In this document: in pieces, positions 1 through 64,000 of the stretch
How positions within the stretch are numbered: position 1 is the stretch's first letter
Layout of the letters: each line of letters begins with the position of its first letter
Made by a program: the position numbers and the translations under genes
NCBI GenBank assembly: GCA_041659225.1
Contig: JBAZYR010000005.1
Coordinates: 7,282 to 71,281 of the forward strand
DNA from: Candidatus Staskawiczbacteria bacterium
GTDB lineage: Bacteria; Patescibacteriota; Minisyncoccia; Minisyncoccales; Staskawiczbacteraceae
DNA length: 64,000 nucleotides
Reading direction: 5' to 3'
The notes under the pieces: model-generated
Databases searched by the model: none
What the model saw: only the letters and a program-made list of their open reading frames with translations
Told to the model about the DNA's origin: nothing

Positions 1-2
1 AG

Positions 3-155
3 TGCGGTGCTCACTATACAAAGATTCGAAGACCAGTAAAGCTAGTTTATTCTGAGAAATTTAGTGATTTGAAATCAGCCAGAGGCCGGGAAGCGGAGAT
101 AAAAAAATGGAGAAGAAGTAAAAAATTAGAACTTGTACGGGGACACAAGAGATGA
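3..155 (+). CDS. GIY-YIG nuclease family protein, C-terminal fragment (5' end outside the window)
   Basis: Frame-3 translation from nt 3 gives ...GAHYTKIRRPVKLVYSEKFSDLKSARGREAEIKKWRRSKKLELV*. This matches the conserved C-terminal half of small GIY-YIG (YhbQ-like) proteins (RGRRPxKLVY.E.F....A..RE..IK). Stop TGA at 153-155. Confidence 0.4.
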   Translation, partial: CGAHYTKIRRPVKLVYSEKFSDLKSARGREAEIKKWRRSKKLELVRGHKR

Positions 156-206
156 CATATTTCCGTTTTGGATAACAATTTTTTGGTTGCGTCATATGAA
201 GAAAGG

Positions 207-235
207 TTGACAGTTGTTATATAGGGAACATAATA
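207..235 (+). promoter_or_regulatory. sigma70-like promoter (TTGACA-17-ATAATA) upstream of the metalloprotease gene
   Basis: TTGACA at 207-212, a 17-nt spacer, then ATAATA at 230-235. ATG at 273. Confidence 0.4.
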
Positions 236-272
236 AAGTAATGTGTATTGTAAATTATTGATATAATAAGAG

Positions 273-2903
273 ATGAAAAAATATATATTTCTGGCTTCTT
301 TATTAGTAATCATTCTATTCGTTCTGGCACAGGTTTCTCTTTTTTTCTTCGATTTACCCTTTGGCTCGTGGCTGCGGAGTGTAAAAAACAGTTTCTGGCA
401 GACCGCTGCCGTTAGCAAGGCAGGTGAAAACGTTTCCCTGACCGGGGAATTGGTCCAGTGGCACTTAGACGATATCCAAGGAAAGAAAAGTAAAAACCTT
501 TTTTCTCTTAAATTGGCCGGACAGGAATATTCGCTTGATTTTGAGCAGGAAGTCGAGGAAATGTTTATTGAAAAAACTGTCGCTACCGTCACTGGAAAAA
601 AGACGGGCAATAAAATTCGTGTTTCTAGAGATGGGCTCCAGATAGTCTCCAAACCAAATCCTAAAATTGTCCCCATGGATTTCGGGCCAACGACTAAAAA
701 AGTGGCAGTAATTCTCTTTAATTTCCAGGATAATACCGCTCAGCCATGGACCGTCGACAATATCCGTGCGAAGACTTTTACTGATCCGACATCGGTCAAA
801 GCGTATTATAACGAGGCTTCCTTCGAAAAATTAATTTTAAGTAGCGCGATACGCGGCGATGGTGACGTTTTCGGTTGGTATACGGTGCCATTTCCAGAGG
901 GTGTTAACTGTTTGGAATCCACCAATCGGGCGTGGGCGCAAAATGCCGAAACTCAAGCAGCTGCTAACGGTTTTATAAAAAGCAACTATGACGCGGTTAT
1001 CTATGCTTTTCCCTGGGTTGAGGCCTGTAGCGGTTGGAGCGGCTGGACCTTCGGCATTGGAAGCAGTCAGGTCTGGATTAATGGCTCCTATTCACTTTAC
1101 ACCGTTGGTCATGAACTTGGGCATGTTTTCGGCGTTAACCATGCTTCTACATACAATTGCACTAATAGCCAGGGAGCCCGAGTCCCCATCAGTGACACTT
1201 GCACGACAAACGAATATGGTGACCCTTTTGATATCATGGGCTATCCTGCGACTAAACATTTTAGCGGATTTCATAAGGCTCAGTTACCGGGCAATTGGTT
1301 CGGTTCGAATAATATACAAACTGTCTCTGCAGATGGAACATTCACCTTGAGGCCGCTTGAATCAGGTTCAGAAGGCCTGCAATCTTTAAGAATTCCCAAG
1401 GATATTGATTCGCAAGGCTTAGCCACCAGTTATTATTATTTAGAATATCGTCAACCTTTAGGTTTCGATAATTTTAACATAACTGATCCGGTGGTTAACG
1501 GCGTTTCTGTCCGGCTGGCTTCCGATTACTCGAGTTCTGGCTTTTCCCGGCTGATAGATAATACTTCTGCTACTGCTAGTTTCTCTGACTCCGCGCTGGC
1601 AGCCGGAAACACCTTTACCGATTCCGCAAAAGGAATAAGTATCACCACCATGAGTGTCTCTGCTCCCTCTGACCCCGATAAAAAAGCCGTCGTTAGTATC
1701 GACATAAATCCCGGCTGTGCCCGGGCTAATCCGTTAGCGACGTTTACTCCGTCTTCACAAACCGGAAATCGAGGTGAGACGCTTACATATTCGGTAAATA
1801 TCACTAACAACGATACTACTTCATGCTCTTCCTCGATTTTTGCTCTTGCCCTAGCCATCCCAAGTGGATGGCTCTATTCCGCTTCGAGCGAACAGGTGAC
1901 TTTGAATCCTGGTGAAAGCCAAACGATTGATCTAGATGTCACGGCGTCTCAAAATGCAACGGCCGGTAGTTTCGTACTTCCCTTGCTCGTCAGCGACATT
2001 GCCAATCCTAATCGGCTGGTAAGCAAGAAGTCCTATTATGAGGTAATCGATTGTGGCAACAGTATTTGCGAGAATAAAGAAGACTTTTTATGGTGTCCGA
2101 GTGACTGTAACGCCTATCGAGTTTTCGTTTCGAGTACTTCTTATTCTGGGAATCTTGGCGGCGTGTCTGGAGCTGATGCCACCTGCCAGGCGTTGGCTCA
2201 AGCTGCAGGCCTAACTGGCAATTGGATGGCGTATCTGGGTGACAATTCTACCGGTCCGATGGAAAGATTGTTTCAAGCGGTTGTCGACCGGCCTTACAAA
2301 CTCGTGAACGGTACCCTGCTGGCCACCAATCGGGCCGATTTGGCGGACCGAACAGTGTCGGCCCCGATCAACGTAGCTGAAGATGGCTCTACCGTTCCCA
2401 GCAGCGATGTTTGGACAGGTTCTAACAGTTTTAACGTGAGGCAGGATATGCCGATGAATTATTCTGACGCCAGATGCTATAACTGGACGTCCAATAAAAG
2501 CGCTCCTTTAATCGGAATTTCGGGCACTAATGATAACTTGGGCGCTTGGGACGGAGTCAAATTTCCTTCTTGCTCAAATTACAATCGGCTTTACTGTTTT
2601 GAGAAATATTATGCTGACACGACTCCTCCGGCTGTTGCTATTACCACTCCGATCAACGGTTTCGTTTTACCCAGTAAGGGCACGGTGATTGTTTCTGCCG
2701 ACGCAGCTGATCAAAGTGGAATCAGCAAAATCGAGATTTTCATTGATAATGTCTCCAAGCAAGTCTGTTCTAATATCAACACCTGTCCGTATTCATGGAA
2801 TGTGCAGGGAGTGACCCGAGGGACACACTCCATCAAAGTTGATGCCACCGACGGTTCCATTCCAGCAAATATTTCAAGTACCAATATCGTCGTAACCAAG
2901 TAA
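273..2903 (+). CDS. secreted zinc metalloprotease-like protein (HExxH) with C-terminal Ig-like/CARDB-like domains
   Basis: N-terminal signal/TM segment. HELGHVFGVNH zincin motif. Long Thr/Ser-rich beta-rich C-terminus with repeated domains. 876 aa. Confidence 0.55.
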   Translation: MKKYIFLASLLVIILFVLAQVSLFFFDLPFGSWLRSVKNSFWQTAAVSKAGENVSLTGELVQWHLDDIQGKKSKNLFSLKLAGQEYSLDFEQEVEEMFIEKTVATVTGKKTGNKIRVSRDGLQIVSKPNPKIVPMDFGPTTKKVAVILFNFQDNTAQPWTVDNIRAKTFTDPTSVKAYYNEASFEKLILSSAIRGDGDVFGWYTVPFPEGVNCLESTNRAWAQNAETQAAANGFIKSNYDAVIYAFPWVEACSGWSGWTFGIGSSQVWINGSYSLYTVGHELGHVFGVNHASTYNCTNSQGARVPISDTCTTNEYGDPFDIMGYPATKHFSGFHKAQLPGNWFGSNNIQTVSADGTFTLRPLESGSEGLQSLRIPKDIDSQGLATSYYYLEYRQPLGFDNFNITDPVVNGVSVRLASDYSSSGFSRLIDNTSATASFSDSALAAGNTFTDSAKGISITTMSVSAPSDPDKKAVVSIDINPGCARANPLATFTPSSQTGNRGETLTYSVNITNNDTTSCSSSIFALALAIPSGWLYSASSEQVTLNPGESQTIDLDVTASQNATAGSFVLPLLVSDIANPNRLVSKKSYYEVIDCGNSICENKEDFLWCPSDCNAYRVFVSSTSYSGNLGGVSGADATCQALAQAAGLTGNWMAYLGDNSTGPMERLFQAVVDRPYKLVNGTLLATNRADLADRTVSAPINVAEDGSTVPSSDVWTGSNSFNVRQDMPMNYSDARCYNWTSNKSAPLIGISGTNDNLGAWDGVKFPSCSNYNRLYCFEKYYADTTPPAVAITTPINGFVLPSKGTVIVSADAADQSGISKIEIFIDNVSKQVCSNINTCPYSWNVQGVTRGTHSIKVDATDGSIPANISSTNIVVTK

Positions 2904-2962
2904 TGCAAGCGGAATTCCGGAGTTTTAATTATATTTGGGGTTGATACAATCAGCTGCTGTAT

Positions 2963-3886
2963 TTGAAGATATACATGCAAAAAAAGTCGCCATTTCGGCG
3001 ATTTTTTGCTATCATGCATAATATGGAAAAAGATAACGCGAAGAAAGTTTCTAAAGATAAATACGGAGCTGTGTGGGTGTCTCACTCGTCCATCGGCGAT
3101 TTTTTGAAATGTCCCCGAGCCTATTATCTGCATAATATGTATAAGAATAAAGAAAATCGAAAGATAAATTTAGTAAGTCCGGCTTTATCGTTAGGCTCGG
3201 CGGTGCACGAAACTCTGGAAGGCTTGGCAAAGTACAAAGTGGCCGAAAGGTTTAAAAAACCTTTATTGGATACGTTCGAGGAAAATTGGAAAAAGTTCTC
3301 CGGTAAGATCGGCGGATTCAGACTAAAGGAAGAGGAAGATAATGCAAAGGAACGCGCGCGGCAAATGGTAGAAAGGGTTGTTAAAAATCCCGGGCCTCTG
3401 CTAAATAAAACGCTAAAATTGAAGACCGACGAAAGCGGGATGCCGCCGAACTTTCTTTTGTCCGAAGCCGATAACATAATATTAAATGGAAAGGTTGATT
3501 GGTTAGAATACGTTGATGCAGACGACAGTGTGCGGGTTATCGATTTTAAAACCGGGAAAACCGAAGAAGGGCAAGACTCGCTTCAGTTGCCGATATATAT
3601 TCTACTTTTGAACGCTCTGCAGAAACGAAAGGTTTCAGGTGTTGCGTATTGGTATTTAGATCATGCCGATGCTCCAACAAGCATCGCGCTGCCCGATATT
3701 GAAAGCGCCCGTGAAAGGGTTTTGTCGGCTGCAAAAATGATTAAAATAGCCCGGGAGAAAGGTCGTTTTGAGTGCACGAGAGGAACACAAGGTTGTTTTG
3801 CGTGCCAGCCGTACGAAAAGATTTTAAGGGGCGAAGCGGAGTTCGTAGGCATCGGCGGATATAATCAGGAATTGTATCTAATATGA
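2963..3886 (+). CDS. Cas4-like PD-(D/E)XK nuclease with 4-Cys Fe-S cluster (RecB-family nuclease domain)
   Basis: N-terminal Cys (CPRAYY). Nuclease motifs GKVDWLE and IDFKTGK (D...D/ExK), then QLPIYILLL (QxxxY). C-terminal CTRGTQGCFACQPY (3 Cys). This pattern is typical of Cas4/AddB/Dna2 nuclease domains. 4-bp ATGA overlap with the downstream helicase gene. Confidence 0.7.
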   Translation: MKIYMQKKSPFRRFFAIMHNMEKDNAKKVSKDKYGAVWVSHSSIGDFLKCPRAYYLHNMYKNKENRKINLVSPALSLGSAVHETLEGLAKYKVAERFKKPLLDTFEENWKKFSGKIGGFRLKEEEDNAKERARQMVERVVKNPGPLLNKTLKLKTDESGMPPNFLLSEADNIILNGKVDWLEYVDADDSVRVIDFKTGKTEEGQDSLQLPIYILLLNALQKRKVSGVAYWYLDHADAPTSIALPDIESARERVLSAAKMIKIAREKGRFECTRGTQGCFACQPYEKILRGEAEFVGIGGYNQELYLI

Positions 3887-5196
3887 CACAGGAAGAAGCG
3901 TTGAGCGCTATGAAAATGGGGTACAATGTATTCCTTACCGGCCCGCCAGGGAGCGGTAAAACTTTTTTATTAAACCGATATATCTTGTACTTAAAGAAGA
4001 AGGACATCGCAGTTTCAATCACCGCCAGTACGGGTATCGCAGCTACCCATATGGGCGGCACAACTTTACATTCGTGGTCAGGATTGGGGATAAGAGAGGA
4101 AGTCGGGGATGACGAAGTAAAATATATTGCCGACAAGGGATATTTGCGCAAACGAATAAAAAACACGAATGTTTTGATCATTGACGAGATATCTATGATA
4201 AAGGCTTCGCAGTTCGAGGCGGTAAACAAGATTTGCCAATATGTGCGGCGAAACCCACGGCCATTCGGCGGAATTCAGGTCATATGTTCGGGTGACTTTT
4301 TTCAATTGCCTCCAGTTGAAAGAGAGGGGAGAGAGGTAAAGTTTGTCGTAGAGTCTAACATTTGGAAGAAAATGGATATGAAAATTTGTTACCTTCTTGA
4401 ACAGTATAGGACAAAGGATAAAAAGCTGCATAAGCTGCTCGACCATATACGTGATAATGAAATAGATAAATCAAAGGCAATACTGTTTGCTGCGCAAAAG
4501 AAAGCAAAACCCTTACAGGATGTGCCGACAAAATTGTATACGCATAATGTTGACGTGGACAGTATCAACAATTCAGAGTTAGCGAAAATATCGGGCAAAG
4601 AATATACATACCAAATGACGGGACGCGGGCACGAGGTAGTCGTAGCCGCATTAAAGAAAAGCTGCCTGGCTCCTGAAATGCTTGTTTTAAAAAAGGATGC
4701 CCAAGTTATGTTTATTAAAAACAACTTTGAGGCCGGCTATGTTAACGGCACGCAGGGAAAGATCGTCGGCTTTGTCGGCGACGGCCTGCCGATTGTCAAA
4801 ACTCGTGACGGCAAGAGAATAACTGTAAAAACTGCTGATTGGACGATTGAGGAAGAGAATTCAGTCGTGGCCGGCATTTCCCAAATACCCTTGAGGCTCG
4901 CGTGGGCAATTACAGTACATAAGTCTCAAGGAATGAACCTGGACTCGGCGGAGATTGACCTTTCCCGGTGCTTTTTAGAAGGTATGGGTTACGTAGCTTT
5001 ATCTCGCATAAGGTCGCTTGAAGGGCTGAAGTTGGTAGGCATAAATAACCTGGCGTTTTGCGTGAATCCCCGGGCTTTGGAACTTGATAAAGATTTCAGA
5101 AAGTCCTCGAAAAAATCTCTGATTGAATTAAATAAAATGTCTGCTGCAGCTATAGGCAAGCGCCAGAAACTGTGGGTTAAGTATCTTTCTAACTGA
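3883..5196 (+). CDS. Pif1-family SF1B DNA helicase
   Basis: Walker A LTGPPGSGKTF. Walker B VLIIDEISM. Pif1 signature motif SGDFFQLPPV. Motif TVHKSQGMNLD. 437 aa. Confidence 0.8.
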   Translation: MTQEEALSAMKMGYNVFLTGPPGSGKTFLLNRYILYLKKKDIAVSITASTGIAATHMGGTTLHSWSGLGIREEVGDDEVKYIADKGYLRKRIKNTNVLIIDEISMIKASQFEAVNKICQYVRRNPRPFGGIQVICSGDFFQLPPVEREGREVKFVVESNIWKKMDMKICYLLEQYRTKDKKLHKLLDHIRDNEIDKSKAILFAAQKKAKPLQDVPTKLYTHNVDVDSINNSELAKISGKEYTYQMTGRGHEVVVAALKKSCLAPEMLVLKKDAQVMFIKNNFEAGYVNGTQGKIVGFVGDGLPIVKTRDGKRITVKTADWTIEEENSVVAGISQIPLRLAWAITVHKSQGMNLDSAEIDLSRCFLEGMGYVALSRIRSLEGLKLVGINNLAFCVNPRALELDKDFRKSSKKSLIELNKMSAAAIGKRQKLWVKYLSN

Positions 5197-5268
5197 AGCA
5201 GCAGAATCAGCAAACTGTCTTTTAATCGAGGCAGTTTTTTGGTAGAGTACAGTAATCAATTAAAAAAT

Positions 5269-6117
5269 ATGTTTTCCAGCGAAAGAAGAAGAGCAGAAGA
5301 ATATTTAGACCGGACACGCGTGGTTGCTGAAGAAGAATCAGATATTCTTTGTAAGAACTTTACCGAAATTGGTGCGGAAGTTGCAACTCCGTTAACTGAA
5401 AAGCCTTGGCAGGAAGAAGGCGTCGTTTCTTTTGAGCTGCCAACGGATGAAACGCAGGAAAAACCAACAGTCTGTACCATAGAATACGATTCTTTTTTGG
5501 ATGAAAAAATAACTGACCATGTCCGGGCGTATTCAAATCCTGATGCGTATGACGATAAACCAGACGCAAGTCTTTACCGGCGCATTAAAGGTTTTGTTTT
5601 AGATAACGGTGAAGACAGATTTGATTTGAAAACCTTCGGAGAAAATTCCGTCTACATGTATTTCGATCCGAACGAAGACCCGCAGGCGTGCGTAGTTTCG
5701 TCGGCCGGCTTCATGGACGAGAAAATCGGGTTTTTTCACATTAAGGGCGACTTGAGGACAGTTTTCGGAATACATATTTTACTCCACGAGCTCGGACATA
5801 TATCTTCTGAAAAGACGCCTTCTCGGGAGACGAAATTACGAACCCTCGCTCGCGGGAAACATAACAGGCAAGAAGGGACCGTGGCGAAGGAACAGGCAGC
5901 TATTATACGTGCGGAGAAATCCGCAAGTGCATTTGCAGTAAACCTTGAAAGAAAATTTCTCCCGGCAGATATTGTCCGAGATTTACGCACCTTGTGCCAT
6001 TTTTCAATAAACAACTACCATCAGGAATTCGACGCTCAGGCAGAATTCAATAAAGGTCAGCACAAAGAGGGTTGGATAAAGGAAATGGCAAAAAAATTGT
6101 TCAAAGTAGAAACGTAA
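5269..6117 (+). CDS. hypothetical protein with HExxH (HELGH) motif, possible zincin-like peptidase
   Basis: ORF track starts at TTG 5239, which lies inside a T-run/TGGTAGAGT promoter-like element. The first ATG is at 5269 in the same frame. Motif ILLHELGHISSEK. Confidence 0.4.
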   Translation: MFSSERRRAEEYLDRTRVVAEEESDILCKNFTEIGAEVATPLTEKPWQEEGVVSFELPTDETQEKPTVCTIEYDSFLDEKITDHVRAYSNPDAYDDKPDASLYRRIKGFVLDNGEDRFDLKTFGENSVYMYFDPNEDPQACVVSSAGFMDEKIGFFHIKGDLRTVFGIHILLHELGHISSEKTPSRETKLRTLARGKHNRQEGTVAKEQAAIIRAEKSASAFAVNLERKFLPADIVRDLRTLCHFSINNYHQEFDAQAEFNKGQHKEGWIKEMAKKLFKVET

Positions 6118-6133
6118 ACTGTGGATGTAAACT

Positions 6134-6748
6134 ATGAATATAATATTTGATTGGTCCGGCGTTATAAAAGACGCAGCAGCTGCACATTTGTGGGTAGTTA
6201 ACCGAATGTTCGAAAAGTTTGGCTTAAAAGAAATCACTCTTGAGGAGCTCAAAGAAAATTGGGTGCAGCCCTATATGCTTTTCTATAACAAATATCTGCC
6301 CAATCTGACGTTGGAGGAAGAACAGACTGCCTATCGGGAGGCAATATTGCACGAGGATTGTCCTAAATCAACGGCTTTTCCAGGAATCCCCGAGCTCGTT
6401 AAGAAGTTAAAAAAGAGAGGGGATTATGTCGCAGTTATTAGTTCTGATTTGCCGGAAACTGTATTGCCCGAGATGAAGGAATACGGCCTGGAGAATATAT
6501 TCGATGACGTTGTGATTCATACGCATGATAAAACTGAGGCGATAAAGAATTTAATAAACGTTCATAGCATGGAACCCGCGGTAACTTTTTTTATCGGGGA
6601 CAGCAACCACGAAATTATAGCCGGTAAACGCGCTAGAGTTAAGACAATTGCCGTAACGTGGGGCTTCAGTACCGAGCGAGGTTTAAAATCAGAAAATCCG
6701 GATTTCCTCGTCCACGATATTAAAGAGTTAGAAGAAGTTATAACATGA
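6134..6748 (+). CDS. HAD-superfamily hydrolase (phosphatase-like)
   Basis: N-terminal FDWSGV (HAD motif I-like). C-terminal FFIGDSNHEI (motif IV-like). 204 aa. ATGA overlap with the next gene. Confidence 0.6.
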   Translation: MNIIFDWSGVIKDAAAAHLWVVNRMFEKFGLKEITLEELKENWVQPYMLFYNKYLPNLTLEEEQTAYREAILHEDCPKSTAFPGIPELVKKLKKRGDYVAVISSDLPETVLPEMKEYGLENIFDDVVIHTHDKTEAIKNLINVHSMEPAVTFFIGDSNHEIIAGKRARVKTIAVTWGFSTERGLKSENPDFLVHDIKELEEVIT

Positions 6749-7008
6749 CAATAATAAAAAAGAAAATATGGCCGGAGTATTTTGAACTCGTTTCATCCGG
6801 CAAAAAGAAATTCGAGTTGCGGCTCGCCGATTTCGATATTAACGAAGGAGATACTTTATTGCTTGAAGAGTGGGATCCAAAAACAAAACAATACACGGGC
6901 AGAAGCATCGAGAAGAAGGCGGGATACGTACTACGTTTTAAGCTTAATGATTTCGGACAAGAGGAAGTGATCAAAGAAAAGGGGCTAGTCGTAATCCAGT
7001 TAGATTAG
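6745..7008 (+). CDS. ASCH/DUF3850-like small PUA-fold protein
   Basis: WPEYFELVSSGKKKFELRLADFDINEGDTLLLEEWD matches the DUF3850/ASCH pattern (EYF..I..G.KtFE.R.ND..f.vGD.l.L.E). Confidence 0.45.
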   Translation: MTIIKKKIWPEYFELVSSGKKKFELRLADFDINEGDTLLLEEWDPKTKQYTGRSIEKKAGYVLRFKLNDFGQEEVIKEKGLVVIQLD

Positions 7009-7009
7009 T

Positions 7010-8851
7010 ATGAAAAAATTGCTAATATCATTTATTATTATCGGTCTTTTGGGCATTCTTATCGTCGCTCTTTTTCTTTACGCCAATCCAACTAAAGGAA
7101 TAGATCCGATAGATACCCGTGAGCCGCAAGACGTGAGGCTCACGGACGAGCAGCTGAAAGAGGAAATCGGACAAATGATTATGATAGGTTTCCGCGGCAC
7201 AGAAGCCGCCGAAGATTCGGAAATTTCGAAGATAATCAAAGAAGTTAAAATTGGGGGCGTGGTTCTTTTCGACCTTGACGTCCCATCCAACTCCTTCCCG
7301 AGAAATATCGTGAATTATCAGCAGACAAAAGGATTAATCGCTAGTATCCAAAAATATTCAGTCACTCCGTTGTTTGTGGCTGTAGATGCCGAGGGAGGAA
7401 GTGTAAATCGCCTAAAAGCGAAATATGGGTTTTTGCCTATAGTCTCGGCAGAAAAAATGGGCGAGGATAAAACCCTGCAGACAGTGTATAGAGAATCCAC
7501 GGAGTTAGCAGGAGAGTTGAAAGGATTGGGGTTTAACATGAATCTAGCACCGGTGGTTGATGTAAATATCAATCCTGAAAGCCCGGCCATCGGAGCTTTA
7601 GGCCGTTCATTTTCTTCCGATCCGGAGGAAGTTATCAATCAAGCAAGAATATTCATACAGAATCATCTGGAAGATAATATTATTACAGTCGAAAAACATT
7701 TCCCCGGTCACGGGAGTGCAGCGGGGGATAGCCACAAGGGATTCACTGACGTAACAAATACATACCGGGCGGAGGAATTGATTCCTTTCCAAACGCTTAA
7801 TGAAGAGGGGCTGCTTAAAGCAGTGATGACCGCGCACATAACAAACGCGAATATTGACAAGGATTATCCCGCTACTTTGTCAAAATATTTTTTACAGGAC
7901 ATTCTGAGAGGTCAAATTGGGTTTGATGGAGTCATAATCTCTGACGACATGCAAATGGCTGCAATAAGCAATAACTATCCGCTTGATGAGGCGATTATTC
8001 TGTCCATCAACGCGGGAGTGGATGTAATAAGCGTTTTAAACAATAGTTCTAGCGGTTATGATGGCGAGATGGCGTATAAAGTGAGGGATATAATATTCAA
8101 TGCCGTAAAGGGAGGTAAAATTACTGAAGCGAGGATCGGAGAATCATATAATCGGATTTTAGATTTGAAGAACGAGTTTAAGATAATTCAATCTGCAAAG
8201 GATATTTCCCAGAAAATTGCGGAGATTTACTCTAGAAAGTTTGAATTAATAGGGGAGCCACAAACTCTTACATTCGGCCGAGCGCTAGAGACCGCCAAAT
8301 GGGTCGAAGAAATAGCTGTTATACGTCCAGCTTTTTTATTGTCCATTTTCCAAGAAGAATTGAAATTGGAGAAGTTCGATTTGTGCTATTTAACTAATTT
8401 TAAAACCGGAGAAGGCGTTCGGGCTAGTGATGGGAAAAAATTGGCTAAAGTTATGAAGCCGGATCGCGATATACACGATTTTTTAGATATTACAAAGGAG
8501 TTGGGAAAGGATCCTTCCAAAACCTTGGTTACCTGTCCGATGAGTTTCGGTTGGGGCGGGGCGATGGGCCCTGCTGATTTTATCCCGTCGACTTGGATGC
8601 GGTATAAAGATAAGATAGAGAAGATTACCGGGAAAGCGGCTGATCCTTGGAATATTCCGGATGCTTTTCTCGCCGCGGGATTATACTTATCCGATTCAGG
8701 GGCGAAGGCAAAAACGCATGAAGGCGAGTGGAATGCGGCGATGATATATTTTTCCGGGTCTCCAAATGCGCCATATACATGGTATGCCGACGGCGCGATG
8801 GCAATTGCAGAAGAAATACAGGGTGATATCGAAATGACTAAAGGATATTAG
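7010..8851 (+). CDS. bifunctional cell-wall enzyme: GH3 beta-N-acetylhexosaminidase (NagZ-like) fused to a lytic transglycosylase-like (MltB/SLT_2-like) C-terminal domain
   Basis: GH3 motifs: GQMIMIGFRG, GGVVLFD, VAVDAEGG, NLAPVVDV, KHFPGHGSAAGDSH. C-terminal GWGGAMGPADFIPSTW resembles the MltB-type GAMGxxQFxPsTw motif. Signal/TM N-terminus. Confidence 0.6.
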   Translation: MKKLLISFIIIGLLGILIVALFLYANPTKGIDPIDTREPQDVRLTDEQLKEEIGQMIMIGFRGTEAAEDSEISKIIKEVKIGGVVLFDLDVPSNSFPRNIVNYQQTKGLIASIQKYSVTPLFVAVDAEGGSVNRLKAKYGFLPIVSAEKMGEDKTLQTVYRESTELAGELKGLGFNMNLAPVVDVNINPESPAIGALGRSFSSDPEEVINQARIFIQNHLEDNIITVEKHFPGHGSAAGDSHKGFTDVTNTYRAEELIPFQTLNEEGLLKAVMTAHITNANIDKDYPATLSKYFLQDILRGQIGFDGVIISDDMQMAAISNNYPLDEAIILSINAGVDVISVLNNSSSGYDGEMAYKVRDIIFNAVKGGKITEARIGESYNRILDLKNEFKIIQSAKDISQKIAEIYSRKFELIGEPQTLTFGRALETAKWVEEIAVIRPAFLLSIFQEELKLEKFDLCYLTNFKTGEGVRASDGKKLAKVMKPDRDIHDFLDITKELGKDPSKTLVTCPMSFGWGGAMGPADFIPSTWMRYKDKIEKITGKAADPWNIPDAFLAAGLYLSDSGAKAKTHEGEWNAAMIYFSGSPNAPYTWYADGAMAIAEEIQGDIEMTKGY

Positions 8852-8877
8852 TAAATTTAGTAAAATCGACATATATT

Positions 8878-10284
8878 ATGAAAATTACTTTCTTCGGTGC
8901 AGCGCAAAACGTAACCGGCTCAAAACACCTGATTCAGTCACAGGGGTACAGTCTTCTTTTGGATTGCGGTCTCTACCAAGGCAAAAGAAAAGTTTCGAAT
9001 GAACTAAATAAAAACCTTCCTTTTGAAAGCAGCACCATAAATGCGGTCATACTTTCGCATGCGCACCTGGACCATTGCGGTACGTTGCCGATTTTAATCA
9101 AGAACGGATTTGAAAGAAAAATCTATTGCACCGGGGCCACTGCAGGAATTGCAAAATATATTATGGAGGATTGCGCCCAGCTTCAGGAGAACGATGCGAT
9201 ATATGTTAACAAACACCTAAAAAAGCGCGATGAACCGATTTCTCCTATTTACACCAAAGAGGATGTGGCAGAGACTATCAGTCACTTTGAGGAGGTTCCG
9301 TATTTTAACTTAAGCAATCAATGGACCCAGTTAAACGAAAATATCCGCTTCAAATTTTACGAAGCAGGACACGTTTTAGGTTCAGCAATAACATTATTGG
9401 AGATAAAAGAAGACGGAATCACAAAAACATTAGCTTTCTCGGGAGATCTGGGACGGGAATACCTGCCTATCTTGCGTCCGCCGGAGGAGATTAAGGAAGA
9501 CATGCAAACATTGATACTCGAATGTACCTATGGAGCCAGGCTCCATAGGCCGATGGCGGATTTAACGGGAAATCTCGGCGAGATTATAGCAGAAGCGATT
9601 AATAAAAAGAGCAAGGTGATTATTCCGGCTTTTTCGCTGGAGCGTACGCAAGAGCTTGTGTATATTCTTCATAAACTTATAGACGAAAAAACAATTGCGT
9701 CCATTCCAATATATATTGATAGCCCTTTGGCAGATAAAATTACCCAGGTTTTTAAGGAGAACACTGAATATTTCGATGAAGAATTCTGGAAAGACTTCGG
9801 AAGCCGAAACGAGTCGCCATTTGACGCCAAAAACATAATCTATACGCGTTCTACCGAGGAATCAAAGGAATTAAATAACGTGCCTGGTCCCTTTATCGTA
9901 ATCGCCGGCTCGGGTATGGCCGAGGGAGGAAGAGTTCTACACCATTTGAAAAACAACATTTCTAACCCAAACAACATTGTTTTAATAACCGGCTATCAAG
10001 CTGAGAATACGCTTGGCCGGAGGATCCAGGATGGGATTACGCCAATTAAGATTTTTGGAGAAAAGTATAAAGTTAAGGCGAAGGTAATTACACTGGAGGA
10101 ATTAAGCGCCCATGCTGATCAAAAAGATCTTTCAAACTACATTAATAGAATAAAAGGGCTTAAAAAACTGTTCTTAGTGCACACCGAATTGCCTCAAGCC
10201 CAGGTTTTCCGGGGTTTGGTTAGCCAGTTTCATCCGTCTTTATTGGTTAATATTCCTACGCTTGGTCAGGCATTTGAAATTTAA
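8878..10284 (+). CDS. beta-CASP family MBL-fold RNA-metabolising nuclease (RNase J/CPSF-like)
   Basis: HAHLDHCG motif (HxHxDH). Length and architecture of beta-CASP ribonucleases. 468 aa. Confidence 0.7.
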   Translation: MKITFFGAAQNVTGSKHLIQSQGYSLLLDCGLYQGKRKVSNELNKNLPFESSTINAVILSHAHLDHCGTLPILIKNGFERKIYCTGATAGIAKYIMEDCAQLQENDAIYVNKHLKKRDEPISPIYTKEDVAETISHFEEVPYFNLSNQWTQLNENIRFKFYEAGHVLGSAITLLEIKEDGITKTLAFSGDLGREYLPILRPPEEIKEDMQTLILECTYGARLHRPMADLTGNLGEIIAEAINKKSKVIIPAFSLERTQELVYILHKLIDEKTIASIPIYIDSPLADKITQVFKENTEYFDEEFWKDFGSRNESPFDAKNIIYTRSTEESKELNNVPGPFIVIAGSGMAEGGRVLHHLKNNISNPNNIVLITGYQAENTLGRRIQDGITPIKIFGEKYKVKAKVITLEELSAHADQKDLSNYINRIKGLKKLFLVHTELPQAQVFRGLVSQFHPSLLVNIPTLGQAFEI

Positions 10285-10345
10285 TACTTAGTTGACAAAC
10301 ACTGTATTAGGATTAATGTGAAAATATACTATTAAATACAATAAT

Positions 10346-11722
10346 ATGAATAAATACACATTAGGCCTCATATCTGCTGTTTTAGTTTTTTCCTACGCAT
10401 CTGTCGCGTACGCAATGACGCCAGTTCTATCCCTTTCGAATTCGGGAAATGGCGACATGGTCCAAGTCACCGTGACCGGGGATTCTAACTCCAGCGTTAT
10501 TCTTTACTATCCTAAAACTGGTTATGGCACTCAAACCAGCTTTATCGGCACGACCAATTCAGGGGGGTATTTGACAACTACAATCAGCACCAGCTCCTTA
10601 GGCATTACCGCCGGCAGTTCCGTTCATGTAGTGGTTAACAACCAGACTTCTTATGCTGTTGTATGGCCATATGCTACCGGGTTAAACACAATTTATTTCT
10701 CGCCGACTAATCCGACTGTTAACGTCGGGCAGAGCACAACTGTATATGTTTCTGGGGGCCAAGGCAGTTATTACGTATCAACTAATTCCAATTCCAATAT
10801 TGTTCAGACTAGTTTGTCGGGCAGTACCTTGACTTTGTCCGGAATAATGAATGGCACATCGGTGATTACTGTTTGCTCTTCGGTCAATGCTTGCGGCTCT
10901 CTGACAGTCACAGTCGGCTACAGCGGAGGGAATTTATCGTTGAGCCAAACTAACATTTCATTGACGACCGGCCAGAGTGCCAGTGTTTCCATATACGGCA
11001 CCGGCAACTACTATTTTTCTGGCAACATTAACCCAAGCGTTGCTACCGTTTCAATAAGCGGAAGCAGTTTAGTAATTTATGGTGTTAACTACGGCAGCAC
11101 CAGTTTTTCTGTATGCCAAACCGGGGGGCAGTGCGTCACAGCCTATGTTACAGTGACGAATAATATAGTTACGCCGCGAACATCTTTTTTAACTTTTAGC
11201 CCGGCTAACCCAACTTTGCCGCTTGGGCAGAGCACTACTGTTTCAATTTCCGGCGATTATCCGATATATATACTTAATAACAACTATCCTTATAACTACG
11301 GTGTATATACCATTGCATACAATTCTAATTCCAGTGCTGTTCAGGCGTATATTAGCGGAAATTCTTTGGTTCTCACCGGGTCACAGCAGGGAGCTGCCGT
11401 GATTGTTGTGTGCAGCTCTTCTAGCGTTTGCGGACCAATCTCCGTTAAAGTGGGTGTCTACAACATCTACGACGATTATTCAGGATATCAATTCACAAGA
11501 TTCCTGACTCTCGGTTCAACGGGGGATGACGTTATCGCCCTTCAGGAGTTATTGACCCAAGAAGGTTACTATAGCGGCAATATTAGCGGGCGCTATGGCA
11601 GTTTAACCAGGGCTGCTGTGTTGGCCTACCAAACTGCCAACGGATTGCCGCAGACCGGTAATGTTGGGGTATCGACTCGAGATTTCCTCAACAATAACGG
11701 AGGGGTAGGTTACGGTGAATAA
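10346..11722 (+). CDS. secreted protein with four Ig-like (Big_2-like) repeats and a C-terminal peptidoglycan-binding domain
   Basis: Signal peptide. Repeated ~85-aa units ending ...SGSTLTLSG..GTSVITVCSS.NACG..TV.VG. C-terminal GDDVIALQELLTQEGYY...LTRAAVLAYQTANGLPQTG matches PG_binding_1. Confidence 0.6.
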   Translation: MNKYTLGLISAVLVFSYASVAYAMTPVLSLSNSGNGDMVQVTVTGDSNSSVILYYPKTGYGTQTSFIGTTNSGGYLTTTISTSSLGITAGSSVHVVVNNQTSYAVVWPYATGLNTIYFSPTNPTVNVGQSTTVYVSGGQGSYYVSTNSNSNIVQTSLSGSTLTLSGIMNGTSVITVCSSVNACGSLTVTVGYSGGNLSLSQTNISLTTGQSASVSIYGTGNYYFSGNINPSVATVSISGSSLVIYGVNYGSTSFSVCQTGGQCVTAYVTVTNNIVTPRTSFLTFSPANPTLPLGQSTTVSISGDYPIYILNNNYPYNYGVYTIAYNSNSSAVQAYISGNSLVLTGSQQGAAVIVVCSSSSVCGPISVKVGVYNIYDDYSGYQFTRFLTLGSTGDDVIALQELLTQEGYYSGNISGRYGSLTRAAVLAYQTANGLPQTGNVGVSTRDFLNNNGGVGYGE

Positions 11723-11724
11723 TA

Positions 11725-12732
11725 ATGGATTTAAAGCATTTCCAGGAAATATTTAATAACGAACCTTCTTATCGCTTGAAACAGGCCCAAAAGGGCCTTT
11801 TTCAGGATTTAATAAATAGCTGGAAGGAAGCAACGGTTTTTCCGTTAGATCTTAGAGAGAAGCTAGATAAAGAATGTCCGATTGCAATATCTGCCAAGAA
11901 GTTTACCGCGCAAGACCAAAAAACCGTAAAAGCTTTAATTACGTTGGACGACGGATTGAAAATAGAGGCAGTTTTGATGAAGCATGCTGACCATCGGAAC
12001 ACTGTCTGTGTTTCTTCTCAGGTTGGTTGCGCTTTGAGCTGTTCTTTTTGCGCCACCGGAAAGCTAGGATTTAAAAGGAATCTCCAGGTGTGGGAGATAG
12101 TAGAACAGGTTTTATTTTTCGCCCGTTATTTAAAAAAGGCAGGGGAGCGAGTAACAAATATTGTTTTTATGGGAATGGGCGAGCCCTTTTTGAATTACGA
12201 TAATGTTATTGGCGCGATAATGATATTAAATGCCAAGGATTGCTATAACCTAGGCGCCCGTCATTTTTCAATTTCAACAGTTGGTGTCGTCGAAGGTATT
12301 GAAAAGTTAAGCAAAGAGAAACTGCAGATTAATTTAGCGATTTCTTTGCATGCTCCCGACAACCAACTCCGGTCTAAACTAATGGGGATTAATAATAAAT
12401 ATCCTATTGAGGATGTTTTAAAATCTGTCAGTAGCTACGTTAAAAAAACTAAACGACGCGTAATGCTGGAATACATAATGATTAAAGGTGTGAATGATTC
12501 CGAAAAACACGCACACGCCCTCGCGAAGTTAGCGAGAAACCCGTTGTATTTTGTTAATCTTATCACATACAGCGAGACGGGTATGTTCAAACCTTCTGTT
12601 CCTGCGCAAATCAAAATGTTCAAGAAGATTCTTGAGCAGGAACGTGTGGCTGTAACTCAAAGGTATCGTTTCGGTGAAAATATCAAAGGCGCCTGCGGCC
12701 AGTTAGCCCTAGACGATGAAATTGACAGTTAG
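11725..12732 (+). CDS. rlmN: 23S rRNA (adenine2503-C2)-methyltransferase RlmN (radical SAM)
   Basis: CALSCSFCATGK radical-SAM CxxxCxxC in the RlmN/Cfr context. GMGEPFLNYDNV motif. 335 aa. Confidence 0.85.
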   Translation: MDLKHFQEIFNNEPSYRLKQAQKGLFQDLINSWKEATVFPLDLREKLDKECPIAISAKKFTAQDQKTVKALITLDDGLKIEAVLMKHADHRNTVCVSSQVGCALSCSFCATGKLGFKRNLQVWEIVEQVLFFARYLKKAGERVTNIVFMGMGEPFLNYDNVIGAIMILNAKDCYNLGARHFSISTVGVVEGIEKLSKEKLQINLAISLHAPDNQLRSKLMGINNKYPIEDVLKSVSSYVKKTKRRVMLEYIMIKGVNDSEKHAHALAKLARNPLYFVNLITYSETGMFKPSVPAQIKMFKKILEQERVAVTQRYRFGENIKGACGQLALDDEIDS

Positions 12733-12831
12733 TAGTTTCGTGATAGCATATAGTTGATTGGGCGTATTCCTGATCAAGGAGTGCAGTTCATTTACAAAGG
12801 AACGACGGTGCGTCGAACAAGGAGGTTGCAG

Positions 12832-13146
12832 ATGATAAAGATGTTTATTGTTGAGTATTCCAAAATTGCGAAATTTCTTCTATGGGTACTTTTTAGTCTG
12901 TTTATGGTCGCCGAAGTGATCGCTATTCTCCAGCTCGATGTTACTCTTATCTGCCGAGTAACGGCCATTGAGATTGTAATCGTTTTATGCATTTATATAA
13001 TCCGAATTATTGTTCCGGAGCAATGGGTTGCAGCGTATAACGCAAAGCGTTTCTTCCGCTTAGACGAGATAGCTCCAGAGGAGGAGTTGGGATCGCCCCG
13101 CAGCGTAACACTCGAAAAAGAAGGAGACTCTGATGATAATGATTGA
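12832..13146 (+). CDS. small membrane protein (2 TM) with acidic C-terminus
   Basis: AAGGAGG RBS 6 nt upstream of ATG 12832 (internal start of the 12754 ORF). Hydrophobic segments FLLWVLFSLFMVAEVIAIL and IEIVIVLCIYIIRIIV. 4-nt overlap with the next ORF. Confidence 0.3.
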   Translation: MIKMFIVEYSKIAKFLLWVLFSLFMVAEVIAILQLDVTLICRVTAIEIVIVLCIYIIRIIVPEQWVAAYNAKRFFRLDEIAPEEELGSPRSVTLEKEGDSDDND

Positions 13147-13369
13147 CGCGGCAAAGTATTCAGGAAGCGCAGCAACAAAAGTACAAATCTTTCTTGGTGA
13201 AGCGATCTGTCAAATAGCTAAGGAAATCTTCAGTCCACTGAATCGTTACGGGGCCCAATGTGCCTTTGCGACTCATGAGCCGACAATCGACCAACTGGTT
13301 GATAACTACGTAAAGACCGGCGCTATGTGCAGATGCATCGAACGATTTTCCCGACGGGTCCAGACATGA
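13133..13369 (+). CDS. small Cys-containing protein, paralog A of a tandem pair (unknown family)
   Basis: 78 aa. AAGGAG upstream. Shares with the downstream ORF the conserved core IFS.LNRYG.QC.....H.PT..QL.DNY..TG. Confidence 0.35.
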   Translation: MIMIDAAKYSGSAATKVQIFLGEAICQIAKEIFSPLNRYGAQCAFATHEPTIDQLVDNYVKTGAMCRCIERFSRRVQT

Positions 13370-13405
13370 TTCGAATGGCCCGCTCTCGGTCCGAAAGGGG
13401 GTCGC

Positions 13406-13651
13406 ATGTTGACTCTTCACGTAATCCTTGAGATTGGTACACAAAGCGTTGTAGCGGACGTGGAAATCTGTACCGGATCAATTAACGAAATACTCAATGA
13501 TATCTTCAGCGGCCTGAATCGCTACGGCACGCAGTGTTACTACGGGGTTCACGATCCCACATTTAACCAACTATTCGACAATTATCAGCGTACCGGCGGA
13601 CTACAGAGACGCATTTCTTCGCTACCAAGAGCGAAAGCTCGCTGTCGATAG
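13406..13651 (+). CDS. small Cys-containing protein, paralog B of the tandem pair
   Basis: 81 aa. Purine-rich AAAGGGGG upstream. Conserved core shared with 13133..13369. Confidence 0.35.
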   Translation: MLTLHVILEIGTQSVVADVEICTGSINEILNDIFSGLNRYGTQCYYGVHDPTFNQLFDNYQRTGGLQRRISSLPRAKARCR

Positions 13652-13725
13652 ATTATGCATTCGTAATGCCCCACGGCCAAGCCAAGGGGTTTTTGTTTGG
13701 ATACGAAACGTGATAGGATATATTA

Positions 13726-14412
13726 ATGAAAAAAGAAATTATTGTTATATCTCTTGGCGGCTCGATTATTATCCCGAAAACAGGTTTTGACGTAAGATTT
13801 TTGAAGTCCTTCAAGGAATTAATATTAAAATTAACAAAAAAAGGCTATAAGTTTATTATCGTCTGCGGGGGCGGCCAAACTGCACGCTCGTATCAAAAAA
13901 TAGCGCGAGAATTGAGTAATTTAACCCCGGCTGGAATTGATTGGATAGGAATATATGCGACTTGGCTTAACGCCAGCCTATTAAGGGGACTATTTAAAGA
14001 ACGGGCGCATCTGGATATAGTGAATGACCCGACTAAGAAAACGACCTGGAAAAAGCCTATTCTTATTGCCGGCGGATGGAAACCGGGGTTTTCGACAGAT
14101 TACGACGCGGTAAAATTAGCTGAACTATACGGCGTAAGAAAAGTTATTAACTTGTCGAATATTGCATATGTCTTTGACAAAAACCCCTTAGATTTTAAGG
14201 ACGCAAAAAAGATTAAGCAGACTGATTGGGCTAGTTTCCGTAAAATCGTGGGGGAGAAATGGTCTCCCGGGGCTAATCTGCCGTTTGATCCAGTCGCTAG
14301 TAAAATTGCTCAAAAACTTAAGCTAATTTTGTATTTTGTTAAAGGAACTGATTTGGTGGAGGTTGAAAAATCCATAACAGGAGAAAAATTTGACGGAACA
14401 ATCATTGCCTAG
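13726..14412 (+). CDS. amino-acid-kinase-fold protein, probable uridylate (UMP) kinase
   Basis: IVISLGGSII and IIVCGGGQTAR glycine-rich loops typical of the AAK/PyrH fold. 228 aa. Confidence 0.5.
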   Translation: MKKEIIVISLGGSIIIPKTGFDVRFLKSFKELILKLTKKGYKFIIVCGGGQTARSYQKIARELSNLTPAGIDWIGIYATWLNASLLRGLFKERAHLDIVNDPTKKTTWKKPILIAGGWKPGFSTDYDAVKLAELYGVRKVINLSNIAYVFDKNPLDFKDAKKIKQTDWASFRKIVGEKWSPGANLPFDPVASKIAQKLKLILYFVKGTDLVEVEKSITGEKFDGTIIA

Positions 14413-14416
14413 TTAC

Positions 14417-14442
14417 CTTGACGGTGTTTTTTGGTGTATAAT
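14417..14442 (+). promoter_or_regulatory. promoter with extended -10 (TTGACG ... TTTTTTGGTGTATAAT)
   Basis: TTGACG at 14417-14422. T-run plus TGGTGTATAAT ending at 14442. Gene start at 14472. Confidence 0.4.
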
Positions 14443-14471
14443 CAGTTAATAAGTAATTAGTCCGTAAATTT

Positions 14472-15083
14472 ATGAATAAAATACTTTCAATCGTGTTGGT
14501 CGTGTCAGTTTTAGCAAGCACCGGCGTTGTTTATGCTCAAACCAGCGGCACGACTGCGGCGGGAATGACCCCGGACAGCTCTTTCTATTTTTTAAAAACG
14601 TGGAAGGAGTCGATACAAACGTTTTTTACCTTCGGAGCGGAGAACAAAGCTAAGCAGTTTATGCATTTAGCTGATGTTCGGCTGGCTGAATATGAGAAAA
14701 TGCTCGAAAAAGGGAAAGCGACAATTGCTCAAAGAGTTTTAGACAAATATAATGCCCAATTGAATCGAGCAGTGACGAAGATAGAGGAAATAAAAGCAAA
14801 AGGGAACTATAGCGAGGACCTTTTAAGTAAAATTGAGGAAATAAAAGCAAAGGGCGACTACATCATCGGCGGGAAAAAGAAAAAGGAAAATGGCTGTACA
14901 AATTCTGGAGGCACCATAGTATCTGGATTCTGCTGCGCATCCGCTACTGATTTTCCAAGCAGCTGCGCTATCGGCGCCTGCGGCTGCTCGCTGGAGAATA
15001 GTCACGAGGTCAAAACCTGCGATTGTGGGCAAGACCGATGCTTTGACGGAGAAAAATGCGTTTCGTTTCAACAAGGAGGTTAA
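14472..15083 (+). CDS. secreted coiled-coil protein with Cys-rich C-terminal domain
   Basis: Signal peptide. Duplicated IEEIKAKG segment. C-terminus has 11 Cys (CTNSGG...CCAS...CAIGACGCS...CDCGQDRCFDGEKC). Confidence 0.5.
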   Translation: MNKILSIVLVVSVLASTGVVYAQTSGTTAAGMTPDSSFYFLKTWKESIQTFFTFGAENKAKQFMHLADVRLAEYEKMLEKGKATIAQRVLDKYNAQLNRAVTKIEEIKAKGNYSEDLLSKIEEIKAKGDYIIGGKKKKENGCTNSGGTIVSGFCCASATDFPSSCAIGACGCSLENSHEVKTCDCGQDRCFDGEKCVSFQQGG

Positions 15084-15102
15084 TTAATAATTAAGAAAAT
15101 TT

Positions 15103-15474
15103 ATGGAAGAAAATACGCCAAATCAGACAACCGGCGGCCAAACACCACCCGAACCGAAAAAAGAACAGCCGGCAGTTGCAAAAAAGGTTAATGTAATGGC
15201 AATTTTAGCGTACGTTATCTTTTTTATACCCTTGCTAACTGATTCTAAAAATGATCCGTTTGTTAAATACCACGTTCGACAAGGGGCATTGGTATTTTTC
15301 ATATTCATCGTTTCCTGGATACTCGGGTTTATACCCGGGCCTGGGTGGGGCCTTTCGCAGGTGATTTCCTTCTGCGGATTGATTTTAATGATTATTGGAA
15401 TTGTGAATGTTTCGCAAGGAAAAGAGGTTCCGTTGCCCTTAATCGGAAAATACGCCGACAAGATTGATATATAA
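15103..15474 (+). CDS. DUF4870-like small membrane protein
   Basis: MAILAYVIFFIPLL...DPFVKYHVRQGALVFFIFIV matches the DUF4870 pattern. 3 TM segments. Confidence 0.5.
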   Translation: MEENTPNQTTGGQTPPEPKKEQPAVAKKVNVMAILAYVIFFIPLLTDSKNDPFVKYHVRQGALVFFIFIVSWILGFIPGPGWGLSQVISFCGLILMIIGIVNVSQGKEVPLPLIGKYADKIDI

Positions 15475-15493
15475 TAAGTTATTTAAAAAATCG

Positions 15494-15535
15494 CCCTTTT
15501 GTTTCTGCAGCTGCAGAGCTTAGGGCTATTTTTTA
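15494..15535 (+). terminator. rho-independent terminator-like hairpin after the DUF4870 gene
   Basis: GCCCTTTTGTTTCTGCAGCTGCAGAGCTTAGGGC hairpin containing the CTGCAGCTGCAG palindrome, followed by TATTTTTT. Confidence 0.4.
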
Positions 15536-15541
15536 GCAATA

Positions 15542-18457
15542 ATGGCCCTAGACCTGACAAAACTAAATGAAGAGCAAAAGAAAGCTGTAGCCCATAAAAA
15601 TGGGCCTCTTTTGATTGTGGCTGGAGCAGGAACGGGAAAAACTACCGTAATAACGCAAAGGATTGCATATTTGATCGAAAAAGGTGAGGCAACGCCTGAG
15701 GAAATACTGGCGGTTACTTTTACAGATAAAGCAGCGGGTGAATTGGAAGAGCGTGTTGATAGCCTCCTGCCTTATGGATACGTTGACTTATGGGTTTCAA
15801 CTTTTCATGCGTTTTGCGAAAGGATTTTAAGGGACCACGCCTTAGATATCGGCCTGCCTGCCGACTTTAAGGTTTTGAACCAAACCGCCAGTTGGCTGCT
15901 AATGCGGCAGAATATTGATAAGCTGGAGCTTGATTATTACCGTCCGCTAGGAAATCCGACAAAGTTTTTGCAAGCATTAATTTCGCATTTCTCGCATTGC
16001 AAGGATCAGGCGATCTATCCGAAAGACTATTTAGAATATGCCGATAAACTTAAAACCCGAGACGATTCGCCCGAGGAAGAAGAGGTTGAAAGGATTAAAG
16101 AAATCGCCAATGCTTATCATGTGTATCAAAAATTACTGCTGGAAAACAGTTCCTTGGATTTCGGAGATTTGATAAACTATTGTCTGAAGCTTTTCCAGGA
16201 GAGGCCTTTGATTCTTAAAAAGTATCGGGCGAAGTTTAAACATATTCTAGTTGACGAGTTCCAGGATACGAATTGGGCCCAATATGAACTGATTAAAATT
16301 CTGGCTGAACCGAAGAATAATGTTACTGTTTGTGCGGATGACGACCAGGCGATCTACAGGTGGCGGGGGGCATCTTTTTCGAACATTATTCAGTTCAAAA
16401 AGGACTTTGCCGACGCAAAACAGATATCATTAGTTAAGAATTATAGGTCAAGCCAGAATATATTGGACCTGGCGTACAAATTTATCAAAGCCAACGATCC
16501 GGATCGGCTTGAATACGTGAATAAAATTGACAAAAAGTTGGTATCCGAGCTCGGAGGAGACGGGATAATCGAACACATACGTGCCAATTCCTTAGACCAG
16601 GAGGTTTCCCAAATAGTTAAGAAGATAAAAGAGATTTTTAAAAAAGATAAAAATGCGAACTTTAGCGACTTCGCAATATTGGTCCGGGCCAATGATGCTG
16701 CCATCCCGTTTATCAAGGCGTTAGAAAGAGAACAAATTCCTTATCAGTTTTTAGCTTCCCGCGGGCTTTATTCCAAGCCCTGTATTCTGGATATCGTTTC
16801 ATATTTTAAACTTTTGGACAACTATCACGAAAGCTCCGCGGTTTACCGGATTTTGAATCTGCCGTTTTTGAATATTTCCTATGACGATATCGCAAAACTT
16901 ACGCAGTACAGCCACAAAAGAACAATTTCGCTCTATGAAGCAATCGGAGAACTTTCCTTAGTCCCGGGAATTTCCGCAAAAGCCCAAGATAAAATATCTT
17001 TTATCATCAGCCTGATAAAGAAACATAGCCTCATGGCCAGGGAAAAATCAGTGATTGAACTGTTAGCTGCGTTTTTACAGGATTCCGGTTATCTGAAGTA
17101 TCTAACTGATAAAGAAGATGAAGAACAGATCAGTTTGCTCAACCAATTCTACAAGCGCGTTAAATCCTTTGAAGAAAGCACGATAGAACCGACCTTGAGA
17201 AACTTTGTCGAGGAAATAATTTTGGAGATTGAATCTGGCGAACAGGGAAAGCTCGAGTTTGATCCCGAGCAAGGACCGGATATGGTAAAGGTAATGACAA
17301 TCCACGGGGCAAAAGGTTTAGAATTTAAATATGTTTTCCTTGCGAATATGGTGGATAAAAGATTCCCGACAATCGCGCGCGGCGAATTAATCGATCTTCC
17401 GCCGGATTTACTAAAAGACATTAAGCCGACCGGCGACGTTCACTTACAGGAAGAAAGACGGCTTTGTTATGTCGCTATGACCCGGGCGAAAAAAGAGCTG
17501 TATTTTTCTTCAGCTCAGGATTACGGAGGAATGCGGAAGAAAAAATTGTCCAGGTTTTTAATTGAAATGGGATATGAGGATGAAGCGGACGTGAGAATCC
17601 AAAAAACCAAAGGAGAATTATTCGAACCGAGAAGTATCCTGGAAAAAAGAGAAAGCAAAAAAGAAAATGAATATCTGCCAAAACACTTTTCCTTTTCCCA
17701 GCTCACGGCATTTGAAAAGTGTCCTTTGCAGTATAAGTTTAATTTTATTCTAAAAGTACCTATAAGAGGAAAATCTGTTTTTTCTTTTGGAAAAACAATC
17801 CATGCGACGCTATATGAATTTTTGAAACAAGCTGTTGAGGGCGAGAAAATTAAACAGGAAGATCTCTTCGGTTTTAAAGAAAAAGGATCCGGCGCTCTGG
17901 GATTAGATTTGCTAAAAGAGCTCTATGAAAAAAACTGGATCGGGGAGTGGTATGATAACAAAAGCCAGAAAGATGAATATTATGCGCTCGGGCTTAGAAT
18001 TATTAAGGATTTCTATAACGAGTTTAAAAAGAATCCGCCGAAGATTTTAACAGTCAACAACACAATTGCCCTTGAAATCCCATTTAATCTGAAAATAGGG
18101 GATCAGACGGTTTATGGAATTATTGACCGAATCGATCAAACCGAGAAAGGAATTACAATTTTAGATTACAAGACCGGAAATGCAAAAGAAAGGCTTGACG
18201 CGAGTGATAAGGAGCAGTTGTTGATTTACCAAATCGCAGTTGAAGAGGTATTCAAATTAGAACCTACGGAGCTTACGTATTACTATTTAGACAAAGGAAC
18301 AAAGATGTCGTTTCTTGGCGGAGATAAAGAGAAGGAAAAACTTAAGGAAAAGATACTGCGCCAGATGGACGAGATAAAAACAAGTGATTTTAAGCCAACT
18401 CCGGGCTGGCAATGCGCATTTTGCGATTTTAAAGATATATGCGATTTTAAACAATAA
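15542..18457 (+). CDS. UvrD/PcrA-family SF1A helicase fused to a C-terminal Cas4-like PD-(D/E)XK nuclease domain (AddA-like architecture)
   Basis: Walker A VAGAGTGKTTV. DEFQDTN (Walker B/motif II). Motifs VMTIHGAKGLEF and RRLCYVAMTRAK (motifs V/VI). C-terminal nuclease domain with CPLQYKF...IDRID...LDYKTG...QLLIYQ and CAFCDFKDIC cysteines. 971 aa. Confidence 0.8.
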   Translation: MALDLTKLNEEQKKAVAHKNGPLLIVAGAGTGKTTVITQRIAYLIEKGEATPEEILAVTFTDKAAGELEERVDSLLPYGYVDLWVSTFHAFCERILRDHALDIGLPADFKVLNQTASWLLMRQNIDKLELDYYRPLGNPTKFLQALISHFSHCKDQAIYPKDYLEYADKLKTRDDSPEEEEVERIKEIANAYHVYQKLLLENSSLDFGDLINYCLKLFQERPLILKKYRAKFKHILVDEFQDTNWAQYELIKILAEPKNNVTVCADDDQAIYRWRGASFSNIIQFKKDFADAKQISLVKNYRSSQNILDLAYKFIKANDPDRLEYVNKIDKKLVSELGGDGIIEHIRANSLDQEVSQIVKKIKEIFKKDKNANFSDFAILVRANDAAIPFIKALEREQIPYQFLASRGLYSKPCILDIVSYFKLLDNYHESSAVYRILNLPFLNISYDDIAKLTQYSHKRTISLYEAIGELSLVPGISAKAQDKISFIISLIKKHSLMAREKSVIELLAAFLQDSGYLKYLTDKEDEEQISLLNQFYKRVKSFEESTIEPTLRNFVEEIILEIESGEQGKLEFDPEQGPDMVKVMTIHGAKGLEFKYVFLANMVDKRFPTIARGELIDLPPDLLKDIKPTGDVHLQEERRLCYVAMTRAKKELYFSSAQDYGGMRKKKLSRFLIEMGYEDEADVRIQKTKGELFEPRSILEKRESKKENEYLPKHFSFSQLTAFEKCPLQYKFNFILKVPIRGKSVFSFGKTIHATLYEFLKQAVEGEKIKQEDLFGFKEKGSGALGLDLLKELYEKNWIGEWYDNKSQKDEYYALGLRIIKDFYNEFKKNPPKILTVNNTIALEIPFNLKIGDQTVYGIIDRIDQTEKGITILDYKTGNAKERLDASDKEQLLIYQIAVEEVFKLEPTELTYYYLDKGTKMSFLGGDKEKEKLKEKILRQMDEIKTSDFKPTPGWQCAFCDFKDICDFKQ

Positions 18458-18609
18458 ATTATTTACGGAAAGTCATATTTATAAGATTGAAATATAATGG
18501 CGCTGGCCTACGTATTAAATGTGTATACTTGTGGTATACGCCAAAGGTCTCGCGAATAATGAGGCCTTTTGGGCTCTACTGTTAAATATTAATTCCTTTT
18601 ATTGTCTGC

Positions 18610-19194
18610 ATGCAACCAGATGATTTCAATATAATGAATATGGACGATAAGGAATTAGTCGCCCTGTCCTTGAAAGAGAAGGAAAGATATGGATACCTGA
18701 TGCAAAGATATGAGAAGAAATTATTAAAATATATTACAAGGTTTTCGGGCGTTGGCGGAGACGACGCTCAAGATATTCTGCAGGATACTTTTTTAAAGGT
18801 ATATAGAAATTTGAATGCTTACAACGGCGCATTTAGTTTTTCCTCCTGGATTTACCGGATTGCCCATAACGAAACAATCGGCCATCTGCGAAAGCTAAAA
18901 TCGCGGCCTCAGGTTGTCAATTCAGAGGATAGCAATATATTAATTGATATTTTTAAAAGCGATCCCGGGTTTTTCGCTGATATTGAAAATCAACACCTTG
19001 CTGAAAAACTTGGAGAGATTATTAATACTTTAGATAGTAAATATCGAGAGGTTATTGCTTTGGTATATCTCGAGGACAAGAGCTATAAAGAGGTATCGGA
19101 TATACTAAAAAAGCCCGTGAGCACGGTTGGGACGTTAGTTCTACGGGCGAAGAGGCAATTAAAGGAAAAGATTAAAAAAAGCAATTATTTTTAA
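18610..19194 (+). CDS. ECF-type RNA polymerase sigma factor (sigma-70 regions 2 and 4)
   Basis: Region 2 DILQDTFLKVYRNL...SWIYRIAHNETI. Region 4 YREVIALVYLEDKSYKEVSDILKKPVSTVGTLVLRAKRQLK. Confidence 0.75.
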   Translation: MQPDDFNIMNMDDKELVALSLKEKERYGYLMQRYEKKLLKYITRFSGVGGDDAQDILQDTFLKVYRNLNAYNGAFSFSSWIYRIAHNETIGHLRKLKSRPQVVNSEDSNILIDIFKSDPGFFADIENQHLAEKLGEIINTLDSKYREVIALVYLEDKSYKEVSDILKKPVSTVGTLVLRAKRQLKEKIKKSNYF

Positions 19195-19198
19195 ACAC

Positions 19199-19906
19199 AT
19201 GTCGGAAATATCTGAAAAAGTAATACAAGATATCGAAGAGAAAAAGATTCACCCTCGCCCGAGGTGGTACTTCCTGATGGGAAGATACAGCACTTTTTCC
19301 TTGTTTGTTTTCTCCATCGTTTTCGGTGCTCTTTCAGTTGCCACGATTTTATTCATGTTGTTTGATTACGATCGGGATATTTCCCAATACTTTGGCAGGG
19401 GATTATTTAAGGATATTTTAATATCAATTCCATATCTATGGATTGTCCTTTTTGTATTTTTTATTCTAAGCGCCGACTATAATCTTAGGAGAACCCCGAG
19501 GGGCTATCGGTTTGAGTTGCATAAAATTATTCTTCTTAATCTTTTTCTCTCAATTTTAGTTGGAACTGGCCTTTTCTGTTTTGGGTTCGATTCTGAAATT
19601 GACGACCTAGTTTCGCGAAATGTACCGTTTTACGAAAATCTTATCTATAACAAAGACGATATCTGGGTTTTCCCTGAAAAAGGTCTTTTGAGCGGTGAAG
19701 TGATCCAGATAATTGGGCCTGGCAGTTTTACATTGAGAGATTTCCATGGTTATGTTTGGCGCGTGAACGAAGAAGGACTTGACCCTTCTGATTTTCGATA
19801 CATTCACGAAGGCGCCAAATTAAAACTTATTGGGGAGCAAACGGGCGAAGGAATATTTGATGTTAAAATTATCTGTTCCTGGCAAGAGTGTTGCGGGGTT
19901 CGATAG
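19199..19906 (+). CDS. membrane protein, putative anti-sigma factor partner of the ECF sigma
   Basis: Begins 5 nt after the sigma gene. Multiple TM helices. No recognisable catalytic motif. Call is by position only. Confidence 0.35.
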   Translation: MSEISEKVIQDIEEKKIHPRPRWYFLMGRYSTFSLFVFSIVFGALSVATILFMLFDYDRDISQYFGRGLFKDILISIPYLWIVLFVFFILSADYNLRRTPRGYRFELHKIILLNLFLSILVGTGLFCFGFDSEIDDLVSRNVPFYENLIYNKDDIWVFPEKGLLSGEVIQIIGPGSFTLRDFHGYVWRVNEEGLDPSDFRYIHEGAKLKLIGEQTGEGIFDVKIICSWQECCGVR

Positions 19907-20159
19907 CATGGTGAAATAATAGGGGAGATGACTACGTAGTAATAAGTGAAAGGTCGAAGTCAGCATTCGCTTATTAACATAATCATCATTAAAATAGATG
20001 GCTAAATGGCTCACCAGATGCATTGCTCTCAAAGTATTCTATTAACATGTCCTTCCTATTAAGACTAGAGGAAACGCGACTCCTGTCGCAAATGAACGGA
20101 TACATGCGACAGCAACTATTCTAGGAGCAAATAAATAATAAAAATCGAACATATACAAA

Positions 20160-20190
20160 CTAACCCGCAACTGGGTTAGTTGTTTTATTT
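20160..20190 (+). terminator. rho-independent terminator (CTAACCC-GCAACT-GGGTTAG + T-run)
   Basis: Perfect 7-bp stem followed by TTGTTTTATTT. Lies 250 nt downstream of the nearest upstream CDS, so it may terminate a noncoding transcript. Confidence 0.5.
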
Positions 20191-20207
20191 ACGGAGTGGA
20201 TGCGCTC

Positions 20208-20236
20208 TTGACTTTTCACTAGTTGTGCTATACAAT
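20208..20236 (+). promoter_or_regulatory. sigma70-like promoter TTGACT-17-TACAAT upstream of the RRM protein gene
   Basis: TTGACT at 20208-20213. 17-nt spacer. TACAAT at 20231-20236. Confidence 0.5.
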
Positions 20237-20356
20237 GATTATTGTAAGTTTCTATTGAGTTCTCATTCCTTACATATTTTATTATTCTATGTAAGCCGTA
20301 AGAGAAGTTAGATAGTCGGTCGGCTTACTAATTAATAAAATAATATAAGGAAAAAT

Positions 20357-20689
20357 ATGGCAAAGAAATTATTTGTCGGTGGATTATCATATAATACTAC
20401 CGATGCTACTTTGAAAGATACTTTTTCTCAGGCTGGAACCGTTGAGTCCGCGACTATAATCATGGACAAAATGACCGGCCGCTCAAAAGGATTTGGATTT
20501 GTTGAAATGTCTACTGAGGAAGAAGCTCAGAAAGCCACTGAAATGTTCAATGGCAAAGACATCGACGGAAGAAACGTCACTGTCAACGAAGCAAAACCTT
20601 TGGAAGCTAGACCTCCAAGAACTGGGGGAGGCTTCAACCGAGGAGGCGGAAGCCGAGGATTCGGTGGAGACAGAGGAAGTCGCTGGTAG
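20357..20689 (+). CDS. RRM-domain RNA-binding protein with RGG-rich C-terminal tail
   Basis: RNP2 KLFVGGLSY and RNP1 KGFGFVEM motifs. C-terminal GGGFNRGGGSRGFGGDRGSRW. Confidence 0.75.
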   Translation: MAKKLFVGGLSYNTTDATLKDTFSQAGTVESATIIMDKMTGRSKGFGFVEMSTEEEAQKATEMFNGKDIDGRNVTVNEAKPLEARPPRTGGGFNRGGGSRGFGGDRGSRW

Positions 20690-20700
20690 AAAGTAATGAG

Positions 20701-20726
20701 AAAATCCCTTAACAGGGATTTTTTCA
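20701..20726 (+). terminator. rho-independent terminator (AAATCCCT-TAAC-AGGGATTT + T-run)
   Basis: Hairpin immediately after the RRM gene stop, followed by TTTTTC. Confidence 0.55.
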
Positions 20727-20729
20727 TGT

Positions 20730-20984
20730 ATGCGTGGTATAATAAAGGATATTAATAATGTTAAATATATGAGCATATTAAACAAAATACTCTTTACTAT
20801 ACTTTTACTACTTTTCGCGGTTGCGTTTTTCCTATACAAACAGTATGTGTTTTCCTTCTTAACGTTGGTCGTCATTCTTGTCTTCTCCAAATGGGATCAA
20901 ATGAAGAAGCTGATTGCTGGAAACGGACGCATTGAGATGCAGTTGCAGAACAAGAAGGAGGAAGAGAACAAAGAGGTAAAGTAG
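20730..20984 (+). CDS. small membrane protein (2 TM), unknown function
   Basis: 84 aa. Hydrophobic ILFTILLLLFAVAFFLY and FLTLVVILVF. Followed by a strong terminator. Confidence 0.4.
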   Translation: MRGIIKDINNVKYMSILNKILFTILLLLFAVAFFLYKQYVFSFLTLVVILVFSKWDQMKKLIAGNGRIEMQLQNKKEEENKEVK

Positions 20985-20995
20985 CTAACTATCAG

Positions 20996-21029
20996 TTCAC
21001 CCCGTAACGTTGTTACGGGGTTTTGTTTG
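20996..21029 (+). terminator. rho-independent terminator (CACCCCGTAAC-GTT-GTTACGGGG + TTTTGTTTG)
   Basis: Perfect 9-10 bp stem followed by a T-run. Confidence 0.6.
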
Positions 21030-21032
21030 CCC

Positions 21033-21061
21033 TTGACGTGCTTTTGATAGTATGATATAAT
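21033..21061 (+). promoter_or_regulatory. sigma70-like promoter TTGACG-17-TATAAT upstream of the secretin-like gene
   Basis: TTGACG at 21033-21038. 17-nt spacer. TATAAT at 21056-21061. AGGAG RBS 8 nt before ATG 21122. Confidence 0.55.
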
Positions 21062-21121
21062 ATATTTGTTGACTTCGCGTGGAGTCACGATAGTGTGTTC
21101 GTTGACATAGGAGTCTGTAAG

Positions 21122-22531
21122 ATGAAGCGAGGATGTTTTTACTACGTATCGGCCTTCATTGTTGCTTTCGCCATCGTCGGTTCGGCGATGGCTCAGCAAT
21201 CGACAAGCGCCCCTGCGGGCGCCGTGGCCAGCGATGGCAAAGTCGTTATCGCCGGTCAGCCGGGTGATTACAACATCATCTCGAGTGACGGTCAGTTAAC
21301 GATGCAGAGTTACGAAGTAACCGGGGTGTCTGTGGAAAGTAAGAGCACGCTGTACAAAGCGTTCCATAAGCTCCTGTCGAAAGACGGGCGTGGCGGGAGT
21401 GCCGAGGTGGCGCCGCTCACTCGGAACGGTAAGGAAATCATTCTTCTCATCGTAGCCGCGACACCCGAGATGCAACGTTCAATCGCGAAAACCGTTGAGC
21501 GGATCAACTCGGGAACCGTCGGCGCTTTCTGCTACACCCCAAAAAATGTGGTGTTCATTCCGAAGTATCGGTCGGCCGAGTCAATCGCTGCGGCTTTACG
21601 CGTGGAGATAACCAACATTGGTGTTCTCTACGTTGACCCGATTCTGAACGCGATAACGATCGAGGATGACGCCACCTACGTGGACTGGCTGGTCAATTAC
21701 GCACAAGAGTTTGACTCGCCACCTCCGCAGATTACGGCCATACTGCGTCTTGTCGCCATTGACAAGAACAATGACAGCAGTGTCGGAACGGATTGGGGTG
21801 CTCTGCTTGATGGACTTCCACCGTCGATTTCGCTAAGTATCGGCGGTGAACGTCAGATCTTATCGCGCTCGGGCGAAGTAAGCGTCGCCAACGGTGATCC
21901 GAGCCTTGCCCTGACAGGTTCGAAGCAAAGGCTTTCGCACCTGCCCATAACGAGTTTTTCTGCGGCGGTTAACGAGATTTCGCCGCAGGCGGTAGGAGCC
22001 TTCTTCAGTTATCTGGAAACAAAGGGCGTGTGTCGGATTCTCAACACCGCCGACATTAATGTGGTCAACGGCTCGCCGACGGTCGTAAGCACGGAAGTGA
22101 GTATGCCCGTCACCGCCACAGTCTCAAGCGAGACCGGCGGCAAGCTTCGCCAGGAAGTTTCGGTTTTAGAAGGTGTTAAGATTACGATCAGCGGAAGTTT
22201 GGCCACAATCGGCCATCGCCTGAATGTTCAGGCGAGCAGTACATCGGTGGTGAGTTATACTCGCACCGGCCTTCCGCTCATCGCGACGAGTACTCTTGAC
22301 ACCGCCGTCCAGCTGCCGCGCAACCGCACAATCACCTTATCGGGGTTGTCGCGGCAGAAGGAGGTCACGGTAACACACAAGCCTCCGGTACTCGGAGACT
22401 TGGATGTCTTGAACCTTTTCTCAAAAAAGGTCACCGAAACCAGGGAATGGAAACTGTATATTTGCATCACGGTGGTTGACCCGCCGGTTGCAACTCCAGC
22501 GACCACGAACCCTTCGGTTTCGGTCAATTGA
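21122..22531 (+). CDS. secretin-family protein (GspD/PilQ-like), short form, in a GC-elevated gene
   Basis: Signal peptide MKRGCFYYVSAFIVAFAIVGSAMAQQ. Secretin N-domain-like PQITAILRLVAID. C-terminal secretin motif GLSRQKEVTVTHKPPVLGDLDVLNLFSKK (cf. vPxLGdIPvLGxLFr). Visibly higher GC than the flanks. Confidence 0.55.
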   Translation: MKRGCFYYVSAFIVAFAIVGSAMAQQSTSAPAGAVASDGKVVIAGQPGDYNIISSDGQLTMQSYEVTGVSVESKSTLYKAFHKLLSKDGRGGSAEVAPLTRNGKEIILLIVAATPEMQRSIAKTVERINSGTVGAFCYTPKNVVFIPKYRSAESIAAALRVEITNIGVLYVDPILNAITIEDDATYVDWLVNYAQEFDSPPPQITAILRLVAIDKNNDSSVGTDWGALLDGLPPSISLSIGGERQILSRSGEVSVANGDPSLALTGSKQRLSHLPITSFSAAVNEISPQAVGAFFSYLETKGVCRILNTADINVVNGSPTVVSTEVSMPVTATVSSETGGKLRQEVSVLEGVKITISGSLATIGHRLNVQASSTSVVSYTRTGLPLIATSTLDTAVQLPRNRTITLSGLSRQKEVTVTHKPPVLGDLDVLNLFSKKVTETREWKLYICITVVDPPVATPATTNPSVSVN

Positions 22532-22591
22532 CCGTTTCCTCGAACACAAACAACCAAGCCCGGTGGCTATCATGCTATCGGGCTCTTTCTT

Positions 22592-22620
22592 TTGACGTAA
22601 ACAGATTTCTGGTGTATAAT
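22592..22620 (+). promoter_or_regulatory. sigma70-like promoter TTGACG-17-TATAAT with TG extension, upstream of typA
   Basis: TTGACG at 22592-22597. Spacer ends in TGGTG. TATAAT at 22615-22620. ATG at 22632. Confidence 0.55.
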
Positions 22621-22631
22621 AAGGTTTTGTT

Positions 22632-24458
22632 ATGAATAAAATACGAAACATCGCAATAATCGCCCACGTTGACCACGGAAAAACCACTTTGGTGGACGCT
22701 CTTTTGCGTCAGTCAAAAACCGCAATGAGCAAAGACCGGGCAAATCAGGACTGTATTATGGACAGTAACGAGATAGAAAGAGAGCGGGGGATTACCATTT
22801 TTTCTAAAAACGCATCCGTTTACTATAACGATACTAAGATAAATATAATCGATACTCCGGGCCATGCAGATTTTGGCGGAGAAGTTGAACGGGTTTTGAA
22901 TATGGCTGACGGCTGTCTGCTTTTGGTTGACGCAAAAGAAGGACCAATGCCCCAAACAAGATTTGTTTTGAAAAAGGCGTTGGAAATGGGTCACAAGATT
23001 ATTGTTGTGATTAATAAAATTGATAAGGATGGAGCCCGTCCCGAATATGCCTTAGAAGCAACAATGGAACTATTTTTAGAATTAGGCGGGCATGATCAAA
23101 CATTGAGTTTTCCGGTGATTTACGCGTCCGGAAGAGAGGGAAAAGCTGGTAAAGTGGCAAATATTAGCAAAATGGAGGATATTTTGCCGATATTCGAAGA
23201 AATTATCCAGCACATACCTTCGCCGATAGGAGATTCAAAAAAGCCTTTGCAAATTTTAGTTACTTCCATAGCTGGAGACGACTTTAAAGGAAGAATTGCT
23301 ATCGGCAGAGTTTACAACGGAGTTGTAAAAGCTAATCAGGAGGTGATGCATATAAACAGAGCGGGGGAGCAGACAAAGTGCAAATTAGTTTCTCTTATGA
23401 CTTTTGCCGGACTTGGTAAAATTGAAAGCGCTGAAGTTTCGGCCGGTGACATTGTTGCCATCGCCGGGATACCCGATGTAACGATTGGGGAAACAATAAC
23501 TGATCCGTTGGATCCGCAAGCTTTACCTTTGATTAATATTGAAGAGCCAACCGTAAAAATGACCTTCATGGTTAACGATTCTCCTTTTGCCGGCAAGGAG
23601 GGGGAATACCCAACCTCCAGGCAGATACGGGAAAGGTTACACAAAGAATTGGAAACCGATGTTGCTTTAAGGGTTGACGATACGGATGACGGAAAATGGA
23701 TTGTGTCAGGGAGAGGGGAATTGCACCTTGCCATTCTAATCGAAAGAATGCGCCGGGAAGGTTATGAGTTCCAGGTCTCCAGGCCTCAAGTGATTACGCG
23801 TGAAATTAACGGCAAGCAAATGACGCCTTTTGAAAAGGTCTTTATTGAAGTCCCTGAGAAATATCATGGGACGGTGATACAGAAATTGGGAGCCAGAAAA
23901 GGTGAAATGATTGAGATGAGAAACGTGGATAGTACAGTATTTTTAGAATTTGTGATTCCTACGAGAGGGCTTTTGGGATACAGAAGCGAATTTCTAACTG
24001 ACGCAAAGGGTTTAGGAATAATGAATACAGCTTTTTATCAATATCAAACAGATCCTGGAAATTGGAAAGAAAGAGCCCAAGGATCTTTGATTTCTCACGA
24101 AACTGGGCCTACTAATCTTTACGGTTTGAGAAACGTGCAGGATAGGGGAGTATTATTTTTCGGCCCAGCGGTGTTGGTTTACGAAGGCCAGGTTGTGGGT
24201 CAGAATTCACGTCCTAATGATATCCGAGTAAATGTTTGCAAGGAAAAACAGCTGTCGAATATGAGGTCAAAAGGAGAAGGGGTATCTGTACATTTTAACA
24301 CTCCAAAGACCATGGGGCTGGAGGACGCTTTGGAATATATTGGAGACGATGAATTAGTTGAAGTTACGCCGAAGAATGTACGAATAAGAAAAGTATACTT
24401 AGACGATAATGATCAGAGAAGGGCTGATAGAAAGGAGAGATCGGGAAACGCCGGATAA
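22632..24458 (+). CDS. typA: translational GTPase TypA/BipA
   Basis: [17 protein letters not shown]1 motif, DTPGHADF and NKIDK motifs. 608 aa EF-G-like architecture without the G' insert. Confidence 0.9.
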
Positions 24459-24547
24459 TAATTAACGGAAGAGTTTTCGGGGGATTATAGTAAGGCCGCC
24501 CGTTGTGGAAGGCGCACCTTTAAAAACCAACCCAGAAGGAGGTTTGT

Positions 24548-24955
24548 ATGGCCAGAAGAAGGAAAACTGAAATTACAACAGTTGGGGAAATCATACCTAT
24601 TGGTGCAAGAATGCCGCAGTTTATTGTTGAATACCCCACCGGGAAAGGCAAAAGAGCAAGAACTCAAAAAATCAGCAAGGAAAACTTCCGCCGAGCCAAT
24701 GCTATTGTTCGGCGATATCACGTGGTTGTTTGGGGATCAGGCGAGCATTTTCTTGCCAATTCGCTTGAATTGCCGCTCCGAATCGGCGTCGGCAAGACAT
24801 TTGAGGAATGCTGTCAGAACCTTTTGATAATCATGGCGTATCAGGTCGGCGCTCTGCTACAAATGCAGGTTGAACCGCCAAAACCGGTAATCTGGCCGGT
24901 GAAAGTGAAGTTGGTCGCCGCTGACGACTTGAAAGCTGAACTCGGCGTCAAATAA
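24548..24955 (+). CDS. hypothetical protein, possibly HicB-like (UPF0150) RNase-H-fold domain
   Basis: GGAGG RBS. YHVVVWGSGEHFLANSLELPLRIGVGKTFEECCQNLLIIMAYQV resembles the HicB/UPF0150 core (y.a.i.....g.y.a.vPdlPgc.s.G.T.eEa..n..eAi). GC-elevated. Weak call. Confidence 0.3.
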   Translation: MARRRKTEITTVGEIIPIGARMPQFIVEYPTGKGKRARTQKISKENFRRANAIVRRYHVVVWGSGEHFLANSLELPLRIGVGKTFEECCQNLLIIMAYQVGALLQMQVEPPKPVIWPVKVKLVAADDLKAELGVK

Positions 24956-25000
24956 CCAAACATACACTGTCCTTCGGTTCTCACTTCTGAATCTCTCTCA

Positions 25001-25028
25001 TAATAGGTCGCTTCGCGACCTTTTTGCT
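25001..25028 (+). terminator. terminator hairpin (GGTCGC-TTC-GCGACC + TTTTTG)
   Basis: Perfect 6-bp stem plus a T-run downstream of the 24548 gene. Confidence 0.45.
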
Positions 25029-25045
25029 TAAATTTTCACGTTTTA

Positions 25046-25074
25046 TTTACAAAAGCTAAAAACTCTGCTATACT
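25046..25074 (+). promoter_or_regulatory. atp operon promoter TTTACA-17-TATACT
   Basis: TTTACA at 25046-25051. 17-nt spacer. TATACT at 25069-25074. atpB ATG at 25103. Confidence 0.5.
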
Positions 25075-25102
25075 TAGGCTTTGATTTGGATTTTTATTAA
25101 TT

Positions 25103-25840
25103 ATGGTAGAAATAGTAATAAGAGCAGAGGAAATATTTAGGATCGGGAACTACGTTTTTACGAACAGTCTAATCCTGTCGATTGTTGTTTTTATCGTTTT
25201 ATTGATATTGGCTTTATCTATCAGGCGAAGTATTAAGCTTGTTCCCGGGAAGCTGCAGAATATCTTTGAAATGCTTCTGGAATTTTTGCTTTCTCTGATG
25301 GATTCTGTGTTGGGCGATCGGAAGAAATCCGAAAAGTATTTGCCTTTGATTGCCACCATTTTCTTTTTTGTGTTAGCTTCAAATTGGTTGGGCTTGCTCC
25401 CCGGAGTCGGCTCTTTTGTTTTAAACGAGGGCCATACCGCAATTCCTCTTTTGAGGTCTCCGGCCGCTGACTTAAATTTCACCTTAGCTCTCGCTATTAT
25501 CGCGGTTTTAAGCACTAATTTTTTTGGTATGGCAATATTAGGGTTCTTCTCGCACATTAAGAAGTTTTTAAATTTTTCTGGGCCGATCAATTTCTTTGTC
25601 GGGATTCTCGAATTTTTATCTGAAATATCCCGAGTGATATCGTTTTCCTTCAGATTATTTGGTAATATATTTGCGGGTGAGGTTTTACTTACTATTATTT
25701 TTTTCCTGTTGCCATATATTGTCCCTGTTCCGTTTTTGATGCTGGAAATTTTCTTTGGAATGATTCAGGCATTCATTTTCGCTATGCTAACGCTGGTATT
25801 TCTGGCTTCGCACATAACCGCCCACGCTGAACATAATTAA
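25103..25840 (+). CDS. atpB: F0F1 ATP synthase subunit a
   Basis: Multi-TM protein. C-terminal RLFGNIFAGE and LLPYIVPVPFLMLEIFFGMIQAFIFAMLT are conserved subunit-a helices. First gene of the atp cluster. Confidence 0.85.
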   Translation: MVEIVIRAEEIFRIGNYVFTNSLILSIVVFIVLLILALSIRRSIKLVPGKLQNIFEMLLEFLLSLMDSVLGDRKKSEKYLPLIATIFFFVLASNWLGLLPGVGSFVLNEGHTAIPLLRSPAADLNFTLALAIIAVLSTNFFGMAILGFFSHIKKFLNFSGPINFFVGILEFLSEISRVISFSFRLFGNIFAGEVLLTIIFFLLPYIVPVPFLMLEIFFGMIQAFIFAMLTLVFLASHITAHAEHN

Positions 25841-25879
25841 AAATTAAAGTCGAATAATTAATAAATAAAAAATAAAAAC

Positions 25880-26107
25880 ATGGACGCAGAAACAATTCGT
25901 TTATTATCCACAGCCATCGCAATAGGAGTTGGAGTAATCGCTCCAGCTTTAGCCGTTGGTATGATCGGTGCAGCTGCCCTAAAGGGTATCAGCAGAAATC
26001 CTGAGGCAACTTCAAAAATACAGACGAACATGATTCTGGCTATCGCCTTTGCTGAAGCATTGGGTATTTACGCCTTAGTCATCGCCCTTATTATTAAATT
26101 CGTATAA
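25880..26107 (+). CDS. atpE: F0F1 ATP synthase subunit c
   Basis: 75 aa hairpin proteolipid. GAAALKGISRNPEA loop. AFAEALGIYALVIALII second helix with the carboxylate E. Confidence 0.85.
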   Translation: MDAETIRLLSTAIAIGVGVIAPALAVGMIGAAALKGISRNPEATSKIQTNMILAIAFAEALGIYALVIALIIKFV

Positions 26108-26123
26108 TCGATAAGTTCCGCAT

Positions 26124-26627
26124 ATGAACGAATTTTTAAGTCAATTCGGCATCGACTGGAAGCTTTTTGTAAGCCAGCTTGTTAACTTCGCCCTGATTTT
26201 AATAATCCTTAGGATTTTTGTATACAGACCCTTAATCAAGATGCTCAATCAAAGAAGAGATAAAATACAAGAAGGTTTGGCTAAAGCAGAAGAGGCGGGG
26301 ATTAGACTGAAGGAAGTTGACGAGATTGCGAAAAAGAAACTGAAGGAAACCGAGGAAAAATCTGTTTCCATTCTTGCCCAGACCGATGTAAAGAAAAAGG
26401 AATTGGAATCCGAGGCCGTTTTGGCGGTCAAGAAAAAAGAGCAGGAAATGACGGCAAAGGCTGAAGCAATGGTAGAAAGCCAGAAAAACCAAATGTTTGC
26501 GAAGATCCAGGAACAGGCTGCCGAGATCGTAAGGTCAGCCATCGCAAAGGGCATTGAACAGGAGCCCGGCCAAATTGACGAAAAATTAATTAAGAAAACC
26601 GTTTCTTTTTTGAAAAATGAACTATAG
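26124..26627 (+). CDS. atpF: F0F1 ATP synthase subunit b
   Basis: N-terminal TM helix followed by a long charged coiled coil. Position within the operon. Confidence 0.7.
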   Translation: MNEFLSQFGIDWKLFVSQLVNFALILIILRIFVYRPLIKMLNQRRDKIQEGLAKAEEAGIRLKEVDEIAKKKLKETEEKSVSILAQTDVKKKELESEAVLAVKKKEQEMTAKAEAMVESQKNQMFAKIQEQAAEIVRSAIAKGIEQEPGQIDEKLIKKTVSFLKNEL

Positions 26628-27003
26628 CCCCAAGCTTTATGCGATTGCTTTCTGCCAGGCAGTCAAAGAGGCAAAAACTGCAGATAGCATCAACAAGTGC
26701 ATTAAAAGCCTATTAGTTTTAGTTGAAAAAAACCGGGATCAAAAGAAGCTTAGGGATATTGCGTTCTTTGCAGAAAAGATCTTGAATAAGGAATCTGGAC
26801 ATAGAAAAATTTTAGTTGAAAGCGCACGAGTTTTAACCAAGGAAAACGAGGAAATGATCGATTCTTTTACTAAAAAAACCGACCAGGTTGTTAAAAAGAT
26901 AAACCCAAGTTTGGTTGCCGGCGTGAAAATAGTGATAGACGACGAGGTTCAAATCGACGGATCTTTTTCTAAAAAAATAAAAAGAGTATTAAATACGATA
27001 TAA
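26617..27003 (+). CDS. atpH: F0F1 ATP synthase subunit delta (OSCP), short form
   Basis: [15 protein letters not shown]... resembles the delta N-terminus (YA.ALF). Position between b and alpha. Only 128 aa. Confidence 0.55.
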
Positions 27004-27007
27004 AAAA

Positions 27008-28531
27008 ATGTCTTACGAAATAATCGAAAAATTAAAGCAGGCTATAGACGGCTATAAAGATACTGAAAAGCTCGAGCAAGTCGGACGAGTTATCGAATCG
27101 GGCGACGGAATCGTAAAGATTTACGGATTGAAAAACGTCAGGTCTCAAGAGGTTATTGTAATCGAAAGCGACAAGGGAGATGTAAGCGCCCTTGCTCTTA
27201 ATCTAGAAGAAGATTCAGTCGGAGCGCTGGTCTTGGGCGATCACGTTGGCATAAAAAGCGGGGACATTGTCAAAAGAACTAATAAATTATTATCAATTGA
27301 GGTGGGTAAGTCTTTGCTGGGGCGGGTTGTAAGTCCATTAGGCGAAGCACTTGATGGACGCGGTTCCATATTCACAAAAGAAAAATCGGAGTTAAGACCA
27401 TTGGAAAACGATGCTCCGTCTGTTCTGGAGAGAGAACCCGTTGATACGCCGCTTCATACTGGAATTAAAACAATTGATTCCATGATTCCTATCGGAAGGG
27501 GACAAAGAGAGCTTATTATCGGAGACCGCCAAACTGGAAAATCCGCCATTGTTATTGATACGATTATCAACCAACACGTTGATACGTATAGAAAGACGCC
27601 GGTTTGTATTTACGTTGCGATAGGCCAGAAAGAATCAAAGATTGCCAAGACTTTAGAGACTATAAAAAATGCCGGCGCATTAGATTATACAATTATTGTT
27701 TCAGCTCCGGCTTCTTCACCAGCAGCCTTATGGTATCTAGCCCCCTACGCCGGATGCGCTATCGGAGAGTACTTCCGGGATAACGGCCAAGACGCTGTCG
27801 TAATTTACGATGATTTATCAAAACACGCCTGGGCGTATCGGCAAATATCGTTGCTTTTGAGAAGGCCCCCGGGAAGAGAGGCCTATCCTGGAGATATTTT
27901 CTATCTGCATTCAAGGTTACTGGAGAGAGCTGCAAAACTTTCAAAGAAAAAAGGAGGCGGATCATTAACGGCCCTGCCGATCGTCGAAACCCAGCTCGGT
28001 GACGTTACTGCCTATATTCCTACCAACATCATCTCCATTACTGACGGTCAAATTTACCTTGAAAGCGATTTATTCTATCAGGGCGTAAGACCTGCAGTTA
28101 ACGTTGGTCTGTCTGTTTCCAGAGTCGGTTCAAAAGCCCAAACCCCTGCCATGAAGAAAATTGCGGGAAAACTAAGACTTGAACTTGCTCAATTCCGAGA
28201 GCTTCAGGCATTTATTCAATTTGCTTCGGATGTAGACGACGCAACTAAAAAGAAGATAAAAAGGGGACAGATTATTACTGAAATTTTGAAGCAGTCGGAT
28301 TTAGCCCCTATGCCGTTTGAAAAACAAATTATTATATTATTCGCCGCGCTCAATAACTATCTCGACGACGTCGAATCATCTGAATTATCTGAGTTGCAAG
28401 GTAAATTAGTCGAGAATATTGAAAAGCTGCACGACAAGGAGATATTAGAGCCTTTGAGAAAGACCGGAACCCTGGACAAAGAGACCGAAGAAAAATTAAA
28501 AGCCGCAATTGAAAACTTTATTACAAAATAG
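27008..28531 (+). CDS. atpA: F0F1 ATP synthase subunit alpha
   Basis: P-loop [23 protein letters not shown]. Canonical alpha length of 507 aa. Confidence 0.95.
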
Positions 28532-28533
28532 AC

Positions 28534-30860
<2,327 letters not shown>

Positions 30861-31106
30861 ATGAAGGTTCTTATTTACTCTTTAAAAAATACTCTATTCC
30901 AAGACGAAGCAATTTCCTTAAGTTGCAAAACTTCCTCGGGAGAAATTACGGTTTTAGATCATCACGAGCCTTTGATAACTAACATCGAAATGGGCCTGAT
31001 TAAGATAATTGACAAAAATCAAAAATCCAGCTATATTCAAGTCTCACGTGGGTTCCTTGAAATAAGAGCAAGCAACGAGGTCCGTTGCATAATTGAGGAG
31101 ACATAA
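30861..31106 (+). CDS. atpC: F0F1 ATP synthase subunit epsilon (N-terminal beta-sandwich only, short)
   Basis: Follows atpD directly. SSGEITVLDHHEPLIT matches the epsilon beta-sandwich (G..GILPgHaP.lt). 81 aa. Confidence 0.6.
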   Translation: MKVLIYSLKNTLFQDEAISLSCKTSSGEITVLDHHEPLITNIEMGLIKIIDKNQKSSYIQVSRGFLEIRASNEVRCIIEET

Positions 31107-31108
31107 CT

Positions 31109-31570
31109 ATGGGACAAGCCATCCAATTCACAACTCCAAGCGACCATTACGACTTTCGAAAAGAGAAGGGTTGTTGCATTCTTTGGTGCACAGATGCCCG
31201 ATTCACTCCAGCTTTAGACAAGTTTGTGGCTGAACGCGGATATATGCGCTACGATTTAATCCGTATCGCCGGTGGCGCGAACGTGTTGGCCACGCCCGAA
31301 GGAGACGGAGCAAGGTTTGTTATCGGTCAATTTGGCGCATTACACAACCTTCACCATTTTGATAGCATCATACTAATGATGCATCAGGATTGCGGAGCCT
31401 GCGGCGGAAGCAAGGCATTCGGGGACGATTGCGCGCGGGAATTACAGGATTTGAATTTACGACTATCCACCGCTTGCAAAGCCGTACGCGATAGCTTACC
31501 GTCAATCAAGGTGGAAACGGTTCTAGTGACCTTCAAGGAAATCATATCAATTCCGCAACCTGTTCTCTAA
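31109..31570 (+). CDS. beta-carbonic-anhydrase-fold protein (divergent, short)
   Basis: WCTDARF (CxDxR), IRIAGGANVL (cf. VVRNAGN) and MMHQDCGACGG (HxxCGA) reproduce the beta-CA zinc-ligand pattern. 153 aa. GC-elevated. Confidence 0.5.
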   Translation: MGQAIQFTTPSDHYDFRKEKGCCILWCTDARFTPALDKFVAERGYMRYDLIRIAGGANVLATPEGDGARFVIGQFGALHNLHHFDSIILMMHQDCGACGGSKAFGDDCARELQDLNLRLSTACKAVRDSLPSIKVETVLVTFKEIISIPQPVL

Positions 31571-31582
31571 AAGGAGGATCGG

Positions 31583-31846
31583 ATGAAGTTTACGACGAAG
31601 GCCGACTATTGGTATGGCAATCGACACGCGGTCGTTATTATCACCATTGAAGGTAAGGGTGGAAAGGTTTTTATCACAACCGAATACGAAAAGAAAATCG
31701 AAGCAGAAATGATTTATAACAAGATACAGTTGAGATTCGAGGCGCCGGGTGCCCACGGTACTCGTATATACATAGTTTTTAATGACACACATCATCCCCC
31801 GGTACCGATTGCTCAGATGTACAAAGAGCTCCACGGAGAATCGTGA
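31583..31846 (+). CDS. small hypothetical protein, tandem paralog 1
   Basis: AAGGAGG RBS. Shares KADYWYGNRHAVVIITIE / QAEYTYGDNRAITAQIIIE with the next ORF. ATGA overlap with the next ORF. Confidence 0.4.
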   Translation: MKFTTKADYWYGNRHAVVIITIEGKGGKVFITTEYEKKIEAEMIYNKIQLRFEAPGAHGTRIYIVFNDTHHPPVPIAQMYKELHGES

Positions 31847-32127
31847 TGAATGTGAAATTCAATGTCCAAGCGGAATACACTTACGGTGATAATAGGGCAA
31901 TCACAGCTCAAATCATTATCGAAAGAACGCCAACTGGAATCTTCATAACCAACCTAGCTGAACTTCCTGTGAAAGTAACGATGCGTTTTGACGCTGTGCA
32001 ATCCAAATTGATTTTTGAAGAAACTGCCGCGAATGGAAAGCGTGTTCACACGATTTCCGAAAAACATCTATCGCCTCACGAAATCGCTGATATGCATACA
32101 GCTCTTCTACTTGGCAAAACTCAATGA
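31843..32127 (+). CDS. small hypothetical protein, tandem paralog 2
   Basis: Paralogous to 31583..31846. Translationally coupled to it. Confidence 0.4.
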   Translation: MMNVKFNVQAEYTYGDNRAITAQIIIERTPTGIFITNLAELPVKVTMRFDAVQSKLIFEETAANGKRVHTISEKHLSPHEIADMHTALLLGKTQ

Positions 32128-32184
32128 ATAATAGGCTCGCGAATCCGCTGGCCTTTTTCTTTACAAAAAGGTTTGGTATAATAG

Positions 32185-32838
32185 ATGAAGAAATATATGT
32201 TAAAATATTTTGAACGTGGCATATCCACGCCTGTCGCAATCGCAATAATCATTATTGCCCTGCTGGTTATATCTGGCGGTGTGTTGGTTGGCATATATTC
32301 TGATCAACTAAATATTTTTCCCCCCGTGCCAAATTCAGTAAATCCGGAATCGAATGAAACCGAGGCTCTTGGTAATGAAGAATTATTATTCGCTATTAAT
32401 AGAAGTATTTTTTCTATACCAGGAGATGGGACTGACGAGAATAAAACAATCCAACTGGCGAACGGCCAGTATTTTGAAGAAAACTATTCGGCGACTATCG
32501 GAATGGTCTTGTTGGGAGATTTAGATAATGATAGTAAAAACGATGCGGTAGTATCGATATATGTATCGCGTAATAAAACTTCACCTAGCGTATATTTAAT
32601 GGTTGTGTTGAACCGGGCTGGAGCCATCACGAACGTGCCAGACGCGACAATAAAATTAGATGCAGGAACCCGGGTGAACTTGATTGATATCAAGGATGGG
32701 ATTCTTAGCGTTAGTGCGACTGCCAGTGACGCAACACCTAACCCGGACGGCAGCATAACAATCTCGCCGGGCGCAGATACCACGTTTTTAATGTATAGGT
32801 ACACTGGGAAATCTTTAAGATTATTAAATAATAACTAG
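32185..32838 (+). CDS. membrane-anchored hypothetical protein
   Basis: N-terminal TM VAIAIIIIALLVISGGVLVGIY. Extracytoplasmic beta-rich domain. No recognisable motif. Confidence 0.4.
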   Translation: MKKYMLKYFERGISTPVAIAIIIIALLVISGGVLVGIYSDQLNIFPPVPNSVNPESNETEALGNEELLFAINRSIFSIPGDGTDENKTIQLANGQYFEENYSATIGMVLLGDLDNDSKNDAVVSIYVSRNKTSPSVYLMVVLNRAGAITNVPDATIKLDAGTRVNLIDIKDGILSVSATASDATPNPDGSITISPGADTTFLMYRYTGKSLRLLNNN

Positions 32839-32853
32839 TAATTATATTAAAAT

Positions 32854-33300
32854 ATGAATAAGATCGCTATTGTTATTCTCCTCGGTATAGTTTTAATCGG
32901 CTTAGCCGTTGCATATATATTCTTAAACCCAAAAATTAATAAAAATATGGGAAATCCTAACTCAACTGATATTCAAGGCATGAAAGTAGAAGTTCTGAAA
33001 GAGGGAACCGGTGACGCAGTTGAAAATGGAATGACAGTTATGGCACACTATGTCGGAACATTGGAAGACGGAACAAAATTTGATTCCAGTATAGATAGGG
33101 GACAGCCATTTCCTTTTACCCTAGGCGTCGGCCAGGTTATAAAAGGCTGGGATTTAGGCGTAGTTGGCATGAAGGTAGGGGAGAAGCGGCGGCTTACTAT
33201 CCCGGGTAATCTTGGCTACGGCGAAAACGGCATACCCGGATTAATCCCATCTAATTCTACGTTGATATTTGAGGTGGAACTGATTTCATTTACAAAATAA
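32854..33300 (+). CDS. FKBP-type peptidyl-prolyl cis-trans isomerase, membrane-anchored
   Basis: [43 protein letters not shown] and [10 protein letters not shown] are the canonical FKBP motifs. Confidence 0.8.
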
Positions 33301-33332
33301 AGGTCGCGGGAATAAATTAAGATTAAAATATT

Positions 33333-33545
33333 ATGTTTTTAGGAATTATATTTTTAGTAGTCGGTGTCGCCCTTTTATTGAATAGCTTCGGATTCCTTAA
33401 CGTCAGCTTTTGGGGATTTTTCTGGGCAGCTCTGTTCATCATTGTGGGAATAAAAATACTTATGGGCAAAGATCACTGTTGCCTCGTTGGCTCTCACATG
33501 AAAAAACACAAATGCTGCGGTGGAGATCACGACGACGCTGAATAA
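33333..33545 (+). CDS. small membrane protein with C-terminal CC..H..CC motif
   Basis: 70 aa. Two TM segments. C-terminal HCCLVGSHMKKHKCCGGDHDD. Confidence 0.35.
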   Translation: MFLGIIFLVVGVALLLNSFGFLNVSFWGFFWAALFIIVGIKILMGKDHCCLVGSHMKKHKCCGGDHDDAE

Positions 33546-34292
33546 ATCCTGAGAGACTTTCGAAAGTCGCTTTACGCTGTCGCGTTCAGCGATTTTTTGT
33601 TAATATATATAGCAATCTCTTGACAGGTTTTACAATCCATGCTATCGTATTACTATACTTTACGATTATGCCGAGGATAGAAATTGCTGACTTTCCAATG
33701 AACTACTCGGGATAAATTCACGATTAGTTCTTTGGATGGTTGGCAGGCTCGCTTTTAAAGGTGAGCTGTCCGCTATCCTACAGGCCGCGTCCGACAGTTG
33801 GTGGGCGAGCGAACATAGACTCGAGGGTTTCCAAAAAATTAGGGCAATGCTAGTTGAGTCGCCGACGGCTTTCCACGTCGACGTGATACTCTCGCGTTGT
33901 GGATCTTCGGTGCAACGGGTGCCGAAACCTAGGCAGCGGTCAAGGGCCTACCCGAAAATCTTGACTGGGAACCCACCCACCAACTGTCACTTGTTCATTG
34001 AAAACAAAAGTAGAAACAGAACTTCGCGCTATCGTTCGCGTGAACGAAAGACGAAGTTTTCTTACTGAGGAGTACACTTTATGCGCACCCTTCGCCACCC
34101 GGTCATGTTTGCGATTATCTTCTGTGCGCACCGCCGGCACCGCCACGGTCAGCCCTGACCACGTCGGCACGGGCCCGCTAGCGCCCGAATCAAGATAGTC
34201 CTATGGATGGGCTGATTCGGGTTCTGGCGAAAGACCCAAGAGGAGGAACACATATGTTCCCCAAGGACCCTCCGTTCTACTAAAGACAAACG

Positions 34293-34342
34293 AGGGCAGG
34301 AACGTCTCATGGCCGAGGACGCATTCCTGCCCCTCTTTTTTT
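34293..34342 (+). terminator. rho-independent terminator (GGGCAGGAA...TTCCTGCCC + TCTTTTTTT)
   Basis: 9-bp perfect stem arms (GGGCAGGAA / TTCCTGCCC) followed by a T7 run. Confidence 0.55.
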
Positions 34343-34354
34343 ACATAAATATCC

Positions 34355-34382
34355 TTGACAAATCTCAGTATTTTATTATAAT
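34355..34382 (+). promoter_or_regulatory. sigma70-like promoter TTGACA-16-TATAAT for the nfeD-flotillin operon
   Basis: TTGACA at 34355-34360. TATAAT at 34377-34382. Confidence 0.5.
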
Positions 34383-34515
34383 AAGCACACTAAAGGCAAG
34401 CGGACTTGCCCGAAGAGTTCGTTGACAAGTTGGAAGGAGAGTCGAACAAATGAAATAAAATTCGCATATCGTATCGGTTTGTAGACGCAGGCCATGAAAC
34501 GAAAGGAGACAGGCC

Positions 34516-35046
34516 ATGTTGGTGTTCTTTACGGTTGCTTTGATCGCATTTTTGTACGTGGTGCTGGGATTTATTCTCGGCCACGCCCATGACGTCGGCC
34601 ATGACATTCTAAGTCATGACGCGGATCATGAGGGTGCCGATGGCCACATGATCAGTATTTTCTCGACGCGAGTAATCGCCACCTTTATGATGGCTTTTGG
34701 AGCTGCTGGAGGAGTTTTCAAGTTTTACAATTTCAACTATCCTCTTTCATGCCTTGGTGGCATCGGCGCCGGCATAGTCGTGTCTATTCCCATTTATTTC
34801 TTACTGAATTTCATCGCGAAACAACAATCGAATTCTTTAGTGTTGACATCCTCTTTAGTCGGACTTTCTGGAGTTACGGAAACGGCAATGGAGGGGAATA
34901 TCATGGGCGAGGTTGCGGTGTTCGCGCTGGGCCGGCGTAACATTTACCAAGCCGTCTCTCGCTTGGGTAAGCCCATCGCCAAAGGATCGGCCGTGCGCGT
35001 GGTGAGAACCATGGGAAGTGACTTGGTTGTGGAAGTTCTGGCCTGA
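34516..35046 (+). CDS. NfeD-like membrane protein (short form, C-terminal OB-fold)
   Basis: Three N-terminal TM helices. C-terminal LGKPIAKGSAVRVVRTMGSDLVVEVLA matches the NfeD beta-domain. Sits upstream of an SPFH gene. Confidence 0.55.
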   Translation: MLVFFTVALIAFLYVVLGFILGHAHDVGHDILSHDADHEGADGHMISIFSTRVIATFMMAFGAAGGVFKFYNFNYPLSCLGGIGAGIVVSIPIYFLLNFIAKQQSNSLVLTSSLVGLSGVTETAMEGNIMGEVAVFALGRRNIYQAVSRLGKPIAKGSAVRVVRTMGSDLVVEVLA

Positions 35047-35084
35047 GTCGCGGAATCGCGACCGAAAGATAAGGAGAAGAGATT

Positions 35085-36752
35085 ATGATATCAGCGGTAG
35101 ACATCGCTCACACATTGGGGCAGTATTTGATCCCCATACTCGTTATACTGTTCTTCATCGCCGTCATCATCATGCTACGCGTGATGGTGAGCCGCTACCA
35201 GAAGATCCCGCCCAATAAGGTGGCGATCATCTTCGGACGCGGCACCAAGGTTGGGGGTGAGGGACAGATCCAGGGATGCAAGGTCGTCAGCGGCGGAGGC
35301 GTATTCGTCTGGCCAGTGTTCCAGTCGATCGACTACATGGACACCGCGGCCTTCCGAATGGCCATCAACGAAACGGGCGTCCCCAACAAAGAGAACGTGG
35401 GGATTAACGTTGCGGGTGTGGCGGTCTGCAAGATATCCACCTCACCCGAGGATCTACAGAGCGCTGCGATGTCCTTTCTCGGCCAGTCGCAGGCCCAGAT
35501 CCAGGAGACCATCTCCAGCGTCCTCATCGGCCATTTGCGTTCCATCATCGGTAAGCTGGACATCGACGGAATCCTTCGGGATCGCGATTCCTTCAACCGC
35601 ATGGTGGTGAACGAGTCGAACCCCGAGTTGAAGCGCATGGGGATCCAGATCGTCACCCTGGTCATTCAGGAAGTCAGTGATGAGCACGGCTACATCGCCG
35701 CGTTGGGTAAACGTGCGGTGGCCGAAGCCGTCAGGGATGCCGATATCAAAGTCGCACAGGCGCAAGCAGCGACGAGAATGTCGGTCAGCCAAGCCCAGCG
35801 AGAAGCGTCGGTTGTCGAGGCTCAGAATGCCGTTGCGATTGCTGATGCGGAAAAGGACCGCGACATCAAACGCGCTACCTTCAAGGCCGCAGCCGACACG
35901 GAGTTGGCCTTGGCTAACCAAGCCCTGGCCATTGCCACCGCGGCACAGGAGCAAATCCTGCGCGTTGCTCAGGCGGATCGGGATACAGCCGCAGCCGACG
36001 CACAAACCAAGGTCCAGGAGGCCGAGGCAAAGCGCATGGAGCAACAGCTCCAGGCCACGGTGATCAAGCCGGCAGAGGCCGAAAAGTCAGCGGCTATCAT
36101 CAAGGCCGAAGGGCTGAAGCAGGCTGCGATCCTCGAAGCCGAGGCACAGGGTCAAGTCGTGATTTGCAAAGCCGAAGGCGATGCAACTGCGGCGAAGAAA
36201 CTGGGTGAAGGTATGGCAGCGCAAACGCTGGCCACTCTCACTGCCAAGGCTCAGGGCGAAGCCGCCGTGACGGAGCAAGCCTTACTGGCAAAGGCCAAGG
36301 GCGAAGCCGCTCAGAAAGGCCTCGTTCTCACAGCCGAAGCCGAGGGCACGAAAAAGCTGGCGGACGCGCTGGCTCAGATGACCGAATCAGCCCGGCTGAT
36401 TCTGATTTTGGACCGGTTGCCGATACTGATGGATCGGGGCGGCGAAGCAGCCTCAAAGGTTGCACAAGCCGTATTTTCCAGCGTTGCGGCACCGTTCGGC
36501 CAGATCGACAGCCTGCGGATCGTCGACATGGGCGGTAACGGCAAAGCGCTCGAAGGGTTAGGCGATATTGTGCCCAACACCGTCTTCAAGTTCCTCGCCG
36601 GCATGCAAGCCCGCGGGATCGACATCAAGAAGGTTCTCGCCAAGCTCGGCATCGACGCCGACGAGATCACCAGTATGCTGAACGAGCTGGGATCGACCAT
36701 TCGACCGGTCGTGGCAGCCGGAGATCTCGTGTCGGACTCCGATCCGGCATAA
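35085..36752 (+). CDS. flotillin-like SPFH/band-7 protein
   Basis: N-terminal TM. SPFH core. Long Ala/Glu/Lys/Gln-rich coiled coil (AEAQ repeats). 555 aa. GC-elevated. Confidence 0.8.
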   Translation: MISAVDIAHTLGQYLIPILVILFFIAVIIMLRVMVSRYQKIPPNKVAIIFGRGTKVGGEGQIQGCKVVSGGGVFVWPVFQSIDYMDTAAFRMAINETGVPNKENVGINVAGVAVCKISTSPEDLQSAAMSFLGQSQAQIQETISSVLIGHLRSIIGKLDIDGILRDRDSFNRMVVNESNPELKRMGIQIVTLVIQEVSDEHGYIAALGKRAVAEAVRDADIKVAQAQAATRMSVSQAQREASVVEAQNAVAIADAEKDRDIKRATFKAAADTELALANQALAIATAAQEQILRVAQADRDTAAADAQTKVQEAEAKRMEQQLQATVIKPAEAEKSAAIIKAEGLKQAAILEAEAQGQVVICKAEGDATAAKKLGEGMAAQTLATLTAKAQGEAAVTEQALLAKAKGEAAQKGLVLTAEAEGTKKLADALAQMTESARLILILDRLPILMDRGGEAASKVAQAVFSSVAAPFGQIDSLRIVDMGGNGKALEGLGDIVPNTVFKFLAGMQARGIDIKKVLAKLGIDADEITSMLNELGSTIRPVVAAGDLVSDSDPA

Positions 36753-36820
36753 GCTGAGTTGGGGAGGCGAGGAGACAATCTTCTCGCCTCCCTCTCTCGG
36801 TATAAAGAAGGAGAGATGGC

Positions 36821-37390
36821 ATGCAAAAAGCCCGCGAACAAGTATCACCACCACTAGTGGTTGTGAGTGAACCGCCGAAAACCGGTGGCGGCGAGGCCTT
36901 AACGCCCGGAGCCGCCCAGTTCTATTCCGCGGTTGTCAACCCACAGCCAACCGCCGTGGTTATTCATTGCAGCGATCCAAGATTTCAAACCGCTTTCCGC
37001 GAATTCATTGAAACGGAATTAGGCCTGTCCGATGGACAGTATATTCCTTTCGTGATCGCGGGAGGAGCTGGAGTGTTGAGCCGACCTGAGGCCCTGCCGA
37101 AGGAATTCCGCTTCATGCGGGAGCGCCTGGAACTCTTCCGAGAGCACTTCAAATCGATAAGGCGGGTAATCCTGATCAACCATGAGGACTGCGCATACTA
37201 TCATAGTTTGTGCGAAAAAAGCTGGGCTCTCCGAACTCTCGCGCACCTTTTGCCGCGGGATGACATGAAGCTCATCGCTCAGGTTTTTCATCGCTTGCTG
37301 TCCCACCTTGGGATGCAAGTGGAACTCTATCACGCAAAGTTCTCCGATGACGAACGCACGCGAATCGTGTTTGAGCGAATAGAGCAATAG
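36821..37390 (+). CDS. beta-carbonic-anhydrase-fold protein, paralog of 31109..31570
   Basis: HCSDPRF (CxDxR), FVIAGGAGVL and ILINHEDCAYYH (HxxC). AAGGAG RBS. Confidence 0.45.
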   Translation: MQKAREQVSPPLVVVSEPPKTGGGEALTPGAAQFYSAVVNPQPTAVVIHCSDPRFQTAFREFIETELGLSDGQYIPFVIAGGAGVLSRPEALPKEFRFMRERLELFREHFKSIRRVILINHEDCAYYHSLCEKSWALRTLAHLLPRDDMKLIAQVFHRLLSHLGMQVELYHAKFSDDERTRIVFERIEQ

Positions 37391-37449
37391 AAATAACTTT
37401 CAAACCCCAAAGGACTCTAACCTGCGGGGTCTTCTTTTATACCAAATCA

Positions 37450-37479
37450 TTGACACATATTCTGAGAGGGGGATATAAT
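37450..37479 (+). promoter_or_regulatory. sigma70-like promoter TTGACA-18-TATAAT driving a ~520-nt unit without a long ORF
   Basis: TTGACA at 37450-37455. TATAAT at 37474-37479. The unit ends at the terminator at 37970-38015. Confidence 0.45.
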
Positions 37480-37773
37480 ATAATAATTGTTGCGCTATTT
37501 GCTTCGCAATGTGCGAGCAAAGCGCTCCGAAGGTCGCTCGTTTACAAGGAGTACGGTGTCATGTGCAAGATCGTTTTGTTTCGCGGGATTTGCAGTGGCC
37601 AGAGTGCGGACAAGATCATCGTCAGCACGACGGTCGTGGCGGCGCCGCTCCTAGCCTAGTTGGGACATGGGAGCAGACCAGTCGTCTGTAGGCAACGCGC
37701 ACACATTCAAAACTGGCATCGCTAAGTTGCGAGGCCACCCGAGTGGAAGACCACACACAAGGAGAACCTGACA

Positions 37774-37920
37774 ATGACCAACACAAAGTGGCCGACTGGC
37801 CACGGGACGACCAACAGCAAATGCTCACGGCGCAAGAAGAACCTGGCGGGGCATAACTCCAGAAGCAAGGGGCACGCCGCCGCCCATCACATTCACGCAC
37901 ATAGCCAGCACACAGGCTGA
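37774..37920 (+). CDS. candidate small His-rich protein (48 aa) with canonical RBS
   Basis: AAGGAG at 37759-37764, 9 nt before ATG. Peptide MTNTKWPTGHGTTNSKCSRRKKNLAGHNSRSKGHAAAHHIHAHSQHTG. Below the 60-aa ORF-track threshold. Confidence 0.25.
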   Translation: MTNTKWPTGHGTTNSKCSRRKKNLAGHNSRSKGHAAAHHIHAHSQHTG

Positions 37921-37969
37921 TGACAAGGCCTAGCCTGGTGAGGGCGCACAGAGGCGCCGTATAGGCGCA

Positions 37970-38015
37970 GGGGAGCAGGTAAGCTATAAAGGGCTTTCCT
38001 CGCTCCCTTTTTTTA
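37970..38015 (+). terminator. rho-independent terminator (GGGAGC...GCTCCC + T7)
   Basis: GGGGAGCAGG...CCTCGCTCCC hairpin followed by TTTTTTTATTTG. Confidence 0.5.
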
Positions 38016-38024
38016 TTTGTTCTC

Positions 38025-38051
38025 TTATCACTCTTGACAAGAGAGTGATAT
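38025..38051 (+). promoter_or_regulatory. CIRCE-like operator (TTATCACTC-N9-GAGTGATAT) overlapping the hrcA promoter
   Basis: Inverted repeat matching the CIRCE consensus TTAGCACTC-N9-GAGTGCTAA at 14/18 positions. TTGACA at 38034-38039 lies in the N9 spacer. Confidence 0.65.
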
Positions 38052-38071
38052 TTTCTTATCATACAAATATC

Positions 38072-38788
38072 ATGGATTCCTTAACTAAAAGACAAGAGAA
38101 AATTCTGGAGGCTTTAATTAACGAATACGTTAAGACAGCCGAACCTGTAAGTTCAAAACTCTTGGCAAAGAAGAGGGAATTTGATATATGCCCGGCAACC
38201 ATCAGGAACGAACTGCAGGAGCTAACGGACAAAGGATATATTTATCAGCCCCATACGTCAGCGGGCAGGGCACCGACAACAAAGGCCTACCGGTTTTTTG
38301 TCGATAGGGTTTTTAATATCGAGCATGATTTATCCTTCGAAACCTTTTTTGATATGTTCAATGAAATTGAAGAACGGACCCGCGACGAGTTTAAATATAT
38401 CGAGGAAGTATCAAAGAACCTTGCTTCTGAAACCTCGAATCTCATCCTAACTTATCTTGAAGGCCGGGATTTTGTACTTAAGGAAGGTTGGGAAGATATT
38501 CTGCAGAACCCGGAATTTTTAGAAAAGTCATTCTTAGATAAATTTATTCAAGAGGTTGAGTATCTGGAGAAGAATATTAAAAAGATAGCTGCAGAAAGCA
38601 ATTCGGAGATAAACGTATACATCGGCAACGAAAACCCAATTATGAAATCGGACGGATTCAGTTTGATTGTCACAAAAGGAGTGTTCCCGAACAATGAAAA
38701 AGGGGTAGTGGTGATGCTCGGGCCTTCGCGAACAGGATACGAACGGAATATTTCACTTTTAAAATCATTAATTAAATCTTTGGAATAA
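38072..38788 (+). CDS. hrcA: heat-inducible transcription repressor HrcA
   Basis: N-terminal winged-helix LTKRQEKILEALINEYVKTAEPVSSKLL. Upstream CIRCE. The ORF-track start 38045 lies inside CIRCE, so ATG 38072 is preferred. Followed by grpE-dnaK-dnaJ. Confidence 0.8.
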   Translation: MDSLTKRQEKILEALINEYVKTAEPVSSKLLAKKREFDICPATIRNELQELTDKGYIYQPHTSAGRAPTTKAYRFFVDRVFNIEHDLSFETFFDMFNEIEERTRDEFKYIEEVSKNLASETSNLILTYLEGRDFVLKEGWEDILQNPEFLEKSFLDKFIQEVEYLEKNIKKIAAESNSEINVYIGNENPIMKSDGFSLIVTKGVFPNNEKGVVVMLGPSRTGYERNISLLKSLIKSLE

Positions 38789-38789
38789 C

Positions 38790-39299
38790 ATGCATAAAAA
38801 AGATGATACAATCGCCGACGACGTTTCCCCTGAAGATACTTCGCCTGAGCCAAACCTGATCGAAGAGCTAAAGAAGCAAAAAGAAGAGTATCTAAGCGGC
38901 TGGAAGCGCGAAAGAGCAGATTTCCTGAACTATAAGCGCGAGGAGATGGAAAGAATTACAGATTTAATGAAATATGCTTCCGCTGAGTTGATTATAAAAC
39001 TGTTGCCGATACTTGATAACTTCATGGTTGCAGAGCAAAATATCCCACCGGAAGTTAAAGAAGATAAAAATATCGCAGGGCTTTTACAGATAAACCAGCA
39101 GTTAAAAGTTTTTCTGAAGTCTCAAGGCATTGAAGAAATAAAGGCAGTGGGAGAGAAATTCGATCCAAATTTCCATGAGGCAGTCGACGAAATAGAAGCG
39201 GAAGGAAAGGAGCACGGAATAATTGTCGAAGAAACTCAGCGCGGCTATACGCTGTATTCCAAAGTAATTAGGCCGTCAAAAGTAAAAATTGCAAAATAA
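38790..39299 (+). CDS. grpE: nucleotide exchange factor GrpE
   Basis: [14 protein letters not shown] and [14 protein letters not shown] motifs. 169 aa. Confidence 0.85.
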
Positions 39300-39316
39300 T
39301 TAAAATAATAAAAAAC

Positions 39317-41224
39317 ATGTCAAAAATTATTGGTATTGATCTCGGTACAACATTCTCGGCCGTTGCTGTTATGGAGGCCGGCCAGGCAAAAATCGTCGAA
39401 AACAAGGAAGGAACCAGAACTACGCCTTCAATTGTGGCAATGACTAAAGCCGGCGAGAGGCTCGCTGGAGTTTTAGCCCGCAGGCAGCAAATTACAAACC
39501 CTAAAAATACTATTTATTCCGTCAAAAGATTAATCGGCCGAAGATTTTCGGATAAAGAAGTCCAGACCGATAAAAAACTTCTGCCATACGAAATGAAGGA
39601 AGCCAACGACGGCGGAGTGGAAGTCAAACTTGGGGACAAGTGGCACAAAGCACCGGAAATATCTGCAATGATTTTACAAAAGCTACGACAGGACGCCGAA
39701 GAAAAACTCGGAGAAAAAATAACTGATGCAGTTATTACCTGCCCGGCATACTTTGACGACTCTCAAAGGAAAGCTACAAAAGTGGCGGGAGAAATTGCGG
39801 GCTTGAATGTAAAAATGATATTGAATGAACCAACAGCTGCTGCCTTAGCTTATGGCTTAAACAAGAAAAAGAACGAACAGGTATTAGTTTATGACTTCGG
39901 CGGAGGAACCTTCGACGTTTCCGTATTGGATATCAGGAAGGATCCGGACACGGTTGAGGTAATCGGCGTTGGAGGAGATACGCACCTTGGCGGTGATGAC
40001 TTTGACCAGAAAGTAATGGGCTGGATTATTGATACCTTTAAAAAAGAGCAGGGGATTGATTTATCAAAAGATCAGCTAGCCCTGCAAAGAATCAAGGAGG
40101 CGGCTGAGAAAGCAAAGATTGAATTATCCACCGCTATGGAAACGGAGATAAATCTTCCGTTTATTACGTCGGACGCATCCGGTCCTCAACATCTTTACTA
40201 CAAACTAACTCGGGCTCAATTAGAAAATTTAGTTAAGGAATATCTTGACCGATCCATTAAATTGGTTGACGAAACCTTGAAAGGAGCAAAGCTATCGGCC
40301 AAAGATATCGAGGAAATTGTTTTAGTCGGCGGACAAACAAGAATGCCCGCAATGCAGGAAGCTGTAAAACAATACTTCGGAAAGGAACCGAATAAATCCA
40401 TCAACCCGGATGAAGTTGTTGCCATCGGCGCGGCCATTCAAGGCGCAATAATGGGCGGAGATGCAAAAGAAGTTTTACTCTTAGATGCAACTCCATTGTC
40501 TTTAGGCATTGAAACCTACGGAGAGGTAAATACTGTTTTGATTGCTAAAAACACGATTTATCCTGCCTCCAAGACCCAGGTCTTTTCAACCGCTGCGGAC
40601 AGCCAAACCTCGGTAGAAGTTCATGTACTGCAGGGTGAAAGGCCAATGGCGCATGATAACAAAACAATGGGCCGGTTCATTTTAGACGGTATTCCGCCAG
40701 CTCCGCGCGGTGTCCCCCAGGTTGAAGTCAGTTTTGACGTTGATTCAAACGGAATTCTTAATGTATCAGCTAAGGATAAGGCAACCGGCAAATCCCAGTC
40801 GATACGAATTGAGGGAACTATTGGAATGTCAAAGGATGAAATAGAGAAAATGACGAAGGAAGCGGAATTGCACGCTGAAGAGGATCGCAAGAAAAAAGAC
40901 TTGATTGAATCAAGGAACCTAGCGGACCATTTAATATATACCTGCGAAAAAACCATTAAAGACGCAGGCGACAAGATTTCCCCTGAGCAGAAAAAAGAAG
41001 TTGAGGAGAAGTCTGAAGCGTTGAAGAAACTAAAAGATGGTGATAATATAGAAGAAATTAAAGCAAAAACCCAGGAGTTGTCTCAAATAATTCAGAAGAT
41101 TGGAACAGATTTGTATAAAGCGCAGCAAACACAACCCGGACCACAGCCCGAAACACAGCCGGGTAATGAAGAAAAAAAGGGACCCGAAGGGGCCGAGGAA
41201 GGGGAGTATAAAGAGAAAAAATAA
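39317..41224 (+). CDS. dnaK: molecular chaperone DnaK (Hsp70)
   Basis: [24 protein letters not shown] and [10 protein letters not shown] Hsp70 signatures. 635 aa. Confidence 0.95.
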
Positions 41225-41227
41225 TAA

Positions 41228-42322
41228 ATGCCAAAGGATTACTACGCAATTTTAGGCGTCGCTAAAAATGCTTCTCAAGAAGAGGTGAAAAAAGCTTTTC
41301 ACCAGCTTGCGCATAAACATCATCCTCACAAGGGCGGAGACGAAAAGAAATTTAAGGAGATAAACGAAGCATACCAAGTTCTTTCGAGCAAAGAGAAAAG
41401 GGCGCAGTATGATCAATTCGGCCAGGTTTTTGACGGCGCAAACCCCGGCGGAGGCCAGCAAGGATGGGATCCTAATTGGTTTTGGGGGAGGCAAGGTCAA
41501 AATGTTGAGTTTGATATGGGCGACCTCGGAGATGTGTTTGGTGACATATTCGGTTTTAATTCGCGCAGCAATCGAAGAACAAAAGATATTAAAAAGGGTT
41601 CGGATATAAAAATCGAACTGGAAATATCTTTAGAAGATACACTGAGGGAATCCAAAAAAATTATTTCCCTCAAAAAATTAAATGCCTGTGGCCGCTGCCA
41701 AGGAAACGGGGCCGAGCCGGGGACGAAAGTAAACGAATGCTTTTCTTGTCGGGGTACAGGCCAAGTCCAGCAGATAAGAAAGACGATACTTGGATCTTTT
41801 ACCCAGACCACAATATGCCCTGAGTGCGGAGGAGAAGGCCAACGACCTGATAAACCCTGTAATGTTTGCCGCGGCGAAGGCAGGGTAAAAGGGGAACAGG
41901 ATATAGAAATATTCGTTCCTGCTGGAGTTGATACAAATCAACTGATCAAAATACCTGGAAAGGGTAACGCCGGCAGGAAGAACGGAAAGCCGGGCGATTT
42001 GTATATCCGAATAAGCGTAAAACCGCATGCGATTTTTAACCGAAGAGGAGATGATTTGTTTATCTTAAAGGAAATCGCTTTCAGTCAGGCGGCACTGGGA
42101 GATGAGATTGAAATACCAACTATAGAACGAACCGCCATTCTTTTAAACGTTCCCTCTGGCGTAGAATCGGGAAAAGTGTTAAAAATATCTGGTAAGGGAA
42201 TTCCTCGCTTTGGAGGCCGGGGAAGAGGGGATTTCTACGTCCAATTGATCGTTAAAACGCCGACAAAATTAAGCAGAAAACAGAAAGAATTGCTTGAACA
42301 ATTAAAAAGAGAGGGTCTTTAG
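41228..42322 (+). CDS. dnaJ: molecular chaperone DnaJ
   Basis: J-domain DYYAILGV...HPHKGGDE. Four CxxCxGxG zinc-finger repeats. 364 aa. Confidence 0.9.
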   Translation: MPKDYYAILGVAKNASQEEVKKAFHQLAHKHHPHKGGDEKKFKEINEAYQVLSSKEKRAQYDQFGQVFDGANPGGGQQGWDPNWFWGRQGQNVEFDMGDLGDVFGDIFGFNSRSNRRTKDIKKGSDIKIELEISLEDTLRESKKIISLKKLNACGRCQGNGAEPGTKVNECFSCRGTGQVQQIRKTILGSFTQTTICPECGGEGQRPDKPCNVCRGEGRVKGEQDIEIFVPAGVDTNQLIKIPGKGNAGRKNGKPGDLYIRISVKPHAIFNRRGDDLFILKEIAFSQAALGDEIEIPTIERTAILLNVPSGVESGKVLKISGKGIPRFGGRGRGDFYVQLIVKTPTKLSRKQKELLEQLKREGL

Positions 42323-42332
42323 GATATATCAC

Positions 42333-42407
42333 GCCCCTATAACTCAATGGTAGAGTAACAGCCTTTTAAGCTGTGAGTTGCAGGTTCGAGTCCTGCTGGG
42401 GGCACCA
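42333..42407 (+). tRNA. tRNA-Lys (anticodon UUU), CCA encoded
   Basis: Cloverleaf folded manually. Acceptor GCCCCUA/UGGGGGC. Anticodon stem ACAGC/GCUGU with loop CUUUUAA. T-arm GCAGG-UUCGAGU-CCUGC. 3' ACCA. Confidence 0.8.
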
Positions 42408-42410
42408 AAT

Positions 42411-42435
42411 TAATCCCGTTAGGGATTTTTTTGAC
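42411..42435 (+). terminator. terminator hairpin (ATCCC-GTTA-GGGAT + T7)
   Basis: Follows tRNA-Lys. The stem is followed by TTTTTTTGAC. Confidence 0.5.
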
Positions 42436-42494
42436 AAATAACAAAATTGTGATAATATATTTCTGACGTCCTTTTACAAAGAGGGAGGTAAACA

Positions 42495-43316
42495 ATGGCA
42501 TTGCGGGTAGCGATTTTTGGACCTTCAGGGATCGGTAAAACCCCCCTGAATAGTTTATTCAAAGTTTCCACCTGGGAACCATTTCGCATTCGATCTCCTC
42601 GGAACAAGGCCGAAGAGGGGATTTGCATGTCTCAACGCCGGTTTGAGCAATTGTTCGCCCAACAAAGCGGGAAAATCCCTATATACCGGGATCCAGACCC
42701 TTTAACGCGTCGCTTATACATATTCGAGGACTGGTCATTCTTCCGAATTCGCGGGACAGCCGATCAGTGCTTGGAGCATATCCCCGCAGCACGGGATTCT
42801 TCCCTGCCTTTGAAGATAGAAATCTATGCACCGATTTTTCTTCAGCTGTTGCGCCTTCATGGCCAATTTCCTGAAATAGCCGAAAAGGTCGTGTCGTGCG
42901 ATAACAAGGATTTACTGATCATACTGCTAAATCCGACTGGATTGACATACCTGGGAATGGAAAAGCCGATTAAACAATTGCGATCTGCCACTTTTACGGC
43001 GGTAGTAGAGCGGGCCCGCGTCCAGAATCTAAGCCGCAACCTTGACGAGGCGCGTCAAAGGGCCGACTATCTCGATGAGGAGCTGCCGGCTTGGCGGGAA
43101 TTAATGAGCGATGGTTATCCGGTTGTTGAATGCATCTATTGGCCATACTTTGAATTCAGTTACGGATCTGGCGACCTGGCCCGCGCTCGTGTTCAACTTA
43201 TGACCGCACGCCAATACATAATCGACTGCATCAGGAAGCAGTATCCGCACAAACTTGCGGAATTCCTGGATATAATCCGAACGCCGATGGAAATATCGAA
43301 GCTCGCCTGCATATGA
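42495..43316 (+). CDS. P-loop NTPase of unknown function
   Basis: N-terminal Walker A FGPSGIGKTPL. AGAGGGAGG RBS. TTGACA/TAATAT promoter-like hexamers upstream. No further recognisable motif. 273 aa. Confidence 0.45.
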   Translation: MALRVAIFGPSGIGKTPLNSLFKVSTWEPFRIRSPRNKAEEGICMSQRRFEQLFAQQSGKIPIYRDPDPLTRRLYIFEDWSFFRIRGTADQCLEHIPAARDSSLPLKIEIYAPIFLQLLRLHGQFPEIAEKVVSCDNKDLLIILLNPTGLTYLGMEKPIKQLRSATFTAVVERARVQNLSRNLDEARQRADYLDEELPAWRELMSDGYPVVECIYWPYFEFSYGSGDLARARVQLMTARQYIIDCIRKQYPHKLAEFLDIIRTPMEISKLACI

Positions 43317-43712
43317 GCGACGAAGGATATTTTTTCCTCGTCCTTTTCATCACCATAATTGTTATTGGTATTTACAAAAAATGTAAAACATAATACGTCA
43401 GCTAATCCAAGCCCTACGGGATCCGTTGGGGATTTTTTTTACTTGCAAATATTTATGCAAGAAATTATAATACAGACATGGCAAACATTCTTTATAAAAA
43501 AGTACCGCCTTCGATTGCGTACGGCCTCATTTTGGTCTTATCAGTTCTGGTGGGTGGATTCAGCTTTTTACAATAAGGCAGAATTTGCGTAATACTGGTA
43601 CCGCACAGCTTTCTTTGTTTGTTGTGCGTTTTTTTGACAAAACCTTAGGAATTTTGTATTCTATGTTTGGCGCCTTAACAATACTTGGTACTAAACAAAC
43701 AAGGAGGTTCTC

Positions 43713-43955
43713 ATGAAAGGTTTGCTTTTTAATGATCTTTGCTACAATCGAGCTAATACTTTGGACCACCGGCAAAGTTGGTGTGTCCAAATAAACGGGA
43801 AAAGATGTCATCTCATTTGCCACACTAAAGGTACTGCAGAAAAGCCCGAACATGATATAAAGGTCGGATATTGCGACGAAACCTGCGGGAAATACGCAGC
43901 TGTGCCTGCGGATATTTGGAAAGAAGCTCTCAGACAAATCGGGCTATTGCCCTAG
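43713..43955 (+). CDS. small Cys-rich protein (8 Cys, 80 aa)
   Basis: AAGGAGG RBS 6 nt before ATG. TTGACA ... TATTCT promoter-like hexamers at 43634-43662. Cys pattern C..C...C..C..C...CDETC. Terminator-like hairpin downstream at about 43985-44020. Confidence 0.4.
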   Translation: MKGLLFNDLCYNRANTLDHRQSWCVQINGKRCHLICHTKGTAEKPEHDIKVGYCDETCGKYAAVPADIWKEALRQIGLLP

Positions 43956-44105
43956 TCATCCTTTTCATCAGTCAGCGAATACGCCCAACGAACAACCAGC
44001 TCGTTCGGGCTCTTTTTTTTGCTGAAACTGCAGGTTGTAAAAATTTAAAAACTAGATATAATAAACTATTGCACCTTACAATTTAACGGAGAAGGGAGGT
44101 GTTGG

Positions 44106-44834
44106 GTGAAACGTATAGTTAACGAGCTCTGCCTTTTGTCCATCACAATTCCAATTGCATTTTTTCTCGGTGTCGGCCTAACTTTTCTCGACAAAATGGG
44201 ACGGATCAGAATTCTCCATAAAGAACGCTTTCCGTTTTGGAAACGAAGGCTGATTGTTGTTTCAAATCATCCGTCATTGCTTGAAACTGTTATAATCCCC
44301 ATCCTATTCTACCCTGAATTCTGCTTAAATCCTTTCTGGTACTCACCGTATAGCACTCCGGACAAAAGGAACTTCTACGACCGATGGTACTGGTTCTGGG
44401 CAAGACCCAGATTAATCCCGATCGACCGCAGTAACGGACGCAGCGAAGGCCGTTCGCTCCGCGACATGAAAGAAATTCTTGATAAACAAGGAATAATTGT
44501 CATCTTTGGCGAAGGCGGAAGAACCTTCAAGGGCAAGGAAGATGAATTTCTTTACAGCAAATACGGAAAACGGATCAGAAGGCTTACAAATGGGTTAGGT
44601 TGGTTGGTTTCCCGTACGAAAGCCCACATCCTACCTATTTGGGTGGAAGGCACAGATAGTATTCTACTAAACCACCCTGGCAAACTTTTTGCAGGCATTA
44701 ATCTGCGCGGAAAAGCTAGCATTCGAATCGGGAATATCCTTCGCCTTAACGCATCCCGGCGCTTCGGTTCAACCAAACAAATTACGAATAAAATAGAAGA
44801 AGCGCTTTTAGCGCTTGCAGATGAACAAGAGTAG
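44106..44834 (+). CDS. lysophospholipid (1-acyl-sn-glycerol-3-phosphate) acyltransferase family protein
   Basis: GGGAGG RBS, GTG start. SNHPSLLE (NHxxxxD-like block I). FGEGGRT (FPEGTRS-like block III). 242 aa. Confidence 0.6.
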   Translation: MKRIVNELCLLSITIPIAFFLGVGLTFLDKMGRIRILHKERFPFWKRRLIVVSNHPSLLETVIIPILFYPEFCLNPFWYSPYSTPDKRNFYDRWYWFWARPRLIPIDRSNGRSEGRSLRDMKEILDKQGIIVIFGEGGRTFKGKEDEFLYSKYGKRIRRLTNGLGWLVSRTKAHILPIWVEGTDSILLNHPGKLFAGINLRGKASIRIGNILRLNASRRFGSTKQITNKIEEALLALADEQE

Positions 44835-44861
44835 GTCCAAAACCTGCTCTTTTTACATGGT

Positions 44862-45563
44862 ATGGTTATATGGTACAATATGTATATGAAAACAATAATA
44901 AAAAAAGAAGTCGTGCGACTTCGTAAAATAGGAAAGACATATAGTGAGATTTTGCAAATAATTAGTCCGCAGGTAGCGAAAAGTACAATCTCAAACTGGT
45001 GTCGCAATATAATATTGACGCCGACACAGGAAGCGAGAATAAGCAATAAGATAGAAATAAATCTTGCAAATGCACAGTTGCGGTCGCTGGCTGTACGCCG
45101 GTTGAAAAGGAAGGATTATTTGGATTCAGTTGAACATCGGGTTAAGCACCTTAAAAATTACATTAAAAAGAAAGATGCAGCAAAGATTGCGCTTGCCATG
45201 TTATACTTAGGCGAGGGGTCAAAAGGTTTACACAGGGGATCGTTATGTTTTGGCAATTCCGACCCGGTTGTGATAAGTTTATTCTTGAGATTATTAAGGA
45301 AATGTTATAGTATAGACGAGAGGAAATTTCGTTGCACCGTCCAATGCAGGGCAGATCAGGATACTACCAGTTTGAATAAATTTTGGAGAGGAATCACGAA
45401 AATTCCGAAATCACAATTTTATAAGGCGCGAATCGACCCAAGAACTACCGGCAAGGTATCGAAAAAAGGTAAGTATAAAGGAGTTTGCAGAATAGACTAT
45501 TTTTCTGCCGATATTTTTACCGAGTTACAAATCATCCCACAGGTCGTTTTTAAGGGCTCATAG
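44862..45563 (+). CDS. LAGLIDADG-like endonuclease with N-terminal HTH, free-standing
   Basis: KIALAMLYLGEGSKG resembles the single LAGLIDADG motif (LAGFIDGDGS) with GEG in place of GDG. N-terminal HTH-like KTYSEILQII...STISNW. The 3' end overlaps tRNA-Ala by 10 nt. Confidence 0.4.
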   Translation: MVIWYNMYMKTIIKKEVVRLRKIGKTYSEILQIISPQVAKSTISNWCRNIILTPTQEARISNKIEINLANAQLRSLAVRRLKRKDYLDSVEHRVKHLKNYIKKKDAAKIALAMLYLGEGSKGLHRGSLCFGNSDPVVISLFLRLLRKCYSIDERKFRCTVQCRADQDTTSLNKFWRGITKIPKSQFYKARIDPRTTGKVSKKGKYKGVCRIDYFSADIFTELQIIPQVVFKGS

Positions 45564-45625
45564 CTCAGTGGTAGAGCATCGCTATGGCATAGCGGGGGTC
45601 GCGGGTTCGAGTCCCGCTGAGTCCA
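45554..45625 (+). tRNA. tRNA-Ala (anticodon GGC), no encoded CCA
   Basis: Acceptor GGGCUCA/UGAGUCC with G3:U70 (alanine identity pair). Anticodon stem UCGCU/AGCGG with loop AUGGCAU. T-arm GCGGG-UUCGAGU-CCCGC. Confidence 0.8.
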
Positions 45626-45807
45626 CAACGTTTTTCCAATATTTTCTCTCATAAAAAATCACGTTTTTATCTCAGCCCAATGGGGGATTAGAACCCTAAT
45701 CAGTAAAGGCGTTTTTTCATTTGACTTGCCCGTAAATTTGTTATAATTTTATTCAATAGCTTAGCGCTATATCAACTGTTCATTAAAAAGAAAGGAAACG
45801 GTGCTGA

Positions 45808-47436
45808 ATGATACACACGTTGAAAAAAGTTGATGAGCAAGCACTTTGTGAAATAGACGAAGAAAAGGCCATCCGTAAGACAAAAGAACTTTTTTTGTTG
45901 TTTTCTCTGGGTAGCCAGTTTGACCATCTAATCAAGCAGGCATTGGAGAAGCTTGGAGTATTCTGTCTGGTGGCAGATCCGAGCCAGGTAAGAGCGGCTG
46001 ATGTAAAAAAAGTCGGCCCAACCGGCATGATACTTTCCGGTGGTCCAGTGTCTGTTTATCAAGATTTCCTCCCGTTCGATAAAAGCATATTTGATTTAGG
46101 GATACCAGTTCTGGGCATCTGTTTAGGATTCCAACTGTGGGCCCATCATATTGGATGTTCTGTTAAACGATCTACAAAAAGAGAGTTTGGCACACACAAG
46201 CTCTCAGTCCTTGAATACGATGGAATCTTGGCGGGTTGCGAAGACGGGATGCCGGTTCTGGAAAGTCACGGAGATATGGTGGAGAAACTCGAAAGCCTTA
46301 CTCCAAGAAGCCTTATTGATGAATTTTTTGTTTTAGGAAGAACGGAGAATTCACCAGTTGCAGTTGCAAACTACAAACATCTTTGGGGAGTGCAGTTCCA
46401 CCCTGAAGTAACAGAGACAACGAAGGGCCTCACAATCTTCTCTAATTTCTGTTTCGGAATTTGTGGTGCTAATGATAGATATCCTGCCGAGAAAGTGTCC
46501 ATGCAGAAGATAGCCACATTGAGAGAGAAGATAGGCGACAAGAAGGTTTTATTAGCACTTTCCGGCGGTTCGGATTCTTCAACGGTTGCGTATCTTTTGA
46601 AAGCCGCCTTGTCCGGAAAAAATGGACAACTAAGAGCAGTCTATATCCGGGGCGTTGATCGTCCCGATGACGAAGCTCATGTCTTTGAGTATTTCGCAAA
46701 TCAGGAATGGGTTGAGCTAAAGGTTATTGACGCTACCGATCGTTTCTTGGATGTCCTTCGCGGAAAAGAAACGATGAAGGAGAAAAGGGTCGCGATGCGC
46801 GGCGTTTATAAGGATGTGCTTGAGGAGGAGATAATGGCGTTCGGCGCCAGCTTCATAGCACAGGGAACGCTTTACACCGACATTTCTGAAAGTGGTAAAG
46901 GTTACGCTACAAAAGCGACGAAGGCCCAAATTAAACTTCACCACAACGTAGGTCTGGAGTTTTCTGTAGAGGAACTCACTCCACTTGATGATTGTGTCAA
47001 GGATACGGGCCGAGATATTGGCCGTTCAGTTGGAGTTCCGGAATCTCTCCTTGTTCGCCAGCCATTCCCAGGGACCGGACTGATTGTGAGGATTGAAGGA
47101 GAAATTACTGCCGACAAGTTGAAAATCGCTCGCCAGATTGACGACATCTACATCAAAGGATTGCGCGAGCAGGGCCTCTATGATGGTGTCTGGCAGGCTG
47201 GAGCAGTAGTCACTCAGTCAATCACAACCTGCACAAAAGGCGACGATGCCGTAAGTGGTGTAGTCGTTGCTTTATGGGCAGTCTGGAGCGTCAACGGTTT
47301 CACTGCTCAAGCGGCAGAGCTTCCTTGGGATTTCATAAAGCGTATTTCTCAGAGGATTACCAACGAAATTCGTGAGGTCGGAGCTGTGGTTTACAGAACC
47401 TCAGACAAGCCACCGGCTACAATTGAATGGGGATAA
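45808..47436 (+). CDS. guaA: GMP synthase (glutamine-hydrolysing)
   Basis: GATase LGICLGFQL (catalytic Cys). PP-loop LALSGGSDSS. C-terminal dimerisation domain. 542 aa. Confidence 0.9.
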   Translation: MIHTLKKVDEQALCEIDEEKAIRKTKELFLLFSLGSQFDHLIKQALEKLGVFCLVADPSQVRAADVKKVGPTGMILSGGPVSVYQDFLPFDKSIFDLGIPVLGICLGFQLWAHHIGCSVKRSTKREFGTHKLSVLEYDGILAGCEDGMPVLESHGDMVEKLESLTPRSLIDEFFVLGRTENSPVAVANYKHLWGVQFHPEVTETTKGLTIFSNFCFGICGANDRYPAEKVSMQKIATLREKIGDKKVLLALSGGSDSSTVAYLLKAALSGKNGQLRAVYIRGVDRPDDEAHVFEYFANQEWVELKVIDATDRFLDVLRGKETMKEKRVAMRGVYKDVLEEEIMAFGASFIAQGTLYTDISESGKGYATKATKAQIKLHHNVGLEFSVEELTPLDDCVKDTGRDIGRSVGVPESLLVRQPFPGTGLIVRIEGEITADKLKIARQIDDIYIKGLREQGLYDGVWQAGAVVTQSITTCTKGDDAVSGVVVALWAVWSVNGFTAQAAELPWDFIKRISQRITNEIREVGAVVYRTSDKPPATIEWG

Positions 47437-47457
47437 AATCCTCAAAAAACCAAAATA

Positions 47458-47495
47458 AAGCCCAGAGATTATATCAAAGGGCTCTTTTGTTATTC
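47458..47495 (+). terminator. terminator hairpin (AAAGCCC...GGGCTCTTTTG) after guaA
   Basis: AGCCC/GGGCT stem followed by TCTTTTG. Confidence 0.45.
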
Positions 47496-47593
47496 CAAAG
47501 ACATATTAAATCATTAGTCGTAAATTTTCCCAGGTATTTAATTCCACTATTAATTGGTTCCAACTAAGTCGCAAGGAGTCCACAAAACCAAAA

Positions 47594-47629
47594 AGCCATC
47601 TTTTAATTAAGATGGTTTTTTGGTAGAAT
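47594..47629. repeat. intergenic hairpin + extended -10 module, copy 1 (AAGCCATCTTTTAATTAAGATGGTTTTTTGGTAGAAT)
   Basis: Hairpin with TTAATTAA loop and T-run, immediately followed by TGGTAGAAT (TGn -10). 40 nt upstream of the 47669 gene. Confidence 0.6.
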
Positions 47630-47668
47630 AGGGTAATTAAATTTCTTTATTTATAACTAAAAAAATCG

Positions 47669-48049
47669 ATGCAAAAATTATTAAATCTCACTCCACTATT
47701 CATCGTCGGTATATTAATTTTCGGTTTTGCCCTGAATCAGCAAAATATTGGCGCAGCGGACGCAAATACGCCCGCCGCTATAATCTCCCGGGAAACCAAG
47801 GAGTTCGATGTTCGGGCGTTCCGCTTTGGTTACGCCCCGAACCAAATTACGGTCAACAAAGGAGACCTTGTGAAGATACGAATTAGCAACACTGATACCT
47901 TGCACGGTATCCGAATTCCTTCACTAAATATACGTGGTAATGATGTCATTTCGTTTATCGCCAGCCGATCTGGAGAGTTCACGTGGTACTGTAACACTAT
48001 GTGTGGATCGGGCCACGAGAATATGCAGGGAAAATTAGTCGTGAAGTAG
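47669..48049 (+). CDS. cupredoxin-fold protein with CuA-like Cys-x3-Cys-x3-His-x2-Met motif, membrane-anchored
   Basis: N-terminal TM. C-terminal WYCNTMCGSGHENMQGKLVV resembles the CuA ligand set of CoxB-type cupredoxins. Confidence 0.5.
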   Translation: MQKLLNLTPLFIVGILIFGFALNQQNIGAADANTPAAIISRETKEFDVRAFRFGYAPNQITVNKGDLVKIRISNTDTLHGIRIPSLNIRGNDVISFIASRSGEFTWYCNTMCGSGHENMQGKLVVK

Positions 48050-48077
48050 GATAAGTTATATAGGATACATCCTAAAA

Positions 48078-48119
48078 GCCCCCTTTTAATTAAGGTGGTT
48101 TTTAGGTAGAATAAGAAGC
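48078..48119. repeat. intergenic hairpin + extended -10 module, copy 2 (AAGCCCCCTTTTAATTAAGGTGGTTTTTAGGTAGAAT)
   Basis: Same architecture and loop as copy 1. 20 nt upstream of the serpin gene. Confidence 0.6.
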
Positions 48120-48138
48120 ATAATTAAACGACAAATAT

Positions 48139-49401
48139 ATGAATAAAAATATTGTAATTATTGCCCTGGCTATTGTTCTATTCGCGGGTGTAGCAACTGC
48201 AGCCGTTCTATTCATTTTCCCGTATTCTCCGAAACAACCTCCCGTGGCCGACGATACCGGCTCTACACCACAAGGCGTACAGGCTGTTGTAGACGCAAAC
48301 AATAAATTTACCTTTGAGCTATATTCCGAACTCGAAAAATCTGACAACGGAAATATATTTTACTCACCGTATAGTATTTCTGCTGCTTTGGCTATGACCT
48401 ATGAGGGCGCGAAAGGCCAAACGGCTGAGGAAATGAAATCCGTATTCCATTTTCCCGAAAGCGAAATATTAAGGCCGAATTTTGCCTCAATATATAATAA
48501 TCTCAATAAAAGCGTTGCCGACTATGAACTAAGAACCGGAAATGCATTATGGATTCAACAAAATTATCAGCTCCTCAAAGATTACACGGGCCGTGTTGAA
48601 AAATATTATGGAGGCAAAGCTGCAAATTTAGATTTTATTAACGAAACCGAAATGTCGCGGCAAACTATCAATAATTTTATCGCCGAACAGACAAATGATA
48701 AAATTAAAGGGCTAATCCCTCAAAGATTCCTCGATGTGATGACGAGGCTTGTATTGACCAATGCCATTTATTTTAAAGGCTCGTGGAAATGGGAATTTGA
48801 TAAATCCGATACCAGCGAACAGGATTTCAAGGTCACCCCCGACAATATTGTAAGAACCCAAATGATGAATATGAGACCCGATAAAACGACGTTTAACTAT
48901 GCCAGCACCGACAACCTACAAATCCTGGAGCTGCCATATAAGGGGGAGGAAGTCTCGATGTTGGTTCTATTACCGACCGGTAGCCTCGATTCGTTAGAAT
49001 CCTCTTTGACGGCCGAGAAGCTTAATGAATATAAGGCGCAGATGACGGAAACGACATTAGAATCGATATCACTTCCTAAGTTTGAATTCGACACCAAATA
49101 TTTTATGGGCGACAACTTGAGTGCAATGGGCATGCCGACGGCTTTTTCAACTGATGCGGATTTCTCTGGAATGACGGGCGCTCGAGACCTGTTCATTAGT
49201 TTTGTTATTCATCAAGCATACGTCAAAGTCGATGAAGAGGGGACTGAGGCCGCAGCTGCGACGGCGGTTGGGATGCGGACTACGTCGGCGGTGTTGTCAC
49301 CAAATATTTTTCGAGCGGACCATCCTTTCCTATTTATAATCCAGGAAAAGAAAACCGGGAATGTGCTATTTCTGGGCCGAGTAGTTGATCCGACGAAGTA
49401 G
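48139..49401 (+). CDS. serpin (serine protease inhibitor) with N-terminal membrane anchor/signal
   Basis: NAIYFKGSWKWEF serpin motif. Reactive-centre-loop hinge EEGTEAAAATAV. C-terminal FRADHPFLFIIQEKKTGNVLFLGRVVDP serpin signature. 420 aa. Confidence 0.85.
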   Translation: MNKNIVIIALAIVLFAGVATAAVLFIFPYSPKQPPVADDTGSTPQGVQAVVDANNKFTFELYSELEKSDNGNIFYSPYSISAALAMTYEGAKGQTAEEMKSVFHFPESEILRPNFASIYNNLNKSVADYELRTGNALWIQQNYQLLKDYTGRVEKYYGGKAANLDFINETEMSRQTINNFIAEQTNDKIKGLIPQRFLDVMTRLVLTNAIYFKGSWKWEFDKSDTSEQDFKVTPDNIVRTQMMNMRPDKTTFNYASTDNLQILELPYKGEEVSMLVLLPTGSLDSLESSLTAEKLNEYKAQMTETTLESISLPKFEFDTKYFMGDNLSAMGMPTAFSTDADFSGMTGARDLFISFVIHQAYVKVDEEGTEAAAATAVGMRTTSAVLSPNIFRADHPFLFIIQEKKTGNVLFLGRVVDPTK

Positions 49402-49475
49402 GGCATACAATTTGACACCGTTTTTCATTAGAATTTAATTAAATCATAAAGAGTAAAAATATTACAATTGATGAT

Positions 49476-49661
49476 TTGGCGATAATGGTACAAAAAGGTT
49501 TTAATGAAGTCGCAAAGAAAACCGAGACTTCTTCCGAGTTTAAGGAAATTAAAACCCGCCTTGCCCGGATAGAAAATATCTTATTAAAACAGCACTCTCA
49601 GCAAATAGAATCTCTTGAGAAAAGGATAAATCGTCTTGAGGAAGCTTCAGTTAATAAATAA
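49476..49661 (+). CDS. small coiled-coil protein
   Basis: 61 aa, heptad-like ...IENILLKQHSQQIESLEKRINRLEEA. Weak support. Confidence 0.3.
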   Translation: MAIMVQKGFNEVAKKTETSSEFKEIKTRLARIENILLKQHSQQIESLEKRINRLEEASVNK

Positions 49662-49677
49662 GCAAGATATTTCACGA

Positions 49678-49713
49678 AACCGTCTTTATTTTAAAGCGGT
49701 TTTTTGGTAGGAT
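49678..49713. repeat. intergenic hairpin + extended -10 module, copy 3 (AAACCGTCTTTATTTTAAAGCGGTTTTTTGGTAGGAT)
   Basis: Same architecture. 7 nt upstream of ATG 49720, so the downstream mRNA would be leaderless or nearly so. Confidence 0.55.
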
Positions 49714-49719
49714 ATACGC

Positions 49720-49986
49720 ATGTCAGAAATCGAGGAAATAAAAGCCGAAATCCGACGTATTAAGGAACGTAACAAAAAGGTTGAAATCGACAAAGCGTGG
49801 GAAACGAGCAGGTTTCGGATTATTTGTATTGCAGTAATTACATACATTATTGCTGCATTCTTTTTGTATTTTATCGGCAACGATAACTTTTTATTAAACG
49901 CGATCGTACCGGCAATCGGTTACTATCTGTCAACCCAGTCTCTTCCGTTCATCAAGCAATGGTGGGGGAGCAGGTTTATGAAATAA
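49720..49986 (+). CDS. small membrane protein (2 TM)
   Basis: 88 aa. Charged N-terminal helix then two hydrophobic helices. Stop lies 2 nt before the greA start. Confidence 0.4.
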   Translation: MSEIEEIKAEIRRIKERNKKVEIDKAWETSRFRIICIAVITYIIAAFFLYFIGNDNFLLNAIVPAIGYYLSTQSLPFIKQWWGSRFMK

Positions 49987-49988
49987 AA

Positions 49989-50441
49989 ATGCCTCAATAT
50001 TTTACCGCCGAAGGTATAAAAAAACTTAAAGAAGAGCTGCATCAACTAAAAACAGTTGAAACAAAAAAAGTTGTCGCGCTTTTAAAATACGCCGCTTCCT
50101 TCGGCGACCTTAAAGAAAATGCGGGTTACGACGACGCAAAGGAAAGACAGGCTTTCCTGGTTACCAAAATTAAGCAGCTCGAAGCTGTTATTAACGACGC
50201 GATAATTTATGAAAAGGGTGAAACGGATAAAGTCCAGATTGGCTCGACGGTATTGCTTGTATTCGGTGAAGACAAAGAGGAATTCCACATCGTCGCCCCC
50301 GCCGAATCCGATATTTTAAATAACAAATTATCGTATCAATCGCCATTGGGCCGGGAACTAATAGGCCGGAAGACGAAAGATGAATTCTTCTTCGAAAATA
50401 ACGGGGCAAAAGTAAAAGTAAAAATTCTGGAAATTCGCTAG
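49989..50441 (+). CDS. greA: transcription elongation factor GreA
   Basis: Coiled-coil tip GDLKENAGYDDAKE (acidic D/E pair). C-terminal FKBP-like domain. ATG 49989 is preferred over the track start 49959, which overlaps the upstream gene. Confidence 0.85.
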   Translation: MPQYFTAEGIKKLKEELHQLKTVETKKVVALLKYAASFGDLKENAGYDDAKERQAFLVTKIKQLEAVINDAIIYEKGETDKVQIGSTVLLVFGEDKEEFHIVAPAESDILNNKLSYQSPLGRELIGRKTKDEFFFENNGAKVKVKILEIR

Positions 50442-50442
50442 C

Positions 50443-51105
50443 ATGGACTTTCTCACCGTTATTTCGGAAATAAAGAAACATTCTGATCCGAACGATCGTG
50501 AAGGAATGGCACGTTTCGGAATTAATCCTCAGTATGCCCTGGGGGTCCGTATCCCGGTTTTGCGCAAACTCGCAAAAACAATCGGTAAAAACCATGAACT
50601 GGCGCTCGCTTTGTGGGACAGCAAGATACACGAGGTCAGAATATTCGCCAGCATGATAGCCGAAGCCGAAGTGACCACCGCAAAACAAATGGATAGCTGG
50701 GTAAAGGACTTTAATTCCTGGGACATATGCGACCAATGTTGCATGAATCTTTTCTGTAAAACTCCGTTTGCATGGAAGAAAGCGCAAGAATGGGTGGGAA
50801 AAGAAGAGGAATTTGTCCGAAGAGCCGGCTTCGCTTTAGTAGCGGCGTTGGCTGTCCATGATAAAAAGTCGGACGACAAAACATTCATACAATTCCTTCC
50901 CTTGATCCACAAGTACGCAGTTGACGAGAGAAACTTTGTAAAAAAAGCTGTAAACTGGGCCCTAAGGCAGATAGGGAAACGGAATCAGAATCTGAACCGT
51001 GAAGCCCTAAAAACTGCACACGTAATACTGAAGATTGAATCCAAAAGCGCAAAATGGATAGCCAAAGACGCAATACGAGAATTGAGCAGCAAACGTTTTA
51101 AATAG
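50443..51105 (+). CDS. DNA alkylation repair protein (AlkD/AlkC-like HEAT-repeat glycosylase family)
   Basis: HSDPNDREGMARFGINPQYALGVRIPVLRKLAK...LALALWDS...EVRIFA matches the PF08713 DNA_alkylation pattern. 220 aa. Confidence 0.65.
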   Translation: MDFLTVISEIKKHSDPNDREGMARFGINPQYALGVRIPVLRKLAKTIGKNHELALALWDSKIHEVRIFASMIAEAEVTTAKQMDSWVKDFNSWDICDQCCMNLFCKTPFAWKKAQEWVGKEEEFVRRAGFALVAALAVHDKKSDDKTFIQFLPLIHKYAVDERNFVKKAVNWALRQIGKRNQNLNREALKTAHVILKIESKSAKWIAKDAIRELSSKRFK

Positions 51106-51153
51106 TTTGTTTGACCCCAAATTTTTTTTATGCGATAATTAGACAACACTTTC

Positions 51154-52338
51154 ATGTCAAAGTTACAAAAAATATTACTCGTCATATATTACATAGTATT
51201 TGTCATCGCGATTTTTGCGATAGGTATTTGGTACGGTCAAACCTCTGTGGTCTGCGAAGTGTGTCCGCCGACCGATGTAAACTTTTCTTTGTTTTGGTCT
51301 GCGCACAATAGCTTAAAGGATAAATTTGTTGATCCCAGTAAAATCACACCTGAAAACGTTCTTTACGGCGCTATTTCCGGAATGGCGCAAAGCTTGGGAG
51401 ATCCGTACACAACCTTTTTTAACCCGACTGAAGCCAAAAAGTTTGAAGATGAACTGTCCGGATATTTCGACGGCATTGGCGTGGAAATGGGTATCAAAGA
51501 TGGACAACTGACAATAATCGCCCCTTTAACAGGAACACCTGCTCAACAGGCTAGATTGCGGGCCGGGGATAAGATTGTCGCGATTGACGGTAAAGACACG
51601 GCCAATATGACATCTGACGAAGCTGTAACGCTCATTCGAGGCAAAAAAGGCACCAGAGTTACTTTAACTATTTATCGTTCTGATTGGAAAGAGACTAAGG
51701 ATTTTACTATTACTCGCGATTCGATAAAAATCCCTTCTCTCAAGTGGCAGCTGATCAACGACGACATTGCCTACATCGAAATGTACCAATTCAGCCAAAG
51801 CTTGTCCGGGGACTTTAATCGCGCCAGTTTAGAGATATTGAACAGTCCGGCTAAGCGCATAATTCTTGATTTACGGAATAATCCCGGCGGATACCTGGAG
51901 GTATCTCAAAATATCGCTGGCTGGTTCATGGAGAAAGAAAAAATCGTTGTGATCGAGGATTTCGGGGCTACGAAGCCCCAACAAATATATTATACGGAGG
52001 GGAATGCCAGTTTTTCCCAATACCCGATTGTGGTACTGATCAATCAAGGATCTGCTTCCGCCTCTGAAATTTTGGCCGGCGCGCTTCGTGATAACCGCCA
52101 GATCAAATTAATCGGCGAGAAGTCATACGGAAAAGGTTCGGTGCAAGAGGGGATTGAAATGGAGGATGGATCATTTTTGAAGATAACAGTTGCCAAGTGG
52201 TTAACTCCAAACGGACTGTCCATATCTGACACCGGACTTGAGCCCGATATTACGGTGGAAATTACAGACCAGGACTATACGGACGAAAAAGACCCTCAAT
52301 TGGATAAAGCTATTGAAATAATTAAAAATATACAGTAG
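51154..52338 (+). CDS. carboxyl-terminal processing protease (S41 peptidase, CtpA-like)
   Basis: N-terminal TM. PDZ motif GDKIVAIDGKDT. S41 motifs DLRNNPGG and GSASASEILAGAL (catalytic Ser). Confidence 0.85.
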   Translation: MSKLQKILLVIYYIVFVIAIFAIGIWYGQTSVVCEVCPPTDVNFSLFWSAHNSLKDKFVDPSKITPENVLYGAISGMAQSLGDPYTTFFNPTEAKKFEDELSGYFDGIGVEMGIKDGQLTIIAPLTGTPAQQARLRAGDKIVAIDGKDTANMTSDEAVTLIRGKKGTRVTLTIYRSDWKETKDFTITRDSIKIPSLKWQLINDDIAYIEMYQFSQSLSGDFNRASLEILNSPAKRIILDLRNNPGGYLEVSQNIAGWFMEKEKIVVIEDFGATKPQQIYYTEGNASFSQYPIVVLINQGSASASEILAGALRDNRQIKLIGEKSYGKGSVQEGIEMEDGSFLKITVAKWLTPNGLSISDTGLEPDITVEITDQDYTDEKDPQLDKAIEIIKNIQ

Positions 52339-52376
52339 ACTTAAAAATTGTAGAATAACAAATATTTAGAAAACAT

Positions 52377-52829
52377 ATGAAGGTAATCCTCTTAGACGAT
52401 ATTGCTGATTTAGGAAAAAAACACGAAATAAAGGAAGTAAAAGATGGCTACGCCAGAAACTTTTTACTGCCTAAGGGTTTAGTAAAACTTGTGAACAAAG
52501 ATTCCTTAACGTGGTTGAAAGGTCAAACAAAGGTGGAATTGGAAAAAGTTGAAGAGGATCTAAGAAAGGTTCAGGAAGTTGCATCTCAACTGGACGGGTT
52601 AGAAGTTATCATAACTGTTAAAGTCGGCGAAGACGGCCAATTGTTCGAATCAGTCAGCAGCCAAAAGATTATTGATAAACTAAAAGAGCTTGGATTCAGC
52701 ATAAAAAAGAAGCAGATTGAACTTAAAGCCCCGATTAAGGAATTAGGAGAGTCGCATATAAAGATAAGCTTAGACCATAATTTGGAAGCCGAAATCACCC
52801 TTATCATCTCTAAATCACAAGAAGAATAG
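52377..52829 (+). CDS. rplI: 50S ribosomal protein L9
   Basis: [35 protein letters not shown] is the canonical L9 N-terminus. 150 aa. Confidence 0.9.
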
Positions 52830-52838
52830 CCTCGAATC

Positions 52839-54455
52839 ATGCTTAAATACATTTTCGTAACGGGCGGAGTAATGTCAGGTGTTGGGAAAGGAGTCGCAAC
52901 CGCATCGATATCTAAAATCCTACAATCCAATGGATTTAAGGTCACAGCAATAAAGATCGACCCCTACGTAAATGTTGACGCAGGTACAATGAGCCCCACT
53001 GAACACGGTGAGGTTTTTGTGTTGGATGACGGCATGGAATGCGACCAGGACATGGGAAACTACGAGAGGTTCTTGGATAAAAGCCTGTCCAGCGCCAATT
53101 ACATGACCACCGGAAGCGTATACCTCTCGGTTATAACCAAAGAGCGCGAGATGGGCTACAAAGGAAAGCAGGTTGAGGTTGTGCCCAGGATTCCTCTTGA
53201 AGTAATTGATAGAATTAATAACGCCGCGAAAAAAGAGGGCGCAGAAATAGTGGCAATAGAAATCGGCGGTACAGTCGGGGAATATGAGAACCTATTGTTC
53301 CTGGAGGCCATAAGGTTATTAAAATTAAAACAGCCAAAAGACGTGCTGACTGTTCTTGTCAGCTTTGTACCGGCCTTAGGCGCTGGCGGCACAGAACTTA
53401 AGACGAAGCCCACCCAGCACGCCGTTAGAAGCCTTAACTCAGTTGGAGTGCATCCTGATATCATCTTAGGCAGAGCAAATATTCCGCTAGACCAGCGCAG
53501 AAAGGAAAAAATCCAATTTATGTGCGGCCTTGACGAGGGCGATGTTATCTCAGCGCCGAACGTGGAAAGTATATATGAAGTTCCGCTTAATTTCGAAAAA
53601 GATCATATCGGCGAGCGCATTCTTAAAAAGCTTTCTCTGAAATCGCGAAAAAAGGACCTGACGCCGTGGCGCACGCTGGTCACGAATATCAAAAACCCGA
53701 AGAAAACAGTTAGGATCGGCATTGTTGGGAAATATTTTGGCAGCGGAGACTTTATCTTAACAGACTCATACATCTCTGTATTGGAATCCGTGAAACATGC
53801 TGCATATTTCTGGAAGTCAAAACCCATTATTGAATGGCTGGATTCAGATGTCTACGAAAAAAATCCTTCAAAGTTAAAGGAACTTAAATCTTTTGACGGC
53901 ATAATCGTACCGGGCGGATTTGGAAATAGGGGAGTGGAAGGAAAGATAAAAGCCATTGAATACTGCAGGGTTAATAAAATACCGTTTTTAGGGTTGTGCT
54001 TGGGAATGCAGCTGGCTGTAATTGAGTTTGCCCGGCATGTCTGCAAAATCGGGACTGCGAACTCATGCGAGTTCACAAAGAGTTGCGAACCTGTGATTGA
54101 TGTTATGCCCGAGCAAAAAGCTTTGCTAGCTGAGAAAAAATACGGGGCCACAATGCGTTTGGGCGCGTACGACTGCAAATTAAAACCCAAAACCAAAAGT
54201 TTTGGGGCATACAAAGTCGCGAATATCTCGGAGCGCCATCGCCACCGATATGAACTTAATAATGCCTACCGTGAAATCTTAGAAAAGAAAGGAATGGTAA
54301 TGGCCGGTGTAAACCCGCAGAAGGATTTAGTGGAGATTATTGAATTGACCAATCATCCGTTCTTCGTTGGCACACAGTTCCATCCCGAATTTAAATCAAG
54401 ACCGCTAAAACCGCACCCTCTGTTCCGGGAGTTTATACGAGCGAGTTTAAATTAA
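52839..54455 (+). CDS. pyrG: CTP synthase
   Basis: [17 protein letters not shown]-terminus. GATase GLCLGMQ with catalytic Cys. 538 aa. Confidence 0.95.
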
Positions 54456-54724
54456 ATTACGTTAACAACGCTGACTTTACGGGTAGAGTTGTCGAATTTC
54501 TTCTTGGTTTTCGTGACGAAGTTAACAACGCCAGCTTTTTGAGCGTAAAGAGTATCGTCGCTGCCGATCTTAACATTCTTTCCAGGAAGGAACTTAGTTC
54601 CACGCTGTCGTACGATAATCATACCAGCTTTTACTTTCTCACCGGCATATGCTTTAATACCTAAACGCTGGGCGTTGGAATCTCTTCCCAGTCTGGACGT
54701 ACCTGTTGCTTTAGTTTTTGACAT
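54452..54724 (-). CDS. rpmA: 50S ribosomal protein L27
   Basis: [45 protein letters not shown] is the canonical L27 sequence. 90 aa. Convergent with pyrG. Confidence 0.9.
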
Positions 54725-54749
54725 AGTTTTGTATAATTTAAGTATCTAT

Positions 54750-54902
54750 ATGTTATCAAAAGTTATTGGTTTTGTCAAAAGATATAGGACCGATATCTTG
54801 CTGGTTATTGCTGTTGTTCTGCTGATTCTTCTGGCTTTTAGCTTTGGTTTTATTGCAGCAAACTATTGCAACCAGCAGCCTATTGAATTTATACAACAAT
54901 GA
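54750..54902 (+). CDS. small single-TM protein, translationally coupled to the downstream oxidoreductase
   Basis: Extended -10 TTTGTATAAT at 54728-54737. ATG 54750 chosen instead of track start 54675, which overlaps rpmA. ATGA overlap with 54899. Confidence 0.3.
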   Translation: MLSKVIGFVKRYRTDILLVIAVVLLILLAFSFGFIAANYCNQQPIEFIQQ

Positions 54903-55831
54903 AAATAGCAATTATTGGGGCTGGAACCTGCGGGCTATACCTTGCGTGGAAGCTGGCGAAGAAAAAACACGAGGTGGTTGTATTCGAGAAAAGCAATACA
55001 GTTGGCGAGAAAGCCTGCTCTGGTTTGTTTTCTGAACGCATCCTCGACTTTGTGCCAAAATCCAAGGCCTTAATTGAGAATGAGATTAGCTCGGTCCTTA
55101 TTCATTTTCCAAAAAAAACCGTGAAGGTACACTTTTCTAAAAAGTTCTTGCTTATGAGTCATTCGAAGCTAGATGAATTGCTATCTGGCTTAGCTAAACA
55201 AGCCGGGGTTCGAATTGTTTTTAACTGCAATGTTTTAGAACTGCCAACTGATTTTGACCGCATAATAGGCTGCGACGGCGCCGCTTCATTCACACGAAAA
55301 AACATGGGCCTGGCGGATCCTTCACTACGGCTTGGAATTCAGGGATTTTCAACGGCAACTCTAAAAGATGATTTTGTTGAAACCTGGCCATGTAAAAATG
55401 GATTCATTTGGAAGATACCGCGGAAAGAAAATATTGAATATGGAATAATGGCTGATACGGATACGGCATACCGAATATTTAACGAGTTTACCCGCCAAGA
55501 GGGGATCAATTTAACGGACATTAAATCAAAAATTATCCCGCAGGGATTAGTGATTGCAGAACATGAAAAAATGACTCTGTGCGGTGATTCAGCCGGCATG
55601 ACCAAACCTTGGTCCGGTGGGGGAGTGATTTGGGGTTTGATTGCCGCCGACATGCTTCTGGAAAGCTTTCCGAACTTTAACGATTATGTGCAAAAGACAA
55701 AGAAATTCTTTTCCCTTAAAATTTTTCTCTCACAAATGTTAATTAAATTCATCTATTTTCTTGGTTTTAACCTGCCTTTCCTTCTGCCGAAGAGTAACAA
55801 GATAGAAGCAGATTTCATCTTTAAGAGTTGA
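54899..55831 (+). CDS. FAD-dependent oxidoreductase, geranylgeranyl-reductase-like family
   Basis: N-terminal Rossmann KIAIIGAGTCGLYLAWKLAKKKHEVVVFEK (GxGxxG ... acidic). 310 aa, no membrane segment. Confidence 0.65.
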   Translation: MKIAIIGAGTCGLYLAWKLAKKKHEVVVFEKSNTVGEKACSGLFSERILDFVPKSKALIENEISSVLIHFPKKTVKVHFSKKFLLMSHSKLDELLSGLAKQAGVRIVFNCNVLELPTDFDRIIGCDGAASFTRKNMGLADPSLRLGIQGFSTATLKDDFVETWPCKNGFIWKIPRKENIEYGIMADTDTAYRIFNEFTRQEGINLTDIKSKIIPQGLVIAEHEKMTLCGDSAGMTKPWSGGGVIWGLIAADMLLESFPNFNDYVQKTKKFFSLKIFLSQMLIKFIYFLGFNLPFLLPKSNKIEADFIFKS

Positions 55832-55844
55832 CATTATCCCGTTT

Positions 55845-55895
55845 TGTTATAATATATAACCGTATCGCCGCTCGTTTAAAACCTGTTTAAAACCT
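55845..55895 (+). promoter_or_regulatory. extended -10 (TGTTATAAT) followed by 11-bp tandem direct repeat GTTTAAAACCT x2
   Basis: TGtTATAAT at 55845-55853. Repeats at 55874-55884 and 55885-55895, just upstream of the RBS/GTG of 55914. Confidence 0.4.
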
Positions 55896-55913
55896 ACGAA
55901 AGGCGGTGTCCTC

Positions 55914-56465
55914 GTGAGTATTGTTCCAAATCACAGAAAGAACGTTTTGCAGGGTCCCGGGAAGGTAACCATAATGCCGACCATCGACAAGGAAGGCAAA
56001 CCGTCATCCTGCGGCCTGTTCGAAATCGGCGGCATGAAATTCCTTTCCGGCCGGATACTTGCGCAAAGCCATGCGCATGTTAGTTTAATGAAAAAAACTA
56101 TGCGGAAAGTGACTCCGCAACTAATCAGCACGTACTTTAAAAAGTCCGGGCTGACGCTTCAGGATTTCTTTACTGATAACCCCGAACGGACTCTCCAATA
56201 CTTCGGGGAACTTTGCGCGAAAATCATCAAAAGAGCTACTGAAAAGAAAATAACCGACATCCCCGCGGTAATAGATCACCTGCAGGAGTGGAAATCCACA
56301 CTTGAGAATGGAGCCCCGAAACCCCTCTGGGATAAACTGCACGATACAATCGTGACTCTACAGGATTTAGTCCCAGACGCTGATGACCTTGATCGCGATC
56401 CCGAGGATGAGCCACTCTTAACGATCGAACAATTGGCCGAACTGCAAAAAGAAAAACACGAATGA
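55914..56465 (+). CDS. hypothetical protein (GTG start), acidic C-terminus
   Basis: 183 aa. RBS-like AAGGCGG. No recognisable motif. Confidence 0.4.
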   Translation: MSIVPNHRKNVLQGPGKVTIMPTIDKEGKPSSCGLFEIGGMKFLSGRILAQSHAHVSLMKKTMRKVTPQLISTYFKKSGLTLQDFFTDNPERTLQYFGELCAKIIKRATEKKITDIPAVIDHLQEWKSTLENGAPKPLWDKLHDTIVTLQDLVPDADDLDRDPEDEPLLTIEQLAELQKEKHE

Positions 56466-56479
56466 GCACACCCCATAAA

Positions 56480-56505
56480 AATAGCCGACATCGTCGGCTT
56501 TTCGC
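56480..56505. terminator. bidirectional terminator hairpin (AGCCGAC-ATC-GTCGGCT flanked by A/T runs)
   Basis: Perfect 7-bp stem between convergent genes. AAAAAT on the left and TTTTCG on the right. Confidence 0.55.
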
Positions 56506-56994
56506 TTATACGGATTGAGCGAATGTTTCAGCCATTGAGAGATACTTTGCTTTCTTGGGCCTGCTTTTGTATTTTGCGATATCCTTATGAATCGCCATTA
56601 GTTTTTGGAAATCACCGGGAATCCACGCAGCTAGGATTTTTCCTTTGTTCTTATAAATAATTTCAACTGCCTTGGACCAAGCTTGGAAATCATTTTTCTT
56701 TTTCCCTGATAAGGCGTGTTTTTTAAAATACGGAACAACGCATTCATAGACCTCAGTTATATTCTGAACAGAATAACGGGCTTGATTTTTAACAACATGA
56801 ACATTCCCGCATTGCAATGTATCACGGACAGATTCCAACACATTACTCTGGGATGCGTTTTTTGTGATAATAAATTGAACCTTCCATCGGTAGTAAGTAG
56901 GGGAGTTGGTCCTATTTGCTTTAGTATCTTTCCGGAATTGAAGGTCAAAACAGCCTTCTTGGTTTACTATTTGTACAATATTTATTTTTTCCAT
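56506..56994 (-). CDS. LAGLIDADG-family (LAGLIDADG_1-like) homing endonuclease, free-standing
   Basis: N-terminal IVQIVNQEGCFDLQF (cf. LAGFIDGEGCF). Downstream profile L..V...L.CG.V and C-terminal YFKKHALSGKKKNDFQAWSKAVEII...K (cf. F.kYPL.t.K..DF..W..v) match the LAGLIDADG_1 domain. 162 aa. Confidence 0.6.
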   Translation of the reverse strand: MEKINIVQIVNQEGCFDLQFRKDTKANRTNSPTYYRWKVQFIITKNASQSNVLESVRDTLQCGNVHVVKNQARYSVQNITEVYECVVPYFKKHALSGKKKNDFQAWSKAVEIIYKNKGKILAAWIPGDFQKLMAIHKDIAKYKSRPKKAKYLSMAETFAQSV

Positions 56995-57081
56995 ATATTC
57001 TTATTATATCATCAATATTTTTTGACGACTAGTCGCACAATATTATATAACCTGCACAGAAAGAGTAGGGGAACACTAAAA

Positions 57082-57110
57082 TTGACAAATTTAAGAACAA
57101 GGTGTATATT
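57082..57110 (+). promoter_or_regulatory. sigma70-like promoter TTGACA-17-TATATT
   Basis: TTGACA at 57082-57087. TATATT at 57105-57110. Upstream of ORF 57144. Confidence 0.45.
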
Positions 57111-57143
57111 ATACCCAGTTGTTTAACATCCGAAACCTAACTC

Positions 57144-57359
57144 ATGGAGGATAAAACCGTGCTTCGAATAGGAGAAGTCCGCATCAGTAGAATGCTGGGA
57201 TGGCATTGCTATTCACCCGACAAGAGGGACGAAAATCAGACTCACGTGCCAGAAAGTTGCCTAGTGTGCAAGGAATCCTTCCAGGACGGCACTCCACAGG
57301 TAGTCGTTGAGGCTGCTGACGGAACGCGGCACAAAACGCATGTTGATTGTTTCGACTAG
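57144..57359 (+). CDS. small hypothetical protein (71 aa, 4 Cys)
   Basis: Cys spacing C..C(x28)C..C is compatible with a Zn ribbon. Weak support. Confidence 0.3.
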   Translation: MEDKTVLRIGEVRISRMLGWHCYSPDKRDENQTHVPESCLVCKESFQDGTPQVVVEAADGTRHKTHVDCFD

Positions 57360-57376
57360 AAAGGAGGCATTTAAAT

Positions 57377-57724
57377 ATGGCTCATAAAATACCAACAATC
57401 TGCATAACGCGCGAGCCAATTACCGGTTTCTGCTATCCATTTTGTCGAGCGCTTCTCAACAAGCTCATTTCTCTGGCGCAGGAAGACAACCTTTTTGCCA
57501 AAGACGGCAAGCACGCATCAGAGAATCCTACGGGACAAAAAAACGTCCATCTCATCGATAATACAACTCCTTTGTCACTAGGCCTCACCCCAATCGCAGA
57601 CACTGTTATTAGAAACATCTGTGGTCAACTCAGGCTAGTGATGATAACAAAGTCTTCAGCTCAGCAAGTCGGCTCTTTTATCGACATGGTACGAGAGTTC
57701 CTCGATATTTTTGAAAAAGAATAA
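57377..57724 (+). CDS. hypothetical protein
   Basis: AGGAGG RBS 7 nt before ATG 57377, preferred over the track start 57347. 115 aa. Terminator GCGCC...GGCGC + T7 at 57745-57780. Confidence 0.4.
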   Translation: MAHKIPTICITREPITGFCYPFCRALLNKLISLAQEDNLFAKDGKHASENPTGQKNVHLIDNTTPLSLGLTPIADTVIRNICGQLRLVMITKSSAQQVGSFIDMVREFLDIFEKE

Positions 57725-57778
57725 ACAAGCACCACTAAGTATATGCGCCAAAAGTCCCCGGACCCAGGCGCTGTTTTT

Positions 57779-57915
57779 TTGTTCGCTTAACATATATGTG
57801 AGGAGCTAATTGTGTCGACCTGAAACTTCGTAATACGGCTGTTGTGCGAAAATAATATAAATTCCTGAACCCGTTACGCCAACATTTTAAGGCGGTTTTT
57901 AGTTTGACAAACATA
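57779..57915 (+). repeat. conserved intergenic motif, copy 1 (core ACATATATGTGAGGAGCTAATTGTGTCGACCTGAAACTTCGTAATACGG at 57790-57838) with downstream TTGACA
   Basis: Core is near-identical to copy 2 at 61816-61864 (one mismatch in 49). It shares TTGTTCGCTTAACATATAT with copy 3. Looser homology continues through GGTTTTTAGTTTGACA. Confidence 0.7.
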
Positions 57916-58010
57916 GCGGTTTGCCATATTGTACAGTGTAATGGCGTGTGCCATATCACAGCTTTTTTAAAACACAATTTCGCTGCCACATGGCAGAGAG
58001 GAGGCTCGAG

Positions 58011-58559
58011 GTGAAGAATTTCATCGTACTAGAAGGCTTGAGCGGAAGCGGAAAAACAACCATCGGTAAACTATTAGCCGAACGTATGGGGGCTGATTTT
58101 TACAAAACTCCGCCGGCAGTTTTCCGGTCTATTCGGGATGAAGTCGATCGGACCGCCGGCACGATGTCCCGTTTCTTTTTCTATCTGTCAGGAACTCTTT
58201 TATCTTCTCAAGAGATCTCACGGATTCTGGAGAATAGAGACGTGATTTGCGACCGATATATTTACACCACCATATGTTATCATCTGGCCATAGGGCTGGA
58301 CTTCGAAATACCGGCCGCGCTTTTCCAGCAAATCGTCATGCCCAACCATTTTTTTCTGGTAACCTGTCGCGAAGAAACTAGAATTAAAAGACTGAGCGCA
58401 AGGGGGATGACCGCAAACGACATAGCCGAAAGAAAAGAGGGAATTGAAGCGCGATTCATCGCCGAGTACAGGAAATTCAAGCCGGTTGAGATCGACAACT
58501 CAGGGAACAGCCCCGAGTATGCTGTTGAGCAAATCATGGGCATCGTCGGAAGAGGTTGA
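58011..58559 (+). CDS. thymidylate-kinase-like nucleoside monophosphate kinase
   Basis: GAGGAGG RBS, GTG 58011. (V)KNFIVLEGLSGSGKTT P-loop in the classic Tmk context. DRY motif (DRYIYTTICYH). 182 aa. Confidence 0.6.
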   Translation: MKNFIVLEGLSGSGKTTIGKLLAERMGADFYKTPPAVFRSIRDEVDRTAGTMSRFFFYLSGTLLSSQEISRILENRDVICDRYIYTTICYHLAIGLDFEIPAALFQQIVMPNHFFLVTCREETRIKRLSARGMTANDIAERKEGIEARFIAEYRKFKPVEIDNSGNSPEYAVEQIMGIVGRG

Positions 58560-58563
58560 AACC

Positions 58564-59169
58564 ATGAAAAAGATTATCTTAACAGGTGGAACATCCGGCG
58601 GGAAAACAACAATTCTAGAGAGGTTAAAAAAACGCTTCAATCGCAATGCCGTTTTTGTCCGAGAGACAGCAACACTGTTACTCGAAGGCGGCTATCCAAA
58701 ACCGGGTGATTTATTGCCCTGGAGCCAAGACTGGCATTTATTATTTGAAGATGCGGTCTTCTATCTGCAGAGATCTTTGGAAGATGCCAGTTCATTAGTA
58801 GCACGACACCAAAACTGCGACTTGATTATCTGCGACCGCGGCCTTCTCGACGTGGCCGGACATCTGCCCGGAGGAAGGGCACAGTTCTGCTGCCGGTACG
58901 ACACGACGGAAGAAGAATCTCTGTCGCGATATGATGTCGTCATTCATTTAGTCTCATTTGCCATGTTCGACCCTACCGGGTATTCCGCAGTGGCGGAAAC
59001 TAGGTGGGGGAACTCACATCTTTCATCACTCGAGTACGCTCATTGTACTGAAAGGGCAACGTTAGACGCTTGGTCTAATCACAAAAGAAGATATATAGTG
59101 GGCGGTCAAGGAAACATCGATCGTAAAACAGCGGAAGTAATCGAAATCATTGAGCGCGCTATTGCATGA
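58564..59169 (+). CDS. AAA_28/NadR-like P-loop kinase/ATPase
   Basis: MKKIILTGGTSGGKTTILERL resembles the ribosylnicotinamide-kinase (NadR C-terminal/AAA_28) N-terminus. ATG 58564 directly follows the upstream stop. 201 aa. Confidence 0.45.
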   Translation: MKKIILTGGTSGGKTTILERLKKRFNRNAVFVRETATLLLEGGYPKPGDLLPWSQDWHLLFEDAVFYLQRSLEDASSLVARHQNCDLIICDRGLLDVAGHLPGGRAQFCCRYDTTEEESLSRYDVVIHLVSFAMFDPTGYSAVAETRWGNSHLSSLEYAHCTERATLDAWSNHKRRYIVGGQGNIDRKTAEVIEIIERAIA

Positions 59170-59329
59170 ATACGCGCTCTTTTCTTAAATCAGTATCTGG
59201 CGACTTGTAATTTAGGCGCAGAAAGGGCAAAATATATTAACGAATAATTGGAAACTGCCCCCTGTCAGAGACGGTTTCCGCCCTCTATGCCGAACCGGAG
59301 AAACGAAGATAAAGGTAACAAGTTTTTGT

Positions 59330-61036
59330 ATGCAGAAAAATAATATTTTAGACATTTATAAAAAAATCTATGACCTACCGGAACTTTCTCAAACCGAAAA
59401 GGTGGATTTTAATTTTTTCCGATTATGCGAAAAAAACTATAATTTTGTCGTAGTCAGCGCGTACAATGAAAAACATGAATTTCTTCTGACTAGAGATCTT
59501 AACAAAGATATCGGTTGGGAATTAGTTGGAGGGTATATAAAAGACGGGGAAAACATTATAGACGCCGCAAACCGGGTCGTTTTAAAGGAGACAGGCCTCA
59601 TCATAGATGAGTTGCAGCCCATAGCAATTATTAATAATAATTTCAAATTTAATAATGGGATTATCACCCATCGGGGAATCGCATTTATTGCGTTATCTCG
59701 GAAGAAGATCAAACCACAGCCGGAAAACATCAAAGTGATATACACAGAAGATGCGCCCGACAAAATGGCATATTACAATAAAGAAATATTCAAAATTGCG
59801 AAAGAAATATTAACGATAAAAAACTTTAACCCGCCATATGATGAAATCGACAGCGCTAAAAAGTTTTTACCGTTGCACCTAATTAATAAGTATTTTATTA
59901 GTATAGTCGGACAGATATCATCCAGAAAAATAAAGAAACGTATACTAGGCCTGATCTCTTCAAACCCCAAGTCGATAATAGATGTATGTTGCGGTGACGA
60001 CAGCTTTATTTTCCAGCTTGAGCGGCGGTACAAGCCCGAAATTTTTGTCGCCAATGACATCTCCTGGAAAACTTTGCTACTATTAAAAAATCGGAACAAA
60101 AAGAGCGACATAATTTTTACTAATCACAACGTGATTGATTTGCCCTTTCAGGATAAGTTTGACCTGGTGATATTTAAAAATAGTCTTCATCATATAGATA
60201 GGGGGGATCAAGCCGATTTAGTGAAAAACTTTTCTGACATATCGAAAGAGCTAATAGTTGTCGATATTGAAGATCCTAACAGGTCTAATTTCCTTTCGAA
60301 AATATGGCACTATTACTATGTATATTTTCTTGGAGACGTAGGAGGAAATTTTTTCACATATGGCGAGTTCAAGGAATTTATAAAAAACAACATAAAAGGC
60401 AAGGAAATAAAATTCGGAGTCATTGACACTATTAAGGGAAGATATTTCTATTCGGTTCTGAGAGAAAAGGCCAACATGGAAGAGGTAGAAATAAAAGTTA
60501 AACTGAATGACAGCTCGGTTAAGGAGGTGCGGAAAGAGTTATACAAATTAGGTGCGATACTAGACGGTGAGGACGAAGAAAGGGACACGTATTTTACTGC
60601 CCCACATCGGGATTTTATTAAAACAAAAGAGTGTCTTAGGATACGGGAGAAGGGTGCCTATACCGAACTCACATATAAAGGGCCGACTACAAAAGAAATG
60701 CTGAAGAAAAAACAATTTTGGAAGCCTGAAATCAACATTCCATTCAAAGGTAACCGGGATGATGTGGAAACGATGCTCGAGATGTTAAGCTTTAAAAAAG
60801 TGGTTGATTTCACCAAACATCGAGAAAAATTCTTGTTAGGCGCGAAAACCATAACCATCGATAAAATAGGTGATTTAGGATATTTTCTCGAGATAGAAGA
60901 AGTTGTTAGAACAAAGAAAGATAGGGAAAGGGTTTTGGAGGAAAATATTGAATTTCTGGATGTTTTTAAGCTATCTAAAAAAGATATTGTTGAGAAGCCT
61001 TATCGGGACCTAGTTATTGAATCTAATAAAAGCTAG
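59330..61036 (+). CDS. tri-domain protein: Nudix hydrolase-like (degenerate Nudix box) + class I SAM-dependent methyltransferase + CYTH (triphosphate tunnel metalloenzyme) domain
   Basis: Nudix box GGYIKDGENIIDAANRVVLKETGL (G..5..E..7..R.V..KE.GL, two catalytic Glu replaced). MTase motif I IIDVCCGDDS and motif DLVIFKNSLHH. CYTH N-terminal EVEIKVKL plus LRIRE and TELTYKGP. 568 aa. Confidence 0.65.
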   Translation: MQKNNILDIYKKIYDLPELSQTEKVDFNFFRLCEKNYNFVVVSAYNEKHEFLLTRDLNKDIGWELVGGYIKDGENIIDAANRVVLKETGLIIDELQPIAIINNNFKFNNGIITHRGIAFIALSRKKIKPQPENIKVIYTEDAPDKMAYYNKEIFKIAKEILTIKNFNPPYDEIDSAKKFLPLHLINKYFISIVGQISSRKIKKRILGLISSNPKSIIDVCCGDDSFIFQLERRYKPEIFVANDISWKTLLLLKNRNKKSDIIFTNHNVIDLPFQDKFDLVIFKNSLHHIDRGDQADLVKNFSDISKELIVVDIEDPNRSNFLSKIWHYYYVYFLGDVGGNFFTYGEFKEFIKNNIKGKEIKFGVIDTIKGRYFYSVLREKANMEEVEIKVKLNDSSVKEVRKELYKLGAILDGEDEERDTYFTAPHRDFIKTKECLRIREKGAYTELTYKGPTTKEMLKKKQFWKPEINIPFKGNRDDVETMLEMLSFKKVVDFTKHREKFLLGAKTITIDKIGDLGYFLEIEEVVRTKKDRERVLEENIEFLDVFKLSKKDIVEKPYRDLVIESNKS

Positions 61037-61145
61037 AGATTTAATCCACCCTCTGTTTGTTGACAAATAGTAGCTTTGTAATATAATAACAAAGCCCTTT
61101 GAAATATAAGAAATGTCTTTCCAGATAAAAGTGAAAGGAGACAAC

Positions 61146-61625
61146 ATGTTCTATTTCTTAAGCGATGACCTTACAAAACTACGGGAAATAATCAAAAAAG
61201 TAAGAGAAGAACTCGACGCAGCTCTCAAAAGCATTGGAGACGCCTGCGAAGGGGAGTCCAATACTTGGCATGATAACTTCGCGTATGAAGAAGGCCAGCG
61301 CCAGGTGGACATGGTATCAAGACGATATCAGGAGCTGCAGACGATGTTTATGAACGTTGCTGTCATAGACCCCCCAAAGGATAATCTCAAAGTTCAGATC
61401 GGCCACACAGTTGTTGTTAAAGACCCTTACGAGAAAGAAGATCAAGTATACAGGATTGGCAGCTATATGTGCTTTCAGGAAGACGAAAATGAAGATGGAG
61501 GTGATCAGGTTATCTCCTATGCCGCACCGCTTGGGCAGCTTTTCATGGGCGCTAAAGTCGGCGAATATAGAGGAGGAAACATCGGTGGAAGACCCAGAAC
61601 GTTCAAGATTATACAAATCAGATAG
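61146..61625 (+). CDS. GreA/GreB-family protein, second paralog (Rnk/Gfh-like)
   Basis: AAGGAG RBS. C-terminal FKBP-like VQIGHTVVV...ISYAAPLGQLFMGAKVGE parallels GreA (V.iGs.V.v...s..SPlGrALiGkkvGd). Coiled-coil tip GDACEGESNTWHDNFAYEEGQ with an insertion. Confidence 0.55.
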   Translation: MFYFLSDDLTKLREIIKKVREELDAALKSIGDACEGESNTWHDNFAYEEGQRQVDMVSRRYQELQTMFMNVAVIDPPKDNLKVQIGHTVVVKDPYEKEDQVYRIGSYMCFQEDENEDGGDQVISYAAPLGQLFMGAKVGEYRGGNIGGRPRTFKIIQIR

Positions 61626-61805
61626 AATAAATATTTTTTATCCGTCATCGAATTTCCTTCACTCCAACAATAGTCCGAAATGAAAGTTTTGGGCTTTTTT
61701 CTTGTTCCGTCTAGTCCGGGCGGAAAGAGTGCTGAAGCGATACGCGCCTTTTCGAGAGCCAGTTAGAACTGAGCATAAAGACCAGATAAAATTAGTTAAA
61801 TAAAA

Positions 61806-61950
61806 ACTTCGGGAAACATATATGTGAGGAGCTAATTGTGTCGACCTAAAACTTCGTAATACGGTTTAGTTGTGCAATAGTCCAAGCCCCACCCATCAAC
61901 GCTGATACCAGGGGTTTAAACCGGCGAGAGGAGGTTTTTGGTTTGACACG
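61806..61950 (+). repeat. conserved intergenic motif, copy 2 (core 61816-61864) with downstream TTGACA and a 10-1-10 palindrome
   Basis: Core ACATATATGTGAGGAGCTAATTGTGTCGACCTAAAACTTCGTAATACGG. TTGACA at 61942-61947. Perfect palindrome ATTATTGTAA-C-TTACAATAAT at 61959-61979. Confidence 0.7.
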
Positions 61951-62031
61951 AAGAGTCCATTATTGTAACTTACAATAATCGTTGTTGTTTGACATTTTGT
62001 GCTGGGCGAAACTCTTTTGGAGGAACAGAAA

Positions 62032-62271
62032 ATGTCCTGGAACACCTTCGACGGCTTCAGTGTCAGCCGGGTCCACAGTTTCCGCGGTGGAAAGAACAAA
62101 GTGACGGGCAAGGGGAGTAAGGATCCCCGCGCCAAGTTGGTCGGCATGGAAAGATCCATGCGTGATATTATAGTTAGACTCGAAAGAGCGATGAGGATGC
62201 AGCAACGGGCTAACGCACCCAAACCGCGGGTCCGACCTGCATCTACCAGTTCCCGCCCCAAATACTACTAA
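62032..62271 (+). CDS. small basic protein (79 aa)
   Basis: GGAGG RBS 8 nt before ATG 62032. Lys/Arg-rich C-terminal half. Followed by the terminator GCCCC...GGGGC + T7 at 62310-62342. Confidence 0.35.
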   Translation: MSWNTFDGFSVSRVHSFRGGKNKVTGKGSKDPRAKLVGMERSMRDIIVRLERAMRMQQRANAPKPRVRPASTSSRPKYY

Positions 62272-62340
62272 GTACATTTTCTACCCCACCAGATAAGCTA
62301 TTTCGCCATGCCCCAGAGATGACATCAAGGGGCTCTTTTT

Positions 62341-62376
62341 TTGTTCGCTTAACATATATTTGAGGAGCTACGGGCC
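62341..62376 (+). repeat. conserved intergenic motif, copy 3 (partial: TTGTTCGCTTAACATATATTTGAGGAGCTA)
   Basis: Immediately follows a terminator T-run, as copy 1 does. Lies between convergent gene ends (62271 and 62414). Confidence 0.6.
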
Positions 62377-62413
62377 ACAAAGTAAGTGTGTTCTAAATTT
62401 TTCTGTTTTATCA

Positions 62414-63346
62414 TCACTTTACATCCCTTCTTTCAAGTATACCAAAACCGTCGGCGATTGCAGCGCATAGAAAGTTTTCGAGCTGGCTTTGGTCTTTTTT
62501 TGTTTGGGCGTTATAGAGATAAGTGTAATATAGTTGTTTTTGTTGCTGCTTGATTATTGCCGGGGCAAAATTGTACTCCAAAAGCATGGCACTCATCAGT
62601 AAACGCCCGACACGGCCGTTGCCATCAGAAAACGGGTGGATTTTCTCAAACTTACTGTGCACGCTAGCAGATAGAGCGACAATGTCTTTTGTCTTACTTC
62701 GAGCCTCTTCGATGACTTCCGTTATTAATTTTGGGACGCTTAAATGGTTTGCCGTAGGTAAATTGATGCCTCTAATTCTTACGCCATGATTTCTGTATTT
62801 GCCGGCGTCAGGCCGGACTCCATTCATAAGTATGATGTGGAGTTTAAGGATTAACTCTTCGTTAATTTCTTCTCTCTCTGAGATATAGTCAAATAAATAA
62901 TTTAAGGCAGTCTGATGATTTTTTGCCTCCAGCTGTTCGGTTAAGCTTTTATTTGGCAAGGCAACATTGTCAAAGATAACTGCAGCTGTGTCCTTCTCAT
63001 CAAGCGTGCTTCCCTCTATGCTGTTGCTGTTATAAGTCAGCTTTAGGATAAACTGGTCTCGTATATCCGGGTTGGCTAAAATCTCATCAATAACTCGTTT
63101 GTATTGTGACGACTTTTGCTGTAGCGCCTGTTTTTTTGCAACCAGTTCATTGTCAGGGATTACTTTCTGGCCCGTAACTTCTAAAAATAGCTCATCAATT
63201 GCGGCTTGCTTCTTTGCTCGGGGAGTAGATCTTCCTTTCCACCAGCTATTGAAGGTAGCAAAAGACACGCCGAGCCTTTCAGCTAATTTAGTCTGAGTCA
63301 GTCCAAGCATCCTTCTTATTATCTCTAATTTTTGTCTTATTGTCAT
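62414..63346 (-). CDS. Fic/DOC family protein with N-terminal XRE-type HTH
   Basis: Fic motif HPFSDGNGRVGRLLM (HxFx(D/E)GNGRxxR). N-terminal HTH LGLTQTKLAERLGVSFATFNSW. 310 aa. Confidence 0.85.
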   Translation of the reverse strand: MTIRQKLEIIRRMLGLTQTKLAERLGVSFATFNSWWKGRSTPRAKKQAAIDELFLEVTGQKVIPDNELVAKKQALQQKSSQYKRVIDEILANPDIRDQFILKLTYNSNSIEGSTLDEKDTAAVIFDNVALPNKSLTEQLEAKNHQTALNYLFDYISEREEINEELILKLHIILMNGVRPDAGKYRNHGVRIRGINLPTANHLSVPKLITEVIEEARSKTKDIVALSASVHSKFEKIHPFSDGNGRVGRLLMSAMLLEYNFAPAIIKQQQKQLYYTYLYNAQTKKDQSQLENFLCAAIADGFGILERRDVK

Positions 63347-63578
63347 AATATTCGTATTTAATGCCTACGACCCCATATTACCAAACTTTATAAAGTTAGT
63401 CAAATATGGTAAAACTATATAAAGTTATCATTTTTAACGGACGGGCCCTAGGAAACTTCGCGAAACATATATTTTGCGACGTCTTAAAAATTAGCTTTAC
63501 TTGGATTATTTATAGTTGTACAGTTATATAAGTATATAGAATTTATGCAGTACCCAAAATTGCTGCTTTTCGTCTACT

Positions 63579-63986
63579 ATGCATATAACCAACCTAAGTA
63601 TTAAAAACTTTAGAAATTTCGCTGATTTTAGTATAGATTTAAATTCATTTACTTTAATTATCGGCGAAAACAATACCGGGAAAACAAATTTACTAGAATC
63701 TCTTTGCTTGTTATTCGGACAGGAGATTACAATGTTTAGGAAAAGAATGTTGACAATGGATGATATTAATTATCAGTCTATTAAGGAATTTAAGGAAAAA
63801 GTAAAAAATTCAGAAATTGACGTTGAATCTATTATTTTTCCAGAAGTGAAAATTGAGGCTATTATGACGGATTTTAATGACGACCAGGCATCCATAGTCG
63901 GCGACTGGTTTATTGATGAAAATCTTGAAAAAGCTAAGCTCACCTACATTTTTTCTCTGAGACCAGGGTGGCAAAAAAAAAATTGA
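63579..63986 (+). CDS. OLD-family (AAA_15/AAA_21-like) ATPase N-terminus, apparently truncated or frameshifted directly after an A10 homopolymer
   Basis: ITNLSIKNFRNFADFSIDL...IIGENNTGKTNLLESL is the characteristic OLD/RecF-like N-terminal ATPase start. The ORF stops at TGA 63984-63986, immediately after the A10 run at 63971-63980, after only 135 aa. Family members are about 500-600 aa. Confidence 0.5.
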   Translation: MHITNLSIKNFRNFADFSIDLNSFTLIIGENNTGKTNLLESLCLLFGQEITMFRKRMLTMDDINYQSIKEFKEKVKNSEIDVESIIFPEVKIEAIMTDFNDDQASIVGDWFIDENLEKAKLTYIFSLRPGWQKKN

Positions 63987-64000
63987 GTGGCTGAAGGAGC

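Follow-up and report, generated by a model that had tools for sequence, protein, structure and literature searches.

The question raised by this locus is whether seven neighboring genes, punctuated by copies of a repeated motif, form one system or several. The window, a 64-kb stretch of a 785-kb Candidatus Staskawiczbacteria (Patescibacteria) contig, carries near its right end two kinase genes, a Nudix/methyltransferase/CYTH fusion, a Gre-family factor, a small basic protein, a Fic protein and the start of an OLD-family ATPase, which the initial annotation had read as a single system. Profile searches (Pfam, PADLOC and NCBIfam-type) upheld the individual gene and domain calls; the grouping was not upheld, as the Fic and OLD genes represent separate known or candidate systems and are found near the fusion only in this genome. 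Four of the seven genes were found to form a conserved, mobile module in which an extra Gre factor is combined with nucleotide kinases and a nucleotide-modifying enzyme. This self-contained, horizontally mobile module (K1, K2, FUS and GreL; 57.8-61.9 kb) is apparently undescribed: no description of it was found in the literature searched or in PADLOC, no PADLOC model matched FUS or GreL, and the initial annotation had likewise not recognized the combination. The features of the region are as follows, in window coordinates.

49959-50441, canonical GreA of the same genome (GDLKENAGY)
57745-57780, plus strand, terminator-like hairpin (GCGCC...GGCGC) with U-run, identified by folding, ending an upstream 125-aa gene
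57781-57849, plus strand, repeat copy 1, full form (left arm, core and right arm), left module boundary
57904-57932, plus strand, promoter-like TTGACA-17-TATTGT upstream of the kinase genes, a consensus match only
58011-58559, plus strand, K1, Tmk/CMPK2-like NMP kinase, module core (Pfam Thymidylate_kin, 1.5e-17)
58564-59169, plus strand, K2, AAA_28 P-loop kinase or ATPase (Pfam AAA_28, 5.7e-19)
59330-61036, plus strand, FUS, three-domain fusion of 568 aa (Pfam NUDIX, Methyltransf_25 and CYTH)
61060-61087, plus strand, perfect sigma-70 consensus promoter TTGACA-16-TATAAT upstream of GreL
61073-61095, plus strand, palindrome GCTTTGTAAT/ATAACAAAGC overlapping the GreL promoter
61146-61625, plus strand, GreL, Gre-family RNA polymerase secondary-channel factor, module core (Pfam GreA_GreB C-terminal domain, 2e-08)
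61672-61695, plus strand, intrinsic-terminator-like site after GreL
61807-61875, plus strand, repeat copy 2 (core and right arm), right module boundary
61959-61979, perfect 10-bp palindrome
62032-62271, plus strand, 79-aa basic protein, outside the module
62328-62370, plus strand, repeat copy 3 (terminator T-run, left arm and core)
62414-63346, minus strand, HTH_3 and Fic protein (Pfam Fic, 4.2e-20)
63456-63474, plus strand, fourth, short repeat-core copy CTTCGCGAAACATATATTT, 105 nt upstream of GajA
63579-64000, plus strand, 5' part of GajA, OLD-family ATPase of Gabija (AAA_15/OLD-type N-terminus, 6e-17)

The neighborhood of FUS was surveyed at 94 loci, including 92 related loci from other assemblies, and dereplicated at 90% identity to 29 groups with at least 1.5 kb of flank on both sides. 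The families found to recur with FUS were GreL (57 of 94 loci), K1 (44), a stand-alone CYTH protein (23) and a membrane protein (19); each other flanking family was common to at most 8 loci, and the gene flanks were otherwise unrelated from locus to locus. After dereplication, GreL adjoined FUS in 28 of 29 loci and K1 in at least 20, while FUS homologs lacking the CYTH domain (short form) had a separate CYTH gene adjacent in 10 of 11 cases. Co-occurrence of a kinase with the fusion was borne out for K1, and the GreA paralog proved to be linked even more tightly. The FUS type is rare (13 of 185,579 species genomes). The membrane protein had no fixed position in the 19 loci that encode it.

Across phyla, GreL and a kinase of the K1 type were found to make up the constant core, and a single protein joins the two (P0277: GreA_N, GreA_C and Thymidylate_kin; from an organism of 59% GC). 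The gene for this fusion is followed by a FUS homolog (32% identity, 1.7e-50), a type II DNA methyltransferase and a Cmr (type III-B) CRISPR locus. The nucleotide-modifying enzyme is swappable, being a Nudix-like/methyltransferase protein with or without CYTH, a radical-SAM or peptidase-U32-like protein, a GHMP-kinase-methyltransferase, an aminotransferase, or a Ham1, HAD or Nudix hydrolase. Examples include: (i) operons of Myxococcota and Proteobacteria with radical-SAM, kinase, GreL and K1-like kinase genes, whose K1-type kinases match PDC-M51B at 1e-50 and whose radical-SAM proteins match the pVip models weakly, over the radical-SAM core alone; (ii) GreL with a Tmk-like kinase, a peptidase-U32-like protein, an aminotransferase and a GHMP kinase; (iii) GreL with a HAD protein, a Tmk/dNK-like kinase, a metallo-beta-lactamase and a peptidase-U32-like protein; and (iv) GreL with Ham1 and a GHMP-kinase-methyltransferase, beside a serine recombinase. 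An IMG/VR contig encodes an integrase, an AAA_28-like kinase, GreL, K1 and a FUS homolog, and in Bradyrhizobium the GreL gene overlaps that of a FUS homolog.

GreL aligned to GreA models along its full length, in keeping with its initial annotation as a second GreA-family paralog; since the genome also encodes canonical GreA, GreL is an extra, specialized paralog. Its AlphaFold model (pLDDT 90.9) has a complete Gre fold, with Foldseek matches to GreA in a modeled RpoB-GreA complex (9a7t_B, TM 0.80), RNA polymerase-bound Gfh1 (0.78), GreB (0.75) and a Nitrosomonas GreA/GreB-family protein. The coiled-coil tip reads W41-H42-D43-N44, compared with L-K/S-E-N in GreA; in 34 homologs H-D-N was invariant and the tryptophan nearly so, and 132 of 139 checked GreL representatives carried a [W/F/Y]HDN tip. 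The residue corresponding to D41, the first acidic one in the GreA tip, shows no strict conservation in GreL and varies in position.

K1 starts at a GTG codon behind a GAGGAGG ribosome-binding site in a frame open from 57948 and has a GLSGSGKTT P-loop and a DRY motif. It fell below the TIGR00041 dTMP-kinase cut-off (59.8 versus 83.25 bits) and was found to fit the defense-associated PADLOC models PDC-M51B (4e-29) and VakA (viperin-associated kinase, 2.6e-23) better than the housekeeping enzyme. K2 is a lineage-specific, add-on second kinase, encoded among the 94 loci only in this genome (L001 and L002) and one 73%-identical relative (L016); it had only 17 homologs, and all those with source-given names are from Patescibacteria. 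A second, weakly AAA_28-like kinase is also present in other GreL operons.

The three domains assigned to FUS were confirmed: NUDIX at residues 38-129 (7.8e-10; Nudix-fold domain ~38-165), Methyltransf_25 at 216-304 (5.8e-10; class I SAM methyltransferase domain ~200-380) and CYTH at 383-558 (9.6e-22; triphosphate-tunnel domain 383-568), the CYTH domain also exceeding the cut-off of the cyaB model TIGR00318 (93.9 bits). However, the pyrophosphate hydrolysis also ascribed to the Nudix domain is doubtful because its Nudix box is degenerate (R-V-V-L-K-E for REUxEE). The ExExK motif of the CYTH domain is intact (E385, E387 and K389), accompanied by R437, R439, K450, E521 and E523. In the AlphaFold model (pLDDT 84.3), the CYTH domain matched SaTTM (7ns9) and PH1819 (2een) at TM 0.87-0.89, and the methyltransferase matched generic small-molecule methyltransferases and Hen1.

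The repeat had been described as three copies of one ~50-60-nt motif. The repeat itself is real, but it is a mosaic rather than one shared unit: all three copies have in common only a ~20-nt core, AACATATAT[G/T]TGAGGAGCTA (three matches versus 0.01 expected), which in copy 1 occupies 20 nt (57789-57808) and includes the palindrome ACATATATGT. The left side of copy 1 (57766-57849), terminator T-run included, matches copy 3 over 43 nt (93%), and its right side forms with copy 2, 4026 bp away, a 57-nt direct repeat (93%) that flanks the module. The 57745-57780 hairpin is fused to the left arm of copy 1, and copy 3 is preceded by a homologous hairpin and T-run with a different stem sequence. When the fourth copy is included, four core matches are found versus 0.11 expected, and neither the rest of the window nor the 7 kb that follow it have a further copy. 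An independent 4053-bp contig of the same genome corresponds exactly to 57792-61844 with a 27-nt terminal overlap. The initial annotation had also given each sub-unit its own promoter, palindrome and terminator; individual sites were found, but the totals of promoter-like and terminator-like sites were not far above those of shuffles. GreL has its own promoter-like site and operator-like palindrome, an arrangement that would suit an immunity gene.

The module adjoins the HTH-Fic gene and Gabija but is independent of both. The Fic protein matched PDC-S04 (2.4e-43) and SoFic (5.9e-29) and is thus a separate PDC-S04/SoFic-type single-gene defense candidate. Extension past position 64000 showed the OLD-family start to be that of GajA (4e-189), with GajB (7e-114) just beyond the window end, and the two make up a complete Gabija system separate from the module. 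In the window the GajA frame stops at 63986 because a run of ten A (63974-63983) shifts the frame; in the ENA version of this contig the run has nine, leaving GajA intact at 594 aa. Genes for a DNA methyltransferase, a weakly PDDEXK-like protein, RNase H, a zinc-ribbon protein and an Mrr-like protein follow, and together with Gabija they support the view of the region as an accessory or defense island. The 79-aa protein had no match in Pfam, NCBIfam, PADLOC or PHROGs and no homolog at any related locus.

For the module as a whole, we tentatively favor, with a probability of about 0.4, a viperin-like reading in which a modified nucleotide acts on RNA polymerase and GreL protects the polymerase of the cell itself. 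The enzymes would produce a modified nucleotide, methylated in this case: the FUS methyltransferase may modify the base or ribose, the CYTH tunnel and Nudix-like domain may handle or bind the phosphate chain, and K1, K2 and host nucleoside-diphosphate kinase would raise the product to the triphosphate. The product would then target transcribing RNA polymerases, like the chain-terminating ddhNTPs of viperin. GreL would dock in the secondary channel of the host enzyme, where its altered tip may excise the analog from the RNA 3' end; GreL would thereby confer self-immunity within a chemical system directed against phages or competitors. This reading is suggested by (i) the co-occurrence of FUS, GreL and K1 amid otherwise unrelated flanks; (ii) the GreL-K1 fusion, the swappable chemistry and the VakA/PDC-M51B match of K1; and (iii) the fold and tip of GreL and its own promoter-like site, the rarity of the module, its direct repeats and its defense-island setting. 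Counting against it, nothing that could act as a sensor or trigger is apparent, and a cell making a chain terminator constitutively would pay a high price; the generic fold matches of the methyltransferase, the degenerate Nudix box, the absent PADLOC match for FUS and GreL, the weak pVip match and the variability at D41 also weigh against it.

The best-surviving alternative, which we consider unlikely, is that the enzymes make and degrade an alarmone-like or methylated nucleotide signal and that the module tunes host transcription rather than opposing phage. GreL, bound in the secondary channel, would be the receptor or co-factor of the signal, comparable to DksA with ppGpp. Three other long contigs carry the module amid housekeeping genes for transcription and translation (beside nusA, beside rpoB, and between rpsJ and rplC in the ribosomal-protein cluster, the last alongside an HD_4 alarmone-hydrolase-like gene of the RelA/SpoT-hydrolase type), a setting that counts against the viperin-like reading in that it suits a physiological role at RNA polymerase as well as defense. 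The fusion of GreL to a kinase suggests nucleotide chemistry tethered to RNA polymerase, the full Gre fold is shared with Gfh1 and the Nitrosomonas protein, and the CYTH, Nudix-like, Ham1, HAD and metallo-beta-lactamase partners all belong to phosphohydrolase types, which could serve to turn off a signal. However, the HD_4 gene was found in one lineage only and K1 is related to viperin-associated kinases. The very sparse and patchy spread of the FUS type, the free swapping of partner enzymes and the linkage of several loci to integrases, recombinases, CRISPR, restriction-like genes or Gabija are more characteristic of conflict systems than of core regulation.

It is less probable still that the module confers resistance, its hydrolases and methyltransferase inactivating foreign or damaged nucleotide analogs, for example from competitors, hosts or phages, and GreL clearing those that enter RNA. 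House-cleaning folds do occur among the partners (Nudix, Ham1/ITPase, HAD, CYTH triphosphatase and a metallo-beta-lactamase-type hydrolase), GreA and GreB are proofreading factors of RNA polymerase, and Patescibacteria are regarded as dependent on nucleotide scavenging. Yet the most constant partners are kinases, which are also found fused to GreL; the radical-SAM, aminotransferase, GHMP-kinase and methyltransferase partners have the look of biosynthetic enzymes, and the FUS Nudix box is degenerate.

Housekeeping genes for nucleotide or nicotinamide-riboside salvage, neighbors by chance, are a very improbable explanation. The generic Tmk-like and AAA_28 (NadR-C-like) matches and the presumed reliance of Patescibacteria on salvage would fit; for the nicotinamide-riboside version, which the initial annotation had offered, the AAA_28 match was the sole support, and no NMN-adenylyltransferase or PnuC Pfam match was detected among the called genes of the 21.7-kb stretch around the module. 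Salvage is also at odds with the better fit of K1 to defense-associated models than to the dTMP-kinase equivalog and with the restriction of K2 to two lineages; it leaves the tight linkage and fusion with a Gre paralog unexplained, and the module is far too rare for a housekeeping function. Finally, one repeat-punctuated, nucleotide-centered defense or toxin system of all seven genes has in its favor their adjacency and a repeat core found at four intergenic boundaries (57.8-63.5 kb) but at no other place in the 71 kb, which could be a shared operator given its palindrome and its placement ahead of three operon starts, at distances of 105-230 nt, but this hardly credible reading is largely refuted by the lack of co-occurrence, as Fic, GajA and the 79-aa gene lie near FUS in none of the 92 related loci from other assemblies, Gabija is complete without the other genes, the Fic protein matches a single-gene candidate, and the motif does not travel with the module, being absent from related loci in other genomes and from viral contigs.

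Among known systems, the viperin-like reading invites comparison with pVip and its associated CMPK2-like kinase. Both link a Tmk/CMPK2-family NMP kinase to a nucleotide-modifying enzyme, both are sporadic and found in defense-island or mobile contexts, and some GreL-K1 operons include a radical-SAM enzyme that weakly resembles pVip. Unlike pVip, the module in the window has no viperin or radical-SAM protein, with a SAM methyltransferase, CYTH and Nudix-like domain in its place; it also has a dedicated Gre-family factor, of which we found none reported for viperin systems. K1 and the K1-type kinases of GreL operons resemble PDC-M51 in matching PDC-M51B, but no PDC-M51A match was found in the module or the tested related operons, and our literature search found no publication on PDC-M51. 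Gabija is a neighbor of the module and not part of it. The FUS CYTH domain shares the ExExK motif and the tunnel fold, with its conserved Arg, Lys and Glu residues, with SaTTM (Saci_0718), PH1819 and CyaB (class IV adenylate cyclase), and either a cyclase or a triphosphatase activity would fit its sequence; unlike these enzymes, it forms part of one protein with a methyltransferase and a Nudix-like domain, or is encoded as a separate neighbor at most short-form loci. Set beside the secondary-channel factors GreA, GreB, Gfh1, Rnk and DksA, GreL has the N-terminal coiled coil and C-terminal globular domain of the full Gre fold, and its tip retains the invariant Asp-Asn pair aligned with E44-N45 of GreA. 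It differs in its W-H-D-N tip and variably placed first acidic residue, in occurring alongside a canonical GreA in this genome, and in being always accessory and linked, once by fusion, to a nucleotide kinase and nucleotide-modifying enzymes.

Domain searches recovered all seven genes of the initial annotation, which had grouped them as a single nucleotide-centred island, each with the domains proposed for it:

58011-58559, K1, Tmk-like nucleoside monophosphate (NMP) kinase
58564-59169, K2, AAA_28 kinase
59330-61036, FUS, 568-aa fusion of NUDIX, Methyltransf_25, and CYTH domains
61146-61625, GreL, protein with a GreA_GreB C-terminal domain
62032-62271, 79-aa protein without a family match
62414-63346, minus strand, HTH_3-Fic protein (PADLOC PDC-S04, 2.4e-43, a single-gene candidate; also SoFic)
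from 63579, gajA, AAA_15/OLD-type N-terminus (PADLOC GajA, 4.2e-189)
L001 14250-21707 (window 63579 to ~71036; L001 is a longer copy of the window's own contig region), with, beyond GajB, an N6_N4 DNA methyltransferase, a 181-aa weak PDDEXK_11 protein, a 261-aa RNase H protein, a Top1-type zinc-ribbon protein, and an Mrr_cat nuclease

Extension past position 64000 completed the OLD-type gene, which was identified as gajA and is followed by gajB (7.4e-114) to form a complete Gabija system. Its hallmarks (Pfam AAA_15 and OLD-like_TOPRIM, then UvrD-helicase) lie in these neighbour genes and not in the genes from K1 to GreL. Because of Gabija, the Fic candidate, and the downstream nuclease and methyltransferase genes, the right-hand part of the region was assigned as a conventional defence island. 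FUS, GreL, K2, and the 79-aa protein received no specific name from PADLOC, PHROGs, or NCBIfam. In the window, an A10 homopolymer (63974-63983) breaks the gajA frame, with a stop codon at 63984-63986; the ENA copy of the contig used for comparison (ERZ27249449 k141_522868, 785 kb; two of its proteins are labelled Candidatus Staskawiczbacteria, of the Patescibacteria, in source databases) has A9 (L001 14645-14653) and an intact GajA of 594 aa, and is otherwise identical over 14.6 kb. The difference is due either to an error in sequencing or assembly or to phase variation at the homopolymer of this defence gene. A LAGLIDADG_1 homing-endonuclease gene (56506-56994, minus strand, 3.7e-14) stands free immediately to the left of the island, with neither rRNA nor intron context, the window being free of rRNA matches; it is surrounded by three ORFs (55914-56465, 57144-57359, and 57347-57724), none of which could be annotated. 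Elsewhere in the window, two segments (35000-37500 and 21000-22500) have a GC content of 53-59%, compared with ~42% for the genome, and encode a 555-aa SPFH/Band 7 protein, a 189-aa protein without a match, and a secretin-like protein; they are not rRNA, as Rfam detected two tRNAs only. A full-length serpin gene (48139-49401, Pfam 3.8e-119) lies ~0.5 kb upstream of the canonical greA of this Patescibacteria genome.

The neighbourhoods of FUS (13 genome loci and 79 metagenome loci) were searched with all window proteins, and all of their ORFs were clustered. FUS was found to have ~70 full- or part-length homologues, nearly all from Patescibacteria, with the FUS type present in 13 of 185,579 species genomes. 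The families recurring beside it were a Gre-like protein (57 loci), K1 (44 loci), and a protein of ~200 aa (23 loci); the last consists of a CYTH domain on its own (24.1 bits in Pfam, exceeding the cut-off), whose gene adjoins 380-aa forms of FUS having the Nudix-methyltransferase part alone. A membrane-protein family was present at varying positions near FUS in 19 loci, and the remaining flanking families were each seen in at most 8 loci. Dereplication at 90% identity yielded 29 groups with at least 1.5 kb on either side; after correction of the counts by tblastn matches, GreL was adjacent in 28 of the 29 groups, K1 in at least 20, and a separate CYTH gene in 10 of the 11 groups with short-form FUS. 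Gene order and strand were variable, including (i) Gre-K1-FUS; (ii) K1-FUS-Gre; and (iii) FUS followed by CYTH, K1, and Gre on the opposite strand. K2 was restricted to this genome and a 73%-identical relative, and among the fetched loci the Fic, GajA, and 79-aa genes were near FUS in this genome only. The co-occurrence asked about in the initial annotation was thus recovered as a recurrent pattern, but one that delimits a module of three to four genes (K1, K2, FUS, and GreL) instead of a seven-gene island. A hairpin (GAGCGCG...CGCGCTC) with a TTTTCTT run spans the K2 stop codon (59150-59185), and the GC content falls from 48% in K1-K2 to 37% in FUS, from which K1-K2 and FUS would appear to be transcribed separately and to differ in origin. 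The search of viral contigs returned no relative of FUS, and a phage origin of this gene was rejected on that ground. GreL was detected on 3 viral contigs, with one group beside an integrase and one within a chromosomal island.

The repeat described as three copies of one conserved motif punctuating the island is real but mosaic, with a single common 20-nt core, AACATATAT[G/T]TGAGGAGCTA (3 matches observed compared with 0.01 expected). Copy 1 shares its left 43 nt, terminator T-run included, with copy 3 and its right 57 nt with copy 2; a fourth, shorter copy is located 105 nt upstream of gajA (4 matches compared with 0.11 expected). The four copies all lie on the plus strand within 57.78-63.47 kb; elsewhere in the window, and across the 7 kb beyond it, the core was not found. 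Copies 1 and 2 are 57-nt direct repeats of each other (93%, 4026 bp apart) and enclose exactly K1, K2, FUS, and GreL. An independent contig from another sample, L002 (4053 bp), is 100% identical to window 57792-61844 and starts and stops within the repeat with a terminal overlap of 27 nt, as would be produced either by an assembly break at the repeat or by an excised circular form. The repeat was rejected as a structured RNA or riboswitch, since its folds were not better than those of shuffled sequences (z = +0.1 to +2.2), and Rfam gave no match at E ≤ 1 across 57-64 kb. The motif also does not travel with the genes: the 20-mer core was absent from 92 related loci in other assemblies and from IMG/VR, and the repeat is a local feature of this genome's island instead of a hallmark of the module. 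The copies may be either junction scars of recombination or cassette-wise island assembly, or a shared operator; an operator would fit the perfect palindrome, ACATATATGT, within the core and the location of the core 105-230 nt upstream of three operon starts.

GreL was predicted by AlphaFold (pLDDT 90.9) to adopt the two-domain Gre fold, with helices at residues 6-34 and 45-69 and a beta-rich C-terminal domain. Foldseek matched the model to GreA in a modelled RpoB-GreA complex (9a7t_B, TM 0.80), RNA polymerase-bound Gfh1 (0.78), and GreB (0.75), and the Pfam GreA_GreB C-terminal domain scored 34.5 bits (cut-off 26.9). GreA_GreB_N was undetected in the window protein but present in P0277, a homologue fused to K1 (27.0 bits, cut-off 24.5). 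The major departure from GreA is at the coiled-coil tip, where the canonical G-D-L-[KS]-E-N-A-E-Y is replaced in module-linked proteins by [D/E]-x(0-3)-W-H-D-N-[FPA]-x-[FY]. The acidic tip residues D41 and E44 of GreA drive transcript cleavage. Across 34 diverse GreL homologues the tip H, D, and N were invariant and W nearly so; Asp is invariant at the position of E44 and Asn at that of N45, with W and H in place of L and K/S, while the D41 position varies in both location and identity. When 1.84 billion representative proteins were searched with a profile, at least 265 GreL clusters (50% identity) were returned at E ≤ 1e-30, and an [W/F/Y]HDN tip was present in 132 of the 139 newly returned best matches that were checked. 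The window genome also encodes a canonical GreA (GDLKENAGY, 49959-50441), which excludes GreL as the housekeeping GreA and indicates that it is an extra, specialised paralogue. At L103 (4437-5459), a module locus, two Gre-like genes are adjacent and divergent, with the tips LWHENAAFEQ (weak GreA_N match) and AWHDNFAFEE; the former resembles a form midway between canonical GreA and the WHDN type.

Examination of the enzymes revealed that K1 has the P-loop and DRY motif of NMP kinases and scored 59.8 bits against the TIGR00041 dTMP-kinase equivalog, below the cut-off of 83.25 expected of a housekeeping Tmk. It was matched by VakA, the PADLOC viperin-associated kinase (2.6e-23, aligned to positions 1-138 of 163), and by PDC-M51B (4e-29). 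The C-terminal domain of FUS has the ExExK motif, tunnel residues, and tunnel fold of CYTH/triphosphate tunnel metalloenzymes, with E385, E387, K389, R437, R439, K450, E521, and E523 invariant in 21 sequences, a Pfam CYTH match of 9.6e-22, and TM scores of 0.87-0.89 to 7ns9 (the Sulfolobus triphosphatase SaTTM) and 2een (PH1819). The central domain is a class I SAM-methyltransferase (Methyltransf_25 and Methyltransf_11 above cut-offs; D218, G222, and D243 invariant) that retains the Rossmann-like fold, SAM-binding motif I, and the acidic residue following beta-2, and whose fold neighbours are small-molecule methyltransferases and also the Hen1 RNA 3′-end methyltransferase, a range that does not identify the substrate. 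The Nudix assignment was retained at the level of fold and Pfam match, but the catalytic box is degenerate: G68-x5-E74-x7-R82-V-V-L-K-E87-T-G89-L departs from GX5EX7REUXEEXGU, and the family is devoid of two of the three REUxEE glutamates. Because of this loss, the Nudix-like domain may serve in binding rather than hydrolysis. The FUS homologues of Bradyrhizobium and of two further loci, L115 and L118, had no Nudix Pfam match.

Gene neighbourhoods outside the Patescibacteria were found to preserve the association of GreL with kinases, FUS homologues, or other nucleotide-modifying enzymes. In Bradyrhizobium oligotrophicum the GreL gene (…CDWHDNFGYED…) overlaps a FUS-homologous Nudix-like-methyltransferase gene. 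In L115, from an organism of 59% GC, P0277 is a fusion of GreA_N, GreA_C, and Thymidylate_kin; its gene precedes those for a FUS homologue (32% identity, 1.7e-50) and a type II DNA methyltransferase as well as a type III-B Cmr locus. In L118, an IMG/VR contig, GreL stands between a weakly AAA_28-like kinase and K1 in a row that starts with an integrase and ends with a FUS homologue. Two loci from Myxococcota and Proteobacteria (L099 and L101) carry a radical SAM gene, a kinase, GreL, and a K1-like kinase, the last matching PDC-M51B at 1e-50. Their radical-SAM proteins matched pVip models weakly (1e-9 to 1e-13) and through the radical-SAM core alone; identity as true viperins was not established, the nearest solved structures being an unnamed radical-SAM protein (8wm2), then PqqE, MoaA, and BlsE. 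Further GreL loci encode (i) a Tmk-like kinase, a peptidase-U32-like protein, an aminotransferase, and a GHMP kinase; (ii) a HAD hydrolase, a Tmk/dNK-like kinase, a metallo-beta-lactamase, and a peptidase-U32-like protein; and (iii) in L111, which adjoins a large serine recombinase, a peptidase-U32-like protein, a GHMP-kinase-methyltransferase fusion, an aminotransferase, and Ham1. A PLD-SNF2 protein is encoded near the module genes of L120. What stays constant is GreL together with a K1-type kinase, and the nucleotide-modifying enzymes are interchangeable.

Linkage, gene fusion, and swappable partners together show, at the level of genes and predicted proteins, that GreL, K1, and FUS are likely to act jointly on nucleotides, the Gre fold probably directing this action to RNA polymerase. 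Our preferred reading, to which we assign a probability of roughly 40%, is a viperin-like module in which a methyl-modified nucleotide would be made, phosphorylated to its active level, and used to poison an invader's transcription in the manner of viperin's ddhNTPs, while GreL would enable the producer's own polymerase to excise it. This mechanism is favoured by (i) the homology of K1 to viperin-associated kinases, together with the published linkages of viperin to kinases and to triphosphatases or cyclases (bioRxiv 10.1101/2023.09.13.557418); (ii) the rarity of the module among species genomes; (iii) its mobile and defence contexts, namely Gabija, Fic, and restriction-like genes here, the Cmr CRISPR locus in L115, the integrase in L118, the serine recombinase in L111, and PLD-SNF2 in L120; and (iv) the separate promoter of GreL, which matches the sigma-70 consensus exactly. 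Counter to this mechanism, no trigger or sensor is evident in the module, and three long contigs place it in housekeeping surroundings: abutting nusA (L113), abutting rpoB (L103), or, in a Patescibacteria locus (L114 7266-10731), between rpsJ and rplC as an HD_4 (RelA/SpoT-hydrolase-type) gene followed by Gre-K1-FUS. These contexts keep alive a regulatory role, in which a nucleotide signal would be paired with a secondary-channel factor, and we regard this as a lesser though genuine possibility; the defence and mobile contexts draw the balance away from it. The same three contexts would also suit sanitation of nucleotides coupled to proofreading, which we consider unlikely given that kinases are the most constant partners and in one case are fused to GreL. 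Salvage of nucleotides or nicotinamide riboside, as entertained in the initial annotation, is highly improbable, since K2 has a generic AAA_28 match only and the called genes of the 21.7-kb stretch around the module include no Pfam match to NMN-adenylyltransferase or PnuC. That all seven genes form a single system is scarcely credible, as the Fic, GajA, and 79-aa genes accompany FUS in this genome only.

A broader proposal is offered more tentatively than the viperin-like mechanism itself. The WHDN Gre factor, tethered physically or genetically to an NMP kinase, might form the constant docking and activation core of an unrecognised RNA polymerase-directed class, with swappable enzymes (methyltransferase-CYTH, radical SAM, U32-like, GHMP kinase, and aminotransferase) supplying different modified nucleotides; the Gre paralogue would then be either the self-immunity determinant that excises the analogue from host transcripts or the coupler of the analogue to the polymerase. 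If true, this would represent a new logic of chemical immunity and a new Gre-factor function extending from Patescibacteria to Proteobacteria and Myxococcota. Should the viperin-like reading hold, it would add a nucleotide-analogue defence or regulatory family beyond viperin, based on the new chemistry of SAM-dependent methylation and a triphosphate-tunnel enzyme, and the first case of a specialised transcript-cleavage-factor paralogue built into such a system. It would also suggest how a producer shields its RNA polymerase against its own chain terminator, assign a function to a separate subfamily of Gre factors, numbering at least 265 clusters and with the HDN tip in 132 of 139 checked, and supply a rare example of a putative immune module from the very small Patescibacteria genomes; new modified NTPs could be antiviral leads or tools.

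With respect to viperin (pVip), neither the 55-64 kb interval nor the 7 kb beyond the window contains a radical-SAM gene, whereas the associated CMPK2/Tmk-like kinase has its counterpart in K1 (VakA, 2.6e-23). For PADLOC PDC-M51, component B is matched by K1 (4e-29), and PDC-M51A had no match among the neighbours here or in the related operons. No PADLOC model matches FUS or GreL, and the kinase is the sole tie of the module to catalogued systems. The openly accessible literature returned no description of this gene set, including under PDC-M51 or VakA with viperin, and none of its full texts was found to tie a Gre paralogue to viperin, nucleotide kinases, or defence; the one mention found of GreA/B domains in conflict systems, the 'TPR-GreA/B-PIN systems', concerns an architecture that differs from the module. 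We suggest that the module is a new gene set akin to nucleotide-analogue or secondary-channel-factor systems, with a substantial chance of being a new class in its own right.

Follow-up and report, generated by a model that had tools for sequence, protein, structure and literature searches.

Background

The dif site consists of two 11-bp half-sites flanking a 6-bp centre (PMC5357621). At the attachment sites of the GGI and TLC elements, one arm and the centre are kept and the other arm is divergent, and in the XerS system the recombinase gene xerS adjoins its site, difSL (PMC5357621). The related pdif sites recombine given identical 6-bp spacers (PMC13141974), and pdif modules have been reported on chromosomes too (PMC12907356). 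A set of repeats in a Candidatus Staskawiczbacteria genome shares this architecture. They were found in a 64,000-nt stretch of contig JBAZYR010000005.1, hereafter the window, and are here designated J1 to J4.

Anatomy of the repeats

The first-pass annotation of the window reported three copies of a conserved intergenic core. All three are real, and a fourth, partial copy, J4, at 63455-63482 had been overlooked. As annotated, the 49-nt core at 57790-57838 is matched at 61816-61864 with one mismatch (G>A), where dinucleotide shuffles predict 0 matches, and 62341-62370 is a third occurrence of its 5' half; with the T-run included, 57766-57808 and 62328-62370 are 93% identical over 43 nt. All four copies have in common TTCGnnnAA-CATATA-T, on the + strand and within a span of 5.7 kb. 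The pattern TTCGNNNAACATATATKT has exactly four matches with no mismatches, all on the + strand and all in 57.8-63.5 kb, compared with a mean of 0.43 matches in shuffles and four matches in 1 of 100. The other 77 kb of DNA searched holds no further copies, the search having covered ~10% of the genome.

Each copy is laid out as an 11-nt arm, a 6-nt centre and a second 11-nt arm, and the centre is CATATA in every case. J1 (57780..57807, + strand) reads directly as TGTTCGCTTAA-CATATA-TGTGAGGAGCT, with an L1-type left arm and a degenerate right arm. J2 (61806..61833, +; ACTTCGGGAAA-CATATA-TGTGAGGAGCT) combines an L2-type left arm with the degenerate right arm of J1. J3 (62342..62369, +; TGTTCGCTTAA-CATATA-TTTGAGGAGCT) carries J1's left arm, a right arm matching that of J1 and J2 at 10/11 positions, and an unrelated flank. 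In J4 (63455..63482, +; ACTTCGCGAAA-CATATA-TTTTGCGACGT) the two arms form an inverted repeat at 9/11 positions; this is the sole CATATA-centred dyad of at least 8/11 within 73 kb, and the dyad is visible as a hairpin in the DNA fold. Some 20 dyads of 9/11 are expected by chance per 80 kb, and the J4 dyad carries weight solely through its exact coincidence with the repeat.

Between copies, each arm reassorts as an 11-nt unit: similarity breaks off at the arm edges, and the flanks fall to background identity. First, J1 and J3 agree at 11/11 positions in the left arm, 10/11 in the right arm and 4/11 in the right flank. Second, J2 and J3 agree at 6/11 in the left arm and 10/11 in the right. Third, J2 and J4 agree at 10/11 in the left arm, 3/11 in the left flank and 5/11 in the right arm. 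Partial-dyad arms around a 6-8-bp centre, as in Xer/dif-type sites, are present in J4 and in a site of the related species sp3 (7/11); the right arm of J1-J3 (TkTGAGGAGCT) reaches a dyad symmetry of just 4-5/11, and these three appear to behave as hybrid or degenerate sites. The annotation took the 49-nt core to be functional in itself. That would hold for the 28 bp around CATATA, taken here as the functional unit, rather than for the entire core, the remainder of which is common to copies 1 and 2 only.

Flanking terminators and promoters

The right flank of J1 (57808..57852, +), common to J2 only, begins with an 18-nt spacer containing the mini-ORF GTG-TCG-ACC-TGA, followed by a site-like unit (57825-57852, +; ACTTCGTAATA-CGGCTG-TTGTGCGAAAA) that may be a second, weaker site. 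In the homologous right flank of J2 (61834..61880, +) the mini-ORF ends with TAA, and the sequence includes ACTTCGTAATA-CGGTTTAG-TTGTGCAATAG. The two flanks are identical at 31/31 positions and then at 19/20. Overall, J1 and J2 match beyond the 28 bp through 31 further near-identical nucleotides and ~100 nt of loose homology, which, in agreement with the annotation, runs downstream to GGCGGTTTTTAGTTTGACA (57891-57909) and GGAGGTTTTTGGTTTGACA (61930-61948) and then a common TATTGTA. The mini-ORF was regarded as probably incidental, a view also reached here.

Placement just after a terminator, described for all three annotated copies, is true of J1 and J3, two of the four, and not of J2 and J4. 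The likely intrinsic terminator of a 115-aa gene (57745..57780, +) has a GCGCC...GGCGC hairpin and a run of seven T, the last of which is the first base of J1; the likely terminator of a 79-aa gene (62310..62342, +), with a GCCCC...GGGGC hairpin and again seven T, abuts J3 (both by RNAfold). A consensus terminator scan listed neither hairpin, the loops being longer than 8 nt. This terminator DNA is common to J1 and J3 over 14 nt. The proposed '-35' promoter block is sound at copy 1, where TTGACA-17-TATTGT (57904-57932) is a good promoter match; at copy 2 it lies 12 nt from TATTGT. Other families of repeated terminator/promoter modules occur in the genome (D1, with 5 copies, and D14).

The likeness of J1 to J2 and of J1 to J3 extends outside the 28 bp, and therefore ordinary duplication of regulatory DNA contributes to the copies. 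It is unlikely, if well worth considering, that this accounts for all of them, in which case the copies would be paralogous modules of terminator, spacer and promoter that multiplied through local duplication or gene conversion and play no part in site-specific recombination. The matching terminator DNA of J1 and J3, the ~150 nt of J1/J2 likeness with its TTGACA block and TATTGTA, the good promoter at copy 1 and the existence of D1 and D14 all agree with such an origin. However, it leaves unexplained why the exchange of arms, of which there are two left types and several right types, falls exactly at an invariant 6-mer between flanks of background identity, and why J4 is a dyad; nor does it explain the similar sites in the variable intervals of other species and the related site upstream of xer, both described below. 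The 12-nt spacing at copy 2 also argues against a duplicated promoter module.

A Xer recombinase gene at the probable replication terminus

The genome encodes a Xer-family tyrosine recombinase of 324 aa (window-equivalent 71629-72603, - strand), the one Xer gene seen locally, 8-14 kb from the J-site region. It scores ~227 bits over its full length against both the XerD and the XerC model, which is under their equivalog cut-offs; the solved structures closest to it are those of a XerA-like protein and of XerD, and the motifs of the catalytic region align. Its identity of 78-88% in over 100 Staskawiczbacteria contigs makes it a core gene. The cumulative GC skew has its maximum at xer, at ~72 kb (window-equivalent), and gene orientation switches at the xer 3' end in all five species compared; xer is therefore likely to mark the replication terminus.

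A further site, U, lies in the stretch from the xer promoter to its ATG, again in 5/5 species, and has J4's right arm (TTTTGCGACrT) and the centre CCTACA. Site U is single-copy, conserved and located at the GC-skew switch, and is likely the true chromosomal dif. The J sites were rejected for that role: they are present in four copies, lie 8-14 kb off the skew peak and are absent from two of the species (sp4 and sp5). The right-arm sequence TTnTGCGAC is also part of a wider polar 15-mer, TTTTATTGTGCGACA, which occurs in genic and intergenic positions near the terminus and converges on xer, and may have a role other than recombinase binding.

Cassettes and the variable interval in related species

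The sites border three cassettes of 0.5-4 kb in a variable, defence-rich region beside the terminus. The outer landmark of this interval, conserved in all five species compared, is a LAGLIDADG endonuclease gene (56506..56994, -). Cassette B (57853..61805, +) opens with the promoter-like TTGACA-17-TATTGT and continues with a nucleotide-related set of four genes, in order thymidylate-kinase-like, AAA_28, NUDIX-methyltransferase-CYTH and GreA/B-C-terminal-only; the same set recurs in other Patescibacteria, where it occupies different loci and its gene order is circularly permuted. Cassette C (61881..62341, +) consists of one gene for a 79-aa basic orphan protein (62032-62271), for which a homologue search found none, with its own terminator. 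Cassette D (62370..63454, -) encodes an HTH_3 + Fic protein (62414-63346) matching the PDC-S04 and SoFic models. The DNA from J1 to J4 is free of recombinase genes, and the cassettes contain no replication, phage or transfer genes.

The gene content of the xer-LAGLIDADG interval differs in each of the five Staskawiczbacteria species, this one and four relatives; the interval ranges from a single gene in sp4 to ~15 kb here, and defence genes are frequent. In sp2 and sp3 it contains one intergenic CATATA site each, in the same orientation (ACTCCGCAGAA-CATATA-TTTTCCGACAA and ATTTTGCAGAA-CATATA-TTTCGCGACAT). Each differs from J4 at 6/28 positions, a likeness matched in 0/300 and 1/300 shuffles, respectively; sp4 and sp5 have no CATATA site. 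A search for homologues of the 49-nt core beyond this locus found none, and the core is not conserved in the relatives. Neither a 20-mer match nor a donor element was found in GTDB representatives, JGI metagenomes or IMG/VR.

Operator, RNA and other readings of the repeats

The dyad could instead be an operator bound by a transcription factor, such as the HTH-Fic protein whose gene lies between J3 and J4, that co-regulates the neighbouring cassettes. J4 lies within the divergent Fic/GajA promoter region, the adjacent gene encodes an HTH_3 domain protein, and the 10 bp of ACATATATGT, present in J1 and J2, form a perfect palindrome. However, half-sites spaced 17 bp centre to centre around an asymmetric centre would better fit a tyrosine-recombinase site than an HTH dimer, J1 and J3 adjoin terminators rather than promoters, and no Fic gene is seen in the interval of those relatives with CATATA sites. 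An operator function is accordingly improbable.

Still less probable is a role as RNA, either as a cis-acting element or as the small RNA that the annotation proposed, with the MST mini-ORF possibly part of it. RNAfold pairs the core 3' half with the downstream GGTTTTTnGTTTGACA block in both copies, with G-U pairs on the + strand only; both substitutions between the copies keep this pairing, and the sole substitution within the core preserves a stop codon (TGA>TAA). Yet the fold energies are no better than those of shuffles (z = +0.15 and -1.37, with the core alone at z > +1), Rfam gives no match at E<=1, the core sits behind a terminator with no plausible promoter of its own, and the region is missing from copies 3 and 4; the comparison involves two sequences only.

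The cassette-array layout, and the LAGLIDADG gene kept at the interval edge in five species, could also point to sites of another enzyme, either integron-type attC sites or targets of that homing endonuclease. Little recommends this reading: the recombinase scores 104 bits against the integron-integrase model, for which the cut-off is 265; attC-like single-strand hairpins are lacking, with J1 and J2 ssDNA folds at z > 0; and sp4 and sp5 have LAGLIDADG but no CATATA sites. Collapsed or chimeric repeats, a concern raised in the annotation and natural for a metagenome assembly, are highly improbable, as a MEGAHIT contig covers all copies with unique flanks and contigs from two independent runs (SRR6484324 and SRR18595301) end precisely within these repeats, which is how a k=31 assembly would treat a real repeat.

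Accessory dif-like sites as the preferred explanation

What is observed directly is the anatomy of the sites, the reassortment of their arms, their place in the genome, the recombinase gene nearby and the related sites of the relatives. The 11-6-11 dyad, the reassorting arms, the proximity of xer and the terminus, and the sites in sp2 and sp3 support the annotation's suggestion of a recombination or protein-binding site. The preferred explanation, to which a probability of roughly one half is given, is that J1-J4 are accessory dif-like (Xer-type) sites left by, or enabling, Xer-mediated insertion and excision of cassettes. Under this model, J4 is the near-symmetric and presumably fully competent site, and J1-J3 would be hybrids with a good left arm and centre and a degenerate right arm. 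The single nearby Xer-family recombinase of the host would bind the arms and exchange strands inside CATATA. A circular cassette carrying one site could then insert at a resident site, adding one junction per insertion, and DNA between any two direct sites could leave as a circle. The J sites would form a compatibility group apart from site U, because U, with its CCTACA centre, is more likely the chromosomal dif; cassettes could not have entered that likely true dif, since the centres differ.

More tentatively, Staskawiczbacteria, as CPR bacteria, might use their housekeeping Xer together with private CATATA dif-like sites as a terminus-side platform for cassette capture; the polar 15-mer would then be a component of this terminus machinery, either a half-site or a signal like KOPS. 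If so, defence and orphan genes would be assembled and exchanged, by a platform that is integron-like in effect yet Xer-driven, in tiny genomes where mobile-element tools are otherwise very scarce.

Comparison with known systems

The array resembles the IMEX arrays at dif (CTX/TLC/VGJ in Vibrio cholerae and the gonococcal genetic island with difGGI), which likewise comprise elements without their own recombinase, bordered by direct dif-like repeats near the terminus. As at IMEX junctions, J1-J3 retain one arm and the centre while the other arm diverges, and the serial insertion that yields tandem IMEX arrays offers a parallel to the present arrangement (PMC5357621). Unlike in IMEX, the J centre differs from that of the probable chromosomal dif, so the crossover region is not shared with it, and the J sites match solely each other and the sp2 and sp3 sites. 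The cassettes also differ from IMEX in being small gene sets free of phage, plasmid or transfer functions, and the host in being a CPR bacterium with one local Xer gene.

Acinetobacter dif modules are similar in placing small gene modules (toxin-antitoxin, resistance, orphan ORFs) between 28-bp Xer-type sites, and the spacer identity of pdif sites has its counterpart in the invariant CATATA. However, the orientation of pdif sites alternates (C and D modules), whereas all four J sites are direct and on the + strand, and the Acinetobacter modules are mostly plasmid-borne and use two recombinases, XerC and XerD.

The single-recombinase systems (XerS/difSL, XerH/difH and archaeal XerA/dif) share the linkage of a recombinase gene to a conserved site. 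The position of site U recalls that of difSL beside xerS, the inner arm parts CGAAA/TTTT recall TTTCCGAAAA and TTTTCTTGAAA of difSL (PMC5357621), and the XerA-like best solved relative of the protein recalls archaeal XerA/dif. Those systems have a dimer-resolution site present once, whereas the J sites occur in several copies, are missing from 2/5 related species and lie off the skew switch. Finally, although the locus lacks an IntI-type integrase, an attI/Pc platform and attC sites that form hairpins, it is comparable in effect to an integron array, as a linear series of promoter-bearing or promoterless cassettes split by recombination sites.

Repeat structure and site anatomy

The first-pass annotation described three intergenic copies of a conserved motif, an observation that is confirmed and extended here. 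The 49-nt core (57790-57838) has a second copy, differing at a single position, at 61816-61864, where chance would supply none, and its 5' half is found again at 62341-62370; with the preceding T-run included, 57766-57808 and 62328-62370 are 93% identical over 43 nt. Copies 1 and 3 do lie directly 3' of a GC-rich hairpin and a run of seven T residues (RNAfold), and the looser alignment of copies 1 and 2 extends through GG(C/A)GGTTTTT(A/G)GTTTGACA and then TATTGTA. A relaxed pattern, TTCGNNNAACATATATKT, has four matches without mismatch, all on the plus strand, the fourth being a new one at 63457-63474. Beyond these four, copies were found neither in the rest of the window nor in a further 18.6 kb recovered from the source, a 785-kb contig of a Candidatus Staskawiczbacteria MAG. 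The annotation's concern about an assembly artefact can be set aside, since short contigs from two other, independent runs stop precisely within the repeats, which are therefore real.

Aligned on the hexamer that they share, the four copies resolve into 28-bp sites with two 11-nt arms: J1 (57780-57807), TGTTCGCTTAA-CATATA-TGTGAGGAGCT; J2 (61806-61833), ACTTCGGGAAA-CATATA-TGTGAGGAGCT; J3 (62342-62369), TGTTCGCTTAA-CATATA-TTTGAGGAGCT; and J4 (63455-63482), ACTTCGCGAAA-CATATA-TTTTGCGACGT. Segment-by-segment identities on this alignment reveal sharp boundaries. J1 and J3 agree at 11/11 positions of the left arm and 10/11 of the right arm, and fall to background (4/11) in the right flank. J2 and J4 share 10/11 positions of the left arm, with the outer flank at background (3/11) and the right arm at 5/11. 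J1 and J2 have the right arm and 31 more nucleotides in common, and just 6/11 positions of the left arm. The arms therefore act as units: left arms of two types and right-hand parts of several types occur in different combinations on either side of a constant 6-mer. The arms of J4 are 9/11 inverted repeats of one another, forming the only CATATA-centred dyad of such quality in 73 kb, and a DNA fold recovers this dyad as a hairpin. The left arm and centre match what we take to be the Bacillus subtilis dif sequence at 7/11 and 5/6 positions, a resemblance not counted as evidence. The J4 layout is that of dif and other Xer sites, in which two partly symmetric 11-bp arms flank a 6-bp centre (PMC5357621).

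The sequence common to J1 and J2 continues well beyond the 28-bp site and includes a promoter-like block and, at 57825-57852, another unit that resembles a site less strongly, ACTTCGTAATA-CGGCTG-TTGTGCGAAAA. J1 and J3 also have terminator DNA in common, and cassette ends have clearly undergone duplication. The length of the J1/J2 identity with its promoter-like block, together with the shared terminator DNA, favours a purely regulatory reading in which the copies are duplicated regulatory DNA; we regard this as possible, though rather unlikely. That the sites are operators bound by a regulator is improbable, given half-sites spaced 17 bp apart, an asymmetric centre, and the placement of J1 and J3 against terminators. 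More doubtful still is an RNA element, including the small RNA suggested by the first-pass annotation: in both full copies the core pairs with the downstream conserved block in a plus-strand-specific manner, but RNA and DNA folding energies are no better than those of shuffled sequences, Rfam yields no match at the gathering threshold or at E<=1, and only two sequences exist. An integron attC site fails on both integrase score and folding, and a MITE was likewise rejected.

Elsewhere in the window, a terminator-like hairpin at 47458-47506, after a 542-aa gene, resembles the terminator preceding J3 (78% identity over 46 nt); the similarity takes in the trailing TTTTGTT...ACATAT, and the hairpin may be related to the L1 end, the left-arm type of J1 and J3, and have diverged from it. 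Five intergenic modules of ~43 nt (5207-5249, 44838-44880, 47588-47630, 48071-48113 and 49672-49714) each combine a terminator hairpin with TTTTTTGGTAGAATA, an extended -10-like element; repeated regulatory modules are present elsewhere in the genome as well.

Cassettes and the adjoining defence island

The window order is a LAGLIDADG endonuclease gene (56506-56994, minus strand), two small orphans, J1, cassette B, J2, cassette C, J3, cassette D and J4. Cassette B encodes a thymidylate-kinase-like protein, an AAA_28 protein, a NUDIX-methyltransferase-CYTH protein and a protein consisting of the GreA/B C-terminal domain only; PDC-M51B and VakA, both PADLOC candidate models, match the kinase. 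Cassette C carries a 79-aa orphan, for which the only match in a homologue search was the same sequence under a shorter gene call, and cassette D an HTH-Fic gene on the minus strand. An 18-nt inverted repeat, (C/T)TACGGGCCA(C/G)AAAGTAA (62368-62385 and 63160-63177; 16/18 identical, or 23/27 in an extended alignment), encloses the greater part of the Fic ORF: one arm starts in the J3 right arm and the other lies in Fic codons ~54-62.

The cassette B gene set (58011-61625) is also found in other Patescibacteria at different loci (L005 7201-11438, L008 8669-11635). The closest case, L005, reads GreA-like, x, kinase, AAA_28, NUDIX, versus kinase, AAA_28, NUDIX, GreA-like here, and this circularly permuted order is a weak hint of cassette mobility. 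BLAST of the four copies against the loci of NUDIX-methyltransferase-CYTH homologues (L005-L011) found the motif absent, and it is thus not tied to that operon.

Beyond J4 lies a complete Gabija pair (GajA, 628 bits; GajB, 379 bits), followed by genes for a type II methyltransferase, RNase H, a Top1-type zinc-ribbon protein and an Mrr-like nuclease, and two small genes. This defence island spans J4 to the recombinase gene xer (window 63579-64000, continuing at L016 1731-9579). At 21000-23000 and 34000-38000, G+C is 0.49-0.59, versus 0.37-0.45 in the rest of the window, and these stretches may be foreign DNA.

A variable interval beside a core Xer recombinase

Convergent with the defence island, xer encodes a 324-aa tyrosine recombinase on the minus strand at window-equivalent positions 71629-72603 (the same numbering carried past the window's end). 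The protein aligns end to end with XerD and XerC models (~227 bits), and also with XerA-like and XerD proteins of solved structure. Copies at 78-88% identity occur in well over 100 Staskawiczbacteria contigs, so that xer is a housekeeping gene rather than an island integrase. Cumulative GC skew climbs over 72 kb and then falls exactly at xer, and gene orientation flips at the xer 3' end; the skew turn and the orientation flip together make it likely that the replication terminus lies here.

The xer locus was fetched from four other Staskawiczbacteria species (sp2-sp5), whose Xer proteins are 85-88% identical to the present one. All species share MurD-FtsW-MurG-GltX-small gene-xer on one flank and LAGLIDADG-(UppS, L27)-CTP synthase-L9-S41 protease on the other. 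Between xer and the LAGLIDADG gene lie one cold-shock gene in sp4; histidine-kinase-like, TPM and LemA genes in sp2; three unrelated genes in sp3; GmrSD-HNH, an EcoRI-type methylase and others in sp5; and ~15 kb of DNA in the present genome. As this interval differs in every species, the J sites fall within a hotspot for the turnover of genes close to the terminus. The free-standing, single-domain LAGLIDADG gene is kept at the outer edge of the interval in 5/5 species, and such conservation of a free-standing gene is unusual for a homing endonuclease.

Scanning the relatives' loci with the J4 28-mer gave two classes of match. The first consists of one intergenic CATATA site each in sp2 and sp3, within the variable interval and oriented as here: ACTCCGCAGAA-CATATA-TTTTCCGACAA and ATTTTGCAGAA-CATATA-TTTCGCGACAT. 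Each has 6 mismatches to J4, a score reached by 0/300 and 1/300 dinucleotide shuffles. The same scan found no CATATA site at the xer loci of sp4 or sp5, both of which carry the LAGLIDADG enzyme, and the reading of the sites as a target of that enzyme therefore fails. BLAST at the four loci gave short site matches only, with the TGAGGAGCT arm absent, and a direct-repeat search of the variable intervals found no comparable arrays.

The second class is site U, at L017 9957-9984 (window-equivalent 72630-72657, minus strand) and at the same position in L018, L021, L027 and L029. In all 5 species U follows the xer promoter (TTGACA-17-TATTAT) and precedes the start codon of xer. Its 28 bp read AC(n)TCG(G/C)TTTA-CCTACA-TTTTGCGAC(A/G)T, with a block of 22 nt that does not vary across the five species, and its right arm is common to J4. 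Only the outer part of one arm varies; the rest of that arm, the centre and the whole of the other arm are constant, a kind of conservation that is typical of dif. U adjoins xer at the skew switch, much as difSL adjoins xerS. For its position beside xer and its dif-like conservation, U rather than J4 is probably the chromosomal dif of Staskawiczbacteria, or else a Xer autoregulatory site; J4 was rejected in this role because sp4 and sp5 lack it and because skew and orientation switch at xer and U. Judged by sequence, the CATATA sites would form an accessory class, with arms related to those of U and a different crossover sequence.

A 15-mer, TTTTATTGTGCGACA, also recurs near the terminus in 5/5 species, confined to ~+/-15 kb around xer. 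Left of xer it occupies the top strand and, to the right, the bottom strand; by tally, ~23/25 strict matches keep to this rule. Here it is absent from window 1-57000 and occurs at window 57032-57040 (minus strand) and at window-equivalent 66932, 68405 and 71589 (plus strand) and 72936 and 73661 (minus strand). L018, L021, L027 and L029 contain many more positions, and some copies fall within coding regions. Such polarity agrees with gene orientation as well as with a KOPS-like signal directed towards U and xer; the 15-mer may serve as such a signal, as a half-site for Xer or as a promoter element. The right-arm sequence of J4 belongs to this wider motif, and its role may therefore be something other than that of a recombinase arm.

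Proposed cassette acquisition through Xer

A recombination site is the best supported of the functions proposed by the first-pass annotation. We put the probability at about one half that the array represents Xer-exploiting cassettes, or dif modules, here chromosomal and directly oriented in a CPR bacterium. The reading draws on the layout of the sites, the reassortment of their arms, their direct orientation, identical centres and position at the terminus. It also draws on the array containing no recombinase gene with a core Xer gene nearby, on the turnover of the interval between species, and on the related sites in relatives. Xer would bind the arms and exchange strands within CATATA. Circular cassettes carrying left arm-CATATA-TkTGAGGAGCT would integrate serially at a resident CATATA site, each insertion leaving a hybrid junction and restoring, where the array ends, the competent site J4; any pair of sites could then excise the DNA between them. 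Searches by 20-mer and site pattern in IMG/VR, GTDB representatives and JGI metagenomes gave no true match, and no donor element was found. The 20-mer AACATATATKTGAGGAGCTA has 0 matches in IMG/VR, as do two further site patterns; its single matches in GTDB representatives and in JGI metagenomes are due to chance, as their flanks have no similarity.

The genomes of CPR bacteria (Patescibacteria) are very small, and little is understood of how accessory genes enter and leave them; the literature searched contains no description of dif sites or Xer-exploiting elements in these bacteria. If the Xer-based reading is correct, the xer-LAGLIDADG interval is a predictable hotspot for new accessory and defence genes, and the lineage acquires concrete candidate dif and accessory site sequences. 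The idea is directly testable from reads and one purified protein.

The same reading would extend the IMEX and dif-module logic of Vibrio, Neisseria and Acinetobacter to the CPR radiation. In difGGI and the TLC attachment site, one dif arm and the centre are retained and the other arm is divergent (PMC5357621); J1-J3 have a similarly degenerate right arm. Recombination between pdif sites in Acinetobacter requires identical 6-bp spacers (PMC13141974), and the J sites likewise have identical centres.
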